Of a stretch of DNA of 64,000 nucleotides, positions 1-64,000 are shown piece by piece. This DNA comes from Burkholderiaceae bacterium (GTDB lineage: Bacteria > Pseudomonadota > Gammaproteobacteria > Burkholderiales > Burkholderiaceae_D). The notes beneath the pieces are model-generated. The model did not search any database. It was not told the DNA's origin and worked only from the letters and a program-made list of their open reading frames with translations. The DNA lies in assembly GCA_963666295.1 (NCBI GenBank), contig OY762707.1:570726-634725 (forward strand), read 5' to 3'. The translations under genes were made by a program, and so were the position numbers. Numbering within the stretch: the first letter of the stretch is position 1; every line of letters starts with the position of its first letter.

Positions 1-300
1 TTCTGGAACGTCTTCCGTTTTTTCCGCGATACTCGGATGACCTGCAATCTTGAGGTCATTGGTTTTAAGGGCGACATTGAACTGCGTATTGAGCATTTCA
101 TGGATAACATCCGAGTGAATCTCATTGCCATATTGCGCTGCCACCATCTTGAGCGGCACTTTACCCTTGCGAAAGCCGTGCGCTTTGGCGGTGCGAGCTT
201 GCACCTTGAGACGTTTATCCACTTCTTTTTGAATATCTTCACTTGGAAGAAAAATCGAAACGCGACGTTCAAGCTTTTCCAGAGTTTCAACGATTGCCAT
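1..300 (-). CDS. tig: trigger factor, N-terminal 100 codons (gene continues past window start)
   Basis: Own reverse-strand translation from ATG at 300: MAIVETLEKLERRVSIFLPSEDIQKEVDKRLKVQARTAKAHGFRKGKVPLKMVAAQYG... This matches the conserved trigger-factor N-terminus (GFRxGKxPLKM..YG). It is absent from the ORF track because it runs off the window. Confidence 0.8.
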   Translation of the reverse strand, partial: MAIVETLEKLERRVSIFLPSEDIQKEVDKRLKVQARTAKAHGFRKGKVPLKMVAAQYGNEIHSDVIHEMLNTQFNVALKTNDLKIAGHPSIAEKTEDVPE

Positions 301-525
301 GTAAATTGTCCAATAAATTAAATAGTTAGTAGAGCGGGGATTAAGGCGTCAACCAGACTCCGGCAGCAACTTATGCTCAAATAAGCCAGAACAGAATCAA
401 AACAGCACGCCCCTCTTTTGACCACCCGCGCAAAAAGCCAAGTCCAGCATTTTAGCGGATATTGATAAGCTGCTGCAAGAAAACCACCTTCCAAACAGTG
501 CGTCGCGTACAACGCCTGCTTCACC

Positions 526-1200
526 CTAGAAATCGCCATTTTCAGAAAAAGAGTACACATCCGCACCGGCAACCAGAAAATGATCCAGCACGCGCACATC
601 AACAAGCGCCAGTGCCTGCTTCAACACGCGCGTAAGATGGTGATCCATTTTGCTTGGTTTAGCGCTTCCAGAAGGATGATTATGTGCCAGAATGACCCCA
701 GCAGCGTTATGCGCCAACGCAGATTTGACGACTTCGCGCGGATAAACGCTGGCTTCGGACAAGGTGCCACGAAACATGACTTCGTCGGTAATGAGCCGAT
801 TTTGAACATCAAGAAACAGGATCACAAATAACTCGTGTTGCAATCCATTAAATTTCAACTGCAAATACGTTTTGGTCGCAGCGGGCGAATCCAGTACATC
901 TCTCGTTCGCAAACCTTCCTGTAGCGCCCGACGTGCCAGTTCCAGCGTCGCCTGCAATTGCGCAAATTTGGCTGAACCCAGGCCATTTATGCTGGTGAAC
1001 TCAGACAGCCTCGCTGAGAAAAGATGACTGATTGAGCCAAAACGTTCAAGCATTTCCCGCCCCAAATCAACGGCACTTTTCCCTTTCACCCCAACGCGCA
1101 AAAAAATAGCCAGCAATTCGGCATCAGACAATGTATGCGCTCCCTGCCTGATCAAGCGTTCGCGCGGCCGCTCATCTTCCGGCCAGTCAGTAATCGCCAT
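526..1200 (-). CDS. radC: RadC/YicR-family JAMM-motif protein (UPF0758)
   Basis: 224 aa. N-terminal [13 protein letters not shown] and C-terminal HNHPSG JAMM-type motif are typical of RadC-like proteins. Confidence 0.85.
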
Positions 1201-1335
1201 AAGGTTTCCTGTACACGTTTATCTGGAACGCGCGCAAAGGTCGGCTTGCTTTCACGAAGACGTCCATCCTCAAGTAAAATGGCAGACTGAATCAAGTTTT
1301 ATTGCCAAAATTTCAATATTTTAGTCGAAAGAGCC

Positions 1336-2277
1336 ATGGAAAAGGAAATTTTGCTGGCGCAACCACGCGGGTTTTGCGCTGGTGTACACCGCGCCATTGA
1401 AGTCGTTGAACGCGCACTGGTGCAATTTGGCGCCCCAATCTATGTACGCCACGAAATTGTGCATAACTCGTACGTTGTGAACGGACTGCGAGAAAAAGGC
1501 GCCATTTTTGTTGAAGAACTGGAAGAAATCCCCTCAGGTAGCACGGTTATCTTTTCGGCGCATGGCGTATCAAAAGCCGTACGCGCCGAAGCCGAGGCAC
1601 GCAAACTGAAGGTGTTTGATGCCACGTGTCCACTGGTCACCAAAGTGCATACGGAAGTTGCAAAAATGCGTCATGAAGGGCGCGACATCATCATGATCGG
1701 CCATCAGGGTCACCCGGAAGTTGAAGGCACGATGGGGCAACTGGAAAATGGCATGCACCTGATTCAAGGTGCTGAAGATGTTGACCTGCTGACGTTCGCC
1801 AGTCCGGGGATGCTGGCCTATGTATCACAAACCACACTCTCTGTTGACGACTCAGCAGAGGTCATCAATGCATTGAAGCGCCGCTTCCCGACCATCGCGG
1901 AACCCAAAAAGGCGGACATCTGCTACGCAACCACCAACCGTCAGGCTGCTGTCAAGGCGATGCTCCCTTTTGTTGACATGGTGATCGTTGTTGGCAGCAA
2001 GAACAGCTCAAACTCCAACCGACTGCGCGAAGTGGCGGAGAAGGAGGGGGCAACGGCCTACATGGTCGACAATGCGTCGCAAATCGACCCAAACTGGCTC
2101 GAAGGCAAACACCGTATCGGCGTCACGGCAGGTGCCTCTGCGCCAGAAATTCTGGTGCAAGATGTCATTGCCTATCTCAAGGGATTGGGTGTCAATAAAG
2201 TCAAAGTGCTGGATGGCGTTGAGGAAAACGTCAGCTTTCCGCTACCCAAAGGACTGGGTGGGCAAACGAAAGCCTAG
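1336..2277 (+). CDS. ispH: 4-hydroxy-3-methylbut-2-enyl diphosphate reductase
   Basis: 313 aa. N-terminal [18 protein letters not shown] and overall IspH/LytB-like sequence. Confidence 0.9.
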
Positions 2278-3332
2278 TCCAATTTCGCCGAAGCCTTGCT
2301 GGCCAATTTTTGTGACAGCATGACCGAGACACCGCGAAAAGCGGGATATTCTGCGGTAATCAGAAACACCGGAATATCTGCCAGATAAGCGGCAAAACGC
2401 CCTTTTTGCTCAAAACGCTGGCGGAATTTAGACGCTGCAAAGCGATCCTGCAAGCGCGGAACAATCCCGCCCCCGATGTAAACGCCCCCCTTGGCACCCA
2501 GGGTCAGCGCCAGATTCCCAGCGAATGTTCCAAGCATCGCAAAAAAAACCTCAAGGGTTTCATTGCATAAAGCACAAGCACCGACCAGCGCTCTTTGCGA
2601 AATAGCCGGTGCCGAAAGACCCTCTGGGGTTACACCATTCAAATGTGCCAACGCCTGGTAAACAAATGTCAGGCCATCGCCAGACAGCAATCTTTCAGCC
2701 GACACATGCGAATAGGTTTTCCACGCAAAACGCAAAATTTCAGCCTCACGCTCATCCGCAGGCGAAAAGCTCGCATGACCGCCCTCCGCTTGCAAAGGGA
2801 CCCAGCCATTTTCACTCGGAATCAGAGCAGAGACCCCCAGACCAGTACCTGCCCCTAGCAAAGCAATGGGATACCCGGAGCGCGCCACACCGCCACCAAA
2901 CTGCCGTATCTCGTCTTGCGCCAAGGCAGGCAAAGCCACTGCCAGCGCCGTAAAGTCATTCACCAGCAGCAGTGTTTCCAGCCTGAATTCACGCCTTAGC
3001 GCCTCAATCGAAAACGCCCAGTCAGCATTGGTTAGTTGAACCTCATCACCATCAACCGGATTCGCAATGGCAAATGCCGCATGGCGTACTTGCCCCGCCC
3101 CGGCCGCAATGCTCTCCGACTGAGACAGGTATGTCCGCAAAGCATCGCCAATCGTTGGGAAGTGCTTGTCCTGAAGGATGGAAAGTGCCTCCAGGCGTCC
3201 GTCCTCCATCTCCAGCACAAAGCGCGCATTAGTGCCACCAATATCAGCTAACAAACGCGGGAATTCCTGAGAATGGCCAAACGCTTGTCCGGTATTTTTC
3301 TGTAATGCCCGCTTCTTGAGACGATCAACCAT
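2274..3332 (-). CDS. glk: glucokinase
   Basis: 352 aa. [15 protein letters not shown]-binding motif and Glk-like length. Convergent with ispH. Confidence 0.8.
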
Positions 3333-3338
3333 CAGGCT

Positions 3339-3947
3339 TCACCTTTTCAGAGGCTTTTTGTCAGAAACGCTTGCACGGTATACGCTTTCCCGATGATGCC
3401 ATCGCTCAGCGTCTTTACGATGCCGCGCCCAATTTTCAGCATAACGCTTGGCCAGCGCAAGATTGTTTCGCACAACCAGGACATTCTCTGCATTCTTATG
3501 TTGCGCCGACCAGGTAAAATTATAACTACCCGTAATAACTACCGGGTTACGCGTCTCGGCGTCGATGATCATCACCTTGTTATGCGCATTGCGGTAGCGT
3601 GTCTCACGCCACACAGGAATACCTGCAAGAACCAGTGCATGCACGCGCGAAGTCGGCACTTTTTCCATTTGATTTGCATCCACCAGCATGCGCACATCAA
3701 CGCCACGTCGATGGGCATCCACCAACGCCGTTGAAATCCTCCGGCTAGTCAGCAGGTAGGCTTGCACCAATATCTGCTTTTTTGCATCATTTATCGTTTT
3801 GATGATGGTGGCTTCGACATTATCCCAAGGCGAAAAAAGCGCTTGCCAGCGCCCTTGTGCAGGAAGTGATTGCGCATCTTGAGTAAACGCGCTCCCGGGT
3901 AGCAGCGCCAAAAAAAGCAGCAGCACCGACCCGTAGCGCAGCATCAT
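3339..3947 (-). CDS. secreted phospholipase D / Nuc-family endonuclease (single HKD motif)
   Basis: 202 aa. N-terminal signal peptide (LLLFLALLPGSAF) and an HKD motif, HNKVMIIDAETRNPVVITGSYNFT. Confidence 0.7.
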   Translation of the reverse strand: MMLRYGSVLLLFLALLPGSAFTQDAQSLPAQGRWQALFSPWDNVEATIIKTINDAKKQILVQAYLLTSRRISTALVDAHRRGVDVRMLVDANQMEKVPTSRVHALVLAGIPVWRETRYRNAHNKVMIIDAETRNPVVITGSYNFTWSAQHKNAENVLVVRNNLALAKRYAENWARHRKDAERWHHRESVYRASVSDKKPLKR

Positions 3948-5218
3948 TTTTCCGCTTTCTTCTCTGCCGACTTGCGCTCAAAAACTGCCGCAAAAAAGCC
4001 GTCGGTGTGATGCACGTGTGGCAACAACTTGAGGTAATCATCCATATCAAGCGGCACCTTCTGCTCAGCCAACACCTGCTTCATCGGCACCAAAGAGAAC
4101 TGGTCATGGGATGAGAGAAATTGTGCGACGACCGATTCGTTTTCTTCTTTCAACAAACTGCACGTCGCGTAAACCAGCCGCCCGCCAGGCTTGACCATGC
4201 GTGCTGCCGAAGACAAGATCGCCTGCTGTTTTTGCTGCAATTCATCAATCGCATCAAGTGACTGGCGCCACTTCATGTCCGGATTACGGCGCAAGGTGCC
4301 CAGGCCGCTACATGGCGCATCCACCAGTACGCGATCCACTTTGCCAGCCAGCCGCTTGATGCGCGCATCATTCTCATGCGCAATCCGCACTGGGTGAACG
4401 TTCGACAGGCCACTGCGTGCCAACCGAGGCTTCAGTCTGCTCAGTCGTTTCTCGGAAATATCGAAGGCATACAATCGACCGGTATTGCGCATGGCCGCTC
4501 CCAGCGCGAGGGTCTTTCCACCCGCACCCGCACAAAAATCGGCTACCATTTCGCCGCGCTTCGCGCCCACAATTTGAGACAACAACTGACTGCCTTCATC
4601 CTGCACTTCTATTGCCCCGCTCTTAAACAAGGGCAAGTTATGGAGTGCCGGCTTCTTCTTCACGCGCAAGCCCAATGAAGAAAACGGCATCGCCTCACAC
4701 TGAATGGGCGCAGCCGCTAGCTCATTAATCACATCCTCGCGAGAAGCCTTGAGCGAATTCACACGCAAATCCAGCGGTGCCGGTTGATTAAGCGCCTGTG
4801 CCAAGGCCATCGTCTCCGCCTCGCCGTATTGCTCGACCAATTTATCGAAAAGCCATTGCGGCAAATTGGCATAGATTGCCGGCGGCAATAACGCGCGATC
4901 CGTCGACATGACGCCAGCCAGCCAATCCAGCTCCTCAGCGGACAAACCCAGTGATTCCACGCCGACAGAATCCGACAGGCCCAACAACGCCATCTGGCGC
5001 ATGGTGGGTGTCGAACCGCCACACGCAAACTCAACATAAAAGCGCCTGTTGCGCAACACGGTATACACCGCCTCCGCGATCACGCCGCGCTCGCGCGAAC
5101 CCAATTTGGGGTGACGGCGAAAAAAGTGCGACAGCGTACTGTCAGCAGGGGCATCCAGACGCAACACTTCACGCAAGGCGTCTTCCGTATTGCCAATAAT
5201 TCGGGGCGACAATCTCAT
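3944..5218 (-). CDS. RsmB/NOP2/Sun-family RNA (cytosine-C5) methyltransferase
   Basis: 424 aa. SAM-binding DFCAGAGGKT, plus DAPCSGLGTLRRNPD and YATCSL catalytic-Cys motifs. Confidence 0.75.
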   Translation of the reverse strand: MRLSPRIIGNTEDALREVLRLDAPADSTLSHFFRRHPKLGSRERGVIAEAVYTVLRNRRFYVEFACGGSTPTMRQMALLGLSDSVGVESLGLSAEELDWLAGVMSTDRALLPPAIYANLPQWLFDKLVEQYGEAETMALAQALNQPAPLDLRVNSLKASREDVINELAAAPIQCEAMPFSSLGLRVKKKPALHNLPLFKSGAIEVQDEGSQLLSQIVGAKRGEMVADFCAGAGGKTLALGAAMRNTGRLYAFDISEKRLSRLKPRLARSGLSNVHPVRIAHENDARIKRLAGKVDRVLVDAPCSGLGTLRRNPDMKWRQSLDAIDELQQKQQAILSSAARMVKPGGRLVYATCSLLKEENESVVAQFLSSHDQFSLVPMKQVLAEQKVPLDMDDYLKLLPHVHHTDGFFAAVFERKSAEKKAEK

Positions 5219-5258
5219 GCGCTATCCTTGTTAAAAATAATTCTTAAGCTGAACTTAC

Positions 5259-5876
5259 TCACTCTTTCAGCGTCACTTTGCCATTTAAAATGGACAGTCG
5301 CTCTTCGATGAACCAGCGCACCGATTGCGGATAGATAAGGTGCTCCTGTACCAATACCTTTGCAGCTAGCGTTTCTTCCGTATCGTCATCCAGCACTGGC
5401 ACAGCCGCTTGCGCCACAATCGGCCCGTGATCCAGTTCATGCGTAACAAAATGCACCGTCGCGCCATGTATTTTGACGCCGGCGTCAAGCGCCTGCTGGT
5501 GCGTGTGCAAACCTTTGAAGCTCGGCAACAAGGAAGGGTGGATATTCAGCATCCGTCCACTGTAATGATCAACCAATGATGCCGTCAGAATCCGCATAAA
5601 ACCAGCGAGCAACACCAGATCCGGTTCATATTGATCAATCGCCACCTGCAACGCCGCATCAAACGCTTCTCGCGACGCATGGTCTTTACTTGACACCACC
5701 GCGGTTTCAATGCCCTGACTGGCAGCAAAAGCCAACCCTGCCGCATCTGCCCGATTACTGATGATGGCCGCAATCCGTGCCGGCCATTGCTCTGCCTGAG
5801 CAGCACGCACAATCGCCTCCATGTTGCTGCCTCGCCCTGAAATCAGGATGACGATATTTTTCACGCTTCCCCGCAC
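5259..5876 (-). CDS. purN: phosphoribosylglycinamide formyltransferase
   Basis: 205 aa. ILISGRGSN, NIHPSLLP and HGATVHFV motifs of PurN. Confidence 0.85.
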   Translation of the reverse strand: MRGSVKNIVILISGRGSNMEAIVRAAQAEQWPARIAAIISNRADAAGLAFAASQGIETAVVSSKDHASREAFDAALQVAIDQYEPDLVLLAGFMRILTASLVDHYSGRMLNIHPSLLPSFKGLHTHQQALDAGVKIHGATVHFVTHELDHGPIVAQAAVPVLDDDTEETLAAKVLVQEHLIYPQSVRWFIEERLSILNGKVTLKE

Positions 5877-5907
5877 TTGATAAGGTTACTGCCGTTCAAA
5901 AAGCCGC

Positions 5908-6348
5908 TTATTCAAACGAATAAAACACACGAAACGGCACATTCTGACTGGCCCAGAATTCTGCCACATCATGAAAGACTTCCAGAAGTTTATTTCGCTC
6001 GTTGCTGCCAAACTCTGGCGTTAGAGGCAATCTTTCCAGCACGACCACGAAACCCGCTTGCGCTTCTTCCACTTCAGAATCGGTCAAGCAATCAGCCAGC
6101 GCATCTAGATTTTGACCAAAATAATCCGGAAAACCAAATGACTCGGCTAGGTACCTGAGAACGTCTTCCTTGCTGCGTGCCCCCTTAAAGTTAACATGCA
6201 AATAACGCTGATTCAGATGAACCGCCCTTTGCTGCAAGCTTGTAAAACGAGTTGCATCTAATGGCTGAACGCTATTTGGCAAAACGCTTTCAAGCAAGCC
6301 ATCATATGGTGTCAGCTTGTATGTTTCTGGCATGCTCTCCCCCGTCAC
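5908..6348 (-). CDS. barstar-family ribonuclease inhibitor
   Basis: Contains FGFPDYFGQNLDALADCL, the barstar signature. Start is either GTG at 6348 (4-nt overlap with the RNase stop) or ATG at 6333. Confidence 0.75.
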   Translation of the reverse strand: MTGESMPETYKLTPYDGLLESVLPNSVQPLDATRFTSLQQRAVHLNQRYLHVNFKGARSKEDVLRYLAESFGFPDYFGQNLDALADCLTDSEVEEAQAGFVVVLERLPLTPEFGSNERNKLLEVFHDVAEFWASQNVPFRVFYSFE

Positions 6349-6713
6349 TCTCGCACCCGCCGGAATGTCATGTAATGATCCGCCGTGTAGTAAAACTCTG
6401 ATTTCATGGTCGGCGAGCCGCCTGACACGATTCTACGCGCACCACGCATCTTCGCACCCGGCGTTTTGACCGTGTACTCACGATAATAGCCGCGCCGCTT
6501 TCTTGGCAAATGTTTCTCGTAATTATTGAAAATGTAGCCGTCTTTTTTATAGGGGAACGGACCGCCCTGCTTGATCAATGCAATCGTTTCTCTGGCTTCA
6601 GGCGGCAACTGATCCGCAGGTATATCCCCCAACAAACCCTTGGCTTGAACGGAAAACGAAAAACACAAGGCCAACAGGTAAAGCGAGCATTTTCCAAAAA
6701 TGGTCTTGCGCAC
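6345..6713 (-). CDS. secreted guanyl-specific ribonuclease (N1/T1/Sa-barnase family)
   Basis: 122 aa. Signal peptide, then YKKDGYIFNNYEKHLP...YYREYTV.TPG...RGARRIV...FYYTADHY, a motif string typical of microbial RNase Sa/barnase-like enzymes. Immediately followed by barstar. Confidence 0.75.
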   Translation of the reverse strand: MRKTIFGKCSLYLLALCFSFSVQAKGLLGDIPADQLPPEARETIALIKQGGPFPYKKDGYIFNNYEKHLPRKRRGYYREYTVKTPGAKMRGARRIVSGGSPTMKSEFYYTADHYMTFRRVRE

Positions 6714-6779
6714 TCTGACTCCCCTTTCAAATGCGACTGCAAATAAAAACGTAGACTAACGCGTGATGGCAGGCATCCA

Positions 6780-7628
6780 TCAACGACACCCATGCCAGAC
6801 AGCGCCAGTCACCCGCTCTAATCCAGCCAGGTCACGCCACGTCCGCACTTGCTTGAAACCCGCCGCCTGCACCATTTCACGCACGGCAGCGCCCTGATCA
6901 TATCCATGCTCCATCAGCAACCACCCTGACGGCTCCAGATGGTTAGGCGCGCCATTTACAATCTGGCGCAATGCCTGCAAACCATCATCAAAATCGGTCA
7001 AGGCATCCTGCGGTTCGAATCGCAAGTCACCCTGCCGCAAATGCACATCATCTTGTTGTATGTAAGGCGGGTTGGACACTATCACTGAAAAGGTCGCCCC
7101 TCTCTCCAATGCACCGTACCAATCGCTATGCAAAAAAAGAACCGGTTTTTTGCGACGAGGCAACAAGTTAGTCGCATTAACGTGCGCCACTTCCAGCGCC
7201 GCTTGGCTTGCGTCCAGCGCGATAACCGAAACATCCGTACGTTCATGCGCAACGGCAATGGCGATGGCACCGGAACCCGTCCCCAGATCCAGCAACTTGC
7301 CAGCAGGCGGCAAGTGCTCAAGCGCCAGATCAACCAGCAATTCGGTTTCGTGACGCGGAATCAACACGTCTGGCGTAACCTTGAATTCCAGCCCATAAAA
7401 TTCGCGCTTGCCAATAATATAAGCAATCGGCTCGCCCTGTAAACGCCGCGAAAAGACATCGCGAACCCGCGTAGCCTCTTCCGCTGTAATCGTTCGCTTC
7501 GATTGGGTAATGAGCTGAACGCGCGTCAGATACAGCGCGAATCCGAGCAAAATCCGAGCTTCCAACGGATCAAGTAACGACATTCGCTGCAAGGCATCAA
7601 TTGTTACTCCCGGCTCAATTTCAGACAC
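6780..7628 (-). CDS. prmC: release-factor glutamine N5-methyltransferase
   Basis: LDLGTGSGAIA SAM motif and NPPY catalytic motif. The ORF-track ATG at 7697 would overlap dsbB by 77 nt. GTG at 7628 gives a PrmC-like length (282 aa) and overlaps the dsbB stop. The start remains uncertain (ATG at 7583 is also possible). Confidence 0.75.
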   Translation of the reverse strand: MSEIEPGVTIDALQRMSLLDPLEARILLGFALYLTRVQLITQSKRTITAEEATRVRDVFSRRLQGEPIAYIIGKREFYGLEFKVTPDVLIPRHETELLVDLALEHLPPAGKLLDLGTGSGAIAIAVAHERTDVSVIALDASQAALEVAHVNATNLLPRRKKPVLFLHSDWYGALERGATFSVIVSNPPYIQQDDVHLRQGDLRFEPQDALTDFDDGLQALRQIVNGAPNHLEPSGWLLMEHGYDQGAAVREMVQAAGFKQVRTWRDLAGLERVTGAVWHGCR

Positions 7629-8103
7629 GTCTGCGCCTTGCCCTGGTTTGAATAATGATGTGCACCAATGCCAGCGACACCAGCAAAAAAGCAACAATCG
7701 CCCATTGGGGTGTGGTCAACCCCAGGATCACCTTTTCTTGCGCACAAGAACCCCTCGCAGCAAACATCGAAGGAAACCAGCGTGCTGTCACAAAATGGTT
7801 CAGCGCATCTTCCAGAACGTCTGCGCCACAAGTCAGACTCGGCCTGGCGCTCGTCCATATTTGCCATCCCGAAAGGCCGAGGCCGCTCAGTGAAAACAAG
7901 AGGGCAAAAACCGACGGAATCTGCGGCGTGGGCAGCGCCCAGCCAACAAGACAGCACGTAGCAATCATCAGAAAAACGTAGCGCTGCATCACACACCATG
8001 AACAGGGCGCAATATTCAGATAGTGCTGCAAGTAATACGCGATGCCGACACAAGCCACACTATAAGTGACAATCAAAAGGAGCATGTGGCGCGGTTTACT
8101 CAT
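7621..8103 (-). CDS. dsbB: disulfide bond formation protein B
   Basis: Four predicted TM segments, first-loop CxxC (PCSWCVMQR). ATG at 8103 is preceded by an AAGGTGGA SD-like sequence. Confidence 0.8.
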   Translation of the reverse strand: MSKPRHMLLLIVTYSVACVGIAYYLQHYLNIAPCSWCVMQRYVFLMIATCCLVGWALPTPQIPSVFALLFSLSGLGLSGWQIWTSARPSLTCGADVLEDALNHFVTARWFPSMFAARGSCAQEKVILGLTTPQWAIVAFLLVSLALVHIIIQTRARRRRV

Positions 8104-8315
8104 GAACTTCCACCTTTCAACACTCGCGAACTTACGACCTCTTACCATTAAGACTCAAACGTCATTTCTTGTGCTGCAATTAGAACGCTTACCCGATAGC
8201 CATTAACAGCACACCTGAAGGAATTGAACATCATTTTAACCAAACACCACATCCGTACCATTGTTAAATCTGCGCCGCGGAGCAAATACGAAATTGTAGT
8301 GGCTAACCCTTGAAA

Positions 8316-9395
8316 TTAACCCTCACCCATTTCAGCCAATAGCTCTGCCTGATGCTCTGTTGCCAACGCCTTGGTCAACTCCTCCAGATCGCCGTCCATA
8401 ATGAAATCAAGCTTGTAAAGCGTCAAGCCGATCCGATGATCCGTCATGCGCCCTTGTGGAAAATTGTACGTACGAATGCGCTCGCTTCGGTCACCAGAGC
8501 CGATCAGGCTCTTGCGCGTCGCCGCTTCCTTTGCCTGTTGCTCGCGCAACTGAGCATCCCGAATTCGCGCTGCCAGAACCTGCAATGCTTGTGCCTTGTT
8601 TTTATGTTGGCTGCGACCATCCTGGCACTCGACCACAATCCCGGTTGGCAAGTGGGTCACGCGCACTGCAGAATCGGTCTTGTTCACATGCTGACCACCC
8701 GCACCCGATGCGCGATAGGTATCGATGCGCAAGTCTGCCGGGTTGATCTGCACATCGTCCAGTTCATCCACTTCAGGCATAACCGCCACGGTACAAGCAG
8801 AGGTATGAATGCGTCCCTGTGTTTCCGTTACCGGCACACGCTGAACGCGATGCCCGCCGGACTCGAACTTCATCTTTGAGTACGCGCCATGACCAATCAG
8901 GCGCACAATAACTTCGCGATACCCACCGACATCTGAGGGCGACTCGGAAATAATTTCCACTTGCCAACGGTTTCTTTCCGCAAAACGGGTATACATGCGC
9001 AACAGGTCGCCCGCAAACAACGCCGACTCGTCGCCGCCTGTGCCCGCACGAATTTCAAGATAAATATTGCGCTCGTCATTCGGGTCTTTCGGCAAAAGCA
9101 TTGTTTGCAATTCTGCCTCCAAAGCCGACATGCGCTCGCTCGATGAGGCCATTTCCTCTTGCGCAAACTCCTTCATTTCAGGGTCGGAGAGCATTTCCTG
9201 CGCAACCTTCAAATCGTCTGATGCGTGTAAATAGTCGGCATACAGCTCCACCAACGGCGACAGTTCTGCATGTTCGCGCGTCAACTTGAGATATTGATCA
9301 CGGTCGGAAATAATTTCCTCCTGCATCAACAACTCATTTACTTCTGTTAATCGATCCGCCAAATGGTCAAGCTTTGTCAGCAACGAGGGTTTCAT
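8316..9395 (-). CDS. prfA: peptide chain release factor 1
   Basis: 359 aa. [13 protein letters not shown] (GGQ motif) and PVT tripeptide region (RVPVTE). Confidence 0.95.
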
Positions 9396-9691
9396 ATTTC
9401 TTGGTATATGGAGTCAATAAAATTCGCAAGGCGCGAAGAACTTCGGCTTCCGCAAAAGCCCATAAGTCAAATGGGTCGCGGTCTTGCTAACGTTGCGTGA
9501 GAAAAAGCTGCGGCAATGCTGTCATTTGCACACGCTGCTCCTGAGAGTGCGCTGAACAAAGCCGCCCGGGTGCAACAAAACGCGTTGCGCTCTTTTTGAC
9601 AGTATCAGAGATAAAAATCTGCATGCTAACAAAGTGAACAGAAAAGACCGAGTGACGATTATAGCTCGTTGCTCCCCGTTTATTTAAGGGA

Positions 9692-10402
9692 TCAGGAAAC
9701 CGCCTTCTCATTCACCTGCTCCAACACATAGCCGTACCCATAAACCGATGCCAGGCGAAAACCCGAGCCTGACCGCAAGTGCAGCTTGCGACGAACACGC
9801 GCCATATGGGTATCAACACTGCGAAAATCCGGATCCACATCAGCGCCCATCCCCCACACCGCATCGAGCATCGTTGCGCGGGACAGCGGTTGTCCAAGAT
9901 GCTGAAAAAGCAACAACGCCAGTTCAAATTCCTTTTGCGCCAATCTGATCTCGCGCCCACCGACAGTCAGTCGCATGGCCTGCATATCGAATACAAAAGC
10001 ACCCACCTTTAATTGCGCCGATGGCGTCCGATCAGGCCATGCACGCCTCAATAAGACTTGCACACGCAACGCGAGATCGGAAGGCTGGGAGACAGACCGG
10101 AGACAATAGTCATCCAGACCAGCATCCAGCAATGACAAAATGGTTTCCGAATCAGGTATCTCCACCAGCAGCAACGCCGGAATCCTGACTGGCGACCGCT
10201 CCCGCAAATGGCGCAATATCTCAGGCAGCGGCATCTCGGCCGTTGCACTATCCAATATAAGTAAATCGCATTGCGCAGACGGAAGCCAACTGAAGAAGGC
10301 CTCTGCCCGACTGAATATATGACACTCGTGTCCGGCGCCACTCAAAGTGCCTTTCAGTATTTCAGCTTGAGCGTAATCTGGATCAAGAAGTGCAATATTC
10401 AT
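9692..10402 (-). CDS. OmpR/PhoB-type winged-helix response regulator, atypical receiver, no adjacent kinase
   Basis: 236 aa. Receiver-like N-terminus (DLLILD phospho-Asp context) and a C-terminal trans_reg_C-like region (LAQKEFELALLL...VDTHMARVRRKL...YGYGY). Confidence 0.7.
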   Translation of the reverse strand: MNIALLDPDYAQAEILKGTLSGAGHECHIFSRAEAFFSWLPSAQCDLLILDSATAEMPLPEILRHLRERSPVRIPALLLVEIPDSETILSLLDAGLDDYCLRSVSQPSDLALRVQVLLRRAWPDRTPSAQLKVGAFVFDMQAMRLTVGGREIRLAQKEFELALLLFQHLGQPLSRATMLDAVWGMGADVDPDFRSVDTHMARVRRKLHLRSGSGFRLASVYGYGYVLEQVNEKAVS

Positions 10403-10586
10403 TTTTTCTGTAGCGCATCATCAGCGAACATAAAGTGCAAAATAGCTTGCCCATTATAAGAGCTGCCAGAAAAAATCTCCGGCGGCGCCTCTTTTATTCC
10501 TCACTCAAAACAAGTGCCTCACACAATATGCCGGATACTGTTAACATTGCCCGCTGAACATTCTCAAAAACGGCAACGCTTAAAAT

Positions 10587-10865
10587 ATGGAAGCTTTACA
10601 AAAACTCAGCCAAAACCGCTACCTGCGCTTTGCTCTTGCTGGTCTCTGCTTCATGCTCTTTTCCCAAGGAGTCATGCGACTCGTATATCAGCAATCCAAA
10701 TATGACCTGATTCGCGGCGTCGGCGAAGTACTGCTTTGGGGCGGCTGGGCTATCGTCAATATTGCCCATCCATTTGGCAAGAAAATACCAAAAGTCAATT
10801 TCGCTATCAACATCGGCCTGGTTTTTGTCATCTTGAGCTGGATTACTCAAGCGATGCAGCGCTAG
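10587..10865 (+). CDS. hypothetical small membrane protein
   Basis: 92 aa with 2-3 hydrophobic segments. No recognisable family. Confidence 0.35.
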   Translation: MEALQKLSQNRYLRFALAGLCFMLFSQGVMRLVYQQSKYDLIRGVGEVLLWGGWAIVNIAHPFGKKIPKVNFAINIGLVFVILSWITQAMQR

Positions 10866-11279
10866 AAAAGAAACTATCTTGCACTCTGCCGCTGACCGAC
10901 GACCGCTCAAAACCAGGCAAAGCGGATACTTTTACAAGCCCGTCTCAGCGCAGTCGAAAACCCGGCTGCCACACAAATAAGCAAACTCGTGCAGCAGTGA
11001 AGATTATTTCTGCAAGGAAACATAAAATTTGCGGAAAATCAAGGCGAAACGGAACGCTTGTCCGTAACAATGGGAAACACATGAAACAAACTATACAAAG
11101 AATCGTATACCGAACTCATGTTGTTTAGCATAACAGTTTGCCTGAGGTTAAAAGCCAGGCATATGCGCTTTGTCACCTGAAATTCAAGTCCTATCAAGTC
11201 TGCAAAACCATTTCTTTGCAAAGGAAGATTGATAGCCGCATCCACGATTTGCGATCAAATTCAATGAAGGGGAAGTGCC

Positions 11280-11516
11280 ATGAAAGCAACATTTCTTTCC
11301 AGGACTGCATCCAAAGCAGTCATGCTGATTGTTGTAAGCATGATTGCATACGGTTTCTCTTTGAGTTTCGCATCCGGTTCAAAGAGCAGTCATTTTTCGT
11401 TTATCAAATCAGCACACGCTGAAACGCAGCAAAAAGCAAGCAACCGTCCTGATACCCGTGATGAAAATTATGGCCAGATTAGCGCGAATGAGTTGAGGTA
11501 CTTTCTAAAACCCTAA
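11280..11516 (+). CDS. hypothetical small secreted protein
   Basis: 78 aa. N-terminal hydrophobic signal-like segment ending in AHA. Followed by a strong terminator. Confidence 0.35.
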   Translation: MKATFLSRTASKAVMLIVVSMIAYGFSLSFASGSKSSHFSFIKSAHAETQQKASNRPDTRDENYGQISANELRYFLKP

Positions 11517-11591
11517 CTGGACATCCACACCAACGAAACACCCGCTTGCCCCATAAAGGTTCAAAAAACACTTTTCGGAAGCAAGCACCAA

Positions 11592-11623
11592 AAAAGAGGC
11601 GCTGTTCCAGTGCCTCTTTTTTA
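11592..11623 (+). terminator. rho-independent terminator
   Basis: AAAAGAGGCGCTG-TTC-CAGTGCCTCTTTT hairpin followed by a T run. Confidence 0.7.
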
Positions 11624-12069
11624 ATTTCACAATACCCAGCCACGCTCACATATCTTCATGCTTACCCATAGCACCGGCAAAAAGCTGGCACAAATCATGC
11701 ACAAGGGAAAGCGTCACACTCCTGAAATACCGCACACGTATCTTTCGCACAAGAAACAAGTAGTTTTACCCAAGCAAGCTGGTTTTTTGCCCAAAGATAA
11801 GCAATCAATTTATTTTCGAAAGCATTTTACAAACTCACCATCAACAGGAGAACGCCATGAAAACAGCAAGATTTTCCAAAATACTCATTGCAACCGTAGC
11901 ACTGTTGATAACAATCAGCGCAATCTCTACGAGTTGTTCGCGCTGATTGAAATTTGACCCACCGTGCCGATTGAATTTTGACCCAGGGTCGGAAGCTGCA
12001 TTTTGGTATGGCAGCTGTGGATAAGTTTAACAAATAGCCAGTTTTTTATTACCTCCTTTTTTCATTTCC

Positions 12070-12864
12070 TTAGCATTGGGTTTCGGCGTTTTTATTCTTT
12101 CTGGCCTGCTCTCTTGATTTGATGCGAGACTTTGCTGCCAGACTGCTGTGCTGAAAGCGATACGACTCGTTGCCGGTTTCAACGATATGGCAATGATGAG
12201 TCAGGCGATCAAGAAGCGCCGTTGTCATTTTGCTGTCGCCAAATACGCTGGACCACTCCGAGAAACTCAGATTCGTGGTGATGGCCACACTGGTGTGTTC
12301 GTAAAGTTTAGAGAGCAAATGAAACAGCAAGGCACCGCCGACCTGACTGAACGGCAGGTATCCCAACTCATCGAGTATGACGAGATCCACACGCATCAGG
12401 GAGCGTGCAATCCGACCGGCATTACCATCGCGCTTTTCCTTTTCCAGCATGTTGGCCAGATCGACTGTGGAATGAAACCGCACACGCTTGCTGTGCTGGG
12501 TTATTCCGCTTATCGCAATGGCTGTAGCAAGGTGCGTCTTGCCGGTGCCGGGTCCGCCAATGAACACGACGTTTTGTGCATGGTCTGCAAACTCCATCGT
12601 TGCCAGTTGCCTGATCAGCGGTTGGTCAACTTTGCTAAGCGCAAAATCAAAGCCCGCTAGGTCGCGATGCACTGGAAACCGTGCTGCTCGCATCTGGTTG
12701 GTGATTGAGCGCATGTGGCGGTCTGTATTCTCGGCTTGAAGCAGGTGTTCAATCAGCCATTTCGATGTTTGAGTGGAAGATGGTTCATTCACCGTCAAAT
12801 CCGCCCACGCACTGACCATGCCGTGCAGGCGCAATGCCTTGAGTTCTGTTGCAACATCACGCAT
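12070..12864 (-). CDS. istB: IS21-family helper ATPase IstB
   Basis: 264 aa. Walker [10 protein letters not shown], Walker [10 protein letters not shown], typical IstB sequence. Confidence 0.9.
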
Positions 12865-14377
12865 GGTTATCCTCCGTCATGTCTGCAACTTCATGCCTGA
12901 GCTGGTCGTAACGGTCAGTATTAGCAAGCGGTGCTTCCTTGAGCTTCAAGGTCGTTTCCACGCAAGGCGGCATTGGTGCAGCGTTAAGTCTGGCCAGCAC
13001 ATTGAGAACATGCTCTGCGCTGAGCACGCCGGATTCAAGCACGAGTTCTACTGCCACCAATACTGAACCCAGACCTGCTGTTGGCACTGCCGAAAGTACT
13101 TGCGCCATAAGCCGATCACCGCCTTCACGGCGCATCAAGCCAAACTTGAGTTGCTTGAGTGACGCAGGCATGTCTGCAAAGGGTGCGCCATTCCTCAGTG
13201 CGCCGGGCTTGCGCTCAAGGAGCGGGATGTAGTGCTGCCAGTCGTAACAAACCTGCCCACGCTCAAACAGCCGCTCATGGCTGGCAACGACAGCATCGTG
13301 CGCCACCACATTGATTCGATCAGGATAAATGCGCACACTGACCATCTGGCCGGACAACTCGCATGGCACGGAGTAGCGGTTGCGTAGTACGGATACCAAG
13401 CAGGTGCTTGATACTCGGGCCGGCTTTTCTACATAACCGTCAAAAGCGGTCGGCATCGGCATCATGTCGCTGCGCTCTTGTTCCAGTATTTCGGCAATGG
13501 AGAATGTCTTATGCTCTGGATGGCGCAGTTCACCCCATAATGCCTTGCACTTGTCTGCCAGCCAGACGTTGAGTTCTGCAAAGGAGCCAAACTTCCGATC
13601 CCGCGCTTCTAGCCAGATTCGCCTGCGGCTGTCCTGGACATTCTTCTCGACAACGCCTTTCTCCCAACCTGAAGCCACATTGCAAAAGTCAGGATCGAAC
13701 AGGTAGTGGCCGCACATGACGGCAAAGCGTGCGTTAACCACGCGCCCCTTGCCTTTGTTGACCTTGTCGACCGCTGTCTTCATGTTGTCGTATATCCCGC
13801 GTCGCGGAATGCCGCCTAGAGCAGCGAAAGCGCGGGTATGCGCATCAAACAGCATTTCGTGCCCTTGGCTCGGATAGGCGACCAGCCAAAAGGCACGACT
13901 GGCGCAGAGCTTGAGGTGCGCAACTTGTATCCGGCGATATATCCCGCCAATCACCAGTCCTTCTTCGCTCCAGTCGAATTGAAATGCTTCGCCGAATCCG
14001 AACGTGAGCGGCACGAACGCCGTGTGCGCCTTGCCTTCGATTTCTTTCCAATCGCGTATAAAGGCAGTGAGCTGGCTATATCCGCCTTCATAGCCTTCAG
14101 CCCTGATTTGTGCAAACAGCGCTTTGGCGGTGCGTCGGTTTTGTTTGGAACGGTGAAGATCGGCTTGAAGTGCCTGCCTGATCGTGGCGTGATACGGGGA
14201 AAGCTTGCTGACTTTCTTGTCCCTGACGTACTTCGGTTGTTTAACAACTTCAGGCTTCCTGAGCCACTTGCGTACCGTGTTACGCGACAGCCCAGTGCGC
14301 TTGGCAATGGCGTGCAGCGACATCTCGTCGCGAAAATACATCCTTCTTATCTTGCTCAAAATTTCCATGGTGATCAC
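12857..14377 (-). CDS. istA: IS21-family transposase IstA
   Basis: 506 aa. N-terminal HTH, DDE core, typical IstA. Overlaps istB by 8 nt. Confidence 0.9.
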
Positions 14378-14818
14378 CTTTTATCTCCCGCCTAATAATT
14401 AAGCAGGACTAGTAAAACACCTGGGTCAATTTTGAATCAGCACAACACCCTTAAATGGGTCAATTTTCGGTCAGCGGCAACATACATAATGTGTACACAC
14501 GGCATTCAGCAGACAAAAATAGGCCGCCAAATTCATTTGAAAATTTCTACCGTGGCCAATTTCAGGGTGAGCATGGCCATTCCCATGCCAACAAAACAGT
14601 CGATTGACATGGGTGCAGGCGAAACCTATACTCCACTTGCAAGTATTAGCAATAAGTTTCACTAACGGCCATCGTGTTAGCGCACTTTGGTCGTTTTTTA
14701 TTCAAAGGTTGCCGTGTGCAGTCCTCCTTTTTTGTTTAAATAAATAATCACTCCCTGACCTCAGGGAAAGCGTCTTGGACTTACCTAATTAGTTACTTTC
14801 TTTTTCATTCCCTCCTTT

Positions 14819-15091
14819 CTAATCTTCCATCTGTTCCAGATTTTCCTGCTGTAGACCAGCAAGCCAAGCAGCAACTTCGCTAGAAAAAGCAAATTTTCCT
14901 TTTCTTCTAGGCAGCTCAAACACTCTCACAGGCAGCACACCTCGTTTTGATGCCTGACGAAATGCAGCAGCGGATTTGTAACCCAAACATCGCACGAGAT
15001 CGCTTCCACTAATCAGTGGGCCAAACTGCTCAACAAGTTCATACGCGTTTACCCAGGAACTATCCGTACTCCGCTGTTTATTCCGTTCCAT
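14819..15091 (-). CDS. small putative DNA-binding protein (PrtN/excisionase-like), low confidence
   Basis: 90 aa. Resembles PrtN/AlpA-type small regulators only loosely (LPVRVFELPRRKGKFAFSSEVAAWL). No SD seen. Confidence 0.35.
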   Translation of the reverse strand: MERNKQRSTDSSWVNAYELVEQFGPLISGSDLVRCLGYKSAAAFRQASKRGVLPVRVFELPRRKGKFAFSSEVAAWLAGLQQENLEQMED

Positions 15092-15210
15092 ATATTCAGT
15101 CGTAAATTGTTATTAGTAGTAGTTGTGCGCTGTCACGCTCAGTTCATTTATAGTTCTAATTATTCGCAATCAGTAAACCCAACGCCACCCGTCACGAAAT
15201 AATTAATTTC

Positions 15211-16146
15211 ATGTCTTCTGAAATAAACCGTAGAAAAAGCCAAGCAGGTCGCCCACCAACGACAACAGCTGACACGATAAAAACATTGGCGTGGATACGA
15301 TGCATTAAGCTGCAATCAGGAAAAAACCCATACCAATTAGGCGTGGAATTCCACCCTCAGCATTACCGATATGATGTCGGGAAATATCAAAGTTCTAAGC
15401 GCTGGGAGAGATATGCAAACGGTGACAGCAACCCTCCTGACCCGAAAACAGGCAGTTCTTTGATTGATATAGTTGAGCGCGCATACCCAGGAACAGCCCG
15501 TATTTTCAGGCATACCTTGTGGATAGCACTACGTGGCAAAATAAAAGACAGCGCGGAAATTTCAAGGCTGCTGTTAACTCTGGATCGGAGTGTGATTGAT
15601 ATATGTTTTGTGCCAGAAATTGGGCGGAATAAAGCAACGTTAAAACGCACTCCTTATGACTACGGGATGCCAACGAGGCTTTCCTATTTGAAGTCTACAG
15701 ATTGCCTAGCAGCACTTCTGTTATTGGGCAAAGAAGCCGAGCTAACAGGAAACAGTAGGTCGCATGCTCAAATTTTCCACATGGTTTATGAAACCCTGTC
15801 TTATGTGAGGCATCTTCCTGAAATACAGCCTGTATTAAAAGAAATAGTCGATTGCATAAATGGCTCACTTCAATCACATCGCTACCATCTAAGTGATGGC
15901 ATCGTCGTGCCAGCACCAGTGTTCACAGTGGAGGCTATATCGAATGATAGTGAACGCACTTGGCCCAGAGACGAGAACACACATTTGCAGCACAAACTGT
16001 ATGAAAAACTTTCAAATCTTTTTAGCTCGACTGAAACTTTTAGAACTTGGTTATTTACTCATCACCCACTACTTGGTGAATCACCCCATGCTGCCATGGA
16101 GCACCCCCAAGGACTGAGGGCGATTCAAGCCCTTCTTTCTGAATAA
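15211..16146 (+). CDS. hypothetical protein with DUF2384/ParS-MbcA-like C-terminal segment
   Basis: 311 aa in AT-rich DNA. The C-terminus, FRTWLFTHHPLLGESPHAAMEHPQGLRAIQALL, resembles the Xre/MbcA/ParS antitoxin toxin-binding domain pattern (W...pLgg.sP...l....G...v...L). Confidence 0.5.
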   Translation: MSSEINRRKSQAGRPPTTTADTIKTLAWIRCIKLQSGKNPYQLGVEFHPQHYRYDVGKYQSSKRWERYANGDSNPPDPKTGSSLIDIVERAYPGTARIFRHTLWIALRGKIKDSAEISRLLLTLDRSVIDICFVPEIGRNKATLKRTPYDYGMPTRLSYLKSTDCLAALLLLGKEAELTGNSRSHAQIFHMVYETLSYVRHLPEIQPVLKEIVDCINGSLQSHRYHLSDGIVVPAPVFTVEAISNDSERTWPRDENTHLQHKLYEKLSNLFSSTETFRTWLFTHHPLLGESPHAAMEHPQGLRAIQALLSE

Positions 16147-16210
16147 GAAGAATGGACATTTGCATAAAGTTAGCCACTTCCTCGTGCGCTCATTGACTGC
16201 AACTCGGTCA

Positions 16211-17836
16211 GACTGTGTGAAAACACATTGATCGTGAAGCGCGAAGTGCTTGGTCCAGTCAGATTCAGCAGAAATTATAGGTCAGGATTATGAAAAAAAG
16301 CGGCCATCATGCCGCCATGGCCTCCATTAGTCTGGAAACTCCCATGATTTTCATGACTCGCTTCATGTTATAGGCCAAAACGTGCAAACTCATCTCAGTT
16401 CCTGCACCTTCTAGCCGCCTGGTTAGAAAGTGATTTGCTCCCATCCACTCTTTTATGGTGCCGAAGGGGTGTTCAACGGTGCGTTGCCTAATACGCATAA
16501 GCCCCGGATTCAGGTCGAGCCGCCTTTGCATCGCCTCAAGGGTTGATTCGTGGTCATAACGACTAACGCGACGATTTTTGCTGGTCGTGCATTTGTCGCG
16601 AATTTCGCAACTGGGGCACTCAGAACTCCAGTATTTATGAATTAATCCGCCACGTTCCTCCGTGGAGAACCGCCAAATCAACCGTTTGCCAGCAGGGCAT
16701 TTGTACTCACCAGCATTTGCATCGAAGATGAAGTCTTCCTTGTCAAAGCGCCCGTCAGCTTTCGCGCTGGATGTCGTCGACTTGGAAACAAGAGGCGTAA
16801 TTCCGTTTTGTTCACAGGCGACGATCTCTTCACCGTTGAAGTAACCGCGATCTGCAATAGCGTGCAAATCATTGGCTGCCATGGCAACCTTGGCTTGCAT
16901 TGCCATCTTGGATAACTGTCGACGGTCGCTGCCACTATTGGTAACTTCATGAGCCACTATCAGGTGGTGGGTTGTATCGACCGCAGTTTGAACGTTGTAA
17001 CCCACCAGGCCTCGACTTGTACTGGTGGCCATGGCGCGAGCGTCTGGATCAGTCAGGGAAATCTGTTTCCCTGGCACCTCTTCCAGATGTTCCTGAATCT
17101 GTTTGAACTTCTCCATCTGCGCCTTCATGGTCTTGATCTTCTCATTGAGGCGAGAGGTTCTTGCTTCGGCAATATCAGACTCTTGGCGATCTGCGGTATC
17201 GAGTTCACCCATGTAACGATCAATGCACTGGTCAATTTGCGCAAGGCGCTTGGCAACCTTGCCTCGCGTGAAATTGCGGTTATGCGCATTAACAGCTCTG
17301 AACTTGCAGCCATCGATTGCCACGACTGCGTTCGCAAACAAGCCGATTTCGCGGCAGAGAAACACAAACTGTCGGCACGCATTGCGAATTCCCGCTCCGT
17401 TATTCTTGCGAAAATCTGCAATTGTCTTGAAGTCAGGTGCCAGCCGATTAACCAGCCACATCAGTTCAAGATTGCGCTGTGCTTCGCGCTCAAGACGTCG
17501 CGTGGAATGGACACGATTTAGGTATCCGTAGATGTATATCTTCAGCAGTACCGATGGATGATAGGATGGCCGTCCCGTTTGCGCGGGGTTTACTCCGTCA
17601 AAGCCAAGTGACGCCAGATCGAGTGAATCAACAAATGCGTCTACTGCACGTACAGGATTGTCTTCAGTGACGAAATCATCAATTGATTCCGGAAGCAAAG
17701 TGACCTGACTACGATCTGCACCTTCTACAAATCTTTTCATGCCGCCTCCTGATAATAGCTACCACTATTATCCTAGAAGGATAGGCTCATCACACTCCAT
17801 TTTCACCTGTTTAAAACAGCGTTTTCACACAGCCAC
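16211..17836 (-). mobile_element. IS1182-family (IS5-like) insertion sequence, copy 1
   Basis: 1626 bp. Terminal IR core is CTGTGTGAAAAC at both ends. Flanked by the 6-bp direct repeat CGGTCA (16205-16210 and 17837-17842). The ends I compared are identical to copy 2. Boundaries +/-2 bp. Confidence 0.85.
16307..17740 (-). CDS. IS1182-family DDE transposase
   Basis: 477 aa. N-terminal MKRFVEGADRSQVTLLPESIDDFVTEDNPVR is typical for IS1182/IS5-like transposases. Protein is identical to the 28975..30408 product. Confidence 0.9.
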   Translation of the reverse strand: MKRFVEGADRSQVTLLPESIDDFVTEDNPVRAVDAFVDSLDLASLGFDGVNPAQTGRPSYHPSVLLKIYIYGYLNRVHSTRRLEREAQRNLELMWLVNRLAPDFKTIADFRKNNGAGIRNACRQFVFLCREIGLFANAVVAIDGCKFRAVNAHNRNFTRGKVAKRLAQIDQCIDRYMGELDTADRQESDIAEARTSRLNEKIKTMKAQMEKFKQIQEHLEEVPGKQISLTDPDARAMATSTSRGLVGYNVQTAVDTTHHLIVAHEVTNSGSDRRQLSKMAMQAKVAMAANDLHAIADRGYFNGEEIVACEQNGITPLVSKSTTSSAKADGRFDKEDFIFDANAGEYKCPAGKRLIWRFSTEERGGLIHKYWSSECPSCEIRDKCTTSKNRRVSRYDHESTLEAMQRRLDLNPGLMRIRQRTVEHPFGTIKEWMGANHFLTRRLEGAGTEMSLHVLAYNMKRVMKIMGVSRLMEAMAA

Positions 17837-18129
17837 CGGTCAAAGCAGCCTTTGGACTTGGCTACCGTGACCGGCAAAGTCCGCCCCAAAGCTGTCACAC
17901 ATGCAGAGTAGCACTAAAATCGCTCTTAGATTACGGTCGCCCAGAAGATCCTCAATTCAGACAATGTTCAAAAGAAACCCGAGCCAAAAACGAGCAAACA
18001 CCCAAAAATTAAGAAAACAGCTGATGCCTTAACTGCTGGTATGAATGCGTATTCAAATTCAATATCGAACAAACGGGAAACCAAAGACACCCCCTGTGCC
18101 TAGACAGCTTGGCTTACATTGCTGTGAAT

Positions 18130-18158
18130 AAAAAAAAGCCCACCCCGAAGGGTGGGCA
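18130..18158 (-). terminator. rho-independent terminator closing the minus-strand cassette
   Basis: On the minus strand, GCCCACCC-TTCG-GGGTGGGC followed by TTTTTTTT, 70 nt downstream of the 531-aa gene stop. Confidence 0.65.
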
Positions 18159-18227
18159 AAATAACAACACACGAAGGTCCAGCCTCTCCTGGTGTCACGC
18201 CAAGAAGCCCGGCGTCCGGCATTTACG

Positions 18228-19823
18228 TCAACCCTCTTTCTGCTTCAGTTGGCCAACACTAATATCTAGACGAACAAGATGTCTTTCAATTTCGGCAGTC
18301 ATTTTGTCTGCGATGTCGATGATGTTGTCCGCACCTGATCGGATAGTTCTTGACTTGGTCCTGATGTCGTCCAGCCGGCTTACTTGTTTTTCAATCTGGC
18401 GAATGCTTTCTTCCATTTCATCAGTATTGACCGGCAATTCTTCTGCTTCTCGCACGCGAACTGAAATCGCTTTGGCGATTGAAATCGCACTTTGCAAAAC
18501 AATGTCAGTACTTTCGTCTTCCGCATCCCAGATAATCATGATGTCACGCCCGAATCGACTGATAGTCTCTAGATTGGCTGGAGCAGTACGCTTAGAGTGA
18601 ACGAATATGCCAATTTCTGCGAGACGATTCTTGCGTGCACTTTCGATTTCATCGAGACTTGCTTTAATGTTATAGGTCTGGTCTTCCTTGAATTCGACGA
18701 CAATTCTCGCTCCCGCTGCCGCACTATCTGGACTCAGAGTGATCACACTGTCGCCAACCTTTGCTCTTCCCACTGCCCCCGTTGTATGAGCCACAAATTC
18801 TGCAAAGTCTCCTGCTCTCATTGACATTCGTTCTATGACCTCAAAACCCTGTCTTTCAAAGTCCAAGCCATGGAGCGTTGAACGGGCAGCCTCTTCCTTG
18901 CGGATATTCATGGCATCCAGAGTTCGTCTAACCTCTTCTCGAAATGAACGATTGTCTTCTCCCTGCTTTTCAAGCACGCTGATCATTTCCCTGCGCAATC
19001 TCGCAAGAGCCGAGTTCTCTGCATCTAGCGAGAACTCCGTGCTTAGGTTCTTCTGTGTTTGTTCAACCTGACGTACCAAACGACTGAGTGCAGAGTCGTC
19101 GCTGTCTAGCGAGAACTCCTCAATCACTGTGCCAATTCTTTTGGAAAGACTTTCGGTTAAGTTTCCGTGCTTTTCAGTCAGTTCATTCAGCAAGCGCGTG
19201 AGAGCGCCCTCCTTATTATCGAGAGAAAACTCGCGCAACACTGCATCTGAACGCGTCTGGACGACTGTCTCAACACGCTCGCGCAACCCCTTTAGCAACT
19301 GGTTATCTTCTGTCGGCAGCAGAAGCTGGAGAAGTGGGCTGCCACTTCCTATGTGGTCCGTTAAGGCTTCATTCAATGTCTGGCGCGTTTGCCCGATCTG
19401 ATCGCGCATTACTTTTTCCAGTTCACCGTCGTTCTTGACTAGGCGATCAACACGCTCTGTAAAGCGTCCATCTTTTGGATCAAAATATTCCTTGAGCGTG
19501 GCAGAGATGCTTGATTCAGTCACCTGTTGAAAATGTCCAAGCTTTGCTGCCAATTCACTTAAAAGTCGCTCGCCTTCATTGCGAACTTTTTCGCTATCCA
19601 CAACACCCTGGGCCTGGCGCAAAGAAAGCACTCCGATGCGCAGGGCTTGCCGGATAAATTCGTCCCGTTGTCTACCTTGTGGGTAACTGATTAGTGCTGC
19701 CGCACTTTCAGGGTCAGTAATTTCGAGTTCAACCCTAATGCCGGACGTGGGTTCGGCATCATGATTTTGGGAGTTTTCAATGATCGTAGGAGCTACTGTG
19801 TGAGTCGTTTGCATACTGGACAA
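18228..19823 (-). CDS. repeat-rich coiled-coil protein with C-terminal PD-(D/E)xK-like core (RmuC/DUF2130-like architecture)
   Basis: 531 aa. Strong SD (AGGAGG) before the ATG. Three EFSLD-x3-4-SAL(T/S/A)RL repeats (aa 198-275) and a degenerate fourth at aa 111-129. Candidate nuclease core is GD(357)SV...IVVE(377)FK(379). Confidence 0.6.
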   Translation of the reverse strand: MSSMQTTHTVAPTIIENSQNHDAEPTSGIRVELEITDPESAAALISYPQGRQRDEFIRQALRIGVLSLRQAQGVVDSEKVRNEGERLLSELAAKLGHFQQVTESSISATLKEYFDPKDGRFTERVDRLVKNDGELEKVMRDQIGQTRQTLNEALTDHIGSGSPLLQLLLPTEDNQLLKGLRERVETVVQTRSDAVLREFSLDNKEGALTRLLNELTEKHGNLTESLSKRIGTVIEEFSLDSDDSALSRLVRQVEQTQKNLSTEFSLDAENSALARLRREMISVLEKQGEDNRSFREEVRRTLDAMNIRKEEAARSTLHGLDFERQGFEVIERMSMRAGDFAEFVAHTTGAVGRAKVGDSVITLSPDSAAAGARIVVEFKEDQTYNIKASLDEIESARKNRLAEIGIFVHSKRTAPANLETISRFGRDIMIIWDAEDESTDIVLQSAISIAKAISVRVREAEELPVNTDEMEESIRQIEKQVSRLDDIRTKSRTIRSGADNIIDIADKMTAEIERHLVRLDISVGQLKQKEG

Positions 19824-19873
19824 CCTCCTTGAAATGAGCGGGTTCGCTCAACAGGGTAGATTGTGCAGAAGCT

Positions 19874-19896
19874 TGTGGCTCATATGGTGAGCCACT
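19874..19896. promoter_or_regulatory. 23-bp dyad operator, site B (TGTGGCTCATATGGTGAGCCACT)
   Basis: Lies in the 79-nt gap between the WYL gene stop and the 531-aa gene start. Aligns with sites A and C, sharing the invariant half-site GTGAGCCACT. Confidence 0.6.
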
Positions 19897-19902
19897 AAAA
19901 AT

Positions 19903-20889
19903 TTAGCTGTAAAGAGAAGCGGCTTTCACAAGCCTCTCCTTGACGGACTCACGTAGTGTTGCAGGCCCCAACACTTCCACATCGGGGCCAAAGCGCAAAA
20001 TTTCGAGCATTAGCTCCCTCGGATCGCTATATGGAATCTCCAGCAAATAGCTGCCATCATCAAGTTCAGTGGTTTTCTGTTCAGGATGCCACTGCTCAGC
20101 TCTAACCCATCTGGCTTGAACAGGGGAAAACTTAAGCTTGGCCCATTCACGATCCTTGCCTGAAAAGATGCCAAAATCCGGCCCAAGCATTTCATCCACT
20201 TTTTTAGCTGCTACGCGTTTAGCTGACTTACTAATTTGATGCGCGCTTTCGATAGCGTCTAGTGCGAAAATCCTCATGGCATCAGCTTGGTGGCACCAAG
20301 CAAATAAATACCAGTTTTCCCGATAGTGAACGAGTCGCTGAGGCGAAACGATCCTTTCGCTTCGCTTGTTGCTGCTTCTGGTGAAATACTGCATGGAGAG
20401 TCGAGTCTGCTTAACCGCAGCTTGTGCAACCGTCTCAAAATATTGTGAGTTGATGCGCTTGCTTGCAGAAGCAAGGATGCGTACACGTGATCGAATGTCT
20501 GCTGGATCATCGTTAGCTGCGCTCATTGCCACAGTAATCCGTGCAATCAGTGGTTGTAGATGCTCAGTCAGCAAGCCAGGACCGATATGCCTGGCAAGTT
20601 CGTCAATCATCAGAAGTGCGTAGATTTCTGAGGCGGTAAACCATGTCCTTGGCAACCCCAGTTTGCCTGACGACCACCCTTTGTCTGTCAGCACATATCC
20701 TCTTGGCGATTCGGAATCTCCTCGTTGCCAATCAATTGGAACCTGCATCTGATCTCGCAATAAGGCAAGATCACGTCTAAATTGTGTTCGCGAAATTTCC
20801 AGTTCGGCAAGGAGAGTATCCCGTGGTACGGGATACTTGCTTGACTCCAAAATTGAAATGAGATTGTTTAGGCGAACGAATTGGCTCAT
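19903..20889 (-). CDS. HTH-WYL-domain transcriptional regulator (BrxR/CapW-like)
   Basis: 328 aa. N-terminal wHTH (RDTLLAELEISRTQFRRDLALLRDQ). WYL-domain signature SPQRLVHYRENWYLFAWCHQADAMRIFALDAI. Start overlaps the upstream stop (TAATG). Confidence 0.8.
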   Translation of the reverse strand: MSQFVRLNNLISILESSKYPVPRDTLLAELEISRTQFRRDLALLRDQMQVPIDWQRGDSESPRGYVLTDKGWSSGKLGLPRTWFTASEIYALLMIDELARHIGPGLLTEHLQPLIARITVAMSAANDDPADIRSRVRILASASKRINSQYFETVAQAAVKQTRLSMQYFTRSSNKRSERIVSPQRLVHYRENWYLFAWCHQADAMRIFALDAIESAHQISKSAKRVAAKKVDEMLGPDFGIFSGKDREWAKLKFSPVQARWVRAEQWHPEQKTTELDDGSYLLEIPYSDPRELMLEILRFGPDVEVLGPATLRESVKERLVKAASLYS

Positions 20890-21806
20890 TATTTTTTAGG
20901 CACTCTGTAGTCGAATTCGCGTGGATCAAGATCTTCATCGTTTGGCGCCCACCCCTCTAGGACGAAGACTTCGCCACCTGATGGTTCCCACGTATCGCCG
21001 TTCCGCTGCAACAAGATATTCCGGACAATAAATAGATCGGAACGCCATGCGTTTTCCCTTGCATCTTTTACCTCATTGCGCGTCAGAATCACCGTATCAG
21101 CATTGCCAGTTGATCCTTTTACTTCAACGTGAACAACTAATTCCTTTTTCTGGCAAAGCAGATCGAAGGGTTTACCGTATTCTTCAACGGAGAATTCCTG
21201 ATGAAGATAGTACTCCTTTGCTTTACTTACTGCGTAATTTTCGGTAATTCGCTTTTTTTCTGGATCATCTTGTATACCAGCGCTTCCAGCAGCAACGTTA
21301 CCTGACGACTCCTCCTGAATCTCACTATTTTGAGGAAGATCTAGATAGTCCCTTAATTTGTCTGCCGATGCTTTTGTCAGTTGAAATGGGATGCGAAATG
21401 CTTGGCGATCAATCCCCCCACTCTTATCTAGGTTTGGTTTTTTTCGTTCGCCCTTAGATGTAATCAGATCAAGGTTTTTGGCCACCTCAAGGTCGACCAG
21501 CTTTGCTGCTCTGAATTTATCTATGGCTTGCTTCTCTGCAATGAAGTACAAGTCTTTGTTAATAATATTGGTTCTACCCAATAATTTTTCGGCCTCAACT
21601 TTTAAAACTGGCCCGTCACCTACGACCAGCCTTCCTCCAATATAGAGATTGCCTTTCTTTACTGTAATAACAAATACTTCATCTCCTTTTACAAAGGTCG
21701 AGAACGGCCGCTTATTCTCGCCTGCAATATAGTCGACAGCATCGTCATCAGATTTTGCTCGTTGATCCCAAGTATCGTTATTCCATAGAAATGTATAAGA
21801 AGCCAT
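20889..21806 (-). CDS. hypothetical protein; C-terminal DUF3883-like PD-(D/E)xK module, N-terminal beta-rich domain
   Basis: 305 aa. The C-terminus, KPFD(215)LLCQKKELVVHVE(228)VK(230)GSTG...LTRNEVKDA...DLFIV, matches the D...ExK...NE...ly.V pattern I recall for DUF3883. The N-terminal domain is unassigned. Confidence 0.55.
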   Translation of the reverse strand: MASYTFLWNNDTWDQRAKSDDDAVDYIAGENKRPFSTFVKGDEVFVITVKKGNLYIGGRLVVGDGPVLKVEAEKLLGRTNIINKDLYFIAEKQAIDKFRAAKLVDLEVAKNLDLITSKGERKKPNLDKSGGIDRQAFRIPFQLTKASADKLRDYLDLPQNSEIQEESSGNVAAGSAGIQDDPEKKRITENYAVSKAKEYYLHQEFSVEEYGKPFDLLCQKKELVVHVEVKGSTGNADTVILTRNEVKDARENAWRSDLFIVRNILLQRNGDTWEPSGGEVFVLEGWAPNDEDLDPREFDYRVPKK

Positions 21807-21807
21807 C

Positions 21808-24800
21808 TTAATCCTTTGACTGTTTAGAAATTATGGAGAAATGATTTAATGTGTTAATCAAGTGAATGTCTTCAGGTGTGTCGGCTCTGGCATCAAGCAA
21901 CCTTTCTGTTCCTAAAACCAAAGACATACATCGAGCCCTTGATACAGCGACATTGAATCTATTCTTGCTAAATAAAAACCCAAGGTTACGAGGCATCAGT
22001 GAATCATTAGATGTAGTCATTGAAACAATCACGACCTGCGCCTCCTGTCCCTGAAATTTGTCGACAGTTCCTACGCGTGCTCCCTTAGGCAAGGTGCGTT
22101 TAAGCAGGTTCACCTGCATGTTGTATGGTGCAACGATGAGAATGTCTTCTAAAGTCATAGGATGGACAACACCTTTTCCATCACGATAGCTCTGGGTAAG
22201 CAAGTTATCTACTAGTTCGCTAACATCTGCCGCTTCTTCTTCGCTTCGCTGTGAGCACGCATCGTGATCGACCGGGACATAGCGAATTCCCGTTGGTTTC
22301 AGCGCCGGGTGTGCACCATCGTTTAGAACTAAAGCTTGTTTAAATGTCGATTCGTCTGACTTCAGCCGCGAGTCATATATGGCACCAGAAATAAACTGGC
22401 AGACGTCCGGATGCATTCGGTACGTGGTCGCAAGGAAAATTCCGCGATCAGGTGAAATCGTTGCTTCGCCATCAAGCAGATAATCAAGAGCCGACTCACC
22501 ACTTCGACCAGGATGAACTCCTTGGATTGGCTGCCCTAACTGCATCTGGTCACCTAACAAAACAAGGTTACGAGAACACATCCCCATCGCTATGGTGTTT
22601 GCAAGCGATACCTGTCCAGCTTCATCAATGAACAAGTAATCGTATTCACCCCTAAAGTCTCCCCTTGCCAAAAGCCATGCCGTTCCAGCTAGCAATTGAG
22701 GCGGTGGGTCTGCTTTGGCTATTGACTGACTGCTTCCCCAGTTCTCTATAAAATCGCTTTCAACGTGATGCTCATCTGTCGACACCTTCTTGATGCCGTA
22801 GTAGCTGGCACCTTTCTCTTTCATTCGCTTGTCGACAGCGCTTAGAAGGTTGTTGATCGCTTTATGGCTATTTGAAGATACGGCCACGCGCTTGCCAGAC
22901 TTCAGAAGTTCGGCAATCAAGTGCGATCCCGTATAGGTTTTGCCTGTTCCCGGAGGACCTTGGATGAACAGGTAGGTATTCTGCATCTTTTCTACAGCAG
23001 AAATTGTTTGTGCAAGCGGATCACCATCGAGGTCAACAATGGGTTCTCCTGAATTGATTCCTTCAATATCAGGCGCTTTTCTCGTGAGGTAATCCAATAC
23101 AGCTTTGTATTGCCCACTGCCGGCAATTAGGGAATCTGCAAAATCAAATAGTGCATCTTGCATTACCGTTGAATTTATCGGTGCACCTGTTGAGATTGAA
23201 AATGACCCTGACTCGTCCCCCGAATCAGTCCGTATTTCCAAGGTGACGGTGCAGTTATCCTCATCAATATCTACTACGTTCACATCCTTCAGAGTATCCA
23301 GGCGCTTCGCATACCCACCGGCCTTCACCTTAAAATCCTGCTCCGGATAGTGATAACGAAATACCTCGAAACGCTTGCCAGACCCGACATACTCAGGGGA
23401 ATGAAGGCCAGCAATAACTTCCGGATCTTCAATCAACTCTTCAAACTCACCATCTTGGCGTTCGAAGATATTCCACCATGCTGGTTTGGCAGCACGCCGG
23501 TAAAAATCCAATAGTGAGTCGACCAGTTTAGCCAGTTCTTCATCAAGCCCAAGGTTGACTGGGCTAGTGATCAATTTCTCATGGTATTCCTCGAGAGTTT
23601 TTTCGTGATCAAGCGTTTTGTCGGATTTTGTCTTTGCTGGCTTTTTAGCTGCTACGGCGTCAATAATGGCTTCTGAAAACCACGACAATTCTTCCGGCCT
23701 CATCGTCAGTAGCCATTCTCGCAACTGCCATGTCGAGCGACAGTCGTCCTCGTTATACTCCCGTATGGACTCAAGCAATTCTGGATCTTGTGTTTCACGC
23801 CAGCGCTCATAAACCACGATGCTATCTCCAGCATTTGTGACCTCTGCATCCCGCTTATCGCTGTAAAAGGCCTCGACGGCTTTTATTGAATAGCTAGGCT
23901 TTGAAATGCGTAAGCCCTCACGCACTACTTTGTATAAATCTACTAAACGACTTTCACGTAATAATTGATCAACTGCTGACTCTTTGACCCCATGCAAAGT
24001 CATTAACTTCTTCAAAGCCGTATTCTCATAATGAGCGTAGTGATAGATATGCATGGCAGGATACTTCTCCCTGCGATCCATCACGAAATCCATAAATTCG
24101 ATGAAAGCTTGGCGTTCCTGCTCTCGATCATGCGCCCAGAAGGGCTTGAATACTGGCTTTCCTGCATCGAAGTAGTACACACCGAATAGATATTCCAATC
24201 CACCGTCCTGCATTGGATCGCCTTCCATATCGAAGAACAGATCACCTGCATCCGGTTTGGGGAGTCTCGCAAACCCGCGCATTTCGTCTTCGTGAACAGG
24301 CAAAAGAACTACCTTTTGCTCGCCAGTCTCACGCTCATGAACCTGGAGCTTTGCTTGTTCGCGTAATTTCGTGAGTGTCTGATCCGCCAGCTTGGGCACG
24401 TCCATGTTTTCTTGTAGTTGTGCGAGCTGAGCAACCGTTTTGATGTCAGCCTGCTCCAACCTTGCGATCTGCTGGCGTGTGATATTGGCTACCGCTGACA
24501 AATGGTCATCTTCGATCCGTTTTGCGTCGCACCTTTCTTGCCAATGACAAAGTGAGCAATGGTCGCAAGGTACTGGATACGGTGGAGTGCCATCCGGGTA
24601 GGTTCCCAAAAATTCGACGAACCGGTCCAGAAGCTGCCTGTAGTAATACACGTAGTCAGCGACTCTGAAACTTTCACGCTTTCCGTTCCCCAGTTCGACA
24701 TGCATGTTTGGTGGGAGTTTTTCTGTCAGGTCAGACAACAGATCGGAATAAAAACAAAGCTGGAGAATGAATTTAGCCTTGGTCGAGCGTGCAAGCTTGG

Positions 24801-25197
24801 TATCTGCAACCTCATATTCCCATGCCTCTCCCTCATCATTACTGTCTGTGCGCAGGAGAAAATCAGCATTTCCAAGCATATTGCCGCGCTTCAAGGCGGC
24901 CTGATAGACAACCTTGGCACCGGTTTTCAGGGCGTCACTGGTTGCGCTGACACGCTGGTCAAGAGATAGTTTTTGGTCTATCTCAATGCAATCTTCGTAT
25001 TGGGTTTTTAGTTGCGCAAAAAACTCCGCTTCGTGCTCAAAGCCCTTTGCCTGAACCAGCTTGGATTGCTCATCATCCTCGGCTTTTTCCATTGGTGAGT
25101 CGAGGTGGAGGCGATCAAGCCATGTCCTGTGTGGGCATTCAGCGAAAAAGGTCAGGTCGCTTGCGGAAAACAGAATCTGGTTATTTATTTTTTGCAA
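21808..25197 (-). CDS. Cas4/RecB-like Fe-S nuclease + PolB-like (RNase_H_2) 3'-5' exonuclease + Upf1/DNA2-like SF1B helicase fusion (TM0106-family-like)
   Basis: 1129 aa. TTG start 6 nt after GGAGGTGA. Nuclease: C21, D112 (NADFLL), D132-T-K134, QLCFY, then C211-x2-C-x2-C-x5-C. Exonuclease: DLFFDMEGDP and EYNEDDC. Helicase: GPPGTGKT (K753), FIDEAGQ, LLGDQMQL, TTYRMHP, DKFQGQEAQVVIVS, FNVAVSRAR. Confidence 0.85.
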   Translation of the reverse strand: MQKINNQILFSASDLTFFAECPHRTWLDRLHLDSPMEKAEDDEQSKLVQAKGFEHEAEFFAQLKTQYEDCIEIDQKLSLDQRVSATSDALKTGAKVVYQAALKRGNMLGNADFLLRTDSNDEGEAWEYEVADTKLARSTKAKFILQLCFYSDLLSDLTEKLPPNMHVELGNGKRESFRVADYVYYYRQLLDRFVEFLGTYPDGTPPYPVPCDHCSLCHWQERCDAKRIEDDHLSAVANITRQQIARLEQADIKTVAQLAQLQENMDVPKLADQTLTKLREQAKLQVHERETGEQKVVLLPVHEDEMRGFARLPKPDAGDLFFDMEGDPMQDGGLEYLFGVYYFDAGKPVFKPFWAHDREQERQAFIEFMDFVMDRREKYPAMHIYHYAHYENTALKKLMTLHGVKESAVDQLLRESRLVDLYKVVREGLRISKPSYSIKAVEAFYSDKRDAEVTNAGDSIVVYERWRETQDPELLESIREYNEDDCRSTWQLREWLLTMRPEELSWFSEAIIDAVAAKKPAKTKSDKTLDHEKTLEEYHEKLITSPVNLGLDEELAKLVDSLLDFYRRAAKPAWWNIFERQDGEFEELIEDPEVIAGLHSPEYVGSGKRFEVFRYHYPEQDFKVKAGGYAKRLDTLKDVNVVDIDEDNCTVTLEIRTDSGDESGSFSISTGAPINSTVMQDALFDFADSLIAGSGQYKAVLDYLTRKAPDIEGINSGEPIVDLDGDPLAQTISAVEKMQNTYLFIQGPPGTGKTYTGSHLIAELLKSGKRVAVSSNSHKAINNLLSAVDKRMKEKGASYYGIKKVSTDEHHVESDFIENWGSSQSIAKADPPPQLLAGTAWLLARGDFRGEYDYLFIDEAGQVSLANTIAMGMCSRNLVLLGDQMQLGQPIQGVHPGRSGESALDYLLDGEATISPDRGIFLATTYRMHPDVCQFISGAIYDSRLKSDESTFKQALVLNDGAHPALKPTGIRYVPVDHDACSQRSEEEAADVSELVDNLLTQSYRDGKGVVHPMTLEDILIVAPYNMQVNLLKRTLPKGARVGTVDKFQGQEAQVVIVSMTTSNDSLMPRNLGFLFSKNRFNVAVSRARCMSLVLGTERLLDARADTPEDIHLINTLNHFSIISKQSKD

Positions 25198-25263
25198 AGA
25201 TCACCTCCAAAGGTTTGGGAAGTATAGCGCTTATTTCTGCTAAAAACGGAACTTATCACCATA

Positions 25264-25286
25264 AGTGGTTCACATAGTGAGCCACT
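25264..25286. promoter_or_regulatory. 23-bp dyad operator, site A (AGTGGTTCACATAGTGAGCCACT)
   Basis: 67 nt upstream of the helicase-fusion start, in the divergent intergenic region. Nearly perfect 10-3-10 inverted repeat. Confidence 0.6.
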
Positions 25287-25315
25287 AAAAAAACAATTTC
25301 CAAAAATATATATTT

Positions 25316-25338
25316 AGAGGCTCATTCCGTGAGCCACT
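25316..25338. promoter_or_regulatory. 23-bp dyad operator, site C (AGAGGCTCATTCCGTGAGCCACT)
   Basis: Same intergenic region, 48 nt upstream of the ATG at 25387. Shares GTGAGCCACT and the GGCTCAT left arm with site B. Confidence 0.5.
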
Positions 25339-25386
25339 TACTTATTTATAGTCACATCATGTGAACAAAATATGGAGGTGAATTCA

Positions 25387-25665
25387 ATGAGCCAATTAAC
25401 CCAGCATGCCATGACCCGTATGCAGCAGCGCGGCATAAAAGAGCTAACGCTTCAACACCTGTTGCAGCATGGCGCAAAGACTCATGATGGCAGGGGATGC
25501 CAAATTGTTTATTTCAACAAGCAATCGCGAAAACGCCTACAAAAAAGCTTTTGCAATGAGGCATTCAAGCAACTTGAGAAGCAAATGGATGCTTATGCCG
25601 TAATTTCTGAGTTTGGCGATGTTGTCACAGTAGGCCACCGAACCAAGCGTATCAACCGTTACTAA
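25387..25665 (+). CDS. DUF4258-like small protein (putative toxin-type)
   Basis: LTQHAMTRMQQRGIKELTLQHLLQHG fits the DUF4258 pattern (HA..RM..RgI). GGAGGTG lies 6 nt before ATG 25387. The ORF-track start at 25372 sits inside that SD. Confidence 0.5.
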   Translation: MSQLTQHAMTRMQQRGIKELTLQHLLQHGAKTHDGRGCQIVYFNKQSRKRLQKSFCNEAFKQLEKQMDAYAVISEFGDVVTVGHRTKRINRY

Positions 25666-25674
25666 GGAGACTCC

Positions 25675-26190
25675 ATGGCGCTATTACTAGAAGGAATGAC
25701 TCTGGTATTTGAAAATGAAACACTTGAAGAGATGCACCCACTTGGCATCAAGGGATTCATATCGGAATGGAACAACGGGTCTTTCTGTACGGACGGCACG
25801 ATATCTAAATTGTCCTTTTTTGAATTTCAGGACGGATTTTGCGTACTTGCAGCCATGAAGGGTATGGGGTTGGCCATATCCACACGATACGCAGCCGATG
25901 TAGCTGTGTTTATGCATGATGGCAGCCCATGGTTACCCTGCTTGTGGCTAGAAACTGAAAAACACGTCGAAAATTACATGATGTGCTGGCATGTAACAAA
26001 CAAAGGGAGCAAAGCATTGGCTCCAGCATATTTCAAGAGAGGTGGCACATTAGCGCGCTTCCAAGGACTAACCATGGACGAGATAAACGATCGTATTTCT
26101 AGGGCGGGCGTCGAAAATGGATGCAGCATTTTCAAAGACGAAATATCTGGTCGAATTCTGTACGGTCCGAATCAACTCTGCAGACATTAA
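25675..26190 (+). CDS. hypothetical protein (possible partner of the DUF4258-like gene)
   Basis: 171 aa. AGGAG SD. Starts 10 nt after the upstream stop. No family recognised. Confidence 0.5.
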   Translation: MALLLEGMTLVFENETLEEMHPLGIKGFISEWNNGSFCTDGTISKLSFFEFQDGFCVLAAMKGMGLAISTRYAADVAVFMHDGSPWLPCLWLETEKHVENYMMCWHVTNKGSKALAPAYFKRGGTLARFQGLTMDEINDRISRAGVENGCSIFKDEISGRILYGPNQLCRH

Positions 26191-26581
26191 GGCGATAAAA
26201 GTACGATTGCCAATCTGTGCATTGAATCTTCTGTATCACTAGGCACTAGCCAACGTTCTAGGCGCTGTCTATACCTCGAGAAATTTTTATAGGAGGCCCG
26301 TTGTGGCCAAATGCGGACGCACTGTGCTTAGTAATATCGCAGGCTGATATTACTAAATATTGATGCCAAGTGCCCGCGCGGTTTTCGGTATTGTTATAAC
26401 TATTAATGCACACAGCAGTATTGGTGTTAACACAGTATCTATGCGGCTTCCAGCGACATTGACAGTCCAATGTTATTGTACGGACAATAGTAATATTACG
26501 CATTTTTGCGATCTATAACATGTTCGGCGTCAGAAATCCTTCCGAGCACTTTTCCAAAAACTAGTCACAACCCCAAAATCT

Positions 26582-27148
26582 ATGCCCACGCAACTCTTAA
26601 CTACAGTCGCGCCATATTTCAGGCCATATATTGACCTCTTGAAATTGTCTGGAGAGCGCTACTACTTCAGGAAAGCGTCGACCTCCCTCCGGGATGCTGA
26701 CGGTCAGCGCCGAAATTGGCATCCGAAGATCGCTCACGTAATGCTTCGGGGATACCACTTGCCAACCGAGGGCATCTTGTATGCGGCCTTTCCAAAGGTA
26801 GTCAACGTCAGCAATCTTGGAGACGACGACCTTCTTTACATAGGTTGCTCGGCTACGGGTGGCTCTAGATATTGGCGCGGACGACCGAGCGAAACCGGTC
26901 GCTACCCCGAAAGCAAGTCTTGCTTTCATCATGAACAAATGCGTCGAGGCAGAGACTCACACAATCTAGAAAACTATCTTACTCAAATTGGTTCGGTTCG
27001 CGTGTATACACTGACGGACAGAGAAGTTCTGTCTCTCTGTTCCAAGCATCAGGTCACGTTACCTGAAGGAAGATATCCGGCACACCAACTCGAAAAAAAA
27101 ATCCTGTCTGAAGGATTTTTAAGATGGAAGTGGAATCGGCGTGTCTGA
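26582..27148 (+). CDS. hypothetical protein, possible GIY-YIG-like nuclease fold (weak)
   Basis: 188 aa. GILYAAF...LLYIGCSATGGSRYWRGR loosely resembles the GIY-x10-YIG-...-R motif. No SD seen. Confidence 0.35.
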   Translation: MPTQLLTTVAPYFRPYIDLLKLSGERYYFRKASTSLRDADGQRRNWHPKIAHVMLRGYHLPTEGILYAAFPKVVNVSNLGDDDLLYIGCSATGGSRYWRGRPSETGRYPESKSCFHHEQMRRGRDSHNLENYLTQIGSVRVYTLTDREVLSLCSKHQVTLPEGRYPAHQLEKKILSEGFLRWKWNRRV

Positions 27149-27485
27149 GTTACCGCCGAATGAATCCGACTTTAGGAAGGTCATGTTTTTTCATTTTGCG
27201 TACTCCATTGAGTGGTTCAACGAGTAGGCTGCATTTCATTTTAGTGATAGCGGCCAGAAGGGGGGGTTAGGCTGATTTTGTTCGCTGTATGGAGGTTGCT
27301 TTGAGGTGGGGGCGATTCATTAGCGTTAGAAAACCCTGCTTGTAATGGTGTTGGGCTGGAAAGTGCTAAGTCTAAATTTCTAACACCATATGGCGATGTG
27401 GATTTGCGGTGTTGGGAAGCGGTCGTTTTACATCGGAAATTATTGATGTGAGGGGCGGCGGCATTGTGCCTGGAACTTAAAATGG

Positions 27486-28115
27486 TTGCTAGAAGAAGCT
27501 GAAGAAGCATCTGTCATTTATTCAATACAATACGGTCTGATTCTGACAGTTCCACGTGGTGATTACAGTATTGAAAGTTTGCGTTCTTTACTAAGGGCAT
27601 TTGTACTGCTTGGAAGGCCAAAACAAGTAGTTGGCTTAGATCTGGCAGGCCATGAAAGTCGCGAGAACATATCTGAACTGGTCCCACATTTTATGAGGGC
27701 GAAGAAGGAATTTGGGCTTGGGGTTACTATTCACGCAGGCGAAACGGGCATAATTGAAAATGTCACACAAGCCGTTTTGGGCTTTGGCGCAGATCGAATT
27801 GGGCACGGAACAGCGGCCGCAAAATGTGTTGAAACTATGGCGCTGCTTCGAGAGCACGATGTTTGTCTGGAAGTTTGTCCAATAAGTAACTATTTGACCG
27901 GCGCAGTACCCAATGGAGAGGCACATCCATTGAATGCATTTGTTGAGCATGAAGTGCCGTTCGTTATTTGCTCAGACAACCCTGCTCGTCATGCGCGGGG
28001 ACTCAATGCGGACTATTACGAGTTTATTCAAGAAACGGGGCGGTTTGATTTGCTGGATGATATGTACTCAAAGCAGTCGAAGTACTCTTTTCTCGATTTC
28101 AGCAGAATAAACTAA
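27486..28115 (+). pseudogene. adenosine/AMP-deaminase-family fragment lacking the N-terminal ~115 residues
   Basis: Contains LDLAGHE, TIHAGE, ADRIGHG, CPISN and SDNP motifs of the adenosine deaminase superfamily. The frame opens only at 27447 and the HxH zinc motif is missing. Upstream DNA has stops in that frame. Confidence 0.55.
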
Positions 28116-28150
28116 CTGGACTATATGTTGGAAGGTGCGTTTAGGGATCG

Positions 28151-28741
28151 TCAAGCCCACCTGTCAAAAATTCTGTCGGTCTGTTTGTCGAGTTCAAACG
28201 AGCGCGATGTAAATCCAACGAGACTGTCGCCAAATGCCTCAATTGCAAGAAGCAGAATTTCGCGTGCAAGGGATGTTGAAATTGAATTCTTTGGTGAACA
28301 AAGCGCCCCTTTCTGCTGCTCAACATAAAGCGCCGTTTCCCGAAGAGCGATCATCTCCCCCCGTTTTGCTAGATCAATAAGCTCATTCATCCGGGCTTCA
28401 CCGATCGCCACCTGTAGCCTACTTCCCATAGCAACCGTTGGGCCGAGAGCCAAACGGTGTTTTGTCCCGTGTTTGTATAGTGGATCTTTCGATCTTTTAA
28501 CTGGATTCACCCCGCTTCTGAACGTGCCCACATGGACTTTAGAGGTTTCTTCAAGTGCAGTAATGCTGAGAAAGAGCGCAGTTGCGTGCGAACCCATAGC
28601 TAGAAGTGTTGACGCATCCTCAAGAAGTTGAACTATGTGCTCACAGGCTTCGTCAAATTCCTCTGTTGTGTTGCATAACTTCTCTCCGACAGCGGCAGCG
28701 TCTTTAACGGCAAGCCACCACTCTATGGACGAATTGATCAT
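28151..28741 (-). CDS. AbiV-like (HEPN-type) abortive-infection protein candidate
   Basis: 196 aa. LLEDASTLLAMGSHATALFLSITALEETSKV matches the AbiV-family pattern (A..L...g.y..A.fL.i.A.EE.gK). The size matches AbiV. Confidence 0.5.
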   Translation of the reverse strand: MINSSIEWWLAVKDAAAVGEKLCNTTEEFDEACEHIVQLLEDASTLLAMGSHATALFLSITALEETSKVHVGTFRSGVNPVKRSKDPLYKHGTKHRLALGPTVAMGSRLQVAIGEARMNELIDLAKRGEMIALRETALYVEQQKGALCSPKNSISTSLAREILLLAIEAFGDSLVGFTSRSFELDKQTDRIFDRWA

Positions 28742-28878
28742 GTTGAGGAATTAAATTGTTATGGTCGAAAGTTTGCATATTAGCATTGTCGAATGAGAAG
28801 AAAATCCAGATCTGAACGACAGCTTCATTGCTGGGTTAAGGCGGTGATGGTTGCCAAGGTAAAGGTCTGCTTTGGCCG

Positions 28879-30504
28879 GTGGCTGTGTGAAAACGCTGTT
28901 TTAAACAGGTGAAAATGGAGTGTGATGAGCCTATCCTTCTAGGATAATAGTGGTAGCTATTATCAGGAGGCGGCATGAAAAGATTTGTAGAAGGTGCAGA
29001 TCGTAGTCAGGTCACTTTGCTTCCGGAATCAATTGATGATTTCGTCACTGAAGACAATCCTGTACGTGCAGTAGACGCATTTGTTGATTCACTCGATCTG
29101 GCGTCACTTGGCTTTGACGGAGTAAACCCCGCGCAAACGGGACGGCCATCCTATCATCCATCGGTACTGCTGAAGATATACATCTACGGATACCTAAATC
29201 GTGTCCATTCCACGCGACGTCTTGAGCGCGAAGCACAGCGCAATCTTGAACTGATGTGGCTGGTTAATCGGCTGGCACCTGACTTCAAGACAATTGCAGA
29301 TTTTCGCAAGAATAACGGAGCGGGAATTCGCAATGCGTGCCGACAGTTTGTGTTTCTCTGCCGCGAAATCGGCTTGTTTGCGAACGCAGTCGTGGCAATC
29401 GATGGCTGCAAGTTCAGAGCTGTTAATGCGCATAACCGCAATTTCACGCGAGGCAAGGTTGCCAAGCGCCTTGCGCAAATTGACCAGTGCATTGATCGTT
29501 ACATGGGTGAACTCGATACCGCAGATCGCCAAGAGTCTGATATTGCCGAAGCAAGAACCTCTCGCCTCAATGAGAAGATCAAGACCATGAAGGCGCAGAT
29601 GGAGAAGTTCAAACAGATTCAGGAACATCTGGAAGAGGTGCCAGGGAAACAGATTTCCCTGACTGATCCAGACGCTCGCGCCATGGCCACCAGTACAAGT
29701 CGAGGCCTGGTGGGTTACAACGTTCAAACTGCGGTCGATACAACCCACCACCTGATAGTGGCTCATGAAGTTACCAATAGTGGCAGCGACCGTCGACAGT
29801 TATCCAAGATGGCAATGCAAGCCAAGGTTGCCATGGCAGCCAATGATTTGCACGCTATTGCAGATCGCGGTTACTTCAACGGTGAAGAGATCGTCGCCTG
29901 TGAACAAAACGGAATTACGCCTCTTGTTTCCAAGTCGACGACATCCAGCGCGAAAGCTGACGGGCGCTTTGACAAGGAAGACTTCATCTTCGATGCAAAT
30001 GCTGGTGAGTACAAATGCCCTGCTGGCAAACGGTTGATTTGGCGGTTCTCCACGGAGGAACGTGGCGGATTAATTCATAAATACTGGAGTTCTGAGTGCC
30101 CCAGTTGCGAAATTCGCGACAAATGCACGACCAGCAAAAATCGTCGCGTTAGTCGTTATGACCACGAATCAACCCTTGAGGCGATGCAAAGGCGGCTCGA
30201 CCTGAATCCGGGGCTTATGCGTATTAGGCAACGCACCGTTGAACACCCCTTCGGCACCATAAAAGAGTGGATGGGAGCAAATCACTTTCTAACCAGGCGG
30301 CTAGAAGGTGCAGGAACTGAGATGAGTTTGCACGTTTTGGCCTATAACATGAAGCGAGTCATGAAAATCATGGGAGTTTCCAGACTAATGGAGGCCATGG
30401 CGGCATGATGGCCGCTTTTTTTCATAATCCTGACCTATAATTTCTGCTGAATCTGACTGGACCAAGCACTTCGCGCTTCACGATCAATGTGTTTTCACAC
30501 AGTC
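28879..30504 (+). mobile_element. IS1182-family insertion sequence, copy 2 (inverted relative to copy 1)
   Basis: 1626 bp, same IR core. Flanked by the 6-bp direct repeat TGGCCG (28873-28878 and 30505-30510). Confidence 0.85.
28975..30408 (+). CDS. IS1182-family DDE transposase
   Basis: 477 aa, identical to the 16307..17740 product. Confidence 0.9.
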   Translation: MKRFVEGADRSQVTLLPESIDDFVTEDNPVRAVDAFVDSLDLASLGFDGVNPAQTGRPSYHPSVLLKIYIYGYLNRVHSTRRLEREAQRNLELMWLVNRLAPDFKTIADFRKNNGAGIRNACRQFVFLCREIGLFANAVVAIDGCKFRAVNAHNRNFTRGKVAKRLAQIDQCIDRYMGELDTADRQESDIAEARTSRLNEKIKTMKAQMEKFKQIQEHLEEVPGKQISLTDPDARAMATSTSRGLVGYNVQTAVDTTHHLIVAHEVTNSGSDRRQLSKMAMQAKVAMAANDLHAIADRGYFNGEEIVACEQNGITPLVSKSTTSSAKADGRFDKEDFIFDANAGEYKCPAGKRLIWRFSTEERGGLIHKYWSSECPSCEIRDKCTTSKNRRVSRYDHESTLEAMQRRLDLNPGLMRIRQRTVEHPFGTIKEWMGANHFLTRRLEGAGTEMSLHVLAYNMKRVMKIMGVSRLMEAMAA

Positions 30505-30605
30505 TGGCCGAGCAGCTGTCGTAAGTCGTATGGCAGGTTTTAGATCATTTCAGATTTATAGTGCGGGTATACAGCGCCACCAAGCTCTCCCATTTTGAAA
30601 AACTA

Positions 30606-30634
30606 ATAAAAAACCCTCCACCGAAGCGGAGGGT
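30606..30634 (-). terminator. rho-independent terminator of nrdJ
   Basis: On the minus strand, CCCTCCGC-TTCG-GTGGAGGG followed by TTTTTT. Confidence 0.65.
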
Positions 30635-30650
30635 TATGGTTTCATCTTAC

Positions 30651-30735
30651 TAGCAACTTATGCCCGCAAAACTAGCAGCTTATGGGTGCAAACTTGCAGC
30701 TTATGCCCGCACTCACATATGCCCGCACTCACACA
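30651..30735. repeat. imperfect short tandem repeats in the nrdJ 3' UTR
   Basis: GCTTATGCCCGCA-type units at 30657, 30677 (variant GCTTATGGGTGCA) and 30699. ATGCCCGCACTCACA is duplicated in tandem at 30703-30717 and 30719-30733. Confidence 0.5.
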
Positions 30736-30746
30736 AGAAATGCGGG

Positions 30747-33700
30747 CTAACCACAACTTCCAATTGCACCACAAGCCGTACAGAAGTCGCAGCCATCCTT
30801 GCGAATCAAGGCCATGTTGCCGCATTCACGGCACAGTCGGCCGTGCAACAATGGCGCTGGTTTGGCAGCGTGTTTCGGATCTTCCGTCACAACACCCATG
30901 CTGATTCTTGGCATGCCCTCTTCATTCAGAATACCAAGCATCGCATAACGGTGAATGACTAACTGAGCAATGTAGGCGACGGTGGATGGGTAGCTCGCCA
31001 TTTTTTCGCTGCCTGGCACACGCGCAAGAAAATCGCCGCGTGGCTCGGCATAGTTCAACAGCTTGCGCAATTTCATGCCGATCCATGCTGGGTCAACCAC
31101 ACGCATATCTACACTGAGCAGCTTGCACAAGCCATCCAATGTGCGCGGATGCCCTCCGGTCAACCCCATGCTGTATGGTCGGCGTGTACCGTCCGGCATT
31201 TCCAGTTCCTTGAGCATCAGCACAAATTCATCATCCGTCGAAGGGTTACGTACATCAGCCACCCATGCCAGCGTGCCATCCGTGCCCGTTTTTGGCTCAT
31301 GCGGCGCAAAGAGTGCGTCCAACACTGGGGTTTGGTCATTCTCTTCGTAATCCAGGGCGCCCAGCTGGTTGTAGCGCCATTTCACGAGTTTTGCCAATGC
31401 AGCAGTTGCGCTCGGCACTTGCACCATTTCGCCATTTGGCGGCATCGGCATGTAAAACGGATCGCCATAAGCTTGCTCCAGCATCGTGAAGCGCTTGTTC
31501 AGCCAACCCCTGTCATTCGCACGCATGTCACTGGAAAGCGTCTTGGCAATCGCATCCAGGCCACGCGGCGGCTGACCGCCCAGCACCCAGACCTCAAACG
31601 GAATACCCCCATGATCCGAGACCACCACCGCGAATTCACCTTGCGGCGTCTGAATTTGCTCACTGACCCAACCGGACGCGCCTGCAGGCAAACCGGGACG
31701 CGACGGCCAGCGTAGCGATGCTAAGGGCGGTGACATCGCCACTTCTTTCAAAATCATGCGGCGATCTTGCTCGGACAAGGTGATTGGTTGTTCATTCACT
31801 GGCTCGGATTCAATGGCCGGCACCGAAAGCACGGCTCCCAGCACGCTATTCGGGCGATAGGTCGTGATGCCTTTCAAACCCTTGCGCCAAGCTTCCATGT
31901 AAAGATCTTTGAAATCCTCATACGGATAGTCTTCTGCCACGTTTACAGTCTTGGAAATCGCCGCATCAATAAATGGCGCCACATCTGCCACCATCAGCAT
32001 GTGGTCAATGGCAGATATCTCCAGTGCCGAAACGAAAGCAGACGGCAGATTACTGGTGTCGTGACCCATCGCACGATAAACGCGGTATGCGTGATCTTCT
32101 ACGGTGTAATCTTTCTTGCTGCCATCTGGCATGCGCTTGGTACGGTTGTAAAACCATGAAAACGCCGGTTCAATCCCGTTAGAAGCATTATCAGCAAACG
32201 CCAGCGAGATCGTGCCAGTCGGCGCAATCGAAGTCAGATGCGAGTTACGAATGCCATGCTCACGGATATCTGTTTTCAACGCTTCCGGCAGACGCGCGAC
32301 AAAATCGCTTTGCAGGTATTTTTCAACATCCAGCATTGGGAAAGCCCCACGCTCTTTCGAGAGTTCGACCGAAGCGGCGTAAGATGCGTCACGCATCATG
32401 CGCGCAATTCGGGCTGAAAGCCTGCGTCCTTGATCAGAGTCATAACGCACGCCCAGCATGATCAGCGCATCACCCAACCCGGTAAAGCCCAAGCCTATGC
32501 GGCGCTTCGCCTCGGCTTCTTTCGCCTGCGCCTCCAGCGGCCAGCGGGTTGCGGTCAACACATTATCCAGCATGCGTACCGCAATTCTGGTTACTTTCGC
32601 CATCAAATCAAAATCGAATGAAGGCTCTACTGAAAAAGGATCCTTCACATAAGCCGTCAGATTGAGGCTACCAAGACAGCAACAGCCGTAATCCGGCAAT
32701 GGCTGTTCACCGCAGTTGTGAATATATAAACCGTTTCCATCGAAAGCGTTAACTCCTGGAATCTGAACGTCATAAACCGTTTCCACACCATCACGCTCAA
32801 TTGATTCAACCACCGCTGTAAAACGTTCACGATTCAATGCTCGCTGATAACCGCCTAATAGCTTGACCAGCCTTTGTTGCTTGTCAACATCAGCAAAACC
32901 AATGCGCTCGTTGAAAAGCGCCAGGTTGTCTCCGGAAATATTCAACTCGTGCAAAACCTGCGTTTCGTAAAAGGCGCTTTCCCCTTTTCCGTCTGGCAGC
33001 AACTTCAGTAAAGGCTGATCCCCCTTGCGGTTGTTGTAAATGGTTGAGGCTATTCCGAAGCGCAATAGCATGCGCTGTACCCTTACGAGCGTTTCCCTGT
33101 TTGTCTGAGTAAGGCGCACACTTACCCCTTTTTTCTGGCAACCTTGTATGGAACCATCCGCATCAAACAAACCGCGCAGAAAACCGGCATGGAACTCAGA
33201 TGATGTTGCATCAAGCGCATCCGTCATCTGCTTTGCACCTAGACGCATGCCCATTTCATAGGCAAGATCACGCAAACCCGTACTCTTCATGCGGTATTCG
33301 CCACGGCCGGCAACCGCCGCAAACCCTGAGAAATCTGCACGTGTCCTGATTTCCTGCATCGCTGCTTCGGCAGCCAGCATCACACTGTTTTTTACAACCG
33401 CATCGGCACCATTTGCCTGCGCAGCCTTTTGCTTGTGCCAAACGCTTATCACAGCGCCATCTGCTTTCAATGTGCCATCACCCAAAAGCAAGCCCAACAA
33501 ATAGCCTTGTGCCTCAGTGTGTTGCCCCTCCCAACCCTGAACAGCGCGATGGTTGTGCAAAGCGACCCGATCTCCCGGTGCGAGTTGCCCTGCCTCAACC
33601 CATTCCACCTCCTGACGATAACGCGTTTGCGTCACCACGCGACGCACCAAATGGTTGGCTGTCAAGCGTAGCGAATAGCCTTCTCTGGTTTGCAAACGCA

Positions 33701-34736
33701 AAACCGGTTTCTCGCCAGTAGCAAAAAAACCTGTGGCGCCTGACAGGAATTCCTGCCCGTTAACAAGTGCACAAAAAGGGGTGCCAACCAGATCCGAAAC
33801 CTGCCGCGGCCCTTCCGCCGTTGCCACCCATGAATCTGCCGTGACACAAGGATTGGTTGACTCGATTTTTTCACAGTAAGCCAGATTGTTTTCTTGATTG
33901 ATGCGGTCAATGAAAAGCACCCCGGGCTCGGCTGCGTTGTAAGTGCTTTGCATGATGAGTTCCCAAACCACTCTTGCACGGAGTTTCTGGTACACCCATT
34001 TGCCATCTTCGCGCTTGTAAGCCCCCTCCAGCTTCAGCTCCTCAGTCGGCTCTGCAATGTGCGCCAGTTCATATTCCTCATCCGCTTCAACCGCACGCAT
34101 AAATGCATCTGTTACACCCACGGACACATTGAAGTTGTTCAACTGGCCTCTTTCCTGTTTAACAGTCACAAATTGCAGAATATCCGGATGCTCGACATCC
34201 AGCACGGCCATTTGTGCGCCGCGACGCGCGCCAGCTGATTCGACCGTCTCGCACGAGCGGTCAAATACTTTCATGTATGAAATCGGACCCGAGGCACTGC
34301 TGCCTGTTCCCTTAACTCTCGCCCCTTTGGGGCGAATGGCAGAAAAATTGTAGCCAACACCACCGCCACGACGCATGGTTTCAGCAGCCTCGGCCAGCGC
34401 GTCATAAATACCGGGCTTGCCGCCTTCTTTTTTTGTGATGGAATCGCCAACTGGCTGAACAAAGCAGTTGATCAGTGTAGTATCCAGCCCGGTTCCCGCC
34501 GCGCTACTCACCCGGCCGGCAGGTATGAATCCGTTTTGCATCGCCCACAAAAATTCCTGCGAATGCTTCAAACGACTTTTTTCTGCTTCAACTTCAGAAA
34601 GCGCTCTGGCGACCCGCGCCATCACCTCTTCGGTGGTTGATTCGTTATCTCTCGCGTATTTCTCTATCAAGACTTCGGTGGAAATTTCTTGCGGCTCAAA
34701 CAAACCCTCAATTGCGGCGCGCTCTTTGTTGTGCAT
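30747..34736 (-). CDS. nrdJ: class II (adenosylcobalamin-dependent) ribonucleotide reductase, interrupted by an intein
   Basis: 1329 aa. The NrdJ motif TNPCGEQPL is split as ...ESTNP / intein / CGEQPLPDYG. C-terminal Cys-rich tail CRECGN...CDFCTACG. The extein totals 951 aa. Confidence 0.9.
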   Translation of the reverse strand: MHNKERAAIEGLFEPQEISTEVLIEKYARDNESTTEEVMARVARALSEVEAEKSRLKHSQEFLWAMQNGFIPAGRVSSAAGTGLDTTLINCFVQPVGDSITKKEGGKPGIYDALAEAAETMRRGGGVGYNFSAIRPKGARVKGTGSSASGPISYMKVFDRSCETVESAGARRGAQMAVLDVEHPDILQFVTVKQERGQLNNFNVSVGVTDAFMRAVEADEEYELAHIAEPTEELKLEGAYKREDGKWVYQKLRARVVWELIMQSTYNAAEPGVLFIDRINQENNLAYCEKIESTNPCVTADSWVATAEGPRQVSDLVGTPFCALVNGQEFLSGATGFFATGEKPVLRLQTREGYSLRLTANHLVRRVVTQTRYRQEVEWVEAGQLAPGDRVALHNHRAVQGWEGQHTEAQGYLLGLLLGDGTLKADGAVISVWHKQKAAQANGADAVVKNSVMLAAEAAMQEIRTRADFSGFAAVAGRGEYRMKSTGLRDLAYEMGMRLGAKQMTDALDATSSEFHAGFLRGLFDADGSIQGCQKKGVSVRLTQTNRETLVRVQRMLLRFGIASTIYNNRKGDQPLLKLLPDGKGESAFYETQVLHELNISGDNLALFNERIGFADVDKQQRLVKLLGGYQRALNRERFTAVVESIERDGVETVYDVQIPGVNAFDGNGLYIHNCGEQPLPDYGCCCLGSLNLTAYVKDPFSVEPSFDFDLMAKVTRIAVRMLDNVLTATRWPLEAQAKEAEAKRRIGLGFTGLGDALIMLGVRYDSDQGRRLSARIARMMRDASYAASVELSKERGAFPMLDVEKYLQSDFVARLPEALKTDIREHGIRNSHLTSIAPTGTISLAFADNASNGIEPAFSWFYNRTKRMPDGSKKDYTVEDHAYRVYRAMGHDTSNLPSAFVSALEISAIDHMLMVADVAPFIDAAISKTVNVAEDYPYEDFKDLYMEAWRKGLKGITTYRPNSVLGAVLSVPAIESEPVNEQPITLSEQDRRMILKEVAMSPPLASLRWPSRPGLPAGASGWVSEQIQTPQGEFAVVVSDHGGIPFEVWVLGGQPPRGLDAIAKTLSSDMRANDRGWLNKRFTMLEQAYGDPFYMPMPPNGEMVQVPSATAALAKLVKWRYNQLGALDYEENDQTPVLDALFAPHEPKTGTDGTLAWVADVRNPSTDDEFVLMLKELEMPDGTRRPYSMGLTGGHPRTLDGLCKLLSVDMRVVDPAWIGMKLRKLLNYAEPRGDFLARVPGSEKMASYPSTVAYIAQLVIHRYAMLGILNEEGMPRISMGVVTEDPKHAAKPAPLLHGRLCRECGNMALIRKDGCDFCTACGAIGSCG
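32715..33848 (-). mobile_element. intein with LAGLIDADG homing-endonuclease domain (aa 297-674 of NrdJ precursor)
   Basis: Starts with Cys (CVTADSWV) and ends YIHN, followed by +1 Cys. Block B is LTANH. Two LAGLIDADG motifs, YLLGLLLGDG and GFLRGLFDADG. Codons at both junctions were checked in the DNA. Confidence 0.85.
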
Positions 34737-34855
34737 TTATTGCTCCTTGGAAAGTCTTGAAACGGTCACTCTTTAATTGACAAACAGTGTAATTCTAAAA
34801 TGCGTCACACGCATAAAAACCGCCCTTCAATGGCGGCATAACAATTAAAGCCTTA

Positions 34856-34881
34856 AAATAAAAAGCCCCCGGATCGGGGGC
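34856..34881 (-). terminator. rho-independent terminator of etfBA
   Basis: On the minus strand, GCCCCCG-ATC-CGGGGGC followed by a T run (TTTTTATTTT). Confidence 0.7.
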
Positions 34882-34889
34882 GTTGAGAA

Positions 34890-35822
34890 CTACCCCAATG
34901 CAGCTAGCAACTTGGGGACTTCCTCAAACAGATCGCCTATCAAGCCGTAGTCCGACACCAGGAAAATAGGTGCATCCGGATCGGTATTGATGGCCACGAT
35001 GGTTTTCGAATCCTTGATCCCGGCCAGATGCTGAATCGCACCAGAAAGCCCCACGCCGATATAAAGATCGGGCGCAATGATTTTTCCAGTCTGACCAATC
35101 TGCCAGTCATTCGGCACATAACCTGCATCAACAGCAGATCTTGAGGCACCCACCGCCGCGCCCAACCGGTCTGCCAGTTGCAAAATCAAGCCGACATTTT
35201 CGGCCGAACCGATACCACGTCCAACAGCTACCACCACTTTGGCAGCAGGCAACTCCGGGCGATCTGACCCCGCCACCTCACGCGAAACGAAACGTGATTT
35301 ACCAAAAGCCGCCACCGCTTCAACATTGCTGATGGAAGCTGCGCCACCCATTTCCTGCGCGGGCTCGAAGCAAGTCGTGCGCACAGTAATCACCTTTACC
35401 GAATCACCAGACTGCACGGTCTCGATCGCATTGCCCGCATAAATCGTACGCTCGAAAGTGTCTGGAGAAATGATCTGAATAGCTTCAGAAATCTGCGCCA
35501 CATCCAGCCTGGCCGCCACGCGTGGCAAAAGATTTTTACCAAAGGCGGAAGCAGGGGCAAGAATATGCGAGTATCCTTCTGCCAGCGCCATCACCTGCTC
35601 TGCCACATTTTCGGCCAAGCCATCGGCAAAATGCGGCGCGTCTGCAATCAATACCTTGCTGACACCCACGATAGATGCCGCTGCCTGCGCAACAGCCGCG
35701 CTGTCGTGACCCGCCACCAGGACGTGAACCTCATCCCCGCAAGCTGTTGCTGCAGTAACGGTATTGAATGTACCCGCCTTGAGGGCGGCATTATCATGTT
35801 CGGCAATGACCAGTACAGCCAT
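34890..35822 (-). CDS. etfA: electron transfer flavoprotein alpha subunit
   Basis: 310 aa. Typical EtfA sequence (C-terminal FAD-binding IGQTGKIIAPDLYIGVGLSGAIQH). Confidence 0.9.
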   Translation of the reverse strand: MAVLVIAEHDNAALKAGTFNTVTAATACGDEVHVLVAGHDSAAVAQAAASIVGVSKVLIADAPHFADGLAENVAEQVMALAEGYSHILAPASAFGKNLLPRVAARLDVAQISEAIQIISPDTFERTIYAGNAIETVQSGDSVKVITVRTTCFEPAQEMGGAASISNVEAVAAFGKSRFVSREVAGSDRPELPAAKVVVAVGRGIGSAENVGLILQLADRLGAAVGASRSAVDAGYVPNDWQIGQTGKIIAPDLYIGVGLSGAIQHLAGIKDSKTIVAINTDPDAPIFLVSDYGLIGDLFEEVPKLLAALG

Positions 35823-35876
35823 GATTCTTTCCTGAGTTAATGGAGCAGCGCGTTCTCTGCTCTGCCCCGATGTTCT

Positions 35877-36626
35877 TTAGATGATTTTTGCTTCCGTCCT
35901 GAGCTTTTCTACCAGCGTCGCCACATCCGGCACCATGATACCCGCAGCCCGCGCTGGCGGCTCGGCAACCTTGACCGTTTTCAGGCGCGGCATCACGTCC
36001 ACCCCCAACTCCGAAGCCGTCACCGTTTCCATCGGTTTTTTCTTGGCTTTCATGATGTTGGGCAAGGTCACGTAGCGCGGCTCGTTCAAGCGCAAATCAG
36101 CGGTCACGACCGCAGGCAAATCCAGTTCCAGCGTTTCCTGACCACCATCCATTTCACGCGTTACCGTCACCTTGTCGCCCTCAACGGTCACCTTAGAAGC
36201 AAACGTTGCCTGCGGCCAGCCCAGAAGCGCAGCCAGCATCTGACCTGTCTGGTTGGCATCGTCATCCGTTGCCTGCTTGCCCATAATAATCAGCCTGGGT
36301 TGCTCCTTGTCTGCCACCGCCTTGAGTAATTTGGCAACTGCAAGCGGCTGCAATTCCGCATCCGTTTCCGCCAGAACAGCCCGGTCAGCCCCAATCGCCA
36401 TTGCGATACGCAAGGTGTCCTGTGCTCCCGCCACACCACACGAAACGGCCACCACCTCGGTTGCGTAACCGTCTTCTTTCTGGCGCACGGCCTCTTCCAT
36501 CGCGATCTCGTCAAATGGGTTCATTGACATCTTGACGTTTGCGGTATCAACACCGCTCCCGTCCGATTTAACCCGCACCTTGACGTTGTAATCTACCACG
36601 CGCTTCACTGGCACCATGATCTTCAT
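35877..36626 (-). CDS. etfB: electron transfer flavoprotein beta subunit
   Basis: 249 aa. [20 protein letters not shown]-terminus is typical of EtfB. Confidence 0.9.
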
Positions 36627-36718
36627 TACAAAACCTCTAAAACAAAATTGCTAATTAAAACCGTCAAATTATAAAAACACTGCGCCGATTCGTCATGCAA
36701 AAAAATCGCTCCGTGCCT

Positions 36719-36946
36719 TTATTTCCGCTTTATAAAAAATTCGTATTCTTCGCCCTGCTCATTCACTGACAGGAGTTCATTACCCGTCTGGATGGAAAAT
36801 GCCTGAAAATCGCGCAGCGACCCAGAATCCGTTGTCACTACGCGCAGCACTTCACCGCCTTCCATATTCGCCAACGCCTTTTTGGCTTTCAGGATTGGGA
36901 GCGGACAAGTCAATCCGCGCGCATCAACTTCAGAATGAAACTCCAT
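36719..36946 (-). CDS. TusA/SirA-family sulfurtransferase
   Basis: 75 aa. DARGLTCPLPILK active-site Cys-Pro motif. Confidence 0.8.
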   Translation of the reverse strand: MEFHSEVDARGLTCPLPILKAKKALANMEGGEVLRVVTTDSGSLRDFQAFSIQTGNELLSVNEQGEEYEFFIKRK

Positions 36947-36978
36947 CTTTTCACCTTCAATTCATAAATGGCAGAACA

Positions 36979-39588
<2,610 letters not shown>

Positions 39589-39961
39589 GATTCGATAAAA
39601 ATGTAAAAAGGGAGCAGCAAACCAAAGATTATAAGGGATAACGCCACCTCGCATTCACAAGTAAACCGATCCATTTGCAGAAACAAACCACAGCCCGAAA
39701 CAATTTCCGCACGGCAATCATTTTCGGTTATGTTCTTGTTTATGATTTACATCAACGCTTAATGGTAAGATTTCGTCATTTTGCTATTGGCAGGAAGTGC
39801 TTATTAATGTTAGATCGTTTCATGCCGTTAGATATCGAGATGTGCCTATGTAAGCAGCGTAAAATGCAAAAATTAGACTGATTAATATGCCTTTAATCAA
39901 ATTGTGCTAATACCTCTAATGCTATAGTCGCTACCAACAAAATTGGAGAACCCGTTTAATC

Positions 39962-42079
39962 ATGCCGCACCCGAACCAGGATATTCGTAATCGCCTGCTT
40001 GTTGCCCGTTTACCAAAACTGCCTGAAGTACTCTTAAAGCTAATGGAATACTGTCAGTCGGAAGACGTCAGCATGGCAGCGCTGGCGGAGCTGGTTGCAC
40101 AAGACCCGGGCATTGCCAGTAAGATTATCGGTGTCGCCAACAGTTCAGCGTATCACCGCAGCCATGCCAAAAAGGTGAGCCTGGAGCAGTCGCTGATCGC
40201 GCTGGGCATGGAAATGATACGAATTCTGGTCATCAGCGAATCTGTATTTCAAACGATTAATGGTTTTTCGACCAGCGGCAATCTCGACATGCGTCGCTAT
40301 TGGAAGCACTCTCTGATGTCTGCATCCATCGCTCGAGATATTGCCAAAAAAATGGCGTACCCCCAAATTGATGAAGCCTACCTTGCCGGTTTGCTGCATG
40401 ACGTCGGACGCCTTGCCTTGCTGGCGGTGGCACCCAATGAGTACGCACCCTATTTTTACGCGGCAGATACTGAAAATCTGTGCGTGAGCGAGCAGCAGCT
40501 TTTCAGCATCACGCATCAGGAAGCCAGCGCGTGGCTAATCGAACGTTGGAACCTTGACTCTTTCATGGCTGACAGCGTGCTCTATCACCACGAGCCAGCA
40601 AACCGGATTGAAACGGCCCACCCGCTCATTCGCATCGTGATGACGGCGCATCTGCTTGCCGACCACGAGCACAGCGCGCCCATCGTTGCCATGGGCGGTG
40701 CCATTTGCGGCCTGGATAAAGAAGATCTGGCCAAAATAAGCAGCGATGCCGCCAAAAACATCCAGAAAACGGCCGGCTTCCTGGGGCTTGACCTGAACAA
40801 TCTGGATGAAGAACCTGCACCAGTCAGTTTTGTCCATGCGGTTCCTGCACAAAGGCAACTGAATGAAGAGTTGCACAATATTGCGCAAACCAACGAAGCC
40901 GCAAAAGTGTTCAAAAAACAGGAAAAAGTTCCCGAGCTGCTTGAAGCCATCAGCAAATCCGCGTGCATCCTGTTCAACCTGGACGAAGTCGTCATCTTCC
41001 TTGCTGATGATGGCAAACAATCACTGGTAGGCGTTCCCATCAATGAATATCGCAAGCGGCTCGATGGATTCTCGATTCCGTTAAATCGTGGCGACATCAT
41101 TGCCGAAGTCGCGCTCAGACAGCGTCCTGCTTTCATTACCAACGAAGCCAACAAGCTCGGCATCGCTGAAAAACAGATACTGCGCATTCTGGGCACGGAA
41201 TGTCTGGTCTGCTTGCCCCTATCCTCCGAGGGCAATAGCCTGGGGGTCATGATTGGCGGCGCCATGGCACATCAACGCACAGAATTCCAGCGTATTGCGC
41301 GTTTCCTCCAGTCCTTTGCCAACGAGGCTGCCGACCAGCTGCAAGCATTGTACAAAAAAGAAAAGGAAAACAAGCAGCACTCAGACTCACTTGCGGAAGA
41401 ATTACGTCTCGAATCGCTCAAACTTTCACATGAAATCAGCAACCCGCTTGCGATTGTCAAAAACTACCTGAGTTTGCTCGAAAACAAACTGGCCAGACAT
41501 GATTCCGTACATGGCGAAATTTCAGTACTTCATGAAGAAATTGACCGTGCAAGCACCATTCTTCGAGAATTTGCCAACCCACCGAAAAAAGCCGAGCGTC
41601 AAAGCAACAACATCAACCGGGTTATTGGCGATGTTGTCAAAACTTTCCGTGACACCGGATTTGCCAGTGAGGCAACGGAAATTGTCGCAACAACGGAAAA
41701 CCAGCCAGAGGAAGCCGATTGCGATGATGGCACGCTCAAGCAAATTTTGATTAATCTGGTGAAAAATGCCATTGAAGCCATGCCAAACGGCGGCAAAATT
41801 GAGGTGCGGAACGATGGCCATGTCCTGCGCGAAGGTCGAACTTATGTCAAGCTTTCGGTTACGGACAATGGGCCAGGCATTCCTCAAGAAGTTGCAGAAA
41901 AAATATTTTCACCCCTATACGAAAGTAGTGCTTCTCAAATGCGCGGTCTGGGTCTGAGCATTGTGCAAGATCTGGTTAAAAAAATAGATGGCATTATTGA
42001 CTACCAAAGCAGTTTATCTGGAACACGGTTTGAGGTTCTGCTGCCCACCTCACATAACACCATCACCGTCTTGCAATAG
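39962..42079 (+). CDS. HDOD-GAF sensor histidine kinase
   Basis: 705 aa. HDOD N-terminus (LPKLPEVLLKLMEY...AQDPGIASKIIGVANSSAY). H-box SHEISNPLA, N-box LVKNAIEAM, G1 DNGPGIP, G2 GLGLSIV. Confidence 0.8.
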   Translation: MPHPNQDIRNRLLVARLPKLPEVLLKLMEYCQSEDVSMAALAELVAQDPGIASKIIGVANSSAYHRSHAKKVSLEQSLIALGMEMIRILVISESVFQTINGFSTSGNLDMRRYWKHSLMSASIARDIAKKMAYPQIDEAYLAGLLHDVGRLALLAVAPNEYAPYFYAADTENLCVSEQQLFSITHQEASAWLIERWNLDSFMADSVLYHHEPANRIETAHPLIRIVMTAHLLADHEHSAPIVAMGGAICGLDKEDLAKISSDAAKNIQKTAGFLGLDLNNLDEEPAPVSFVHAVPAQRQLNEELHNIAQTNEAAKVFKKQEKVPELLEAISKSACILFNLDEVVIFLADDGKQSLVGVPINEYRKRLDGFSIPLNRGDIIAEVALRQRPAFITNEANKLGIAEKQILRILGTECLVCLPLSSEGNSLGVMIGGAMAHQRTEFQRIARFLQSFANEAADQLQALYKKEKENKQHSDSLAEELRLESLKLSHEISNPLAIVKNYLSLLENKLARHDSVHGEISVLHEEIDRASTILREFANPPKKAERQSNNINRVIGDVVKTFRDTGFASEATEIVATTENQPEEADCDDGTLKQILINLVKNAIEAMPNGGKIEVRNDGHVLREGRTYVKLSVTDNGPGIPQEVAEKIFSPLYESSASQMRGLGLSIVQDLVKKIDGIIDYQSSLSGTRFEVLLPTSHNTITVLQ

Positions 42080-42122
42080 AGGCGGCATCGAAAAAATGTG
42101 TTAAAAAAACTGAAAAAGCGCA

Positions 42123-44324
42123 ATGACCAACCGAAGCATCATGGCAGACATTTTTGCTGCGCAAAAACATGCCACATCAAGCAGTGACAACGTAACGCTT
42201 TCGCCACGCCTGTTGCTCGTAGACGACGAACCAAGGCTCCTGAAGAGCCTGAATGATTTGTTAAGCAACCGTGGTTATACACTGGCAACGGCGTCCAGAG
42301 GGCGTGATGCGATTCATATGCTGGTGGAAAAGCCCTTTGATTTGGTCTTGCTGGACTTGCGTCTGCCAGACATGAGCGGACATGAGATCATGGACGTCAT
42401 CAACGCCATGAATATTGACGTCAGCGTCATTGTCATCAGCGGTGAAGTCGGGATTGATTCAGCAATTGGCGCCCTTCAGCGCGGCGCATTCGATTATCTG
42501 CGCAAACCTTATTCGCCCGAAGAACTAATAAAGCGTATAGACAACGCCATCGTGCAGCGCCAACTGGAATTCAGAAACCAGCATATTGCCAGACAATTGA
42601 AGCATTCTGAGAAACTCTATCGCCAACTGGTCGACAATTCACCCGACATCATTTACATGCTGGATGAAAACGGGCGCTTTACGTTCATCAACAACCGTGT
42701 CTCACACTTGCTGGGCATCAGTCCCGACGAACTGATCGGAAAGCATTTCTCCATACTTATTCATAACAATGACGTTGAGCGCGCGCATCATGCCTTCAAC
42801 ACGCAACACGCTCAATCAAAAGTGACGTCACAAATTGAATTACGCTTGCAACATCATGGCGAGACCAAAGAGAAAGAGCTCATCTTCGAACATAGCCTTG
42901 CCACCGTCGAGTTGCACCTTTCAGAAACCGCGCCGGAAGGCAGACCCGCCGCTAGACAGCATGACAAGAACCTTTATTGCGTTGCACGCGACATTACCCA
43001 ACGCAAGCACGACCAGCAACTGATTTCCTTTCACACGCACCACGACACGCTGACCACACTCCCGAATCGTACCTTATTCAAAGATCAACTTGGACTGTCC
43101 ATCATTCAATCCAAGCGCAGCCAAAAGCATCTTTCCGTCATGTTCATCAACCTGGATCGCTTCAAACTGGTGAACGACACGCTTGGCTATATCAAAGGCG
43201 ATAAATTACTGCAAAAAGTCGCCGGACGCCTGCAAGCCTCGCTTCGCCAAGGCGACATGCTGGCAAGGTTGGGCGGTGATGAGTTTGCCTTGATCATGCA
43301 AAATCTCGACAGTGAACAAGATGCCTCAATCATTGCCGAGAAACTACTCGCGACGCTGCACCATCTATTTGATCTCGACGGCAACCAGGTTCACATTACC
43401 GCCAGCATCGGCTTGGCAAACTATCCCACAAACGGCTCAACCGCTGACGAGTTGATGCGCTGCGCCGACATTGCCATGAACCACGTCAAGGGGCAAGGCA
43501 AAAATGCATACGGTTTTTACGAAAACGCCATGCGGGATGCCTCACAGGAGAAAATCACCCTTGAGTTCAGTCTGCTCATGGCACTGGAGCGCAATGAACT
43601 GGAAATGTACTACCAGCCGCAAGTTGATGTGGAAACCGGAAAAATCATCGGCGCCGAAGCACTGATGCGCTGGAACCACCCCGAGCGCGGGCTGCTGTCT
43701 GCCGGCTTATTCATCCCATCCGCAGAAGAAAACGGCCTGATTCTTCCGATCAGCGACTGGATGCTTGGCGCCGTATGCAATGACATCCTGACCTGCCGCT
43801 CGCACGAACTGGATTCCGCCCACATTGCAATCAATGTTTCGCCCCAATATCTCGACCGCGGTGATTGCACGGAAAAAATCCGGAGTGCGCTGTTGCAATA
43901 CGCCATTGAGCCGACAATGGTGAAAGTCGAAATCACAGAAAACATTGGCATCAGCAACACGCAATATGCGCTTGAACAGCTCAACCAACTTTCAGCGCTT
44001 GGCGTTGGCGTTGCCATTGATGACTTTGGAACAGGCTATTCTTCCCTGTCCTACCTACACCGATTCCCCGTACACACCATCAAGATCGACCAGGCCTTTG
44101 TTCAGGAAATTCATTCTGAGGACGGACACTACCCGGTCATCCTCTCGATCATTTCCATTGCCCGCGGGCTTGGCCTGAATATCGTTGCAGAAGGCGTCGA
44201 AACCGAAATCCAGGCAAACTATCTGAGAAGTACAGGTTGCCATGTCATGCAAGGTTATTACTTCCACCGTCCAATGCCTCTTGCACAATTTATCGCACTG
44301 TTGAAGGCACAAAAAGCTGCCTGA
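42123..44324 (+). CDS. response regulator receiver-PAS-GGDEF-EAL protein
   Basis: 733 aa. LLLVDDEP / LVLLDLRLPDMSG receiver, RLGGDEFAL, then EAL-domain motifs YYQPQ, EITE, DDFGTGYSSL. Confidence 0.85.
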   Translation: MTNRSIMADIFAAQKHATSSSDNVTLSPRLLLVDDEPRLLKSLNDLLSNRGYTLATASRGRDAIHMLVEKPFDLVLLDLRLPDMSGHEIMDVINAMNIDVSVIVISGEVGIDSAIGALQRGAFDYLRKPYSPEELIKRIDNAIVQRQLEFRNQHIARQLKHSEKLYRQLVDNSPDIIYMLDENGRFTFINNRVSHLLGISPDELIGKHFSILIHNNDVERAHHAFNTQHAQSKVTSQIELRLQHHGETKEKELIFEHSLATVELHLSETAPEGRPAARQHDKNLYCVARDITQRKHDQQLISFHTHHDTLTTLPNRTLFKDQLGLSIIQSKRSQKHLSVMFINLDRFKLVNDTLGYIKGDKLLQKVAGRLQASLRQGDMLARLGGDEFALIMQNLDSEQDASIIAEKLLATLHHLFDLDGNQVHITASIGLANYPTNGSTADELMRCADIAMNHVKGQGKNAYGFYENAMRDASQEKITLEFSLLMALERNELEMYYQPQVDVETGKIIGAEALMRWNHPERGLLSAGLFIPSAEENGLILPISDWMLGAVCNDILTCRSHELDSAHIAINVSPQYLDRGDCTEKIRSALLQYAIEPTMVKVEITENIGISNTQYALEQLNQLSALGVGVAIDDFGTGYSSLSYLHRFPVHTIKIDQAFVQEIHSEDGHYPVILSIISIARGLGLNIVAEGVETEIQANYLRSTGCHVMQGYYFHRPMPLAQFIALLKAQKAA

Positions 44325-44404
44325 AAACGCACACGCCTTGATGCCCTCCACAATCATCATCAGCGGGTACAAGTAACGCAAGCACCAACGTTTAAGGGGG
44401 CAAT

Positions 44405-44761
44405 ATGAAAAGAGGAATCGCCGTAGCAATAACGATACTCATGATTGCGGGTTGCGCCAGCTACCGTCCTATTGTCGATATGCAGGGCGTGGATCCGTAT
44501 CTGTATGAAATGGACCTGAGAGAATGCCAGCAATATGCTGAACAAATTGACACCAGCTCTGAAGTGGTTGGCAGTACTGCCGTCGGCACCGTTTTTGGTG
44601 CAGCTATCGGCATTGCCGGAGGTGGGCGTAGCAGCCTCGGCACAGGCGCCGCCGTTGGCGCTGTCACGGGTGTCGCAGCCGGTGGCGCAAAAGCCTCTCG
44701 CGACAAAAATCAGGTCATCAGAAACTGCCTGACAGGCCGCGGCTATCGCGTGCTGCGCTGA
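44405..44761 (+). CDS. glycine-zipper outer-membrane lipoprotein
   Basis: 118 aa. Lipobox MIAGC, and a Gly/Ala-rich zipper GAAIGIAGGG...GAAVGAVTGVAAGG. Confidence 0.75.
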   Translation: MKRGIAVAITILMIAGCASYRPIVDMQGVDPYLYEMDLRECQQYAEQIDTSSEVVGSTAVGTVFGAAIGIAGGGRSSLGTGAAVGAVTGVAAGGAKASRDKNQVIRNCLTGRGYRVLR

Positions 44762-44785
44762 AGAAAGCGAAAGGCGGGCGAATTG

Positions 44786-45973
44786 CTAACAAGCCTGCCC
44801 GGCCGCAACGCCGGAGGCCCATGCCCAATGCAAATTAAAACCGCCCAGCCAGCCGCTGACATCCATCACTTCACCAACAAAAAACAGACCCGGCACTTTT
44901 TTGGCTTCCATCGTTTGTGAAGACAGCTCGTCCGTATTAACACCGCCCAGCGTGACTTCCGCCGTGCGATAGCCTTCAGTACCATTTAATTTAAGTTGCC
45001 ATTGGCTGAGCTTGAGCGCAACCTCCTCCATCTCACCCTGACTGAGTTGGTTGAGCGGTTTGTCAAGCAAGGCCACATCCAGCAAAGCATCAACCAGACG
45101 TCTCGGCAACCACTGACTTACCGTATTCCTCAAATTCTGCTTTGGCCGCCGGAGACACGCCTGCTCCAGCAATTCATATACATTTTTACCAGGCAAGAGA
45201 TCTATACAAATCGCTTCGCCAGGCTGCCAATAATTAGAGATTTGCAAGATCGCCGGGCCTGACAAGCCGCGATGCGTAAATAGCAGGGCCTCGCTAAATT
45301 GCTGGCCGCATGCGGCGGTAATACAGGCTGGCACAGCAATCCCGGAAAGCGTGCCCAACGGCTGTTTTTGTTCGGCATGCCAGGTAAACGGCACCAGACC
45401 CGCACGGGTCGGCACGACGTTCAAGCCGAACTGCTCGGCAAGCTGATAACCCAGTGGTGTCGCCCCCATTTTGGGTATCGACAAGCCACCCGTTGCAATC
45501 ACCAATGACTCGCTCTGATACTGCTTTCCACCTGCCTGGACCTCAAAACGCTGATCATCCGGTCGCTCCACACCTGTTATTTCCGCATCCAAAGTGATCG
45601 TCACGCCCGCCCAATCACACTCATTTCTCAATAGTTCCACAATCTGCCGGGCATTATCATTACAAAACAACTGACCGTGATCACGCTCGTGATATTCAAT
45701 GCCATGCCGCTCAATCAACTCGACAAAATCATTGGCCGAATAACGTGCCAAAGCAGATTTGACGAAATGCGGGTTGCTGCACAAATAGTTTTCGACGCCA
45801 ACATGCAAATTGGTGAAATTGCAGCTTCCGCCGCCACTAATGGCAATTTTCCGTCCAACTTTGCCGGCATGATCCAGCACCAGCACAGACCGACCGCGAT
45901 ACCCGGCCGTGGCAGCGCACATCAACCCTGCCGCACCCGCACCGATAACAATGACATCAAATTGTCGTGCCAT
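44786..45973 (-). CDS. NAD(P)/FAD-dependent oxidoreductase, HI0933/YhiN (BaiN-like) family
   Basis: Starts MARQFDVIVIGAGAAGL at ATG 45973. C-terminal GLFFVGEVMDVSGWLGGFNL is typical of this family. Confidence 0.8.
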   Translation of the reverse strand: MARQFDVIVIGAGAAGLMCAATAGYRGRSVLVLDHAGKVGRKIAISGGGSCNFTNLHVGVENYLCSNPHFVKSALARYSANDFVELIERHGIEYHERDHGQLFCNDNARQIVELLRNECDWAGVTITLDAEITGVERPDDQRFEVQAGGKQYQSESLVIATGGLSIPKMGATPLGYQLAEQFGLNVVPTRAGLVPFTWHAEQKQPLGTLSGIAVPACITAACGQQFSEALLFTHRGLSGPAILQISNYWQPGEAICIDLLPGKNVYELLEQACLRRPKQNLRNTVSQWLPRRLVDALLDVALLDKPLNQLSQGEMEEVALKLSQWQLKLNGTEGYRTAEVTLGGVNTDELSSQTMEAKKVPGLFFVGEVMDVSGWLGGFNLHWAWASGVAAGQAC

Positions 45974-46028
45974 AAAAAATGCCCCAGAAAATCTGAGGCA
46001 TTGTACCTTTCCTGAACGGAAAAAATCG

Positions 46029-46886
46029 TTAGACGCGCAAACGTCCAATATCAATCATCATCCCGGCATGGCCGATCTGAACAATCTGCTCGCCCATTTC
46101 TGCCAGCATTCTCTGGCCCGCTTTTTCACCCGTGCAATGGCATGGCACCATAAAAGTCGGCTCCCAGGCTTTCATTGCCTTGAGCGTTTCATCCATACGG
46201 TTTTGGTCAGCATTGACCAGATGCATCCCCCCTATGACGCCCTTTACCTTTTCAATACCGGTCAGCTTGCGAATGTAGTCAATCGTATTCACGACACCGG
46301 CGTGGCAGCACCCGACCAGAATCACCAGCCCTTCCTCAGTCTCAAACCACATCGACTGATCGTCTTCTATCAGGTCATCCGTAACGCTTTCTGTGTCCAG
46401 GAAGAAGGGGCCGCCAACATCTTCAAACGTCGTATGGCGTGGCACCTTGCCAGTCAGACCCACGCCCGGCATCAGGTAGAGATTTTTGGCATGTTCAACC
46501 ACGCGCTCCGCAGGCAATGCCTGGAGCGCCTGGCTAGAGGCTTCCTGAATATTGATGGTGCGCACCGGCGTGCCCGGTTTACAGCTAAAGCGATCCACAT
46601 GCACGCCTTCCACGTGATAAATCCTGGCCGTCGTATTCTGAGCCAGAAATTCCGGCACATTGCCCGTGTGATCAAAGTGGCCATGGCTCAGCACCAGCGC
46701 TTCAGGGTCTTTCAAGTCCAGGCCCAGTCTTTTCACGTTTTCCAGCGTAATTTCCGTCTGGCCGGTATCAAACAGAATTTTACGGCCACCAACATCAACC
46801 CAGACGGCAAAACCGTGCTCGGTCTCCAGACCTTCCTTTGCATCGTAATCCACTAACACGGTAATCTTGACTGCTTCATGCGCCAT
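46029..46886 (-). CDS. MBL-fold metallo-hydrolase
   Basis: SHGHFDHTG metal-binding motif. ATG 46886 is preceded by GGGAGG. Confidence 0.75.
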   Translation of the reverse strand: MAHEAVKITVLVDYDAKEGLETEHGFAVWVDVGGRKILFDTGQTEITLENVKRLGLDLKDPEALVLSHGHFDHTGNVPEFLAQNTTARIYHVEGVHVDRFSCKPGTPVRTINIQEASSQALQALPAERVVEHAKNLYLMPGVGLTGKVPRHTTFEDVGGPFFLDTESVTDDLIEDDQSMWFETEEGLVILVGCCHAGVVNTIDYIRKLTGIEKVKGVIGGMHLVNADQNRMDETLKAMKAWEPTFMVPCHCTGEKAGQRMLAEMGEQIVQIGHAGMMIDIGRLRV

Positions 46887-47001
46887 GCTGGCCTCCCTCA
46901 AATTAACTCAACCTCTCATTATCTTTTGTGCTGCCAAGCGACTCAACCGAAATAACCTTACAAAACACAAGGTTTTTCAGCTTGTCGTCCAAACAGCGAA
47001 T

Positions 47002-48018
<1,017 letters not shown>

Positions 48019-48097
48019 GTGGCCTCAACTCAAGCGGTTAATCACTATATTCACGGCATCATACCTGCCGAGCACACCTTTCCTCCAGCAAAAGCGC

Positions 48098-49393
48098 CTA
48101 TCTGGCCAAAACGCTTGGCAGTTCCTGCCAACTCGTCGTATAACGCGGCGTGCGGTTTTCTGATCGACCCTGCCGTGGCGCACCCAATCCTGCCGAAGCC
48201 AGCGCCAGCGTACTCCGTCCGAAACGCGCATTGACTGCATCCATCATAGCCATCACGCTGGCCGACTGCCGGTTCGCCGCATCATCGGAAAATAACCCTT
48301 GCTGCCGCATCGCAACCGGCGATAAAGCCAGCAAGGCGACACCCGCTTTCTGATACTGATAACCCTCGCGAAAAATTCGTTCAAGCCCTGAAAGTGCGGC
48401 TCCAGCCAATTGTCGCGTGTCATCCGTCGCCTCTGCCAGCGGCATCGTGATACTGTTGGCATATTGCCGGTCTTGCTCACAGAAACGGTTTGTCGCCAGA
48501 TAAACATGTACTGCACCGCACAACGAAGCCTGCTTGCGCAAACGCTCCGCCGCGCGAGTCACATGGGCAGAAACGGCCTCATTCAATCCGTCGAGCCGTG
48601 TCACCCGCACACCAAACGAGCGCGACGCGATGATCTGCTTTTGCGGTTGCGCCACCTCGTCCAGTGCCAGACAGGAATCCCCTTGCAATTCGCGCACAAC
48701 GCGCGCCATCACCACACCGAAACGCGCGCGCAACTGATCCTGTGGCGCTTCACGCAGCGCCTGTACATTTTCGATGCCCATTTGACGCAAACGCTCAGCC
48801 GATTTTCGGCCGATGCCCCACACCTCGCCGACGTCAATCTGCGCCAACAATGTTTCCTGTTTTGTGGCTGACATTGCGTGAAAATCGCACACACCATCAA
48901 ACTCTGGTCGCGTCTTGGCAATATGATTAGCCAGTTTAGCTAACGTCTTGGACGTAGCAATGCCAACGCACACCGGCAAGCCTGTCCACTGCAGGATACG
49001 CTGCCGCATCGCCAGCCCCATCTCCGCTGGCGACGCCCATAGCCGCCTCAAGCCGTCGAGACGCACGAAGCTCTCGTCAATCGAATACACCTCAACATCC
49101 GGGCTGAAATCGCGTAGAACCGCCACCACGCGATCACTCATGTCGCCATACAGGACGAAGTTGGAAGACAGCGCGACAATCCCGTACCGACGCGCCAAGT
49201 CTTTCATCTGAAACCACGGCGTGCCCATCTTGACACCCAGCGCCTTGACCTCATTCGAACGTGCGACCGCACAGCCATCGTTATTCGACAACACCACCAT
49301 TGGCCGCCGCTGCAAACGCAGATTAAACACGCGCTCACATGACACAAAAAAATTGTTGCAATCCACCAGTGCAAACAAGGAGCGCGCGCTCAT
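48098..49393 (-). CDS. umuC: translesion DNA polymerase V catalytic subunit (Y-family)
   Basis: FALVDCNNFFVSCERVF N-terminus and SIDESF motif. The ATG at 49393 overlaps the umuD stop. Confidence 0.9.
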   Translation of the reverse strand: MSARSLFALVDCNNFFVSCERVFNLRLQRRPMVVLSNNDGCAVARSNEVKALGVKMGTPWFQMKDLARRYGIVALSSNFVLYGDMSDRVVAVLRDFSPDVEVYSIDESFVRLDGLRRLWASPAEMGLAMRQRILQWTGLPVCVGIATSKTLAKLANHIAKTRPEFDGVCDFHAMSATKQETLLAQIDVGEVWGIGRKSAERLRQMGIENVQALREAPQDQLRARFGVVMARVVRELQGDSCLALDEVAQPQKQIIASRSFGVRVTRLDGLNEAVSAHVTRAAERLRKQASLCGAVHVYLATNRFCEQDRQYANSITMPLAEATDDTRQLAGAALSGLERIFREGYQYQKAGVALLALSPVAMRQQGLFSDDAANRQSASVMAMMDAVNARFGRSTLALASAGLGAPRQGRSENRTPRYTTSWQELPSVLAR

Positions 49394-49833
49394 ACGCGAT
49401 ACTTCCGAACCACCCCTACGACCACACCCCACACCTGCATTTCCTCGCCCTCTTTGAAGCGAATTGGCGGGTATGACGGATTCTCGGCGCGCAATTCCAG
49501 CACGCTGCCTCGCCGGTACAGGCGCTTCAACGTATATTCGTGATTAATCACCGCCACCACTATATGGCCGTGAAGGGGATCAACGGCGCGATCCACCAAC
49601 ACTTTGTCGCCATCCAGAATCCCTGCGCCGATCATGCTATTGCCCTCAACGCTGAAATAAAAGGAAGCGGCCCGATGCCGAATCAGGTAGGCATTGATAT
49701 CCAGACTGCCTTCTGCGCAATCCACCGCCGGCGAGGTAAAACCAGCCGGAATTTTTTGCAGCAGCAGCGGGAATTCATCCACCCCCGGCAACTCGCCTGC
49801 CGGAACCGGCGAAACACAACGACACAAATTCAT
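49390..49833 (-). CDS. umuD: LexA-like S24 peptidase, polymerase V accessory subunit
   Basis: 147 aa. GNSM Ser nucleophile and K in VAVINHEYTLKRL. Lies directly upstream of umuC. Confidence 0.85.
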   Translation of the reverse strand: MNLCRCVSPVPAGELPGVDEFPLLLQKIPAGFTSPAVDCAEGSLDINAYLIRHRAASFYFSVEGNSMIGAGILDGDKVLVDRAVDPLHGHIVVAVINHEYTLKRLYRRGSVLELRAENPSYPPIRFKEGEEMQVWGVVVGVVRKYRV

Positions 49834-49843
49834 AACGCACCCA

Positions 49844-49863
49844 TACTGTATATATTAACAGTA
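49844..49863. promoter_or_regulatory. LexA (SOS) box
   Basis: TACTGTATATATTAACAGTA, i.e. CTGT-N8-ACAG, near-identical to the gamma/beta-proteobacterial consensus. Lies 11 nt upstream of the umuD start. Confidence 0.85.
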
Positions 49864-50166
49864 TAAGTGCGTCTGCAAAAAAAGAAAACAAAGGGCAACC
49901 CCTTTGTGGCCGCCCTCCGAAAACTATTGATGCGGCACGAATAAATTTGAAATATGCGCATGTCATGCCAGCGCAGGCTAGCATCCAGCGTCGTTAAGAT
50001 GCCGCTTGGGTCTCAGGCTTACGCTGCAGAGCAAAGCCACTGGGCCCCAGCCTAGGCTGGGGCGACTCAAGGGGCTCAAACTTGAATACTTCAAACTTCA
50101 ACTAGCCGAATCAATAATGACCGCTTTGCAAAGTTGCCAAGGCTCCTTTCAAGCGTACAAGCAAAA

Positions 50167-51915
50167 TTAAAACTCTTCCCAATCATCGCCTGCCGACGCA
50201 CTGGCAACCTTGACGCGCTCTGATTCCGCCGATTCAGTTGAATGGACGGGTAACCGTGTAACATTCTGCGCACGATTCGGTCCACGGCGTTCCACTTTCC
50301 TGACCACTTCCAGTTTTTTCACGGAAGATGACGCACGGGAACGATTACTGCCAGACTCAGACAGGCGGACTTGGTTTGTGTCCAGCCTGAAAACGCTGAC
50401 CACATCTGTTAGCACTTTTGACTGATCCTGCAAGCTCTCCGCAGCCGCTGCCGCTTCTTCAACCAACGCCGCATTTTGCTGCGTCACCTGATCCATCTGG
50501 ATGACAGCCTGATTCACCTGCTCAATCCCTTCGCTTTGCTCCTGGCTCGCCGCCGTGATCTCTGCCATGATGTCATGCACACGCTTGATGCTGTTTACCA
50601 CCTCCTCCATCGTGGAACCGGCCGTCTCTACCAGCTTGCTGCCTTCGCTGACCTTGTCAACCGAGTTGTCAATCAGCTCCTTGATCTCGCGCGCCGCCGC
50701 CGCACTGCGCTGCGCCAGACTGCGCACCTCGGTTGCAACCACCGCAAAGCCTCTTCCTTGCTCGCCCGCACGCGCCGCTTCGACCGCCGCATTCAAAGCC
50801 AGAATATTGGTCTGAAAGGCAATGCCATCAATCACGCCAATAATGTCCGACATCTTCTTGGAAGACTCGTTGATCGCTCCCATGGTTTCAACCACCTCGG
50901 AAACCACTTCTCCACCTCGAATCGCCACATCAGAGGCCGTCACAGCCAGCTGATTCGCCTGACGCGCATTCTCGGCATTCTGACGCACCGTGGAGGTCAA
51001 CTCTTCCATCGAGGAAGCTGTCTCTTCCAGTGAACTGGCCTGCTGCTCGGTGCGTGAGGACAGATCCATGTTGCCAGAGGCGATCTGCTGAGAAGCTGTC
51101 GCAATGGTTTCTGTACTGCTACGCACATCACCAACAATCCTGATCAGGCTCTCATTCATGTCCTTGAGTGCCTGGAGCAGTTGACCGGTCTCGTCTCTGG
51201 ATTGCACTTCAATTCGACTAGTCAGATCGCCTTTGGCTACCGTCTGTGCAACTTTCACCGCCTCGCTCATTGGCCCCGTAATTGAACGCGTCACCCAGAA
51301 AGCAACAAGGAAAGCGAGCACAACCGCTGCGCCAGTCAACCCGATCATCAATGTGCGAGAAAACGCATAAATTTCAGCCGCGCTATTCCCTGACGCATCC
51401 ATCAAGCTGACCTGATAGTCAATCAGTTTATTCAGCGCTTCCATGTACCCCAACTGAACCGGACGTAACTCGCCAACCAGCAACTTGAACGCCTCCTCCT
51501 TTTGACCACCCTCAATCAGCTTGTCAAAACGATTAATGATCGGCACCCACTTTTGGCGATAAGCTCCGACCTGATCCAATAATTTACGGCCCTGAGGTGA
51601 TTTAATACCGCTATCCAACTCCTGCAAATATTGATGGGCTTCTCTTGATGCCACCGCAACTTTTGCGCTTTCCGCCTTAACCTTCTCAGGGTCTTTCAAC
51701 AAAATCATGTTGCGAAAATAGCGTGCCTCTCTGTTTAAGCGGACGATATAGTGGTGCGCAGCAAGAATCTTGGGCGCCCGATCATGAACAATAATGTTCG
51801 TTTCGGCATTCATCGCACTCATTCTCATCGTGCCTATGGCAGCCATTGCAGCCATGAGCGCGACCACCACAAAAAAGCCGATGCCTAAACGAGCGCCAAT
51901 TCTCATGTTTTTCAT
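50167..51915 (-). CDS. methyl-accepting chemotaxis protein (4-helix-bundle sensor, HAMP)
   Basis: 582 aa. Highly conserved signalling hairpin [30 protein letters not shown]. Confidence 0.9.
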
Positions 51916-51948
51916 CTTTTTCTCCTCTTTATCTTGGTTGACGCGACA

Positions 51949-52449
51949 TCAAGCCGCCATTTGTTCGATCAGACCAATTTCTTCCGAAGCCATCAGCGCC
52001 TCAATATCAACCAGAATGAGCATTCGCTCATCTATGGTTCCGATTCCAAGCAAATAATCCGTACTTAGGGCGCTGCCCATTTCGGGGGCTGGCATGACTT
52101 GATCGTGAGAAAGGGTGATCACATCGGATACGCTGTCAACGACCATGCCAATCACGCGCCTACCGATATTCAGAATGATCACAACGGTGAACTCGTCGTA
52201 TGTCGGTGTGCCAAGAGCCATCTTGATGCGCATATCAATGATTGGCACAATTGTGCCGCGTAAATTGACAACACCCTTCATATATTCAGGCGCATTGGCA
52301 ATGTGCGTTACGTTTTCGTACCCTCTGATTTCTTGTACCTTCAAAAGATCAACACCATATTCTTCCCGACCAAGCCTAAAGGCGAGAAACTGCGACACAG
52401 CATTAGCCGTGTTATCTTGCGCCAGCTTCAAATCGCTTTTTGTTTTCAT
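51949..52449 (-). CDS. cheW: chemotaxis coupling protein CheW
   Basis: FLAFRLGREEYGVDLLKVQEIRG, typical CheW. ATG 52449 is preceded by AGGAGG. Confidence 0.85.
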   Translation of the reverse strand: MKTKSDLKLAQDNTANAVSQFLAFRLGREEYGVDLLKVQEIRGYENVTHIANAPEYMKGVVNLRGTIVPIIDMRIKMALGTPTYDEFTVVIILNIGRRVIGMVVDSVSDVITLSHDQVMPAPEMGSALSTDYLLGIGTIDERMLILVDIEALMASEEIGLIEQMAA

Positions 52450-52726
52450 TCGTTCCTCCTTATCAGAAAAACACCTCTCGAACCCTTTTCTCACGTGTTA
52501 AAAAAAAGGCATCTTTTTCCCATACGACCCAAAAAATGATTTCTTTAACGCAACATATTGACATAATGCAAATTAGCGCAAAGTTTATGCAGTAAGTCAC
52601 TTATTCAGGCGTAGACGTGCCATAACCTGGCCCTCAAAGCCATTAAGCAATCCGATTTAACCAGAGAAAATGGGGTGCTTTGCACAGACCGATGCAAAGA
52701 AGCAAAGCAAGCGTCAACGCATGAAA

Positions 52727-53551
52727 TTAAGCTGCGCGCAACTCGTCGTGTTGTGAGGAAGGCTCACCTTCCTGAAGTTGTGTTGGCGCAGAAACAGCGT
52801 GCTCTGCCAGGCAGAGTCCACCAGCGCAAGCAATGGCCTCGCGTGCCTCAAAAGTCACCTGACGGCGATCTTCGCCATTCAGCCCCAGTGCCGGTGTTGC
52901 CGTCAATATTGCCATCGTACGTTTTTGGCTGATGATTGCCTTCATGCATTCACCGAAGGAAATGTCGCCATCATAACGTGGCGCCAAACTGCGCTTGCCA
53001 TCCAGTTCCCAATATGTAATCGCGATCGGCACGACTGGCCGTCTGGCTTCCAGTGCCGGCTGAACCAGTGCGCCATGAAACGGCAATACGCAACGCCCGT
53101 CGCTCGTCGTCCCCTCGGGAAAAACGGCAATGTGCTTGCCTTGCGCAAGCACTCTGGCGATCTGTGCATTCGTCATTCTGGCCTCTGAACGGCTGCCACG
53201 ACGCATGAAAATGGTGTCGTTTTTCATTGCCAGCCAGCCAAATACCGGCCAGTTGCGCACCTCTGCCTTAGCAACAAAAGCAGAAGGCAGCAAGGCATTA
53301 ATGACAAAAACATCTACCCAGGAAATGTGATTCGCCACCAGCATGGCCCCAGGCACCACTTCCGTCAGATTACCCTGCACATCAATTCCCATCGCATGCA
53401 ATAAAACCGCCGACCAGCGCTTTTTAAGCGCCCGTCTTCGATCATCACCACATAGCGGGAAAATAAAAAGAGAGGTAAAAACACCGCGGAAAATCAACCA
53501 CGTGATGCGACACCACCTGAACAGGCGGGTAGAAACGCTTGCCTGTTCCAA
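52727..53551 (-). CDS. olsA: lysophospholipid (PlsC-type) acyltransferase, likely OlsA
   Basis: 274 aa. NHISWVD (Hx4D) and FPEGT motifs. Directly downstream of the OlsB-like gene. Confidence 0.6.
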   Translation of the reverse strand: MEQASVSTRLFRWCRITWLIFRGVFTSLFIFPLCGDDRRRALKKRWSAVLLHAMGIDVQGNLTEVVPGAMLVANHISWVDVFVINALLPSAFVAKAEVRNWPVFGWLAMKNDTIFMRRGSRSEARMTNAQIARVLAQGKHIAVFPEGTTSDGRCVLPFHGALVQPALEARRPVVPIAITYWELDGKRSLAPRYDGDISFGECMKAIISQKRTMAILTATPALGLNGEDRRQVTFEAREAIACAGGLCLAEHAVSAPTQLQEGEPSSQHDELRAA

Positions 53552-53555
53552 TTGC

Positions 53556-54308
53556 TTACCCCAGGTAGTGCTTGGCGTAACGATCCGTTACCTTGGCCAT
53601 GGGCATCAAGATATGCAAATCTGCCGTATTGAAATCCGGATCCCATGCTGGTTCACCACAAATCCAGGCGCCAGCGCGCAAATACCCCTTGATCAGTGGT
53701 GGAATTTCTGCCTCACGATCCTTTTGCAGCGCCTCCATCGGCAGTGGGCAAAGCGGAAAAACACGGTATTCCATCGGCCCCAAATGGTCGTCAGCCAGCT
53801 TATGATAAAGGCTGGCTGCCATGTGCCCGCCATCTGCCATGCTAACCGAAGCACACCCCATCAGATAATCGTAACCATTGTTTTGCATGTATTCGGCCAG
53901 CCCTGACCACAGTAACGCAATCGTCGCGCCAGTACGATAATCCGGATGTACACAGGAACGACCAATTTCAACCAGACGCGGACGCAAATGCTGCAAGCGC
54001 GTCAGATCGAATTCGTTTTCCGAGTAATAACCCACTTTCCAGGCATTTTCCGGAGACAGGATACGATAAGTCCCGACCACTTCACCCGTCTGACCATCCT
54101 GTGCAATCAGGTGATCGCAGTACGGGTCGTAAATATCCTGATCCACCCCTGGTATACGGCTTTGCAGGCGAGCGCCCATCTCTCCGGCGAAAACGTTGTA
54201 ACGCAAGCGCTGTGCGTCAAGAATTTCACTCTTGCTACGCGCCAGGCCAACAGTCAGCTTTCTTTTTTTCGGACGCTCTTGACTAGCACCCAGTTGAACT
54301 TGCTGCAT
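53556..54308 (-). CDS. olsB: GNAT-type N-acyltransferase, likely ornithine lipid synthase OlsB
   Basis: 250 aa. AQRLRYNVFAGEMGA and the overall OlsB / hemolysin-like acyltransferase pattern. Confidence 0.6.
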   Translation of the reverse strand: MQQVQLGASQERPKKRKLTVGLARSKSEILDAQRLRYNVFAGEMGARLQSRIPGVDQDIYDPYCDHLIAQDGQTGEVVGTYRILSPENAWKVGYYSENEFDLTRLQHLRPRLVEIGRSCVHPDYRTGATIALLWSGLAEYMQNNGYDYLMGCASVSMADGGHMAASLYHKLADDHLGPMEYRVFPLCPLPMEALQKDREAEIPPLIKGYLRAGAWICGEPAWDPDFNTADLHILMPMAKVTDRYAKHYLG

Positions 54309-54657
54309 CCACTCCTCCTTGAACAGTCGGTATTTCGATGCAGTAAGTCTGCGCCATATGCGTTACAGCAACATTACCGGGATATGACCGTTTTGTTTCG
54401 AGCAGGCGTGATTGACCAAAATCAACGTATCCCCCGTTAACTGTCCAATGCTATAGCGCCAACCCAATCACGCGCTTACATTACCCAAAAGCAACAAGTT
54501 CCCTCTTATAAAAACAAGAATAGCCCACAGCAATTTCCTGATGGGCCGGTGTTTCATCCCAAAGAAAGGCTGCAGACTTTGGTCACCACTGGCTTACCAA
54601 TGCCTGTTTTCTGTGCTTGCCTCTATCAATCATGCATAACCAACATGAAGGGTTGCA

Positions 54658-56454
54658 ATGAAACTATTTTCTTTCAGATCACTCAGCATCGGAAAAAAGC
54701 TCGGGGCCTTGATCATCTGCATGCTTGTAGGAATTTATGCGCTGACTGGCTTTTTTCTTGCCTCAGAAGAAAAATTATTGATGAGCGAACGACAACAAAA
54801 AGTTCAGAATACAGTTGAAACCACCTACGGCGTTCTGGAGCACTTTCACAGCCTGGAAGCCAAAGGCGTCCTTTCAGCGCATCAGGCACAACAAAGTGCA
54901 CTTCAAACTATCCGCGGCATGCGCTATGACGGATCGGAATACTTCTGGATTAACGACATGACCCCAAAAATGGTCATGCACCCGATTAAACCGGCGCTAG
55001 ACGGCAAGGAACTCAGTGGCATCAAGGACCCGGCAGGAAAGGCGCTTTTCATGGAAATGGTCGACGTCGCTGAAAAGCAGGGGGCCGGGTTTGTTAACTA
55101 CATGTGGACGAAACCGGGAAGCGAAAAACCCGTTGACAAGGTTTCCTACATAAAAGGATTCAAGCCGTGGGGATGGATTGTTGGCTCCGGCGTTTATGTC
55201 GACAATGTCCACGCAGCCATCATGAACCGTCTAATGCTCTTTCTGGCCGGTGGCTCAGGTGTCGCGCTTACTCTTCTAATCGTCGGTATGTTCATTACAC
55301 GCTCAATCAGGAATCCGTTGAGAAAAGCCGTACAAGTTGCGCAAACAGTGGCTTCCGGCGATTTGACCAGTGACATTCAAGTCCATTCAGCCGATGAAAC
55401 CGGACAACTTCTACAGGCACTCAAAGATATGAACGAAAGTCTAGCGCGCACTGTCAACCATGTTCGCACCAGCAGCCACACCATAGCTGCGGCCTCGAAA
55501 CAAGTTGCTGCGGGCAGCATGGATTTGTCTATTCGTGCAGAACAGCAAGCCAGTTCATTAGAAGAAACCGCCTCCTCAATGGAAGAACTAACCTCAACCG
55601 TTCGACAAAATGCAAACAATACCAACCAAGCAAACCAACTCTCCATCAAGGCATCCAGCATTGCAGAAAAGGGGGGGGAAGTGTTTTCGGAAATGGTTAC
55701 GACGATGAGTTCTATAAACGCCTCTTCTCAAAAAATGGCAGACATCATTGGCGTTATCGACGGCATTGCCTTCCAGACCAATATTTTGGCACTGAACGCT
55801 TCTGTTGAAGCCGCGCGCGCAGGCGAACAAGGCCGCGGTTTTGCCGTGGTGGCCTCTGAAGTAAGGAACCTTGCACAGCGTAGCGCCGATGCAGCACGTG
55901 AAATCAAAACGTTAATTGACGACTCCATTGAAAAGGTCAACGCTGGCAACCAATTGGTAGAAACAGCCGGCTCGACCATGGAAGAAGTGGTAAACAGTAT
56001 CCGGTGCGTACATGAAATCATGAAAGAAATTACAGCCGCCAATCAGGAGCAAAGCGACGGTATTGAGCAGGTAAATCAGGCTGTTAGTCAAATGGATCAA
56101 GCAACTCAACAAAATGCTGCCTTGGTTGAAGAAGCGGCCGCAGCAGCCGAGAGCATGCAAGAACAGTCGGTAGCATTAACTGACGCCGTGAGCATTTTCA
56201 AGCTAAATGCACACGAAACCCGTGCGCTTTCCCAAAACGCCTCACCCTCTGAACAGGTCAGGACCTCTCGATCGGCCATTTCAAATCCAGGACCAGAGCA
56301 GCCCAAACTGACAACCGTGGCTCGCAAAGAGCGCCGGGGGCCGAACCGTGCAAAGAATGTCACACGCCTTCCGGCGCACCCTGCTGAACGAGAAACAAAG
56401 GAACAACAAAAGGTGGCGAACACTTCATTTGAATCTGAGTGGGAAGAGTTCTGA
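54658..56454 (+). CDS. methyl-accepting chemotaxis protein with single-Cache sensor
   Basis: 598 aa. Cache-like periplasmic motif (YFWINDMTPKMVMHP...GWIVGSG), HAMP, and the conserved MCP signalling hairpin. Confidence 0.9.
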   Translation: MKLFSFRSLSIGKKLGALIICMLVGIYALTGFFLASEEKLLMSERQQKVQNTVETTYGVLEHFHSLEAKGVLSAHQAQQSALQTIRGMRYDGSEYFWINDMTPKMVMHPIKPALDGKELSGIKDPAGKALFMEMVDVAEKQGAGFVNYMWTKPGSEKPVDKVSYIKGFKPWGWIVGSGVYVDNVHAAIMNRLMLFLAGGSGVALTLLIVGMFITRSIRNPLRKAVQVAQTVASGDLTSDIQVHSADETGQLLQALKDMNESLARTVNHVRTSSHTIAAASKQVAAGSMDLSIRAEQQASSLEETASSMEELTSTVRQNANNTNQANQLSIKASSIAEKGGEVFSEMVTTMSSINASSQKMADIIGVIDGIAFQTNILALNASVEAARAGEQGRGFAVVASEVRNLAQRSADAAREIKTLIDDSIEKVNAGNQLVETAGSTMEEVVNSIRCVHEIMKEITAANQEQSDGIEQVNQAVSQMDQATQQNAALVEEAAAAAESMQEQSVALTDAVSIFKLNAHETRALSQNASPSEQVRTSRSAISNPGPEQPKLTTVARKERRGPNRAKNVTRLPAHPAERETKEQQKVANTSFESEWEEF

Positions 56455-56876
56455 TCATCCACTTTTTGTTTTCATAATGAAAAGAGGGTCTCCATAAGGA
56501 AGCCCTTTAAAGCAAATGCAAATTTAATCAAATTGTCTGCCTTGATGCACTCAAAAAAGGGCAACAGGCACAGTCATTAGAACTCTTCACAACCGTTTTT
56601 GCGTACCCAACATTGTTCTCCAATCTCATGCCACACGGTTCAAGCAACCATCTTTTATCCAACATCAAATCATCACGCTCGAAAAGTGGTGTAATGAAAA
56701 TCCACGTTTCAAGGCAACTGTCGAAAATGACATTTTCTGAAACATCAGAAGCGGAAAAGCAAAAGCTCACCACCGCCCTAACCACGCATCTAAAGCGGAC
56801 AAGCAAAAACACTTTTTTTGTTTGTATGTAACCCAAACAAGCAAAATGGTTTTTACTGAAAACTCAGGAGGCAATC

Positions 56877-57116
56877 ATGCTGATAGAAAACATTGGTAAT
56901 TATTTAATGCGCTTTACGGCAAACCCCTATCTGATAAACCGATACAGGCACGACGATGGCTTTTGCGAATACCGCACCTCATGCGGCATTGAGGCGCAAC
57001 CGCTTTCCGATGATCTATCCTCATTTTTACTAAGGGAAGTTGACGGCGTTATTGACCGCGTTGATCTCTATCTTTCCTATTCAGCGCCAGCCGGTATGCG
57101 GCAACCCGAAGCATGA
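56877..57116 (+). CDS. hypothetical small protein
   Basis: 79 aa. Strong SD (CAGGAGG) 5 nt upstream. Followed by a terminator. No family recognised. Confidence 0.45.
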   Translation: MLIENIGNYLMRFTANPYLINRYRHDDGFCEYRTSCGIEAQPLSDDLSSFLLREVDGVIDRVDLYLSYSAPAGMRQPEA

Positions 57117-57120
57117 CAAA

Positions 57121-57153
57121 AAGCGCGCTGGTGCGGCATACACCAGCGCGCTT
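57121..57153. terminator. bidirectional rho-independent terminator
   Basis: 13-bp perfect stem AAGCGCGCTGGTG / CACCAGCGCGCTT with a 7-nt loop. T runs on both strands, between convergent genes. Confidence 0.7.
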
Positions 57154-57190
57154 TTCACGAAATCATGTACCAGAAATGCCAATCAGCGCA

Positions 57191-59215
57191 TCAAACCCCG
57201 TCGCGTGGAATAAACCGATTCCAGTTTTCTGAAAAGACGCGGTTTTCACCTTCATAGGCATCGAGTTCGGCGCAAATATAAAAGTGCGTGATGTCAGCAG
57301 TAAGGACTGTTCTGGTCGTTATGCGTACCGACCAGTCACCCCGACGGAAGGTGCGCTCAGTGCGATTTTCGCCGCGCGCAGAAGTGAAATCATCTCCCTG
57401 GTAGGTATACCATTCTCTGGAGCTTCCTCCGACTTCCAGATCAATGTCTTCAATGCGATAGAGGCCTTCGTCATTAATGACTTCTTGCACCGAAACATCT
57501 TTCGCCAGATCACGATGCACCAACCAATTGTGATGCGGCTGCTCTAGGTACTCAATAGCCGGAGGTGATGCTCCTGCCGCTTCTTCAAATTGAACCGTGC
57601 GATCAATGCCTTGGGGCGTGCGTATCGGCAGCTTTAAGGTACTGTTTTCAGTATAAATGCTCAGGCGTGCTGCTTCTGGCGGCGGCCAGGCAAGCGGCCA
57701 GTAAGAAGTGGAGATAGAAAGCCGAATGCGATGGCCTGCGGGAAATTGCTGTGAAACATTGTTCATAACCACTTTGATGCGATAGCGCTGCCCAGGCTCC
57801 AGTGGTTCTGACAAGTCATTACCATTGCGGCGCGTGAGATTGAGCAAGCCGTAGGTAACACGGGTTGCCTTGTCATCCGGCGCGACGTCCGAAAGACGTA
57901 CAGCCACCATTGCTGTTGGGCGATTAGCGGCCAACTCCAGTTCCACCTCTGGGGCACCAAGCATTTCGAGTGCATCTTCCAGTGGCGCGCTTTCATAGAT
58001 CAGTGCACCACCATCCTCCTCACGCTGGTCATAGGGCAAATCCGGTGCCGCCGTGTAGGAACACCACTTTCCTGCAAAAAGTCCGACACTTAATGGCGAT
58101 TGCAGTGTTTGCACCGCATCGCCACGACGCCGTTGCTCGGCATTTAATACGAGACGATAGGGCGCCATGGCAAAAGTGCGCCAGATGACATTCTCAGAAG
58201 GCCATTGCGTCTCCGCAATCCAGCGGCCGGGGCGATGTTCATAGCGCGTCGTGGGCGGCACGCTATCCTGCATCCAGACGCGCAACATCGGCTCATCCAT
58301 GATGCCGGTTTCCTCCCCCTTGAGCCAATAATCCCACCAGCGCAAACTCTCCTGCAAAAAGCCAATAGCCGGACCCGGACTGCCAAGATGGGGGTATCGG
58401 TGTCCCCAGGGGCCAACCAGCCCGAGACGCGGTACATCAAGATGTTCCAGCAGGCGGAAAACCGCATTGGTGTAGCCATCCGACCAGCCACCCACTGCCA
58501 TGACGGAACAGCGAACGCCCGCATAGTCTTCGCACACGGAACCATGCTTCCAGTAATCGTCACGACGTTGGTGGCGCAGCCAGATATCCAGCCACAAGCC
58601 GCTACCAGCAAGGCGCTCCAACCACATATCCCGCCACTTCCCACCCACCAGTTGCGGATCGGGCGGGCAACTGTTAGCAGCAAACATGGTGGTCGATTCG
58701 GAGAGATTATCCGTGAGCAGACACCCGCCCATGTAATGCATGTTGTCCAGATATAAATCATCGGTTGAGCAGGCGGTAATGATGGCTTTCAAGCCTGGTG
58801 GCTGCATGGCGGCCACTTGCAAGCTGTTAAACCCGCCCCACGAAATCCCCATCATGCCGACATGGCCATTGCACCATGGCTGCTCGGTCAACCATCGGAT
58901 CACGGCAGCACCGTCATCCATTTCCTCCTGACGGTACTGGTCAACCAGCACACCCTCTGAATCACCCGAGCCGCGGATATCGACCCGAATACAGGCATAA
59001 CCGTGCCCTGCCAGATAGCGGTGCGTGATGTCATCACGCACGCGGGTGCGGTCACGCTTGCGGTAAGGAATATATTCAAAAATGGCAGGCACCGGATTTT
59101 GCTCCGCGCCCACCGGCAGCCATAACCGTGCTGCCAGGCGAATGCCATCATCCATCGTGATCAGGAGGTGCTCGGTAACCCTGACTTCAAAGGGGAGCGC
59201 ATCAACATACTTCAT
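57191..59215 (-). CDS. CocE/NonD-family (S15 X-Pro dipeptidyl-peptidase-like) hydrolase
   Basis: 674 aa. GISWGG nucleophile elbow, PAIFEYIPYRK N-terminal region, and a large C-terminal beta domain. Confidence 0.75.
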   Translation of the reverse strand: MKYVDALPFEVRVTEHLLITMDDGIRLAARLWLPVGAEQNPVPAIFEYIPYRKRDRTRVRDDITHRYLAGHGYACIRVDIRGSGDSEGVLVDQYRQEEMDDGAAVIRWLTEQPWCNGHVGMMGISWGGFNSLQVAAMQPPGLKAIITACSTDDLYLDNMHYMGGCLLTDNLSESTTMFAANSCPPDPQLVGGKWRDMWLERLAGSGLWLDIWLRHQRRDDYWKHGSVCEDYAGVRCSVMAVGGWSDGYTNAVFRLLEHLDVPRLGLVGPWGHRYPHLGSPGPAIGFLQESLRWWDYWLKGEETGIMDEPMLRVWMQDSVPPTTRYEHRPGRWIAETQWPSENVIWRTFAMAPYRLVLNAEQRRRGDAVQTLQSPLSVGLFAGKWCSYTAAPDLPYDQREEDGGALIYESAPLEDALEMLGAPEVELELAANRPTAMVAVRLSDVAPDDKATRVTYGLLNLTRRNGNDLSEPLEPGQRYRIKVVMNNVSQQFPAGHRIRLSISTSYWPLAWPPPEAARLSIYTENSTLKLPIRTPQGIDRTVQFEEAAGASPPAIEYLEQPHHNWLVHRDLAKDVSVQEVINDEGLYRIEDIDLEVGGSSREWYTYQGDDFTSARGENRTERTFRRGDWSVRITTRTVLTADITHFYICAELDAYEGENRVFSENWNRFIPRDGV

Positions 59216-60516
59216 GCCCGAGCCTCAAGTGGTGCATACTCGAATGTCAGGATTTCCCGGCAACGCTCATAATGTTCCATCAGGTGCTGGTGGCTGTCCG
59301 CGCCCAAAAGAACAATGGCAACCTCATAGCTGTAGCTGCTCTGATCCCGCAAGCTGGAGAGCGGCTTGCCTTCCTCTGCCTCGATAAACACCTCGGTACC
59401 GGGAAACTCCTTTTGTACCTGCTCGATTTCCTTTTGTCCCGGCACGCGCGTTACCAGCGCATTTTCATAGTGGCGTAACATAAATTTGGCCGCGCAGTTG
59501 AACTTTCCTTCGGGGCGCGGATAGTCCGGCTTTTCACCCAGCGCCAATTCCACTGCCACTTCAACATTGGGCGTACCGTGAACCCGCTCGAACATGTCGC
59601 TCAGTGACCGTGAAACACGCGGATTAACCTCAATAAGCTTCAATTCATCGTTGCTTTCATTCCAGATAAATTCAAGATTGAACGGCGCATTGTCCAACCC
59701 TATCTGTGACAGCAAACGCTTGGTAACCTCAATGCTCCTGTCTTGCATCTGTTGTGGCCAGACAGACGGATATTCGTAACTGGAAAAACTCTTGCCCGTA
59801 GCATCCATGACCGTATCGGTAATGCCATTGACATGCACTTCGCCATGGTAGACAAAGCCTTCGGGGCCATTCTGCCGGTTCCCGCTTATGATCTCCTCGG
59901 CAAGACAGTGGTTGCCGCCTATGCCTTCGACCTCTGGTGGCAGTTCCGCATGCTTCAGTGCCATGTTGAAAGCACTGCCAAGCTTGGGAAGCTTGTCGCG
60001 TATAATTTCCAGATCCCGGTAAAAAGTGGCTTCACTGTCGACATAAAAACCGAGATAAGAGCCAAAGGATTTAATCGGTTTGACCCAAAAGGGGAATCGT
60101 AGCGAAATTTGTGCCAAAGGGTCGTCCGCGAATGGGTCGAATGCGCAAAATGCTGGCGTGTATTCCGGAATGATCTTCCGATGCTCAAGGCGTGCCCAGT
60201 ATTTGTGGCCGCACTTCAAAATATCTTCCAGCGACGGCGAAGGCAGGGCAAATTTTTTGCACAGAATCGGCACCAATGCATCGGCGGGGAAATCCCAGTA
60301 ACTGAAAATCGCATCGACCTTGCCAGAAAAATGCCGCAACTGATTTTCTGCCTTCTTCAGCATATCCTCAAACGGATAATGATTCAGTCTGGTTTTAACG
60401 ACTTCGTTGTAATCCAGCAAGGCATGAAATTGATATCGTTCGGCATTCCGAATAGCCTGCAATTTGCGCAAACCGTACGGATCAAGTCCAACGACAAAGA
60501 TGTTTTTCTTTATCAT
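59212..60516 (-). CDS. ATP-grasp domain protein
   Basis: Starts MIKKNIFVVGLD at ATG 60516 after GGAGGTG. C-terminal NLEFIW....LKLIEVNPR ATP-grasp motif. The stop overlaps the start of the hydrolase gene by 4 nt. Confidence 0.65.
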   Translation of the reverse strand: MIKKNIFVVGLDPYGLRKLQAIRNAERYQFHALLDYNEVVKTRLNHYPFEDMLKKAENQLRHFSGKVDAIFSYWDFPADALVPILCKKFALPSPSLEDILKCGHKYWARLEHRKIIPEYTPAFCAFDPFADDPLAQISLRFPFWVKPIKSFGSYLGFYVDSEATFYRDLEIIRDKLPKLGSAFNMALKHAELPPEVEGIGGNHCLAEEIISGNRQNGPEGFVYHGEVHVNGITDTVMDATGKSFSSYEYPSVWPQQMQDRSIEVTKRLLSQIGLDNAPFNLEFIWNESNDELKLIEVNPRVSRSLSDMFERVHGTPNVEVAVELALGEKPDYPRPEGKFNCAAKFMLRHYENALVTRVPGQKEIEQVQKEFPGTEVFIEAEEGKPLSSLRDQSSYSYEVAIVLLGADSHQHLMEHYERCREILTFEYAPLEARA

Positions 60517-60856
60517 GCAAACCCACCTCCAAACTATCAGCGCAAACTCAAAATGACGCCTGGAGTGGCGCGTCACTCCAAGTGATGCTCCTGTTCTAGT
60601 TGAAAATGTTATAGCGCTGCATGGAATTCAACATGAGAAATCACAAAGAACACGGTCCTGTCTTGGGATAACGCAACAGGAATAGACATTCATCGAAGCG
60701 CGCAAATTTTTGCGCGTCCAAAAATACTCCTGCAGCTAACTTCCGCATCAATCTACAAAAGTTTGGTGGAATCGTCAGTCATGCCATAATCTTCTGGAAC
60801 TGCACATAACACCAAAGAGTGCTTCATCACCCCCCAACCAGATAAGGACTCATGCC

Positions 60857-61438
60857 ATGAAAAACATATTAATCATCGACGCCGGCAAGGAATTCGGTGC
60901 CTCTCAAGGCAAGCTCAGCGCCTATCTTTGCGACATTGCCGAGGAAACACTAGCCAAAGCCGGACACAGCGTCAAAAGAACCCATGTTGATTCCGGGTAC
61001 GCGCATGAAGAAGAAGTGGAAAAATACCTTTGGGCCGACGCCGTCATTTACCAAATGCCGGCATGGTGGATGGGAGAGCCGTGGTCCATGAAAAAATATG
61101 TCGACGAAGTATTCATGACCGGTTTTGGTCGGCTGTTCAAGGACGACGGTCGTTCAAGCAAAGACCCAAAAAAGAATTACGGCAGAGGCGGCCTGCTGCA
61201 AGGCAAGAAATACATGCTTTCGGTCACCTGGAATGCGCCGGTAGAAGCCTTCACCGACCCCAACGAGTTTTTTGAAGGCAAAGGCGTTGACGCGGTCTAC
61301 TTCCCGTTTCACAAGGCCAACCAGTTTATCGGCCTCTCTCCATTGCCGACCTTCATGTGCAACGACGTCATTAAGGCGCCTGACGTCGAAAACGACGTTA
61401 TTCGGTATCAGGAGCATTTGAACAGGCATTTCTCCTGA
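60857..61438 (+). CDS. mdaB: NADPH:quinone oxidoreductase MdaB
   Basis: 193 aa, near-colinear with E. coli MdaB as I recall it (NILIIxG, FLWADxVIxQMPxWWMGxPWxxKKYxDxVF, GKKYMLSxTWNAP, PFHKANQFxG). Confidence 0.85.
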   Translation: MKNILIIDAGKEFGASQGKLSAYLCDIAEETLAKAGHSVKRTHVDSGYAHEEEVEKYLWADAVIYQMPAWWMGEPWSMKKYVDEVFMTGFGRLFKDDGRSSKDPKKNYGRGGLLQGKKYMLSVTWNAPVEAFTDPNEFFEGKGVDAVYFPFHKANQFIGLSPLPTFMCNDVIKAPDVENDVIRYQEHLNRHFS

Positions 61439-61472
61439 CTACTTCTCAAGCTCGCCGGACAATAAACTCAAT

Positions 61473-61501
61473 AAAAGCTCAATCATGTGGTTGAGCTTTT
61501 T
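61473..61501 (+). terminator. rho-independent terminator of mdaB
   Basis: AAAAGCTCAA-8 nt loop-TTGAGCTTTT followed by T. Confidence 0.65.
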
Positions 61502-61560
61502 AATGATGCAAAACAAAAAAGGCCGCATAAGCGACCTACTTACATAACACTTGATTTTAA

Positions 61561-61637
61561 TGGGGTGGCTGACGGGGATCGAACCCGCGACCACAGGAAT
61601 CACAATCCTGGGCTCTACCAACTGAGCTACAGCCACC
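61561..61637 (-). tRNA. tRNA-His (GUG)
   Basis: The reverse complement reads GGTGGCTGTAGCTCAGTTGGTAGAGCCCAGGATTGTGATTCCTGTGGTCGCGGGTTCGATCCCCGTCAGCCACCCCA. It has the extra 5' G(-1), anticodon loop TTGTGAT and an encoded CCA. Close to E. coli tRNA-His. Confidence 0.95.
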
Positions 61638-61782
61638 ACTGTAATGCATCCCCCAACCAAGCCAGCTCAGGGAATCACGGATTATACGAGATTCCCGATA
61701 GCGTGACAACAAATCGCTACTCACATTGCTTGCACTATTTTTTTAAATTTAATTGCGAAAAAACGTTATCCCACACCGCAAA

Positions 61783-63093
61783 TCAATGCTGCAACAGTGC
61801 GTTAATTCGCGCCATATCGTCATCCTTCAATGTGCCGGAGGCCGATTTGAGGCGCAACCCGTTGACGATTGTATCGTAGCGTGCTTTCGACAAGTCCTTT
61901 TGCGTGGAATATAGCTGCTGTTGCGCATTGAGCACATCGATGTTGATGCGCACACCCACTTCATAACCGAGCTTGTTAGACTCCAGCGCAGACTGACTGG
62001 ATATCTGCGCCGCTTCGAGCGCCTTGACCTGCGCCAGTCCGCTCGTTACGCCAAGATAGGATTGCCGCGCCGCCTGTGCCGCGCTACGGCGAGCGTATTC
62101 CAGATCGTTGCGTGCTTTCTCCTTAAGCGCAATCGCTTCACGCACCTGACTGCTAACGGAAAAACCGGAAAAGAGCGGCAGATTCCATTGAATGCCAATG
62201 GAATCCGTATCAAGATTGCTGTTGGTATAACCCGTTGAAATGCTCGGCTGGTTTGTATGAGAACGGCTAGCGACCAGATCAAGGGTTGGCATGTGCCCAG
62301 CGCGGCTTCTCGAAATCTCGCGCTGTGCGATTTCCAGCGCCAGTTCTGAACCGACAACGCCGTAGTTCTGTTTCTGTGCCGTTTTTACCCAAGCATCCAT
62401 TTGCATCGGCTGAGGCGCGCTGATTTGCACATCGTGCCGCAAACGCGAGAGTCCTTCTGGAACAATACCGATGATCACTTCCAGCGCTGCGTGCTTTACC
62501 GCCAGATCGTTCAGCCCGGCAAGTTCCTGCGCCACCGCCAGGTCGTAGCGCGCCTGGGCTTCGTGCGTATCGGTAATGGTGGCCGTACCGACTTCAAAAT
62601 TGCGCTTGGCCGAAGCCAGTTGCTCTGAAATTGCCTTTTTCTGCGCCTGTACGAAGGTAATGACATCTTGTGCGGCAAGCACGTCGAAATAGGCTTGCGC
62701 CACGCGCACAATCAGGTCGGACTGTGCCTGCGCAAATTCAGCCTCGCTGGCTGCCGCAGTCAACTTTCCCTGATGGTATTGCTCGTAGTTCGCCCATCGG
62801 AACAACGGCTGCGACAAGGAAATGGTGTAACCGTTGCTTGAGTAGTTCGCGCCACTGGCATTTTCAACATCAACATTTGAGCGCGCATAACTGCCGGACG
62901 CACCCAAAGCTGGCAATAGTGCAGCGCGTCCCTGAATGGCCTTCTCTCGGCCTGCATCACGACTGGCGCGCGCACTGGCAAACTGCGCATCGTACTGCAA
63001 TGCGCTTTGGTACACTTGCAGCAAATCCGCTGCACTGGCATTAAGCGCAACGCCAAAAACTGCAAGCAGGCATACTTTCAACTTCTTGCACAT
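61783..63093 (-). CDS. tolC: TolC-family outer membrane efflux channel
   Basis: Signal peptide from ATG 63093 (MCKKLKVCLLAVFGVALNASA), then ADLLQVYQSALQYDAQF, a typical TolC N-terminus. Confidence 0.85.
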   Translation of the reverse strand: MCKKLKVCLLAVFGVALNASAADLLQVYQSALQYDAQFASARASRDAGREKAIQGRAALLPALGASGSYARSNVDVENASGANYSSNGYTISLSQPLFRWANYEQYHQGKLTAAASEAEFAQAQSDLIVRVAQAYFDVLAAQDVITFVQAQKKAISEQLASAKRNFEVGTATITDTHEAQARYDLAVAQELAGLNDLAVKHAALEVIIGIVPEGLSRLRHDVQISAPQPMQMDAWVKTAQKQNYGVVGSELALEIAQREISRSRAGHMPTLDLVASRSHTNQPSISTGYTNSNLDTDSIGIQWNLPLFSGFSVSSQVREAIALKEKARNDLEYARRSAAQAARQSYLGVTSGLAQVKALEAAQISSQSALESNKLGYEVGVRINIDVLNAQQQLYSTQKDLSKARYDTIVNGLRLKSASGTLKDDDMARINALLQH

Positions 63094-63149
63094 AAATTCT
63101 CCATTATTCAGACGCATACCGGCCAACAAGCATGTTGCCTGCACCCATT

Positions 63150-64000
63150 CTATTCACTTTCTGGTGCCGCCTTCTGATTTTCACCAAACCACTTGCGCTT
63201 TGCCCATGCGCCTAAATCATCCAGATAGGTATACAGGACGGGCACAACGACCAGCGTCAGGAGCGATGACGTAATAATCCCGCCAATCACCGCCTGCCCC
63301 ATCGGCGCGCGCTGCTCAGAACCTTCAGACATACCAAATGCCAGTGGCAGCATGCCAAAAATCATCGCCAGTGTCGTCATCAAAATCGGACGCATACGCA
63401 CTTTGGCTGCCAGCATCAAGGCTTCAATGCGTTCCACGCCGGATGCGCGCACCTGATTCGCAAAATCGACCAGCAAGATCGCATTTTTTGTTACCAGACC
63501 CATCAGCATGATGAAGCCGATAATCGAGAAAATATTTAGCGTTGAACGGCTAAGCAACAAAGCCAGGAATACGCCCACCAGCGTCAACGGCAATGAAGAC
63601 ATGATCGTCAGCGGCTGCAGGAAACTGCCGAATTGCGACGCCAGAATCATGTAGATGAAAATGATCGCCAGCAGTAAGGCCGATACCGCGTAAGCAAACG
63701 ACTCTTTCATATCCTTGGATGCACCTTCCATCTGGAATCGGTAACCCGGTGGCAAGCTGATTTCCTGCAGGGACTTCGTAATTTCAGCACTGACCTGGCC
63801 GGCAGAACGCCCTACCACGTTGGCTGAGAATTCGATTTCCCGATTCATGTTGCGCCGGTTAATCTGATTGGCGCCTGTCGAAGGTGTAATCTTGGCGACC
63901 TGACGCAACGGCACCATTTTTGGCGTGCCATCCGGATTGAATTGTGAACTGGCCAGCATCAGGCGTGAGAGATCGTCAATACTTTCCCGTTCGCCGGGCG
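63150..64000 (-). CDS. RND-family (AcrB-like) efflux permease, C-terminal part (gene continues past window end)
   Basis: The C-terminal TM bundle sequence (ILLVDFANQ..., RMRPILMTTLAMIFGMLPLA) is typical of HAE1 RND pumps. The open frame reaches the window edge. Confidence 0.85.
   Translation of the reverse strand, partial: PGERESIDDLSRLMLASSQFNPDGTPKMVPLRQVAKITPSTGANQINRRNMNREIEFSANVVGRSAGQVSAEITKSLQEISLPPGYRFQMEGASKDMKESFAYAVSALLLAIIFIYMILASQFGSFLQPLTIMSSLPLTLVGVFLALLLSRSTLNIFSIIGFIMLMGLVTKNAILLVDFANQVRASGVERIEALMLAAKVRMRPILMTTLAMIFGMLPLAFGMSEGSEQRAPMGQAVIGGIITSSLLTLVVVPVLYTYLDDLGAWAKRKWFGENQKAAPESE

Follow-up and report, generated by a model that had tools for sequence, protein, structure and literature searches.

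Four co-directional genes on a Burkholderiaceae contig encode predicted nucleases, a helicase, and a WYL regulator, and they raise the question of whether the set is a single unnamed anti-phage system. The window analyzed here is a stretch of 64,000 nucleotides from this bacterium (assembly GCA_963666295.1, contig OY762707.1, positions 570,726 to 634,725), and all positions refer to it. The original prediction described a compact four-gene cassette under a BrxR/CapW-class repressor. With middling confidence, the locus is read here as a physical cluster from a WYL regulon that moves horizontally and comprises anti-foreign-DNA nucleases, plausibly an inducible defense module built from interchangeable parts and not a fixed four-gene machine.

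Gene arrangement and mobile setting

The open reading frames of the window place all four genes on the minus strand as predicted: gene 1 (21808..25197; 1129 aa), gene 2 (20889..21806; 305 aa), gene 3 (19903..20889; 328 aa), and gene 4 (18228..19823; 531 aa). The start of gene 4 is probably ATG 19814 (18228..19814), preceded by a Shine-Dalgarno sequence (AAGGAGG, 19830-19824), which gives 528 aa. The predicted junctions, TAA-G-ATG between genes 1 and 2 and TAATG between genes 2 and 3, follow from the coordinates, and genes 1-3 are translationally coupled. The predicted terminator that closes gene 4 is also present (18130..18158, minus strand), consisting of GCCCACCCttcgGGGTGGGC followed by T8, with an 8-bp stem (seven GC pairs) at 18138-18157. 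The unit also takes in a third predicted promoter and the divergent gene pair behind it (25372-26190), which lies outside the boundaries originally drawn.

The first gene of this pair (25372..25665, plus strand) encodes a small DUF4258-like protein. Its likely start is ATG 25387, with the Shine-Dalgarno sequence GGAGG, giving 92 aa, the length that a gene caller also assigns on an identical contig (L086). The Pfam DUF4258 match is weak (E 2e-4, below the cut-off). Homologs adjoin gene 1 homologs in eight independent loci, and the neighbor in the equivalent position on pOM4 is annotated as DUF4258. The second gene (25675..26190, plus strand) encodes a 171-aa protein of no known family, without a Pfam or PHROG match, that also accompanies the DUF4258-like gene in L081 and L093, at 57% and 37% identity, respectively.

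Two 1679-bp IS copies (16195..17873 and 28842..30520) flank the locus as an inverted repeat, 99% complementary, with identical ORFs for a 477-aa DDE transposase (Pfam DUF772/DDE_Tnp_1). They bracket an 11-kb composite-transposon-like segment. The neighbors are those first described (HEPN_AbiV, a truncated adenosine deaminase, and the weak DUF4258 match), and IS21, the IS copies, the deaminase remnant, and AbiV give the island a mosaic makeup. RES-Xre toxin-antitoxin pairs, AbiV, the IS composite, and a Tn7-like context occur nearby; the genes reside on IS, Tn7, and plasmid elements, and their distribution is patchy. Together with associations to McrBC-like pairs and Wadjet/Mks operons, these features bear out a mobile, defense-like setting. 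The description of the DNA as AT-rich was overstated, as GC content is 0.41-0.50 in the locus and ~0.50-0.56 in the flanks.

Predicted nucleases and their exchange between loci

Genes 1, 2, and 4 encode predicted nucleases, with that of gene 1 fused to an SF1B helicase. The gene 1 product is Dna2/Nhi-like and, in line with the original assignment of nuclease, exonuclease, and helicase parts, unites a Cas4-like Fe-S nuclease with a DEDDy exonuclease (3'-5'; TM0106 family) and an SF1B helicase of the UPF1/Dna2 type. Residues 11-496 match TIGR03491 (TM0106 RecB-like nuclease; 345 bits, cut-off 97), a span that contains RNase_H_2 at residues 320-496, and the SF1 helicase domains AAA_11/AAA_12 cover residues ~730-1100. 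Six homologs sharing 43-71% identity retain four cysteines (C21, C214, C217, and C223), the RecB/Cas4 residues D112, D132, K134, Q146, and Y150, and the DEDDy residues D323, E325, Y481, and D485 without exception; six of eight Walker A residues (747-754) are invariant, including K753. In a search of solved structures, the helicase matched Dna2, Upf1, and IGHMBP2, and the nuclease part had no match.

Gene 2 occupies what is termed slot 2 and encodes a rare N-terminal domain followed by a NOV_C/DUF3883 PD-(D/E)xK nuclease (residues 193-264; 35.8 bits, Pfam cut-off 22.1). The nuclease-like C-terminus noted originally is thereby corroborated, with D215, E228, and K230 nearly invariant among homologs. 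Among homologs, conservation is limited to the C-terminal ~42% of the protein; residues 181-305 are modeled by AF2 with pLDDT >90, and Foldseek gives the SPARDA nuclease subunit, Hjc, and EcoRV as best matches. In sister loci, slot 2 holds mutually unrelated proteins: NOV_C proteins of two kinds, an HNH_2 protein, and an unknown 267-aa protein. An HNH_2 protein (P0125) shares 52% identity with roughly half of the gene 2 product, which we take to be the N-terminal half; no NOV_C domain is on record for P0125. Slot 2 is hypervariable, and its nuclease domains are swapped between loci.

Gene 4 matches no Pfam, NCBIfam, PADLOC, or PHROG model, and it belongs to a large unannotated family (2,992 clusters at 50% identity) of predicted helical-repeat PD-(D/E)xK nucleases. 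Three EFSLDxxxSALSRLV repeats lie in the helical N-terminal part. AF2 models the C-terminal domain (317-460) with pLDDT ~88, and McrC, MspJI, EcoT38I, and BamHI are the best Foldseek matches (E 0.02-0.1). H315, G316, D355, E374, and K376 are invariant, the last two being E377 and K379 in 531-aa numbering. The nuclease core first noted in this repeat protein stands, but not its length, as 528 aa is most likely.

Five independent contigs (the window, L081, L085, L172, and L173) share the order gene 1, slot 2, WYL gene, gene 4. Wider sampling separates these genes. Genes 1 and 2 are adjacent in none of 80 loci seeded on gene 4. Of 80 metagenomic loci seeded on gene 1, about 8 have the WYL gene no more than 1.5 kb away, about 4 have NOV_C at this range, and 2 have gene 4. 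McrB/McrC pairs lie 3' of gene 1 in 5-6 loci; in 4 loci, a DUF2357/PDDEXK_7 protein is encoded 5' of it together with an AAA_5 ATPase. Directly upstream of gene 1 lies RmuC in L124 and L127 and gene 4 in L110 and L106, the L110 pair being in an ordinary chromosomal setting; in L119, a third RmuC family member lies ~2 kb upstream on the opposite strand. Wadjet/Mks operons adjoin gene 4 in L001, L004, and L171. Co-occurrence of the four families holds for gene order in five contigs but not for slot 2, nor for genes 1 and 4, which are mostly apart. Because slot 2 is unrelated between loci and genes 1 and 4 are mostly separate, the locus is a set of interchangeable modules and not a fixed four-gene system.

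A shared box and the WYL regulator

What links the genes is cis-regulatory. A dyad, GTGGCTCA-N5-TGAGCCAC (8+5+8 = 21 bp), occurs three times in the window, and these are its only matches in 64 kb (0.25 expected by chance). Box A (19875-19895) lies 9 nt from a -10-like CACAAT (19865-19860) in the predicted promoter of gene 4 (19860..19895, minus strand). Box B (25265-25285) is likewise 9 nt from TAAGTT (25255-25250) in that of genes 1-3 (25250..25285, minus strand), and box C (25317-25337) is 9 nt from TATAGT (25347-25352) in that of the divergent pair (25317..25352, plus strand). A dyad shared by the regions upstream of genes 1 and 4 had been recognized correctly, but it measures 21 bp, not 23, and has three copies, not two. 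With box A as its promoter, gene 4 is predicted to form its own transcription unit.

Each box stands 8-9 nt 5' of a -10 hexamer and takes the place of a -35 element, which is lacking. Across loci, nAnnnT hexamers are most frequent at offset 9 (35% of site-orientations) and offset 8 (20%) after the box, compared with ~5% elsewhere. Gene-4 loci contain 12 exact-core boxes where 1.45 are expected, and gene-1 loci contain 19 where 0.55 are expected. The box-N9-(-10) unit precedes gene-4 homologs in L081, L085, and L171-L174 and most clearly in L001, L002, L004, and L006; exact-core boxes do so in L003, L005, and L008 as well. Gene-1 homologs have an equivalent upstream box in seven loci (L081, L091, L093, L097, L117, L125, and L172) and a more distant one, about 500-660 nt upstream, in L114 and L119. 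A divergent arrangement like that of box C recurs in L081 (TATACT) and L093. The -10 hexamers are oriented toward gene 1, gene 4, the DUF4258-like gene, NOV_C (L093), a 5'-nucleotidase (L001, L008), RmuC-gene 1 (L124), and a Wadjet-like operon (L001), and in other Proteobacteria the box lies 5' of RmuC-gene 1, NOV_C, 5'-nucleotidase genes, and Wadjet/Mks operons. Gene-4 homologs in L002-L005 and L174 have a box with no WYL gene nearby, and most gene-1 homologs have neither nearby. The box set looks like a mobile WYL regulon, and the shared predicted boxes support the proposed WYL control through common operators.

Gene 3 is an HTH-WYL regulator, as first assigned, with HTH_11, WYL, and WCX domains (Pfam). 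In a PDB sequence search, its closest match among solved proteins is PafBC, an activator (E 4e-19), ahead of PafC (7e-15), BrxR (5e-7), CapW (5e-6), and DriD (2e-5). A canonical NWYL motif is kept in gene 3 and its orthologs, and gene 3 does not carry RWHVR, the signature of BrxR/CapW-class repressors (PMC11662680). At DriD-activated promoters, boxes overlap a missing -35 at a fixed distance to the -10 (PMC13004042). Because of this promoter geometry, NWYL in place of RWHVR, and closest similarity to PafBC, gene 3 is probably a DriD/DdaA-like ssDNA-triggered activator rather than the BrxR/CapW-type repressor originally named. The argument for activation is one of geometry and motifs, and a repressor that occludes the -35 region is conceivable. 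Gene 3 lies within the operon under its predicted control, which would create positive feedback if it is an activator; in contrast, DriD is not autoregulated (PMC13004042).

In the favored reading, a gene 3 dimer would recognize the 21-bp box, and the three box promoters would drive genes 1-3, gene 4, and the divergent pair. By analogy with DriD, DdaA, and PafBC, ssDNA from phage or plasmid replication or from DNA damage would bind the WYL domain, and the bound regulator would recruit RNA polymerase, so that the genes are on only under attack or damage. The gene 1 helicase would travel 5'->3' along ssDNA, and at the same time the Cas4-like Fe-S nuclease and the DEDDy exonuclease of this protein would degrade the DNA. 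The slot-2 nuclease, with its variable N-terminal domain, would probably provide target recognition or a second cut, and gene 4 would fill slots held elsewhere by RmuC. Jointly, the products would destroy replicating foreign DNA. Because the modules are separable and exchangeable, they would form a co-regulated toolkit and not an obligate four-protein complex.

Defense against foreign DNA is more likely than repair, but a DNA-damage response is a serious rival, which we entertain tentatively. Here, the WYL activator would sense damage-derived ssDNA and induce a Dna2-like end-resection enzyme with accessory nucleases for breaks or stalled forks, or BapE-like killing, and immunity would not be primary. 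The promoter architecture and WYL motif belong to an activator group that controls damage responses (PMC13004042, PMC12392091, PMC13010146), and DriD induces the nucleases BapE and RecJ. Several gene-1 homologs adjoin repair genes: WYL-gene 1 pairs lie beside SRAP, AlkB, DinB, and error-prone polymerase genes on Novosphingobium pSA2 and beside SbcCD-like genes on pOM4, and 4 loci have DinB in the vicinity of gene 1. Recombination-associated RmuC shares a slot with gene 4, itself a stable chromosomal gene in Planctomycetes, where homologs stand in housekeeping synteny without the box. However, nuclease swapping in slot 2, the McrBC-like, Wadjet/Mks, RES-Xre, and AbiV associations, the mobile carriage and patchy distribution, and the lack of a box 5' of any housekeeping gene within 64 kb argue for defense. 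The two readings are not exclusive, since the WYL activator DdaA serves both damage response and defense (PMC12392091).

The single obligate anti-phage system first proposed, released on infection from a BrxR/CapW-class repressor, appears doubtful. It would account for the gene order kept in five contigs and the coupling of genes 1-3; BrxR also uses two sites in its island, each an inverted repeat whose halves are 5 bp apart, and WYL repressors too respond to ssDNA (PMC11662680, PMC13622015). However, the missing RWHVR signature, the greater proximity to PafBC, and boxes in the -35 place at fixed spacing disfavor such a repressor, and the separable components, unconserved slot 2, separate promoters for gene 4 and the divergent pair, and unrelated operons under the same box elsewhere disfavor an obligate system. 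Chance juxtaposition of genes without common function or regulation would suit the mosaic of an IS-rich island, yet it is highly improbable given the recurring synteny and the box statistics, with box and promoter geometry kept across many taxa.

Comparison with known systems

As originally suspected, the combination matches no named system in the set searched: PADLOC v2.0.0 HMMs, searched as family models without system rules, gave generic domain matches and no family or system covering the gene set. Like the gene 1 product, Nhi and eukaryotic Dna2 are single polypeptides that carry a PD-(D/E)xK nuclease at the N-terminus and a UPF1/Dna2-like SF1B helicase, and the Dna2 nuclease is also an Fe-S enzyme. 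However, gene 1 has an additional DEDDy exonuclease domain and TIGR03491 membership, and its match to the PADLOC Nhi model is marginal (E 0.0099 over 70 residues). RmuC and the Shield RmuC-domain nuclease share with gene 4 a long helical N-terminal part, a C-terminal PD-(D/E)xK domain, and, for RmuC, the slot directly upstream of gene 1. Gene 4 differs in its distinctive EFSLDxxxSALSRLV repeats, and it has no Pfam RmuC match and an hhalign probability of 1.5%.

In type II/III CoCoNuTs (CnuH-CnuE(-CnuBC)), a UPF1-like SF1 helicase precedes a variable N-terminal domain fused to interchangeable nuclease effectors, and the CnuE-type gene often overlaps an McrB/McrC pair (PMC11090510). Similarly, NOV_C, HNH, or unknown proteins come after gene 1, with McrB/McrC in this place in L096, L097, and L100. 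However, the window lacks a TerY-P module and McrBC, gene 1 showed no SmpB-like, RelE-like, OB, or coiled-coil insert domain, and its DNA-type nucleases differ from the RNA targeting predicted for CoCoNuTs.

Among WYL-controlled systems, DdmDE of Vibrio cholerae also places a helicase-nuclease and a partner acting on foreign DNA under an ssDNA-responsive WYL regulator, but DdmD and DdmE are unlike the window proteins, and that regulator is described as a repressor clustering with BrxR/CapW. BrxR and CapW share with gene 3 the wHTH-WYL-WCX architecture and defense-island settings, and they bind 5-bp-spaced inverted repeats at more than one site per island and respond to ssDNA, as is predicted for gene 3; gene 3 departs from them in motif, relatedness, and its activator-typical promoter geometry. 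DriD (Caulobacter) and DdaA (Acinetobacter/Moraxellaceae) are homodimeric, ssDNA-triggered activators of the same architecture. Their boxes, like those in the window, are palindromic with a CA-N5-TG center and cover the position of an absent -35, with a short and constant spacing to the -10; one promoter region is bidirectional. The DriD didA oligo reads box, 8 nt, CAATCT, and the geometry of the DdaA box (CGWCA-N5-TGWCG) is the same. Nucleases occur in both regulons, and that of DdaA also includes CRISPR-Cas and R-M genes. The boxes differ in sequence (GCTCA-N5-TGAGC here, CGAC-N7-GTCG for DriD), and similarity between DriD and gene 3 is weak. Unlike both activators, gene 3 is encoded inside one of its predicted target operons on a mobile element, and it would control MGE-borne nuclease genes instead of recA, ssb, or uvrA.

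Predicted nuclease and helicase proteins

The original prediction described four co-directional minus-strand genes, and all four open reading frames are present as described. Gene 1 (21808-25197, minus strand) encodes 1129 aa combining TIGR03491 with AAA_11/AAA_12. The TIGR03491 model (TM0106 RecB-like nuclease) matches residues 11-496 with 345.5 bits (model cut-off 97.45), and an RNase_H_2 domain (320-496) lies inside this span. SF1 helicase domains follow at ~730-1100 (Pfam AAA_12, 6e-32; AAA_11, 1e-12). In an alignment with five homologs (43-71% identity), the cysteines C21, C214, C217, and C223, the RecB/Cas4 residues D112, D132, K134, Q146, and Y150, and the DEDDy exonuclease set D323, E325, Y481, and D485 are invariant, as are six of the eight residues of the Walker A motif GPPGTGKT (747-754), including K753. 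Fe-S nucleases of the Cas4/RecB/Dna2 type are recognized by four cysteines (C...CxxCx5C), D...(D/E)xK, and a QxxxY motif; by these features, the gene 1 N-terminus is a PD-(D/E)xK nuclease of this type with a predicted Fe-S cluster. Cas4 models match it weakly (E 2e-5 to 6e-4). The helicase part matches PDB sequences of IGHMBP2 (3e-30), Upf1 (1.5e-24), Dna2 (1e-20), and Sen1, which assigns the predicted C-terminal domain to the UPF1/Dna2-like SF1B helicases; the same search found no solved relative of the nuclease part. The nuclease-exonuclease-helicase layout first proposed for gene 1 is therefore borne out by predicted domains and invariant motif residues. Gene 1 resembles Dna2 in layout, with a predicted Fe-S PD-(D/E)xK nuclease ahead of a UPF1/Dna2-like SF1B helicase, but has an extra DEDDy exonuclease. 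A literature search on TM0106/TIGR03491 nuclease-helicases found no relevant study.

Gene 2 (20889-21806, minus strand) had been credited with a nuclease-like D..EVK C-terminus. This agrees with a NOV_C/DUF3883 (PF13020) match of 35.8 bits (Pfam gathering score 22.1), by which gene 2 is a predicted member of that family, with the near-invariance of D215, E228, and K230 among homologs, which form a D...ExK core, and with a confident nuclease-like AF2 model of the NOV_C domain (pLDDT > 90). Conservation among homologs is confined to this C-terminal ~42%. Foldseek was informative only for the C-terminal domains of genes 2 and 4 because their N-terminal parts are poorly modeled (pLDDT < 60); for gene 2, it pointed to the SPARDA nuclease subunit, Hjc, and EcoRV. 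Speculatively, the N-terminal domain of gene 2 might be an EVE/PUA-like reader.

Gene 4 (18228-19814, minus strand) matches no model in Pfam, NCBIfam, PADLOC, or PHROGs. The original prediction had its open reading frame and ExK core right, but probably not its 531-aa start: translation more likely begins at ATG 19814, behind the Shine-Dalgarno sequence AAGGAGG, giving 528 aa. The family is large, with more than 1,500 proteins in a word-indexed search; an exhaustive one gave 2,992 clusters at 50% identity, 694 of them with E ≤ 1e-30. Its C-terminal domain has an invariant H-G...GD...ExK pattern (D355, E374, and K376 in 528-aa numbering). Members of the PD-(D/E)xK superfamily, for which this domain is a candidate, have an alpha-beta-beta-beta-alpha-beta core with D...ExK, and the AF2 model, confident only for this domain, has strands and helices in the expected order. 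The top Foldseek matches are all restriction-type nucleases (McrC, MspJI, EcoT38I, and BamHI), at weak E values of 0.02-0.1, and tblastn matches an archaeal gene annotated as a restriction endonuclease. Residues ~190-275 contain three tandem ~38-residue repeats with the near-invariant core EFSLDxxxSALSRLV, and some family members have four; the repeats match no known repeat family, and the region is modeled with low confidence. A profile search of PDB sequences with the family returned noise only. Longer relatives contained no informative fusion partner apart from a sub-threshold DUF2130 match in one family member. As a divergent RmuC (PF02646), gene 4 was rejected from its sequence, with no Pfam match and an hhalign probability of 1.5%, but a positional analogy holds, as both occur directly upstream of gene 1 homologs. 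Genes recurring near gene 4 in 80 genomes (SDR, DUF1501, HemN-like, TPR, and a 1333-aa protein) were set aside as partners because they reflect Planctomycete housekeeping synteny; the neighbors of Planctomycete gene 4 homologs are housekeeping genes. Gene 4 is absent from the phage and plasmid collections searched and gene 1 from the phage collection; thus, they are not phage genes.

The WYL regulator and its predicted box

Gene 3 (19903-20889, minus strand) matches HTH_11 (1e-5), WYL (1e-21), and WCX (2e-19), a domain order that makes it a predicted class A (wHTH-WYL-WCX) WYL protein. It had been read as a repressor of the BrxR/CapW type, a subgroup characterized by DNA binding in the ligand-free state and by release through ssDNA. 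However, CapW/BrxR repressors have RWHVR where WYL stands (PMC11662680), and gene 3 and every box-associated ortholog carry (E/G)NWYL. The nearest solved structures are the activators PafBC (4e-19) and PafC (7e-15), ahead of BrxR (5e-7), CapW (5e-6), and DriD (2e-5). Together with the DriD-like promoter geometry described below, these features point away from a repressor.

The dyad associated with gene 3 is 8+5+8 bp, GTGGCTCA-N5-TGAGCCAC, with the core GCTCA-N5-TGAGC. Three copies are the sole matches in 64 kb at up to three mismatches, where 0.25 are expected by chance. The dyad first noticed is thus real, but it spans 21 rather than 23 bp and occurs three times rather than twice. A pattern with a 4-nt spacer gave zero matches because the spacer is 5 nt. 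Box A (19875-19895) faces gene 4 and is followed after 9 nt by CACAAT; box B (25265-25285) faces gene 1 and is followed after 9 nt by TAAGTT. Box C (25317-25337, plus strand), with TATAGT after 9 nt, precedes a DUF4258-like gene and its 171-aa partner. Since each copy is paired with a -10-like hexamer, the window has three predicted promoters serving six genes. A sigma-70 consensus scan at the boxes revealed no convincing full promoter, consistent with promoters lacking a -35 element, and the place of the -35 element coincides with the 5-nt spacer of the box, which is not conserved.

This unit recurs in other loci. Box and hexamer precede gene 4 homologs in L081, L085, and L171-L174, and an exact-core box lies ahead of a gene 4 homolog in seven betaproteobacterial loci (L001-L006 and L008), the hexamer being clearest in L001, L002, L004, and L006. 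Four of these seven loci have no nearby WYL gene, nor does L174. Boxes lie close upstream of gene 1 homologs in L081, L091, L093, L097, L117, L125, and L172, and ~500-660 nt upstream in L114 and L119. The box-hexamer unit also precedes an RmuC-gene 1 operon (L124), NOV_C (L093), a PF06189 5'-nucleotidase (L001 and L008), and a WYL-headed Wadjet-like operon (L001). Exact-core boxes number 12 in gene 4 loci (1.45 expected, 1.30 Mb) and 19 in gene 1 loci (0.55 expected, 0.98 Mb). Hexamers of the form nAnnnT follow the box at offset 9 in 35% of site-orientations and at offset 8 in 20%, against ~5% elsewhere. These statistics and the fixed geometry are therefore the signature of a regulon rather than of a single operon. 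The PF06189 5'-nucleotidase recurs beside gene 1 or gene 4 homologs (L081 11776-12666; L087 9540-10442; L008 6560-7525; L001 605-1483). Twice it has its own box-N9-(-10) promoter (box at 6529 in L008 and 528 in L001), so it is likely a further regulon member.

DriD-activated promoters carry the box over the missing -35 position at a constant distance from the -10 element, and one region is bidirectional (PMC13004042). The didA probe of DriD consists of the box, 8 nt, and CAATCT, a geometry shared by the window boxes; all three window promoters and the 8-9-nt nAnnnT peak conform to this DriD/DdaA-type arrangement. The boxes themselves differ, CGAC-N7-GTCG for DriD and CGWCA-N5-TGWCG for DdaA vs GCTCA-N5-TGAGC in the window, which is thus not a cognate DriD/DdaA site, although the CA-N5-TG center is common to the DdaA box. 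At its two sites, BrxR also uses repeats spaced 5 bp apart, so box shape alone does not discriminate between activation and repression. Overall, gene 3 seems somewhat more likely to activate than to repress, and in either case the trigger is expected to be ssDNA.

WYL genes also lie divergent from gene 1 homologs in three plasmid or metagenomic loci (L089, L090, and L170). They have RRYLVA in place of NWYL, lack the GCTCA box, and by sequence form a different subfamily from gene 3. Therefore, the pairing of WYL genes with gene 1 arose with at least two regulator lineages.

Gene order and genomic setting

The four genes had been proposed as one candidate system. The order gene 1 - X - WYL - gene 4, where X is the gene 2 position (slot 2), does recur in close relatives, namely L081-L084 (one locus met in several samples), L085, L172, and L173, whose gene 4 relatives are 61-75% identical. 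However, X is swapped, and the parts separate further out. Slot 2 holds NOV_C proteins in the window and L085, which have only the NOV_C half in common. The L081 occupant is another NOV_C protein, that of L172 is an HNH_2 protein, and that of L173 is a 267-aa protein of no assigned family. The HNH_2 protein P0125, for which no NOV_C domain was recorded, aligns with roughly half of gene 2 (52% identity), presumably the N-terminal half. McrB/McrC pairs occupy slot 2 after gene 1 in 5-6 loci. In L097, a McrB-like AAA_5 ATPase follows gene 1 (7949-9904), and its N-terminal ~60 residues resemble by eye the N-terminus of the NOV_C protein P0132; one and the same putative targeting domain may occur fused either to a nuclease or to a McrB motor.

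More distant loci keep fewer of the parts. L093 has the order gene 1 - WYL - NOV_C. In L171, the WYL gene lies between a standalone SF1 helicase and a DUF2779 nuclease, followed by gene 4 and then MksB-MksE-MksF-DUF7281. Among 80 genome loci seeded with gene 4, no gene 1 or gene 2 homolog adjoins the family, and a WYL gene is found next to it in L008, at a distance of 7 kb in L001, and as a mere fragment in L006. In 80 metagenomic loci seeded with gene 1 (39-69% identity), WYL lies within 1.5 kb in ~8, NOV_C in ~4, and gene 4 in 2. About 60 full-length gene 1 homologs are plasmid-borne; a divergent WYL gene adjoins some, and others adjoin DinB/AlkB/SRAP/error-prone polymerase genes, SbcCD-like genes, or the PF06189 5'-nucleotidase.

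The unit originally drawn at 18130-25338 is accordingly redrawn as 18130-26190, with three predicted WYL-dependent promoters and the divergent pair (25372-26190, plus strand) included, and should be understood as an instance of a modular regulon carried on an IS-bracketed segment. The terminator expected after gene 4 is a clear minus-strand hairpin (18138-18157) with a T-run. The other features foreseen for the surroundings, IS bracketing and AbiV-HEPN, truncated adenosine deaminase, and weak DUF4258 neighbors, were all found as well. The segment sits between two inverted 1679-bp IS copies in an IS-rich island with prfA/prmC at one edge and nrdJ/alaS at the opposite one. The 171-aa and 188-aa ORFs matched no family in PADLOC, NCBIfam, or PHROGs, and an Rfam scan of 10-31 kb found no structured RNA. 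The 188-aa ORF (26582-27148, plus strand) has no Pfam match, and its sole match among the fetched loci is the identical contig L086.

On the left side of the island lies a complete IS21 (12070-14377, minus strand) with a 506-aa istA transposase and a 264-aa istB helper ATPase. At 14819-16146, a 311-aa protein has a weak C-terminal Xre/MbcA/ParS antitoxin-type domain, and with the divergent 90-aa ORF between it and IS21 may represent what is left of a toxin-antitoxin or regulatory module. The 1329-aa NrdJ-like B12-dependent ribonucleotide reductase (30747-34736, minus strand) is matched by its models in two pieces, and models of DnaB and GyrA that contain inteins pick up its middle portion (~297-640); the gene therefore probably carries an intein. 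The L081-L084 locus adjoins Tn7-like tniB/tniQ. In L081 (1-2219 and 4202-4490), the sister cassette is located directly downstream of these genes and is probably transposon cargo, and its DUF4258-like gene, split across two frames, is probably a pseudogene.

Function and relation to known systems

We lean towards a function in defense against replicating foreign DNA, over a less likely role in repair. Defense is favored because slot 2 is hypervariable, with nuclease domains exchanged between loci, and because McrB/McrC pairs take it. Four loci have a DUF2357/PDDEXK_7 + AAA_5 pair upstream of gene 1. RmuC stands directly upstream of gene 1 in L124 and L127, the position held by gene 4 in L110 and L106; a third RmuC family member (L119) is ~2 kb upstream and on the other strand. 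Also counting for defense are nearby RES-Xre toxin-antitoxin pairs, AbiV, the IS composite, and the Tn7-like setting, as well as the described CnuH-CnuE logic of CoCoNuT, a parallel to gene 1 with slot 2. Finally, Wadjet/MksBEFG-type operons (DUF3584 or MksF, MksE, MksB, and DUF7281-Toprim) adjoin gene 4 in L001 (2264-11530), L171 (3266-13419), and L004 (8863-11527). Those of L001 and L171 have a WYL gene at the head and a GCTCA-N5-TGAGC box. This arrangement points to an anti-plasmid SMC system under the control of the WYL box, in which gene 4 might have an accessory part.

A repair regulon would fit an activator-type gene 3 and the repair-gene neighbors of gene 1 homologs on pSA2 and pOM4, with DinB near gene 1 in 4 loci. 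It would also suit the stable chromosomal gene 4 of Planctomycetes and the gene 4 - gene 1 pair of L110, which has no box and an unremarkable chromosomal setting. It fits less well with slot-2 swapping, McrBC, Wadjet/Mks, RES-Xre, AbiV, and the mobile context. The two roles may overlap, as DdaA illustrates that one WYL activator can serve both defense and damage response (PMC12392091).

Under the defense reading, we tentatively propose an undescribed mobile Proteobacteria regulon driven by a WYL activator at GCTCA-N5-TGAGC boxes 8-9 nt upstream of the -10 element. ssDNA arising from infection or plasmid entry would switch on transcription of interchangeable DNA-destroying modules: the Dna2-like nuclease-helicase, the hypervariable slot-2 nuclease, a ~530-aa helical-repeat nuclease family of about 3,000 clusters, RmuC, the 5'-nucleotidase, and Wadjet/Mks. 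Such a regulon would be a transposon-carried, inducible second line of immunity. If true, mobile defense genes, whose regulation has so far been described mainly in terms of repressors (BrxR, CapW, and the ddmDE regulator) with DdaA as a chromosomal exception, would gain an activator-type WYL circuit. Box-N9-(-10) units could then serve as genome-search bait for candidate damage- or infection-induced effectors. The gene 4 family, unannotated in the databases scanned, would gain its first functional handle, and TM0106 nuclease-helicases would gain one as well. Slot-2 swapping (NOV_C, HNH, McrBC, and unassigned proteins) would be a natural experiment on retargeting a helicase-nuclease core. As a repair regulon, it would instead widen the range of SOS-independent WYL damage responses to include mobile elements in Gamma- and Betaproteobacteria.

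The set had been taken to correspond to no named system. This holds against PADLOC-DB v2.0.0, whose family models give only generic helicase, Cas4, WYL, and TmtA C-terminal matches for the four proteins and none for gene 4; across all proteins, PADLOC, NCBIfam, and PHROGs models yielded no match at system level. Nhi, which requires a full-length match, was rejected because its PADLOC model covers only gene 1 residues 737-807 (E 0.0099). Mokosh combines an MkoA helicase with a PLD nuclease, which is either the separate MkoB or part of the fusion MkoC; MkoA/MkoC matches cover only the C-terminal half of the helicase (849-1110), and none of the four proteins has a PLD domain. Type II/III CoCoNuT, judged by domain content, comprises CnuH with SmpB-like/RelE-like/OB domains, CnuE, CnuB/CnuC (McrBC), and usually TerY-P; gene 1 lacks these CnuH domains, and the window has no McrBC or TerY-P. 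The locus thus appears to bring together two kinds already described, gene sets that are under WYL control and inducible by ssDNA, and effectors of the nuclease-helicase type. Its box, the composition of the regulon, and the gene 4 family appear not to have been described before. Repressor logic belongs to BrxR and CapW; activator drive is what we propose for the regulon in the window.

Follow-up and report, generated by a model that had tools for sequence, protein, structure and literature searches.

For bacterial immune loci, and for DNA-damage responses outside SOS, regulators with a WYL domain are emerging as the main transcriptional switches. Those characterised at defence loci, BrxR and CapW, are repressors that act on palindromes in promoters (PMC9122601, PMC11662680). 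Among the activators, DriD has a palindromic site overlapping the −35 position of promoters that lack a −35 element, and the distance from this site to the −10 is identical in all regulated promoters (PMC13004042). SiwR is a homodimeric WYL activator with a palindrome between −35 and −10 (PMC10693628), and PafBC contacts positions −23 to −28 in promoters without a −35 element (PMC8635444).

Gene content of the WYL cassette

The cassette lies in a 64-kb stretch of DNA (the window) and its features are collected in Table 1. The surrounding segment is IS-bounded and defence-island-like, with AbiV in the vicinity and with NOV_C, HNH and DUF2130 as variable genes. The WYL regulator is the only DNA-binding protein of the cassette predicted by Pfam. 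Homologues of the nuclease-helicase fusion (50–71% identity) adjoin the WYL gene in related loci (L numbers below), and PADLOC gave only helicase-domain matches for it, with no whole-system match. The ends of the NOV_C gene abut or overlap both neighbouring genes; in other loci this gene is missing from the slot or is positioned after the WYL gene.

The protein encoded downstream of the WYL gene had no match in Pfam, NCBIfam, PADLOC or PHROGs, and belongs to a large uncharacterised family. Its start is most likely ATG 19814, because this codon has AAGGAGG 9 nt upstream and is also the start of the gene call. In the divergent pair, the Pfam match of the 92-aa protein to DUF4258 is weak (22 bits, cut-off 25), and homologues with 45–60% identity occupy the same divergent position. 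Homologues of the 171-aa protein (34–47% identity) follow the DUF4258-like gene in L003, L005–L007, L009, L060, L065 and L068.

Table 1. Sites, predicted promoter elements and genes of the cassette (window coordinates).
Feature	Position	Strand	Description
Site A	25264–25286	−	reads AGTGGTTCACATAGTGAGCCACT on +, AGTGGCTCACTATGTGAACCACT on −
Site B	19874–19896	−	reads TGTGGCTCATATGGTGAGCCACT on +, AGTGGCTCACCATATGAGCCACA on −
Site C	25316–25338	+	reads AGAGGCTCATTCCGTGAGCCACT
Predicted −10 of site A	25250–25255	−	TAAGTT; 8 nt after dyad; position conserved in alignments
Predicted −10 of site B	19860–19865	−	CACAAT; 8 nt after dyad
Predicted −10 of site C	25347–25352	+	TATAGT; 8 nt after dyad
Nuclease-helicase fusion	21808–25197	−	1129 aa; TM0106-family RecB/Cas4-like nuclease, RNase_H_2 and SF1 helicase (AAA_11/AAA_12, IGHMBP2-like); Pfam; NCBIfam TIGR03491, 5e-103
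NOV_C protein	20889–21806	−	305 aa; C-terminal NOV_C (DUF3883) domain; Pfam; variable slot between helicase and WYL
WYL regulator	19903–20889	−	328 aa; wHTH-WYL-WCX transcription factor; Pfam HTH_11, WYL, WCX; last gene of site-A operon
528-aa protein	18228–19814	−	unknown function; gene call; 531 aa from TTG ORF start 19823
DUF4258-like protein	25387–25665	+	92 aa; BECR/RelE-superfamily toxin-like; first gene of divergent pair; gene call
171-aa protein	25675–26190	+	no family match (Pfam, PADLOC, NCBIfam); second gene of divergent pair
Intrinsic terminator	18138–18157	−	strong; GCCCACCC TTCG GGGTGGGC then T8; closes unit after 528-aa gene; terminator scan

Three conserved 23-bp dyads

When re-read from the window, the three sites agreed exactly with the sequences given in an earlier sequence-only reading, and comparing each left half with the reverse complement of its right half gives 1, 2 and 2 mismatches, within the 1–2 that it had claimed. 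Comparison of related loci gives the dyad the consensus RGTGGCTCAY-N3-RTGAGCCACY (10-3-10, 23 bp). In the 64-kb window, exact GTGAGCCACT is confined to sites A, B and C, with one copy each; a search that tolerates one mismatch gives 13 matches where 3.4 are expected, and 13 was reached in none of 100 shuffles. The full dyad pattern also matches only at these three sites (0.17 matches expected in the window), and an independent repeat search of the window recovers them as family D1. The three palindromes are confirmed as genuine.

Some details of the sequence-only reading depend on the frame of reference. The distances of 67 and 51 nt that it gave from sites A and B to the downstream genes hold for the ORF starts it used, but the distance of site B becomes 60 nt with ATG 19814. 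Similarly, the AAAAA it described after sites A and B is present on the plus strand, but relative to transcription it is a T-tract upstream of the dyad. Site B lies 7 nt past the WYL stop codon.

Placement of the dyads relative to predicted −10 hexamers

Every dyad appears to sit in a promoter, as judged by the hexamer predicted at its downstream side. The site A promoter has a TG at 25258–25257, giving an extended −10 (TGnTAnnnT), and the TGn extension is found in 8 of 11 orthologous helicase promoters. At the same offset, the orthologous hexamers of site C are CAGAAT, CACACT, CACAAT, TAGACT and CAAACT, and those of site B are GAGAAT, CAGAAT, GACAAT, TACTAT, CACAAT, AACAAT, TAGAAT, CATAAT and TACAAT. 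Two of the three promoter classes combine weak −10 hexamers (CACAAT, GACAAT) with the lack of both TGn and −35 elements.

In an orientation-blind test, the pattern nAnnnT was found at an offset of exactly 8 in 47 of 50 distinct dyads, compared with 3–11 of 50 at other offsets. Among 30 oriented sites, A is present at −11 in 28 and T at −7 in 29, while the 8-nt spacer carries near-zero information. This assignment of nAnnnT as the −10 signature is a statistical prediction. Exceptions are an offset of 7 nt in L013, L086 and L087, and of 15 nt upstream of the WYL gene of L087. The distance from dyad to dyad varies from 34 to 73 bp while the offset to the −10 stays fixed.

Since the dyad ends 8 nt before the hexamer, it spans −43 to −21, with its centre at −32, counted from a conserved nAnAnT hexamer that is predicted rather than mapped. 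The oriented promoter alignment contains no −35 hexamer, positions −35 to −30 reading A-Y-T-C-Y-R, and TGAGCCAC, the promoter-proximal half-site, occupies −29 to −22. On the predicted −10, this is the DriD-type architecture: the site overlaps the −35 position of a promoter without a −35 element, at a constant distance from the −10 (offset 8 in the 47 dyads above). It is not the PafBC −26 type, in which a heterodimer recognises a short non-palindromic motif at −23 to −28; here the dyad is symmetric over 23 bp and only one WYL gene is present.

Distribution among related loci

The sequence-only reading had proposed a check of whether the dyads keep their positions in homologous loci. The same three positions are kept in about 30 genome and metagenome loci, with two dyads in the helicase/DUF4258 divergent region and one 8–18 bp after the WYL stop codon. 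The carriers are Dechloromonas, Rhodocyclaceae, Burkholderiaceae, Comamonas, Rhodoferax, Craterilacuibacter and Verrucomicrobiaceae loci together with 27 metagenome loci. The cassettes are found in Betaproteobacteria of several genera and in one MAG each of Gammaproteobacteria and Verrucomicrobiaceae. Cultured carriers include Craterilacuibacter sinensis B2N2-7, Rhodoferax sp. U2-2l and Aromatoleum petrolei.

Site-A-type dyads are present in L002–L007, L011, L013, L060, L065, L068, L071, L073 and L079. The distal, site-C-type dyad has the same position and orientation in nine genome loci and is also found in metagenome loci. Site-B-type dyads occur in L002–L007, L009, L011, L056, L057, L059, L060, L062 and L065–L068, and are degenerate in L070–L072. 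Unlike the dyads, the flanking intergenic DNA cannot be aligned between loci. Part of this positional conservation could be inherited, as related loci share ancestry.

The dyad also stays with the WYL gene where no helicase is present, in a minimal locus, in an Mks-like cassette and in a 5′-nucleotidase cassette. L077 and L078, the latter being the minimal locus, have a WYL protein of 46% identity, no helicase, and a dyad directly upstream of the WYL gene. A perfect dyad accompanies the WYL gene and Mks-like cassette of L084, and three dyads surround a WYL gene of 47% identity in L087. Homologues of the 528-aa protein again follow a dyad promoter in L057, L084, L085 and L087, and have no dyad in loci without the WYL gene (L082, L083, L088). 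In L085 and L086, no WYL gene lies within 9 kb of the dyad promoter; the genome with L085 carries a WYL gene in L084.

The sequence-only reading had tied the helicase operon, the 531-aa gene and possibly the 25387–26190 pair to one HTH-WYL regulator. Strong comparative support for this wiring, with the WYL protein as the putative binder, comes from the three-site layout across genera, the placement of every site in a (predicted) promoter, the dyad travelling with WYL homologues that have no helicase, the lack of a second predicted DNA-binding protein in the cassette, and a motif that is not REP-like in the window or the related loci.

Relationship of the regulator to described WYL proteins

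The regulator has the domain order HTH_11 (25.7 bits, cut-off 25), WYL (77 bits) and WCX (70 bits), which places it in the wHTH-WYL-WCX group. A first search returned more than 4000 homologues; within these the 328-aa proteins form a tight family, and the HTH region is highly conserved. A sequence search of the PDB matched PafBC (4e-19) and PafC (7e-15) more strongly than BrxR (5e-7) and CapW (5e-6). The BrxR and CapW matches span only about 80 residues of the WYL domain, and by sequence the regulator is not a member of the BrxR/CapW group. Foldseek, run with an AlphaFold model of moderate quality (pLDDT 75), gave 3e-16 for PafBC-RNAP and 1e-15 for DriD, against 1.5e-10 for CapW and 4e-10 for BrxR. 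By both sequence and fold, the activators PafBC and DriD are thus better matches to the regulator than the repressors BrxR and CapW, although PafBC and DriD share only about 20% identity with it.

Alternative explanations

It is highly improbable that the palindromes act as nucleic-acid structures or repeats, such as RNA hairpins, terminators, attenuators (especially site B), cruciforms or REP-like elements. Each dyad can fold (−11 to −15 kcal/mol, z-scores −2 to −3), site C is flagged by a lenient terminator scan, and the WYL 3′ region contains site B. However, none of the hairpins is followed by a U-run in the direction of transcription, the T-run preceding it instead; sites A and C are upstream of the predicted transcription starts; and the dyads have no Rfam match. 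Deviations from the dyad consensus are one-sided in 36 cases and two-sided in 6, and this dominance of one-sided changes suggests protein recognition of each half-site, with pairing not conserved. A structural role would also leave the fixed offset to the −10 hexamer unexplained. The sequence-only reading had regarded a genome-wide, REP-like distribution of the motif as evidence against its proposal, but within the window and the related loci the motif is not REP-like, with no further copies in the 64 kb or in the flanks of the related loci. Both a REP-like repeat and an intrinsic terminator were rejected: there are three copies in 64 kb, all in (predicted) promoters, and no U-run. A different binder, the WYL gene merely co-occurring with the dyads, is also improbable, if less so. 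It could be an antitoxin-type repressor (the 171-aa or DUF4258-like protein) or a host regulator. Palindromes in their own promoter are a frequent route of autoregulation for toxin-antitoxin-like pairs, most loci with the dyad also have the DUF4258-like gene, minimal locus L078 included, and the dyad promoters of L085 and L086 are without a nearby WYL gene. Against this, L002, L008, L077, L084 and L087 have dyads and a WYL gene but no detectable DUF4258/171-aa pair nearby, neither protein of the pair has a DNA-binding domain recognisable by Pfam or NCBIfam, and the L085 genome does hold a WYL gene, in L084. The spread of the cassettes over several betaproteobacterial genera and the Gammaproteobacteria and Verrucomicrobiaceae MAGs argues against a lineage-specific host factor.

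The main rival to activation is classical repression by the same binder. A BrxR/CapW-type repressor would sit on the dyads, occlude the −35/spacer region of the three promoters, and leave once its WYL domain binds ssDNA or another signal of infection or damage. The precedent of BrxR and CapW favours this, as do the pair of BrxR boxes within a single island, of which one precedes the downstream operon, and the defence-island-like, IS-bounded setting with AbiV. In addition, the nuclease-type genes of the cassette could be toxic if expressed without control, the extended −10 of the helicase promoters can work without a −35 and could fire without an activator, and a site spanning −43 to −21 blocks RNA polymerase, a classical repressor position. 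We nevertheless consider repression less likely than activation. For a pure repressor the distance to the −10 need not be fixed, yet it is exactly 8 nt in nearly all dyads while dyad-to-dyad distances vary. The two promoter classes without TGn and −35 are predicted to be poor promoters, with nothing to repress, and by sequence and fold the protein is nearer to PafBC and DriD. The label of repressor in the sequence-only reading is therefore not retained: the fixed 8 nt, the absent −35 and the PafBC/DriD kinship fit an activator at least as well.

Proposed control of the cassette

The explanation we favour, with slightly better than even confidence, is that the dyads are target sites of the cassette's own WYL regulator in −35-less promoters and that the regulator probably acts positively. 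The wHTH-WYL-WCX protein would bind as a homodimer, and each dyad would make up the upstream half of a promoter of the sigma-70 type, with a −10 hexamer but no −35. Site A would drive the nuclease-helicase–NOV_C–WYL operon, and the regulator would be autoregulated, as the WYL gene is the last of this operon. Site C would drive the divergent DUF4258-like/171-aa pair, and site B would be an internal promoter for the 528-aa gene. Most likely the regulator assists RNA polymerase, like DriD, SiwR and PafBC, and does not simply block the promoter. Positive control is suggested because the distance to the −10 is invariant despite a drifted 8-nt spacer and varying other intergenic distances, because the −35 is missing, and because the protein resembles PafBC and DriD most. 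The regulator probably responds to a nucleic-acid signal, e.g., ssDNA bound by its WYL domain.

More tentatively, and with less than even confidence, the unit of dyad, 8 nt and −10 may be a portable, activator-dependent plug-in promoter by which one WYL clade switches defence-type modules. This clade would span 46–100% identity and keep the same half-site. The regulator would respond to a nucleic-acid danger signal by switching on interchangeable, largely undescribed modules, namely the TM0106 nuclease-helicase core, the BECR-toxin-like pair and a swappable NOV_C/HNH/DUF2130/528-aa slot, or an Mks/Wadjet-like cassette in other genomes. It may also act in trans at a second locus of one genome (L084 and L085). 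If true, mobile immune cassettes would be under activation-based, not derepression-based, control.

The locus provides a precise operator/promoter model (consensus, position and three target promoters), in which the sign of regulation may be positive, as judged from comparative data alone. The genes it would regulate form a conserved uncharacterised cassette of a TM0106 nuclease-helicase, a DUF4258-like pair and a variable nuclease slot, which would become experimentally tractable via the WYL switch. WYL palindromes in defence islands and WYL activator sites with a locked position have both been described already, so the locus does not represent a new category.

Comparison with known WYL regulators

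BrxR and CapW, the WYL repressors of BREX, CBASS and other defence islands, resemble the present case in having a WYL regulator inside a defence-type cluster, inverted-repeat operators of similar size (10/11-5-10/11), bidirectional promoters, and more than one box per island, one of which is ahead of the operon downstream of the regulator. They differ by their weaker sequence and fold similarity and by a spacer of 5 bp, compared with 3 bp here; the BrxR box is downstream of the promoter's −10, whereas the dyads have a fixed upstream position. In Moraxellaceae, DdaA is a WYL activator that serves both DNA-damage and defence genes, those against phage included, and its palindromic motif is CGWCA-N5-TGWCG. 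It is set apart by a promoter arrangement that, according to its authors, differs from the PafBC −26 type and is typical of activators, and by a genome-wide SOS-replacing regulon, where the present system is a cassette-borne module.

PafBC and SiwR, actinobacterial WYL activators (−26 element/sigma adaptation), share the −10 without a −35, and PafBC is the best PDB sequence match. The half-site TGAGCCAC falls in the region contacted by PafB (−23 to −28), and SiwR binds as a homodimer to an imperfect palindrome between −35 and −10. In contrast, PafBC requires RNAP for DNA binding and reads a short non-palindromic motif as a heterodimer, while the full 10-3-10 palindrome here reaches −43. DriD of Caulobacter crescentus has only about 20% identity to the regulator, its box is unrelated to the half-site GTGGCTCAY-N3-RTGAGCCAC, and it governs a chromosomal DNA-damage regulon instead of a mobile, defence-island-like cassette in which the regulator ends the regulated operon. 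It is nevertheless, together with PafBC, the top fold match, and a homodimeric activator with the same wHTH-WYL-WCX domain order. Its palindrome of about 20 bp lies over the −35 position of promoters without a −35, at a constant distance from the −10, as do the dyads of this cassette relative to their predicted −10 hexamers.

Dyads and genes of the cassette

The 23-mers at sites A, B and C are identical to those of the sequence-only reading, and the dyad pattern that it proposed is matched in the 64-kb window at these three sites only (0.17 matches expected). A REP-like spread within the window was not found either, as exact copies of the half-site GTGAGCCACT are confined to A, B and C (three occurrences). 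Allowing one mismatch raises the count in the window to 13, compared with 3.4 expected; no shuffle gave as many, and an independent repeat search returned the three sites as the top direct-repeat family. The dyads are able to fold. Across 30 sites, deviations from the consensus were one-sided in 36 cases versus two-sided in 6, indicating a constraint on the sequence of each half and not on pairing between the halves. No U-run follows the dyads in the direction of transcription and an Rfam search of the cassette gave no match; together with the one-sided deviations, these results speak against a hairpin, a terminator or a REP element.

Features of the cassette and its surroundings (window positions)
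Feature	Position	Strand	Remarks
IS copy, left	16195-17873		
Strong terminator	18138-18157		end of the 528-aa gene
528-aa protein	18228-19814	-	after site B
Predicted -10, CACAAT	19860-19865	-	
Site B	19874-19896		23-bp dyad
WYL regulator	19903-20889	-	328 aa, HTH_11-WYL-WCX
NOV_C (DUF3883) domain protein	20889-21806	-	305 aa
Helicase fusion	21808-25197	-	1129 aa; TM0106-family RecB/Cas4-like nuclease (TIGR03491, 5e-103), RNase_H_2, SF1 helicase (AAA_11/AAA_12)
Sequence TATACT	25222-25227	-	resembles a -10
Predicted -10, TAAGTT	25250-25255	-	
Site A	25264-25286		23-bp dyad
Site C	25316-25338		23-bp dyad
Predicted -10, TATAGT	25347-25352	+	
DUF4258-like protein	25387-25665		92 aa, after site C; weak family match; divergent from the helicase operon
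171-aa protein	25675-26190		after the DUF4258-like gene; divergent from the helicase operon
Adenosine deaminase fragment	27486-28115		209 aa
AbiV	28151-28741		full; HEPN_AbiV
IS copy, right	28842-30520		
Tandem repeat	30649-30711		three copies

The helicase fusion, NOV_C and WYL genes abut or overlap, so that WYL closes the operon beginning at site A. Homologues whose coding sequence opens with ATG-CAA at the corresponding point support the TTG start of the helicase fusion at 25197. The mechanically assigned ORFs of the gene downstream of site B (531 aa) and of the DUF4258-like gene are probably too long, their opening codons containing the Shine-Dalgarno sequence. The former gene most likely begins at ATG 19814 and not at 19823, with AAGGAGG 9 nt upstream and in agreement with the gene call; the latter probably begins at 25387 and not at 25372, since GGAGGTG lies within the opening of the longer ORF, and here too the gene call agrees.

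Neither the 528-aa nor the 171-aa protein had a match in PHROGs, Pfam, NCBIfam or PADLOC, the regulated cassette had no whole-system match in PADLOC, and a literature search (TM0106, TIGR03491, DUF4258, DUF2130) found no published description of it. The 528-aa family has more than 1500 homologues and carries no annotation. Kinship of the 528-aa protein to DUF2130 proteins was rejected, as BLASTP and hhalign show none, and a nuclease-like 'VVEFKE' motif, seen by eye only, is not claimed. In two loci (L082, L086) the family directly follows a DUF2779 protein, in VWA-DUF2779-(528 aa) operons without WYL; the helicase fusion of the window likewise begins with a RecB/Cas4-like nuclease.

Two inverted IS copies of about 1.63-1.68 kb, each encoding a 477-aa DDE transposase (DUF772 / DDE_Tnp_1 / DDE_Tnp_1_6), flank the whole cassette. 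They are 99% identical, with mismatches at the repeat ends only, and the 10,968 bp between them hold the dyads, WYL, helicase, AbiV and neighbouring genes. This segment looks like a composite transposon; target-site duplications were not found at the IS pair. Within it, a fragment whose match to the adenosine deaminase profile is limited to the middle and C-terminal portion (124-298 of 330 positions) adjoins a full AbiV gene (PADLOC 6.6e-65), a defence-island context. Just outside the right IS copy are three tandem copies of a 20-nt unit, ACTAGCAACTTATGCCCGCA, 80-90% identical and 21-22 nt apart.

Conservation of the dyads in related loci

Homologues of the WYL protein number more than 4000 and include a tight 328-aa family (60-72% identity); protein-guided scans gave 18 genome loci and 27 metagenome loci. 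In the conserved core, the DUF4258-like/171-aa pair is divergent to the helicase fusion, which is followed by WYL; a variable gene lies before WYL, separating it from the helicase, or behind it. The gene behind WYL encodes a NOV_C (L002, L006), HNH_2 (L003, L007, L011) or DUF2130 (L004, L005, L009) protein, a McrB-like AAA_5 protein (L010), or a member of the 528-aa family (the window, L057). By eye, the variable genes seem to share N-terminal regions (those after WYL in L002, L003, L007 and L010, 20889-21806 of the window, and 6424-7527 of L011), those of L002 and L007 both opening with MITPEIAKNIVEKIKG, while their C-terminal modules differ (NOV_C, HNH_2 or McrB-like AAA_5). Such a pattern suggests that modules have been exchanged on a shared sensor or adaptor domain. 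A Comamonas MAG locus (L009) carries a second, divergently oriented WYL paralogue (1698-2654, 43% identity) upstream of its helicase variant, and its DUF4258/171-aa pair has been relocated to the downstream side of WYL, where a dyad of its own (10472) precedes it.

On the comparison that the sequence-only reading called for, homologous loci keep the dyads at the same positions: RGTGGCTCAY-N3-RTGAGCCACY recurs although the intergenic DNA is otherwise unalignable. Two dyads occupy the helicase/DUF4258 divergent region in L002-L007, L011, L013, L060, L065, L068, L073 and L079, and the helicase variant loci L008 and L009 have a single one. Another dyad occurs once, 8-18 bp after the WYL stop codon (L002-L007, L009, L011, L056, L057, L059, L060, L062, L065-L068), and is degenerate in L070-L072. 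Within the 18 genome loci, every dyad match with two or fewer mismatches lies at a canonical position. The distance between the two dyads of the divergent region is 52 bp here and 34-73 bp across loci; this lack of conservation speaks against helical phasing of A and C as a phased pair or loop.

The exact core GTGGCTCAYNNNRTGAGCCAC (21-mer) was also found in 35 viral contigs, none of which encodes a WYL or helicase homologue; about half contain one coding motif, GTGGTGGCTCACGAGATGAGCCAC, which translates to VVAHEMSH, a HExxH protease signature, and the case inspected (L029) was unrelated. The motif by itself therefore also exists elsewhere in nature and is no diagnostic mark; its specificity lies in the combination with this promoter context and the adjacent regulator. 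A literature search for the half-site and WYL together gave nothing relevant. A different palindrome was considered and rejected for the Thiotrichaceae loci L014-L018, whose WYL homologues are distant (36-39% identity), the sole shared candidate, AATGGTTTnnnAAACCA, sitting in a conserved coding stretch.

Promoter geometry

When 30 dyads were oriented toward the gene that each precedes, the 23-mer was followed by 8 nt nearly without information and then by a hexamer with A at the second position (28/30), A at the fourth (21/30) and T at the sixth (29/30). These three positions are the hallmark of a -10 element. In an orientation-blind test, nAnnnT was present at offset 8 in 47 of 50 distinct dyads, compared with 3-11 at each other offset from 2 to 19. 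Each dyad is part of a predicted promoter with a -10 element, and the fixed offset places it over -43 to -21. Relative to the predicted -10, the promoter-proximal half-site TGAGCCAC lies at -29 to -22, and positions -35 to -30 read A-Y-T-C-Y-R, with no -35 hexamer. A generic promoter scan, which looks for a -35 as well, picked up none of the dyad promoters for that reason. Across loci, the start codon lies at varying distances from the -10, and the spacing between dyads varies too, so that indels are common around the sites but not between dyad and -10.

An extended -10 (TGnTAnnnT) is present in most helicase promoters, and the other two promoter classes have weaker hexamers (CACAAT, GACAAT, CAAACT) without TGn. 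The 3-bp centre of the dyad (e.g., 25326-25328) is non-random in the promoter orientation, with T at -33 in 22/30 and C at -32 in 19/30, and a short aTTT tract precedes the 30 oriented dyads at -47 to -44; contacts of RNAP or alpha-CTD, or bending of the DNA, may underlie both. Between the dyad promoter and the helicase start, about 25 nt before the latter, TATACT looks more like a -10. No convincing -35 goes with it, the other loci do not conserve it, and it may be a constitutive promoter particular to the window.

The WYL regulator as candidate binder

WYL is the only predicted DNA-binding protein of the cassette, and its HTH region is strongly conserved. The dyads travel with it. In two loci without the helicase (L077, L078) a dyad lies directly upstream of a WYL gene at 46% identity, and in L078 one dyad has N8 and a -10 on both sides, leading to WYL and to a divergent DUF4258-like gene. 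In L084, WYL is followed by a Mks-like cassette (DUF3584, MksE), and a perfect dyad with N8-TAATCT precedes a 528-aa homologue; in L087, three dyads around WYL (47% identity) precede a 5'-nucleotidase gene, WYL itself and a 528-aa homologue. No dyad was found at the 528-aa homologues of loci without WYL (L082, L083, L088). The dyad is thus linked to WYL and not to the helicase.

L085 and L086 have a dyad promoter and no WYL within 9 kb. L085 belongs to the same genome as L084 (GCA_041639215.1), which encodes the WYL regulator, and near-identical dyad promoters (L084 6846, L085 8846) precede DUF7281, 528-aa-homologue and helicase genes, so regulation in this genome may occur in trans, with WYL from L084 acting at L085.

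Activation or repression, and comparison with known WYL regulators

The sequence-only reading connected the first and last genes of the cassette to the WYL protein as one regulon under a repressor. The dyads are real and this main interpretation is supported, with WYL still the predicted binder; what probably changes is the sign. WYL-type factors comprise two groups, activators and repressors (PMC11662680). Among solved structures, those closest in sequence are PafBC (4e-19) and PafC (7e-15), by a wide margin over BrxR (5e-7), CapW (5e-6) and DriD (2e-5). Fold comparison of the AlphaFold model (pLDDT 75) placed PafBC bound to RNAP (3e-16) and DriD (1e-15) at the top, with CapW (1.5e-10) and BrxR (4e-10) lower. 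Kinship to PafBC and DriD, together with a DriD-like promoter signature, makes a positive, RNAP-assisting role of WYL roughly twice as likely as pure repression of the dyad promoters. The latter is the main rival reading, kept in play by the extended -10 at the helicase promoter and by the defence-like surroundings. Among known repressors, BrxR occupies an 11-5-11 repeat that lies downstream of the -10 in its promoter, and another box precedes the downstream operon (PMC9122601), and CapW leaves its palindrome on binding ssDNA (PMC11662680); by sequence, the WYL protein here is not a member of the BrxR/CapW group.

The system would be of a known kind, a WYL regulator and its operator set, to which this analysis adds a position-locked promoter model, probable positive regulation, and a WYL-plus-dyad module that is portable between differing cargo. 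Among activators, PafB contacts -23 to -28 at promoters without a -35 (PMC8635444), and the homodimeric SiwR uses an imperfect palindrome between -35 and -10 and depends on the -26 region (PMC10693628). The PafBC -26 element is not matched here, given a palindromic site and only one WYL gene. The palindromic target of DriD overlaps the -35 position, by cryo-EM and promoter alignment, in promoters that have no -35, and its distance to the -10 is identical in all regulated promoters (PMC13004042). The dyad promoters have the same signature on their predicted -10 elements (target over the -35 position, no -35, fixed -10 distance), and the DriD-type architecture is matched in every feature testable in silico.

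Follow-up and report, generated by a model that had tools for sequence, protein, structure and literature searches.

A TM0106 family protein with predicted nuclease, exonuclease, and helicase domains heads a predicted operon that includes a WYL regulator gene

The layout of COG2251 proteins, consisting of a Cas4-like domain, an RNase_H_2 domain, and a tandem-AAA region, was described in 2014 (PMC3985635; see also PMC3424549), and RefSeq labels such proteins "TM0106 family RecB-like putative nuclease." This architecture is therefore already catalogued and represents the normal form of a widespread, annotated family. The family is large, spans many phyla, is also carried by plasmids, and has a placeholder name; a literature search retrieved no experimental paper on any of its members. 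Bad of Geobacillus stearothermophilus (1245 aa) was demonstrated to contain an Fe-S cluster and to act as an ssDNA endonuclease and 5′-3′ helicase, and its authors suspected it to form part of a restriction-like system (PMC7430649). MrfB, an exonuclease with a fold of the PF13482 type and a helicase as partner, has a proven function in DNA repair (PMC11194089). Binding of ssDNA has been described for WYL factors (PMC11662680, PMC9186387, PMC11804915), and PafBC-dependent hybrid promoters follow the pattern tGTCgg-N10-tA-N3-T.

The window analyzed here, a stretch of 64,000 nt from a Burkholderiaceae bacterium, encodes a member of the TM0106/COG2251 family. The initial annotation, made from the sequence alone, had read its domains correctly and had considered their order distinct; this order is already the usual full-length form of the family, published in 2014 (PMC3985635) and named automatically by RefSeq. 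What is new in this locus is the context, i.e., the operon partners and palindromes, and not the protein.

Domain composition of the 1129-residue protein

The gene is a single ORF of 1129 aa located on the minus strand (21808..25197), an orientation that the initial annotation had left unstated. It starts with TTG, preceded at a distance of 5 nt by GGAGGTGA, a strong SD; no other in-frame start occurs before codon 36. Because M1 and Q2 are almost invariant in 69 homologs, TTG is the right start, and the proposal of a TTG codon with a very strong SD thus held. The profile TIGR03491 (TM0106 RecB-like nuclease) scored 345.5 bits against a cutoff of 97.45 (E = 5e-103) and aligned residues 11 to 496 with positions 2 to 462 of its 462 positions, in agreement with the TM0106 kinship proposed earlier. 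RNase_H_2 (PF13482) and AAA_12 reached 117.9 and 111.2 bits, respectively. With such profile scores and more than 4,900 homologs, the domain motifs, each of which was found at the residue originally given for it, are not a product of chance. Judged by its sequence, the gene is intact and codes for an ordinary member of TM0106/COG2251.

Full-length relatives number in the thousands and are spread over many phyla. Among the 120 best homologs, every full-length entry has the same layout and measures about 1110 to 1180 aa; most of the top 150 cluster representatives fall into the range of 1110 to 1180 aa, too. At 50% identity, the family forms 7,768 clusters (E ≤ 0.001) or 1,728 clusters (E ≤ 1e-30). 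At least 431 relatives were recovered from 185,579 species genomes, with a patchy spread over phyla and with most copies being chromosomal. Among plasmids (PLSDB), 74 records contain the gene, 60 of them in full length, and 25 are conjugative.

Residues 1 to 230 (24508..25197, minus strand) were assigned to a Cas4/DNA2-like PD-(D/E)xK nuclease on the basis of TIGR03491, weak Cas4 profiles, Foldseek, and conservation. The motifs comprise D112, D132-T-K134 (D132-x-K134), and QLCFY at 146 to 150 (Q146-x3-Y150), and the cysteines are C21 and C211-x2-C214-x2-C217-x5-C223. Within a set of 76 orthologs at 38 to 72% identity, D112, D132, K134, Q146, and Y150 are invariant (76/76), whereas C21, C214, C217, and C223 occur together in 67 to 68 of the 76 and are jointly absent from the remainder. 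The RecB motifs lie between one N-terminal and three C-terminal cysteines (C-x2-C-x5-C), the pattern of an iron staple, and C21, C214, C217, and C223 are the predicted Fe-S ligands. Foldseek matched this domain to Cas4 8D3L_J (E = 1e-5, TMt 0.67), DNA2 5EAN, and Cas4 4R5Q. It is followed by a helical connector (residues 231 to 314; 24256..24507, minus strand; helices 241 to 249, 255 to 259, and 272 to 291 in the models) with conserved residues D231, H232, L233, Q281, and Q285 in the homolog alignment; the modeled connector is possibly helix-hairpin-helix-like.

Residues 315 to 500 (23698..24255, minus strand) are predicted to adopt the DEDDy 3′-5′ exonuclease fold of RNase_H_2, as indicated by PF13482 (residues 320 to 496, E = 5.7e-34), Foldseek, and conservation. 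Specifically, the motifs DLFFDMEGDP (319 to 328) and YNEDDC (481 to 486) are present, and D323, E325, E391, D420, Y481, and D485 are invariant in all 76 orthologs. Foldseek matches of this domain include MrfB 8UN9 and the exonuclease domains of family-B polymerases (1QHT and 6WYA). Consistently, a model of residues 1 to 505 with a pLDDT of 91.8 matched Cas4, the nuclease of DNA2, and the exonuclease domains of MrfB and family-B polymerases.

A helical stalk (525 to 589) and a beta-barrel (594 to 669) within residues 501 to 730 (23008..23697, minus strand) precede the motor as in DNA2/Upf1, according to the secondary structure of the AF2 model and a Foldseek alignment with DNA2 over about 1190 columns. 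The remaining residues, 731 to 1129 (21808..23007, minus strand), form the SF1B (Upf1/DNA2-like) helicase core, with Pfam matches to AAA_11/AAA_12 over 739 to 1098 and to AAA_19 and AAA_30 as well, and with PDB matches to IGHMBP2, UPF1, DNA2, and Sen1. Motifs I to VI include GPPGTGKT (747 to 754), DEAGQ (858 to 862), GDQMQL (882 to 887), YRMHP (926 to 930), DKFQGQE (1046 to 1052), and NVAVSRAR (1082 to 1089); K753, D858, E859, Q886, R927, and R1087 are invariant in the 76 orthologs. The motif VI region (residues 1064 to 1094) has pLDDT values below 50 in the AF2 model. The top Foldseek match of the full-length model is mouse DNA2, followed by IGHMBP2 and UPF1. A 5′-3′ polarity is inferred for the helicase from its Upf1/DNA2-like motifs and fold; the nuclease polarities, a DNA rather than RNA substrate, the Fe-S cluster, and the enzyme activities are likewise predicted.

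Of the profiles suggested for a domain scan, RNase_H_2 and AAA_11/AAA_12 thus matched, TIGR03491 backed the nuclease assignments, and together with the Foldseek matches they substantiate the three-enzyme fusion that had been proposed, i.e., a single protein in which, by sequence and model, a Cas4-like nuclease is fused to an exonuclease of the proofreading type and to a helicase of the DNA2/Upf1 type. PADLOC (2023; PADLOC-DB 2.0.0) contained no model covering the protein, its best matches being to the helicase part only.

Gene neighborhood and candidate operators

The helicase gene heads a predicted operon of four genes, which is supported by a 1-nt gap, an overlapping stop and start, and a single strong terminator after the fourth gene. 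The second gene (20889..21806, minus strand), assigned from ORFs, profiles, and the loci of relatives, begins 1 nt past the helicase gene stop and encodes a 305-aa protein with an N-terminal domain and a NOV_C (DUF3883-type PD-(D/E)xK) nuclease domain; the slot between the helicase and WYL genes varies among relatives, being occupied by NOV_C here and by HNH_2 elsewhere. The start of the third gene (19903..20889, minus strand) overlaps the stop of the second and belongs to a 328-aa transcription regulator with HTH_11, WYL, and WCX domains. The fourth gene (18228..19814, minus strand) encodes a 528-aa coiled-coil protein of a large family without a Pfam model, recognized through homologs and relatives' loci; its start was placed at the ATG at 19814 behind AGGAGG, the mechanical ORF start being the TTG at 19823. 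By eye only, an ExK-like motif (VVEFKED) was noticed near the C terminus of this protein. The operon is closed by a strong hairpin resembling an intrinsic terminator (18138..18157, minus strand), in which 7 of 8 pairs are G-C, with a T-run. Upstream of the helicase gene, a divergent pair (25372..26190, plus strand) encodes proteins of 97 aa (25372-25665; DUF4258 match below the cutoff) and 171 aa (25675-26190), and this pair is kept beside the helicase gene in the close clade.

Each of the 8 close relatives examined encodes a WYL regulator downstream of the helicase gene. Across 80 genome loci, 27 have such a gene at a distance of up to 7 kb, leaving about two thirds without a WYL gene nearby; when only the 60 loci with 2 kb or more on each side are counted, the regulator is present in 19 and adjacent in 10. 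The locus in the window sits between two inverted IS copies and has AbiV and a remnant CARF-type adenosine deaminase in its neighborhood. Neighborhoods of relatives contain McrBC, RmuC (the immediate neighbor in 5 of 58 loci), dGTPase, SNF2/DrmD/ZorD-like proteins, ZacC, DpdE, RES, Dcm, SIR2_2, and Tn7-like TniB/TniQ; some family neighbors are housekeeping genes. Overall, the locus looks like part of a mobile defense or DNA-damage module.

Three copies of the palindrome GTGGCTCA-N5-TGAGCCAC were found, against 0.25 expected by chance, all in intergenic regions of the helicase locus and each with a −10-like hexamer 9 nt downstream. The proximal copy, GTGGTTCACATAGTGAGCCAC (25265..25285), is a putative WYL operator at the helicase promoter; on the gene strand, TAAGTT comes after it, behind a 9-nt spacer with TG at its end. 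The distal copy, GAGGCTCATTCCGTGAGCCAC (25317..25337), is followed on the plus strand by 9 nt and TATAGT and would serve as operator of the divergent DUF4258 unit. The third copy, GTGGCTCATATGGTGAGCCAC (19875..19895), is a perfect palindrome just past the WYL stop and upstream of the 528-aa gene, followed by 9 nt and CACAAT. Two palindromes upstream and one after the WYL gene recur in the same layout at five relative loci (L001 and L081 to L084), and all three are candidate operators for the WYL regulator. The best PDB matches of the regulator are PafBC (E = 4e-19) and PafC (E = 7e-15). Its sequence is less close to BrxR (E = 5e-7) and CapW (E = 5e-6) than to PafBC, which activates DNA-damage genes.

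Proposed role

As the best explanation of the locus, to which we give an even chance, we envisage a DNA2-like motor that would degrade both DNA strands under WYL/ssDNA control, probably in anti-MGE defense. In this layout of a Cas4-type iron-staple PD-(D/E)xK nuclease, DEDDy 3′-5′ exonuclease, stalk, beta-barrel, and SF1B motor, the motor would load at a 5′ single-stranded tail or flap, travel 5′-3′, and unwind the duplex; the tracked strand would thread into the Cas4-like nuclease and be cut, as in DNA2 and Bad, and the displaced strand, with its 3′ OH end, would be digested by the DEDDy domain. As there would be two nucleases, one per strand, we propose that one polypeptide destroys both strands from a DNA end, which is the logic of AddAB/RecBCD. 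The swappable small nuclease may make the first cut and thereby create the entry point of the motor. Expression would be set by the cotranscribed HTH-WYL-WCX regulator, expected to bind at three promoters through the three palindromes, around positions −22 to −42, and, by analogy with CapW, BrxR, DriD, and PafBC, to respond to ssDNA from phage attack or DNA damage. The identity of the three domains, the invariant catalytic residues, DNA2 as top match of the whole chain, the operon layout with its palindromes, the WYL link, and the precedents of Bad, MrfB, and ssDNA-binding WYL factors speak for this explanation; against it stand WYL-less loci, housekeeping neighbors, the PafBC-like sequence of the regulator, the low pLDDT of the motif VI region, the lack of a PADLOC model, and the fact that no activity measurement was found for the family.

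Defense against phages or other mobile DNA is the most probable role of the TM0106 operon, as suggested by the defense-like surroundings in the window and in relatives, plasmid carriage, and the patchy phyla. More specifically, and only tentatively, the DUF4258-like pair, TM0106 protein, small nuclease, WYL regulator, and coiled-coil protein (of the 528-aa family or DUF2130) may constitute an unrecognized defense system, in which the small nuclease would cut foreign DNA first and an ssDNA-sensing WYL factor would switch on a single-chain, dual-polarity DNA shredder.

The operon possibly serves DNA repair instead, which we regard as rather unlikely. Here, a PafBC/DriD-like WYL activator would sense ssDNA and induce the helicase-exonuclease as the repair enzyme of an SOS-independent damage response, and this enzyme would resect breaks or remove flaps or adducts like MrfA/MrfB (mitomycin C damage) or eukaryotic DNA2, itself a repair and replication enzyme. 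The PafBC-like sequence of the regulator fits a repair role equally well; moreover, the promoter-nearest half-site occupies roughly positions −22 to −29 and a −35 element is absent, as in PafBC hybrid promoters, the exonuclease domain resembles that of the repair exonuclease MrfB (PMC11194089), and the direct neighbor RmuC is a recombination-linked nuclease. However, the patchy distribution, frequent plasmid carriage, variable contexts rich in restriction and abortive-infection genes, and the swappable nuclease gene within the operon are typical of accessory defense genes and not of core repair genes.

It is improbable that the gene is cargo that serves the plasmid or mobile element itself, e.g., by helping it to compete with other elements, exclude incoming DNA, or process intermediates of replication or transfer, rather than defending the host. 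The PLSDB records, the two inverted IS copies, and nearby toxin-antitoxin, integrase, and transposition genes would fit such a function, but most copies are chromosomal, and neighbor clustering showed no conserved link with relaxase, replication, or partition genes; this explanation also overlaps largely with defense and is hard to tell apart from it by sequence. Unwinding and degradation of phage transcripts or RNA-DNA hybrids with an Upf1/IGHMBP2/Mov10-like motor comparable to MkoA of Mokosh, as considered from the best PADLOC matches MkoA (E = 9e-46) and MkoC (E = 5e-27) and from the RNA helicases IGHMBP2, UPF1, and Sen1 as nearest PDB sequences, is very improbable, since the Mokosh and RNA-helicase matches are limited to the helicase core, DNA2 is best over the whole chain, characterized kin of both nuclease folds (Cas4, DNA2, AddB, family-B polymerase proofreading domains, and MrfB) act on DNA, and Bad, the closest tested bacterial analog, is a DNA enzyme.

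If the preferred explanation of a both-strand-degrading motor is true, the protein would be the first single-chain bacterial enzyme to join a DNA2-type motor to nucleases of both strand polarities and a compact counterpart of AddAB/RecBCD. With its conserved candidate WYL operators and its swappable nuclease slot, the TM0106-WYL unit is well defined and can be cloned and tested; it may be a new defense system or, alternatively, an SOS-independent damage-response effector.

Comparison with known systems

CRISPR Cas4 was rejected as an assignment: TIGR00372 scored 19.8 bits against a cutoff of 65, and scans of the ORFs between positions 16307 and 34736 of the window against Pfam or PADLOC revealed neither cas1 nor cas2. 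The N-terminal 230 residues share fold, motifs, and Fe-S cysteine pattern with Cas4, here fused to two more enzymes. Nhi was rejected as well; the protein does not fall cleanly within that family, the PADLOC Nhi match (E = 0.0099, 12.6 bits) covering only residues 737 to 807 around Walker A. Mokosh matches are confined to the helicase (residues 849 to 1110), and the operon includes no PLD nuclease or MkoB partner; common to Nhi, Mokosh, and the present protein is the idea of a single-chain helicase plus nuclease, with a helicase core related to MkoA and MkoC.

MrfB/YprB and family-B polymerase proofreading domains (RNase_H_2, DnaQ-like) have the fold and acidic residues of residues 315 to 500 in common. 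MrfB, however, is of the DEDDh type and partners the SF2 helicase MrfA, whereas the domain in the window is DEDDy (final motif Y-x3-D) and fused to an SF1B motor. Eukaryotic DNA2 (5EAN, 5EAX, and 5EAW) is the best whole-chain fold match (E = 3e-25), sharing a Cas4/RecB-type nuclease with 1+3 cysteines, a beta-barrel, and a C-terminal SF1B motor at only about 15% identity; in contrast to DNA2, the window protein is bacterial, accessory, and WYL-linked, and about 270 residues comprising the DEDDy exonuclease and helical connector are inserted between nuclease and stalk. Such a DEDDy domain belongs neither to the architecture of DNA2, which has no further catalytic domain, nor to that of Bad as described. 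Bad is likewise a bacterial single chain of similar size with an Fe-S RecB-type nuclease, a central domain, and an SF1B helicase, and is set apart by its published description, which reports no detectable homology for the central domain (PMC7430649), here RNase_H_2/DEDDy; its neighbor is a type III-like methyltransferase and not a WYL regulator.

With WYL-regulated loci (BrxR-BREX, CapW-CBASS, and the PafBC/DriD damage regulons), the locus shares an HTH-WYL-WCX gene in or beside the locus and palindromic promoter sites, and it resembles such defense or damage operons in that regulator and effector are encoded together, with overlapping genes. The effector here is a TM0106 nuclease-helicase, which was not found described for BrxR, CapW, PafBC, or DriD. 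Within TM0106/COG2251, the protein itself has the same domain layout and length as thousands of homologs, and the window copy differs from other members only in its operon partners, the NOV_C nuclease and the 528-aa protein.

Domain architecture, conservation, and family of the nuclease-exonuclease-helicase protein

The open reading frame at 21808..25197, which the initial annotation had described as a TTG-initiated gene for a 1129-residue fusion of a Cas4-like nuclease, a DEDD exonuclease, and an SF1B helicase, was borne out and lies on the minus strand, a detail absent from that annotation. The sequence GGAGGTGA is located 5 nt ahead of the TTG, and codon 36 is the next in-frame start; since nearly all of 69 homologues retain M1 and Q2, the TTG start is correct. 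In the translated reading frame, all motifs quoted previously were present at the claimed residues, i.e., the cysteine and nuclease motifs C21, C211/C214/C217/C223, D112, D132-T-K134, and QLCFY (146 to 150), the exonuclease motifs DLFFDMEGDP (319 to 328) and YNEDDC (481 to 486), and the helicase motifs GPPGTGKT (747 to 754), DEAGQ (858 to 862), GDQMQL (882 to 887), YRMHP (926 to 930), DKFQGQE (1046 to 1052), and NVAVSRAR (1082 to 1089). The domain scan proposed with the annotation supported its domain reading: Pfam placed RNase_H_2 at residues 320 to 496 (E 5.7e-34) and AAA_11, AAA_12, AAA_19, and AAA_30 across residues 733 to 1098. The NCBIfam model TIGR03491, "TM0106 family RecB-like putative nuclease," matched residues 11 to 496 (E 5e-103, 345.5 bits; cut-off, 97.45 bits), so that the resemblance to this family suggested in the annotation proved correct. 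The Cas4 profile TIGR00372 matched weakly (19.8 bits versus a cut-off of 65 bits), which rules out CRISPR Cas4 proper.

When the full protein was compared by sequence with the PDB, only helicases were retrieved (IGHMBP2, UPF1, DNA2, and Sen1), and residues 1 to 505, used as a 69-sequence profile, matched nothing in the PDB even at E 10; both nuclease folds are visible by structure search only. The AlphaFold2 model of the whole chain (pLDDT, 84; pTM, 0.74) displays a DNA2-like overall fold, with mouse DNA2 as its top match (5EAN, E 3e-25, approximately 1190 aligned columns), followed by IGHMBP2 and UPF1. Residues 1 to 505 were also modelled separately (pLDDT, 91.8), from an alignment of this fragment to full-length database proteins. 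Its first domain was matched by Foldseek to a type I-C Cas4 (8D3L_J, E 1e-5, TMt 0.67), the DNA2 nuclease, and the Cas4 protein Pcal_0546 (4R5Q), and its second domain to the exonuclease MrfB (8UN9) and to proofreading domains from family-B polymerases of archaea (1QHT and 6WYA among them). Ahead of the motor, the whole-chain model features a helical segment (residues 525 to 589) and a β-barrel (residues 594 to 669), as in DNA2 and Upf1. Note that residues 1064 to 1094, including helicase motif VI (NVAVSRAR), have pLDDT values below 50 even though the family hardly varies at these positions, possibly through an artefact of the modelling.

Conservation was assessed in an alignment of the protein with 75 full-length orthologues from genome contigs (38 to 65% identity). 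Invariant in all 76 sequences are D112, D132, K134, Q146, and Y150 of the nuclease, D319, D323, E325, E391, D420, Y481, and D485 of the DEDDy exonuclease, and K753, D858, E859, Q886, and R927 of the helicase, while D1046 and R1087 are present in 75 and 74 sequences, respectively, the remainder being gaps. The three catalytic modules, whose activities are predicted, are intact and under strong constraint. The cysteines C21, C214, C217, and C223 occur jointly in 67 to 68 of the 76 sequences and are jointly replaced in the others; C211 is present in only 53. As the four residues are kept or replaced together, the pattern looks like that of a predicted four-ligand Fe-S site that is absent from one sub-branch.

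The domain order had been considered distinct in the initial annotation. This does not hold, because the protein is an ordinary member of the annotated TM0106/COG2251 family: COG2251 was grouped with DUF83/Cas4 in the PD-(D/E)xK superfamily by Steczkiewicz et al. in 2012 (PMC3424549), and its architecture is on record in Majorek et al., who predicted 3'-5' exonuclease activity (PMC3985635). Full-length proteins carry the RefSeq name "TM0106 family RecB-like putative nuclease." More than 4900 matches were obtained in a 90%-clustered database, the best 120 of which share the domain set, with about 1110 to 1180 residues in the full-length proteins among them; at 50% identity, there are 7,768 cluster representatives at E ≤ 0.001 and 1,728 at E ≤ 1e-30. 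Relatives are encoded at no fewer than 431 sites in species-representative genomes, and the matches listed come from Beta-, Gamma-, and Alphaproteobacteria, Actinomycetota, Melainabacteria, Gemmatimonadota, Chloroflexota, and Eremiobacterota. The gene is present in 74 plasmid records, in 60 of them at full length and in 25 on conjugative plasmids; a search of phages yielded no full-length copy. Literature searches for TM0106, PF13482, COG2251, and RecB-like, DNA2-like, or WYL-linked nucleases returned no experimental or functional study of the family. A domain-centric defence screen from 2026 does not mention Cas4, RecB, RNase_H, AAA_11, or AAA_12, and a phylogenomic paper on Cas4 covers UvrD-Cas4 fusions, not the TM0106 family.

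The operon, its regulator, and candidate operators

The helicase gene heads a minus-strand operon. One nucleotide past its stop codon begins a gene (20889-21806) for a 305-residue protein that ends in a NOV_C (DUF3883-type) nuclease domain and whose N-terminal 170 residues have no Pfam match even at E 1. The NOV_C stop codon is overlapped by the start of the gene for a 328-residue HTH-WYL-WCX regulator, and 88 nt past the latter gene lies the ATG (position 19814) of a gene for a 528-residue coiled-coil protein (18228-19814), which is followed by a strong terminator-like hairpin on the same strand (18157-18138). The 528-residue protein contains repeated FSLD..SAL.RL segments and belongs to a family of approximately 2,900 matches that Pfam does not model; BLAST detected no similarity between this protein and DUF2130. 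Its C-terminal VVEFKED resembles an ExK nuclease motif, and RmuC, which is of comparable coiled-coil-plus-nuclease build, adjoins the helicase gene in more distant loci.

A palindrome, GTGGCTCA-N5-TGAGCCAC, is present in the window in three copies at no more than one mismatch; by chance, 0.25 matches are expected at up to three mismatches, and three copies were reached in none of 100 shuffles. Two of these putative operators (25265-25285 and 25317-25337) lie in the intergenic region between the helicase gene and the divergent DUF4258-like gene, and the third, a perfect copy (19875-19895), is located directly past the stop codon of the WYL gene. The same layout, with a pair of copies upstream and a single one beyond the WYL gene, recurs in five related loci (L001 and L081 to L084), and three more distant loci (L003, L009, and L024) have single palindromes just upstream of the helicase start. 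Exactly 9 nt separate each window copy from a -10-like hexamer directed toward the downstream gene (TAAGTT, TATAGT, and CACAAT), which places the near half-site at about -22 to -29; TAAGTT is preceded by an invariant GTG, i.e., an extended -10 element, and no -35 element is evident at the three promoters. This geometry resembles that of PafBC hybrid promoters, tGTCgg-N10-tA-N3-T (PMC8635444), and the best PDB matches of the regulator are PafBC (E 4e-19) and PafC, with BrxR, CapW, and DriD behind. We infer that the regulator binds the palindromes; both activation via sigma adaptation and repression via an occluded -35 region are possible. In the Aromatoleum petrolei locus (L083), a second WYL gene (13516-14499; 40% identity to that of the window), 3 kb downstream of the locus, has its own palindrome copy just upstream (13475-13495); the operator may thus be common to a small family of regulators.

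Divergent from the helicase promoter, two plus-strand genes encode proteins of 97 residues (25372-25665), with a DUF4258 match below the cut-off, and 171 residues (25675-26190). The pair may be a toxin-antitoxin-like module, and because a palindrome precedes the 97-residue protein gene, it may be under the same WYL regulator. The whole locus lies inside an 11-kb segment bracketed by two inverted, 99% complementary insertion sequence copies of 1679 nt (16195-17873 and 28842-30520), each encoding a 477-residue DDE transposase (DUF772, DDE_Tnp_1). A composite transposon was rejected, the outer ends of both copies having no visible target-site duplication; mismatches between the copies concentrate at the repeat termini. 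The segment also encodes a 196-residue AbiV abortive-infection protein (28151-28741, minus strand; PADLOC AbiV, E 7e-65; Pfam HEPN_AbiV) and, on the plus strand, a 209-residue adenosine deaminase-like ORF (27486-28115) that matches profile positions 124 to 298 of 330 only and covers positions 385 to 544 of 605, in the C-terminal part, of the PADLOC CARF-adenosine-deaminase model; these alignments suggest the truncated remains of a CARF-type adenosine deaminase. At 30747-34736 (minus strand), the 1329-residue large subunit of ribonucleotide reductase is interrupted by an intein (Intein_splicing) with a LAGLIDADG homing endonuclease (LAGLIDADG_3 at residues 514 to 613), the Ribonuc_red_lgC match being split across residues 90 to 960.

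Gene neighbourhoods in other genomes

Neighbouring genes were clustered for 80 genome loci, of which 60 extend 2 kb or more to both sides. The HTH-WYL-WCX regulator alone is a frequent partner, found within 7 kb in 27 of the 80 loci and in 19 of the 60 well-flanked ones, adjacent in 10 of these; among the 80 loci its gene lies upstream, on either strand, or downstream. Further genes that recur nearby are those commonly seen in defence islands: McrB/McrC (10 to 12 loci), RmuC (7 loci, 6 adjacent), ADP-ribosylglycohydrolase, RES, Dcm, a dGTPase-like HD protein, and SNF2. Across 58 loci, the 114 genes nearest to the helicase gene were annotated with PADLOC and Pfam, giving WYL (10), RmuC (5), dGTPase (3), DrmD/HmaA/BrxH-like proteins (3), ZorD-like proteins (2), ZacC (2), DpdE (2), and a few housekeeping enzymes. 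No homologues of the NOV_C and 528-residue protein genes emerged from this clustering of 80 loci; close relatives only possess them, L085 the former and L088 and L089 the latter.

In the eight close relatives of the window's clade (L001, L081 to L085, L088, and L089; 64 to 72% identity), the gene block is fixed. A small DUF4258-like gene (45 to 60% identity) lies divergently upstream of the helicase gene in seven of them; the helicase gene is followed by a variable slot and then by the WYL gene, whose product is 60 to 65% identical to that of the window. The slot is occupied by an HNH_2 nuclease gene in four loci (L081, 9499-10404; L082, 9522-10703; L088, 8394-9329; L089, 6185-7105) and in L085 by a NOV_C nuclease gene (9376-10251), the product of which shares 52% identity with the C-terminal domain of the window protein and has an unrelated N-terminal domain. 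It is empty in L001, L083, and L084, and in two loci of the clade an HNH_2 gene or fragment follows the WYL gene instead. This variation resembles cassette swapping. In the last position, after the WYL gene, DUF2130, a PD-(D/E)xK family (PMC3424549), alternates with the 528-residue family (L088, 10397-12016; L089, 8114-9718).

Proposed role and comparison with characterized systems

A mechanism can be drawn by analogy with DNA2, Bad (PMC7430649), Cas4, and MrfB (PMC11194089). As in DNA2 and Bad, a 5'-3' ssDNA motor would feed the tracked strand into the predicted Fe-S nuclease, and the displaced 3'-ended strand would be digested by the DEDDy domain, resulting in an AddAB-like destruction of both strands by a single polypeptide. 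The entry cut may come from whichever small nuclease, NOV_C or HNH_2, occupies the swappable slot. By analogy with the ssDNA-sensing WYL factors on record (PMC11662680, PMC9186387, and PMC11804915), ssDNA arising from infection or damage would cause the regulator to raise expression. Defence against mobile DNA is the most likely biological role: the gene is accessory and patchily distributed, it occurs on plasmids, its neighbours are of the defence-island kind, and the nuclease slot resembles a cassette. A serious rival is that the locus serves damage-inducible repair, since its regulator resembles PafBC, its exonuclease domain resembles MrfB, and RmuC is among the neighbours. The interest of the locus lies in a family for which the literature searches returned no experiment and in a WYL-controlled multi-nuclease arrangement that constitutes a concrete candidate system.

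Among named defence systems, Mokosh is ruled out, as its matches are confined to the helicase part (PADLOC), and so is the Nhi family, to which the initial annotation had likened the nuclease-helicase coupling: the Nhi profile scores 12.6 bits and matches the Walker A motif alone (PADLOC). Of the bacterial enzymes with experimental data, the closest is Bad, from Geobacillus stearothermophilus; its Fe-S RecB-type nuclease is joined to an SF1B helicase through a central domain whose fold is unknown, it cuts ssDNA endonucleolytically and unwinds in the 5'-3' direction, and its gene lies next to that of a type III-like methyltransferase (PMC7430649). For its central domain, no homology was found by the authors (PMC7430649), whereas the window protein has a clear DEDDy exonuclease at this position; it is set apart by this difference from Bad as described and is therefore not filed under Bad.
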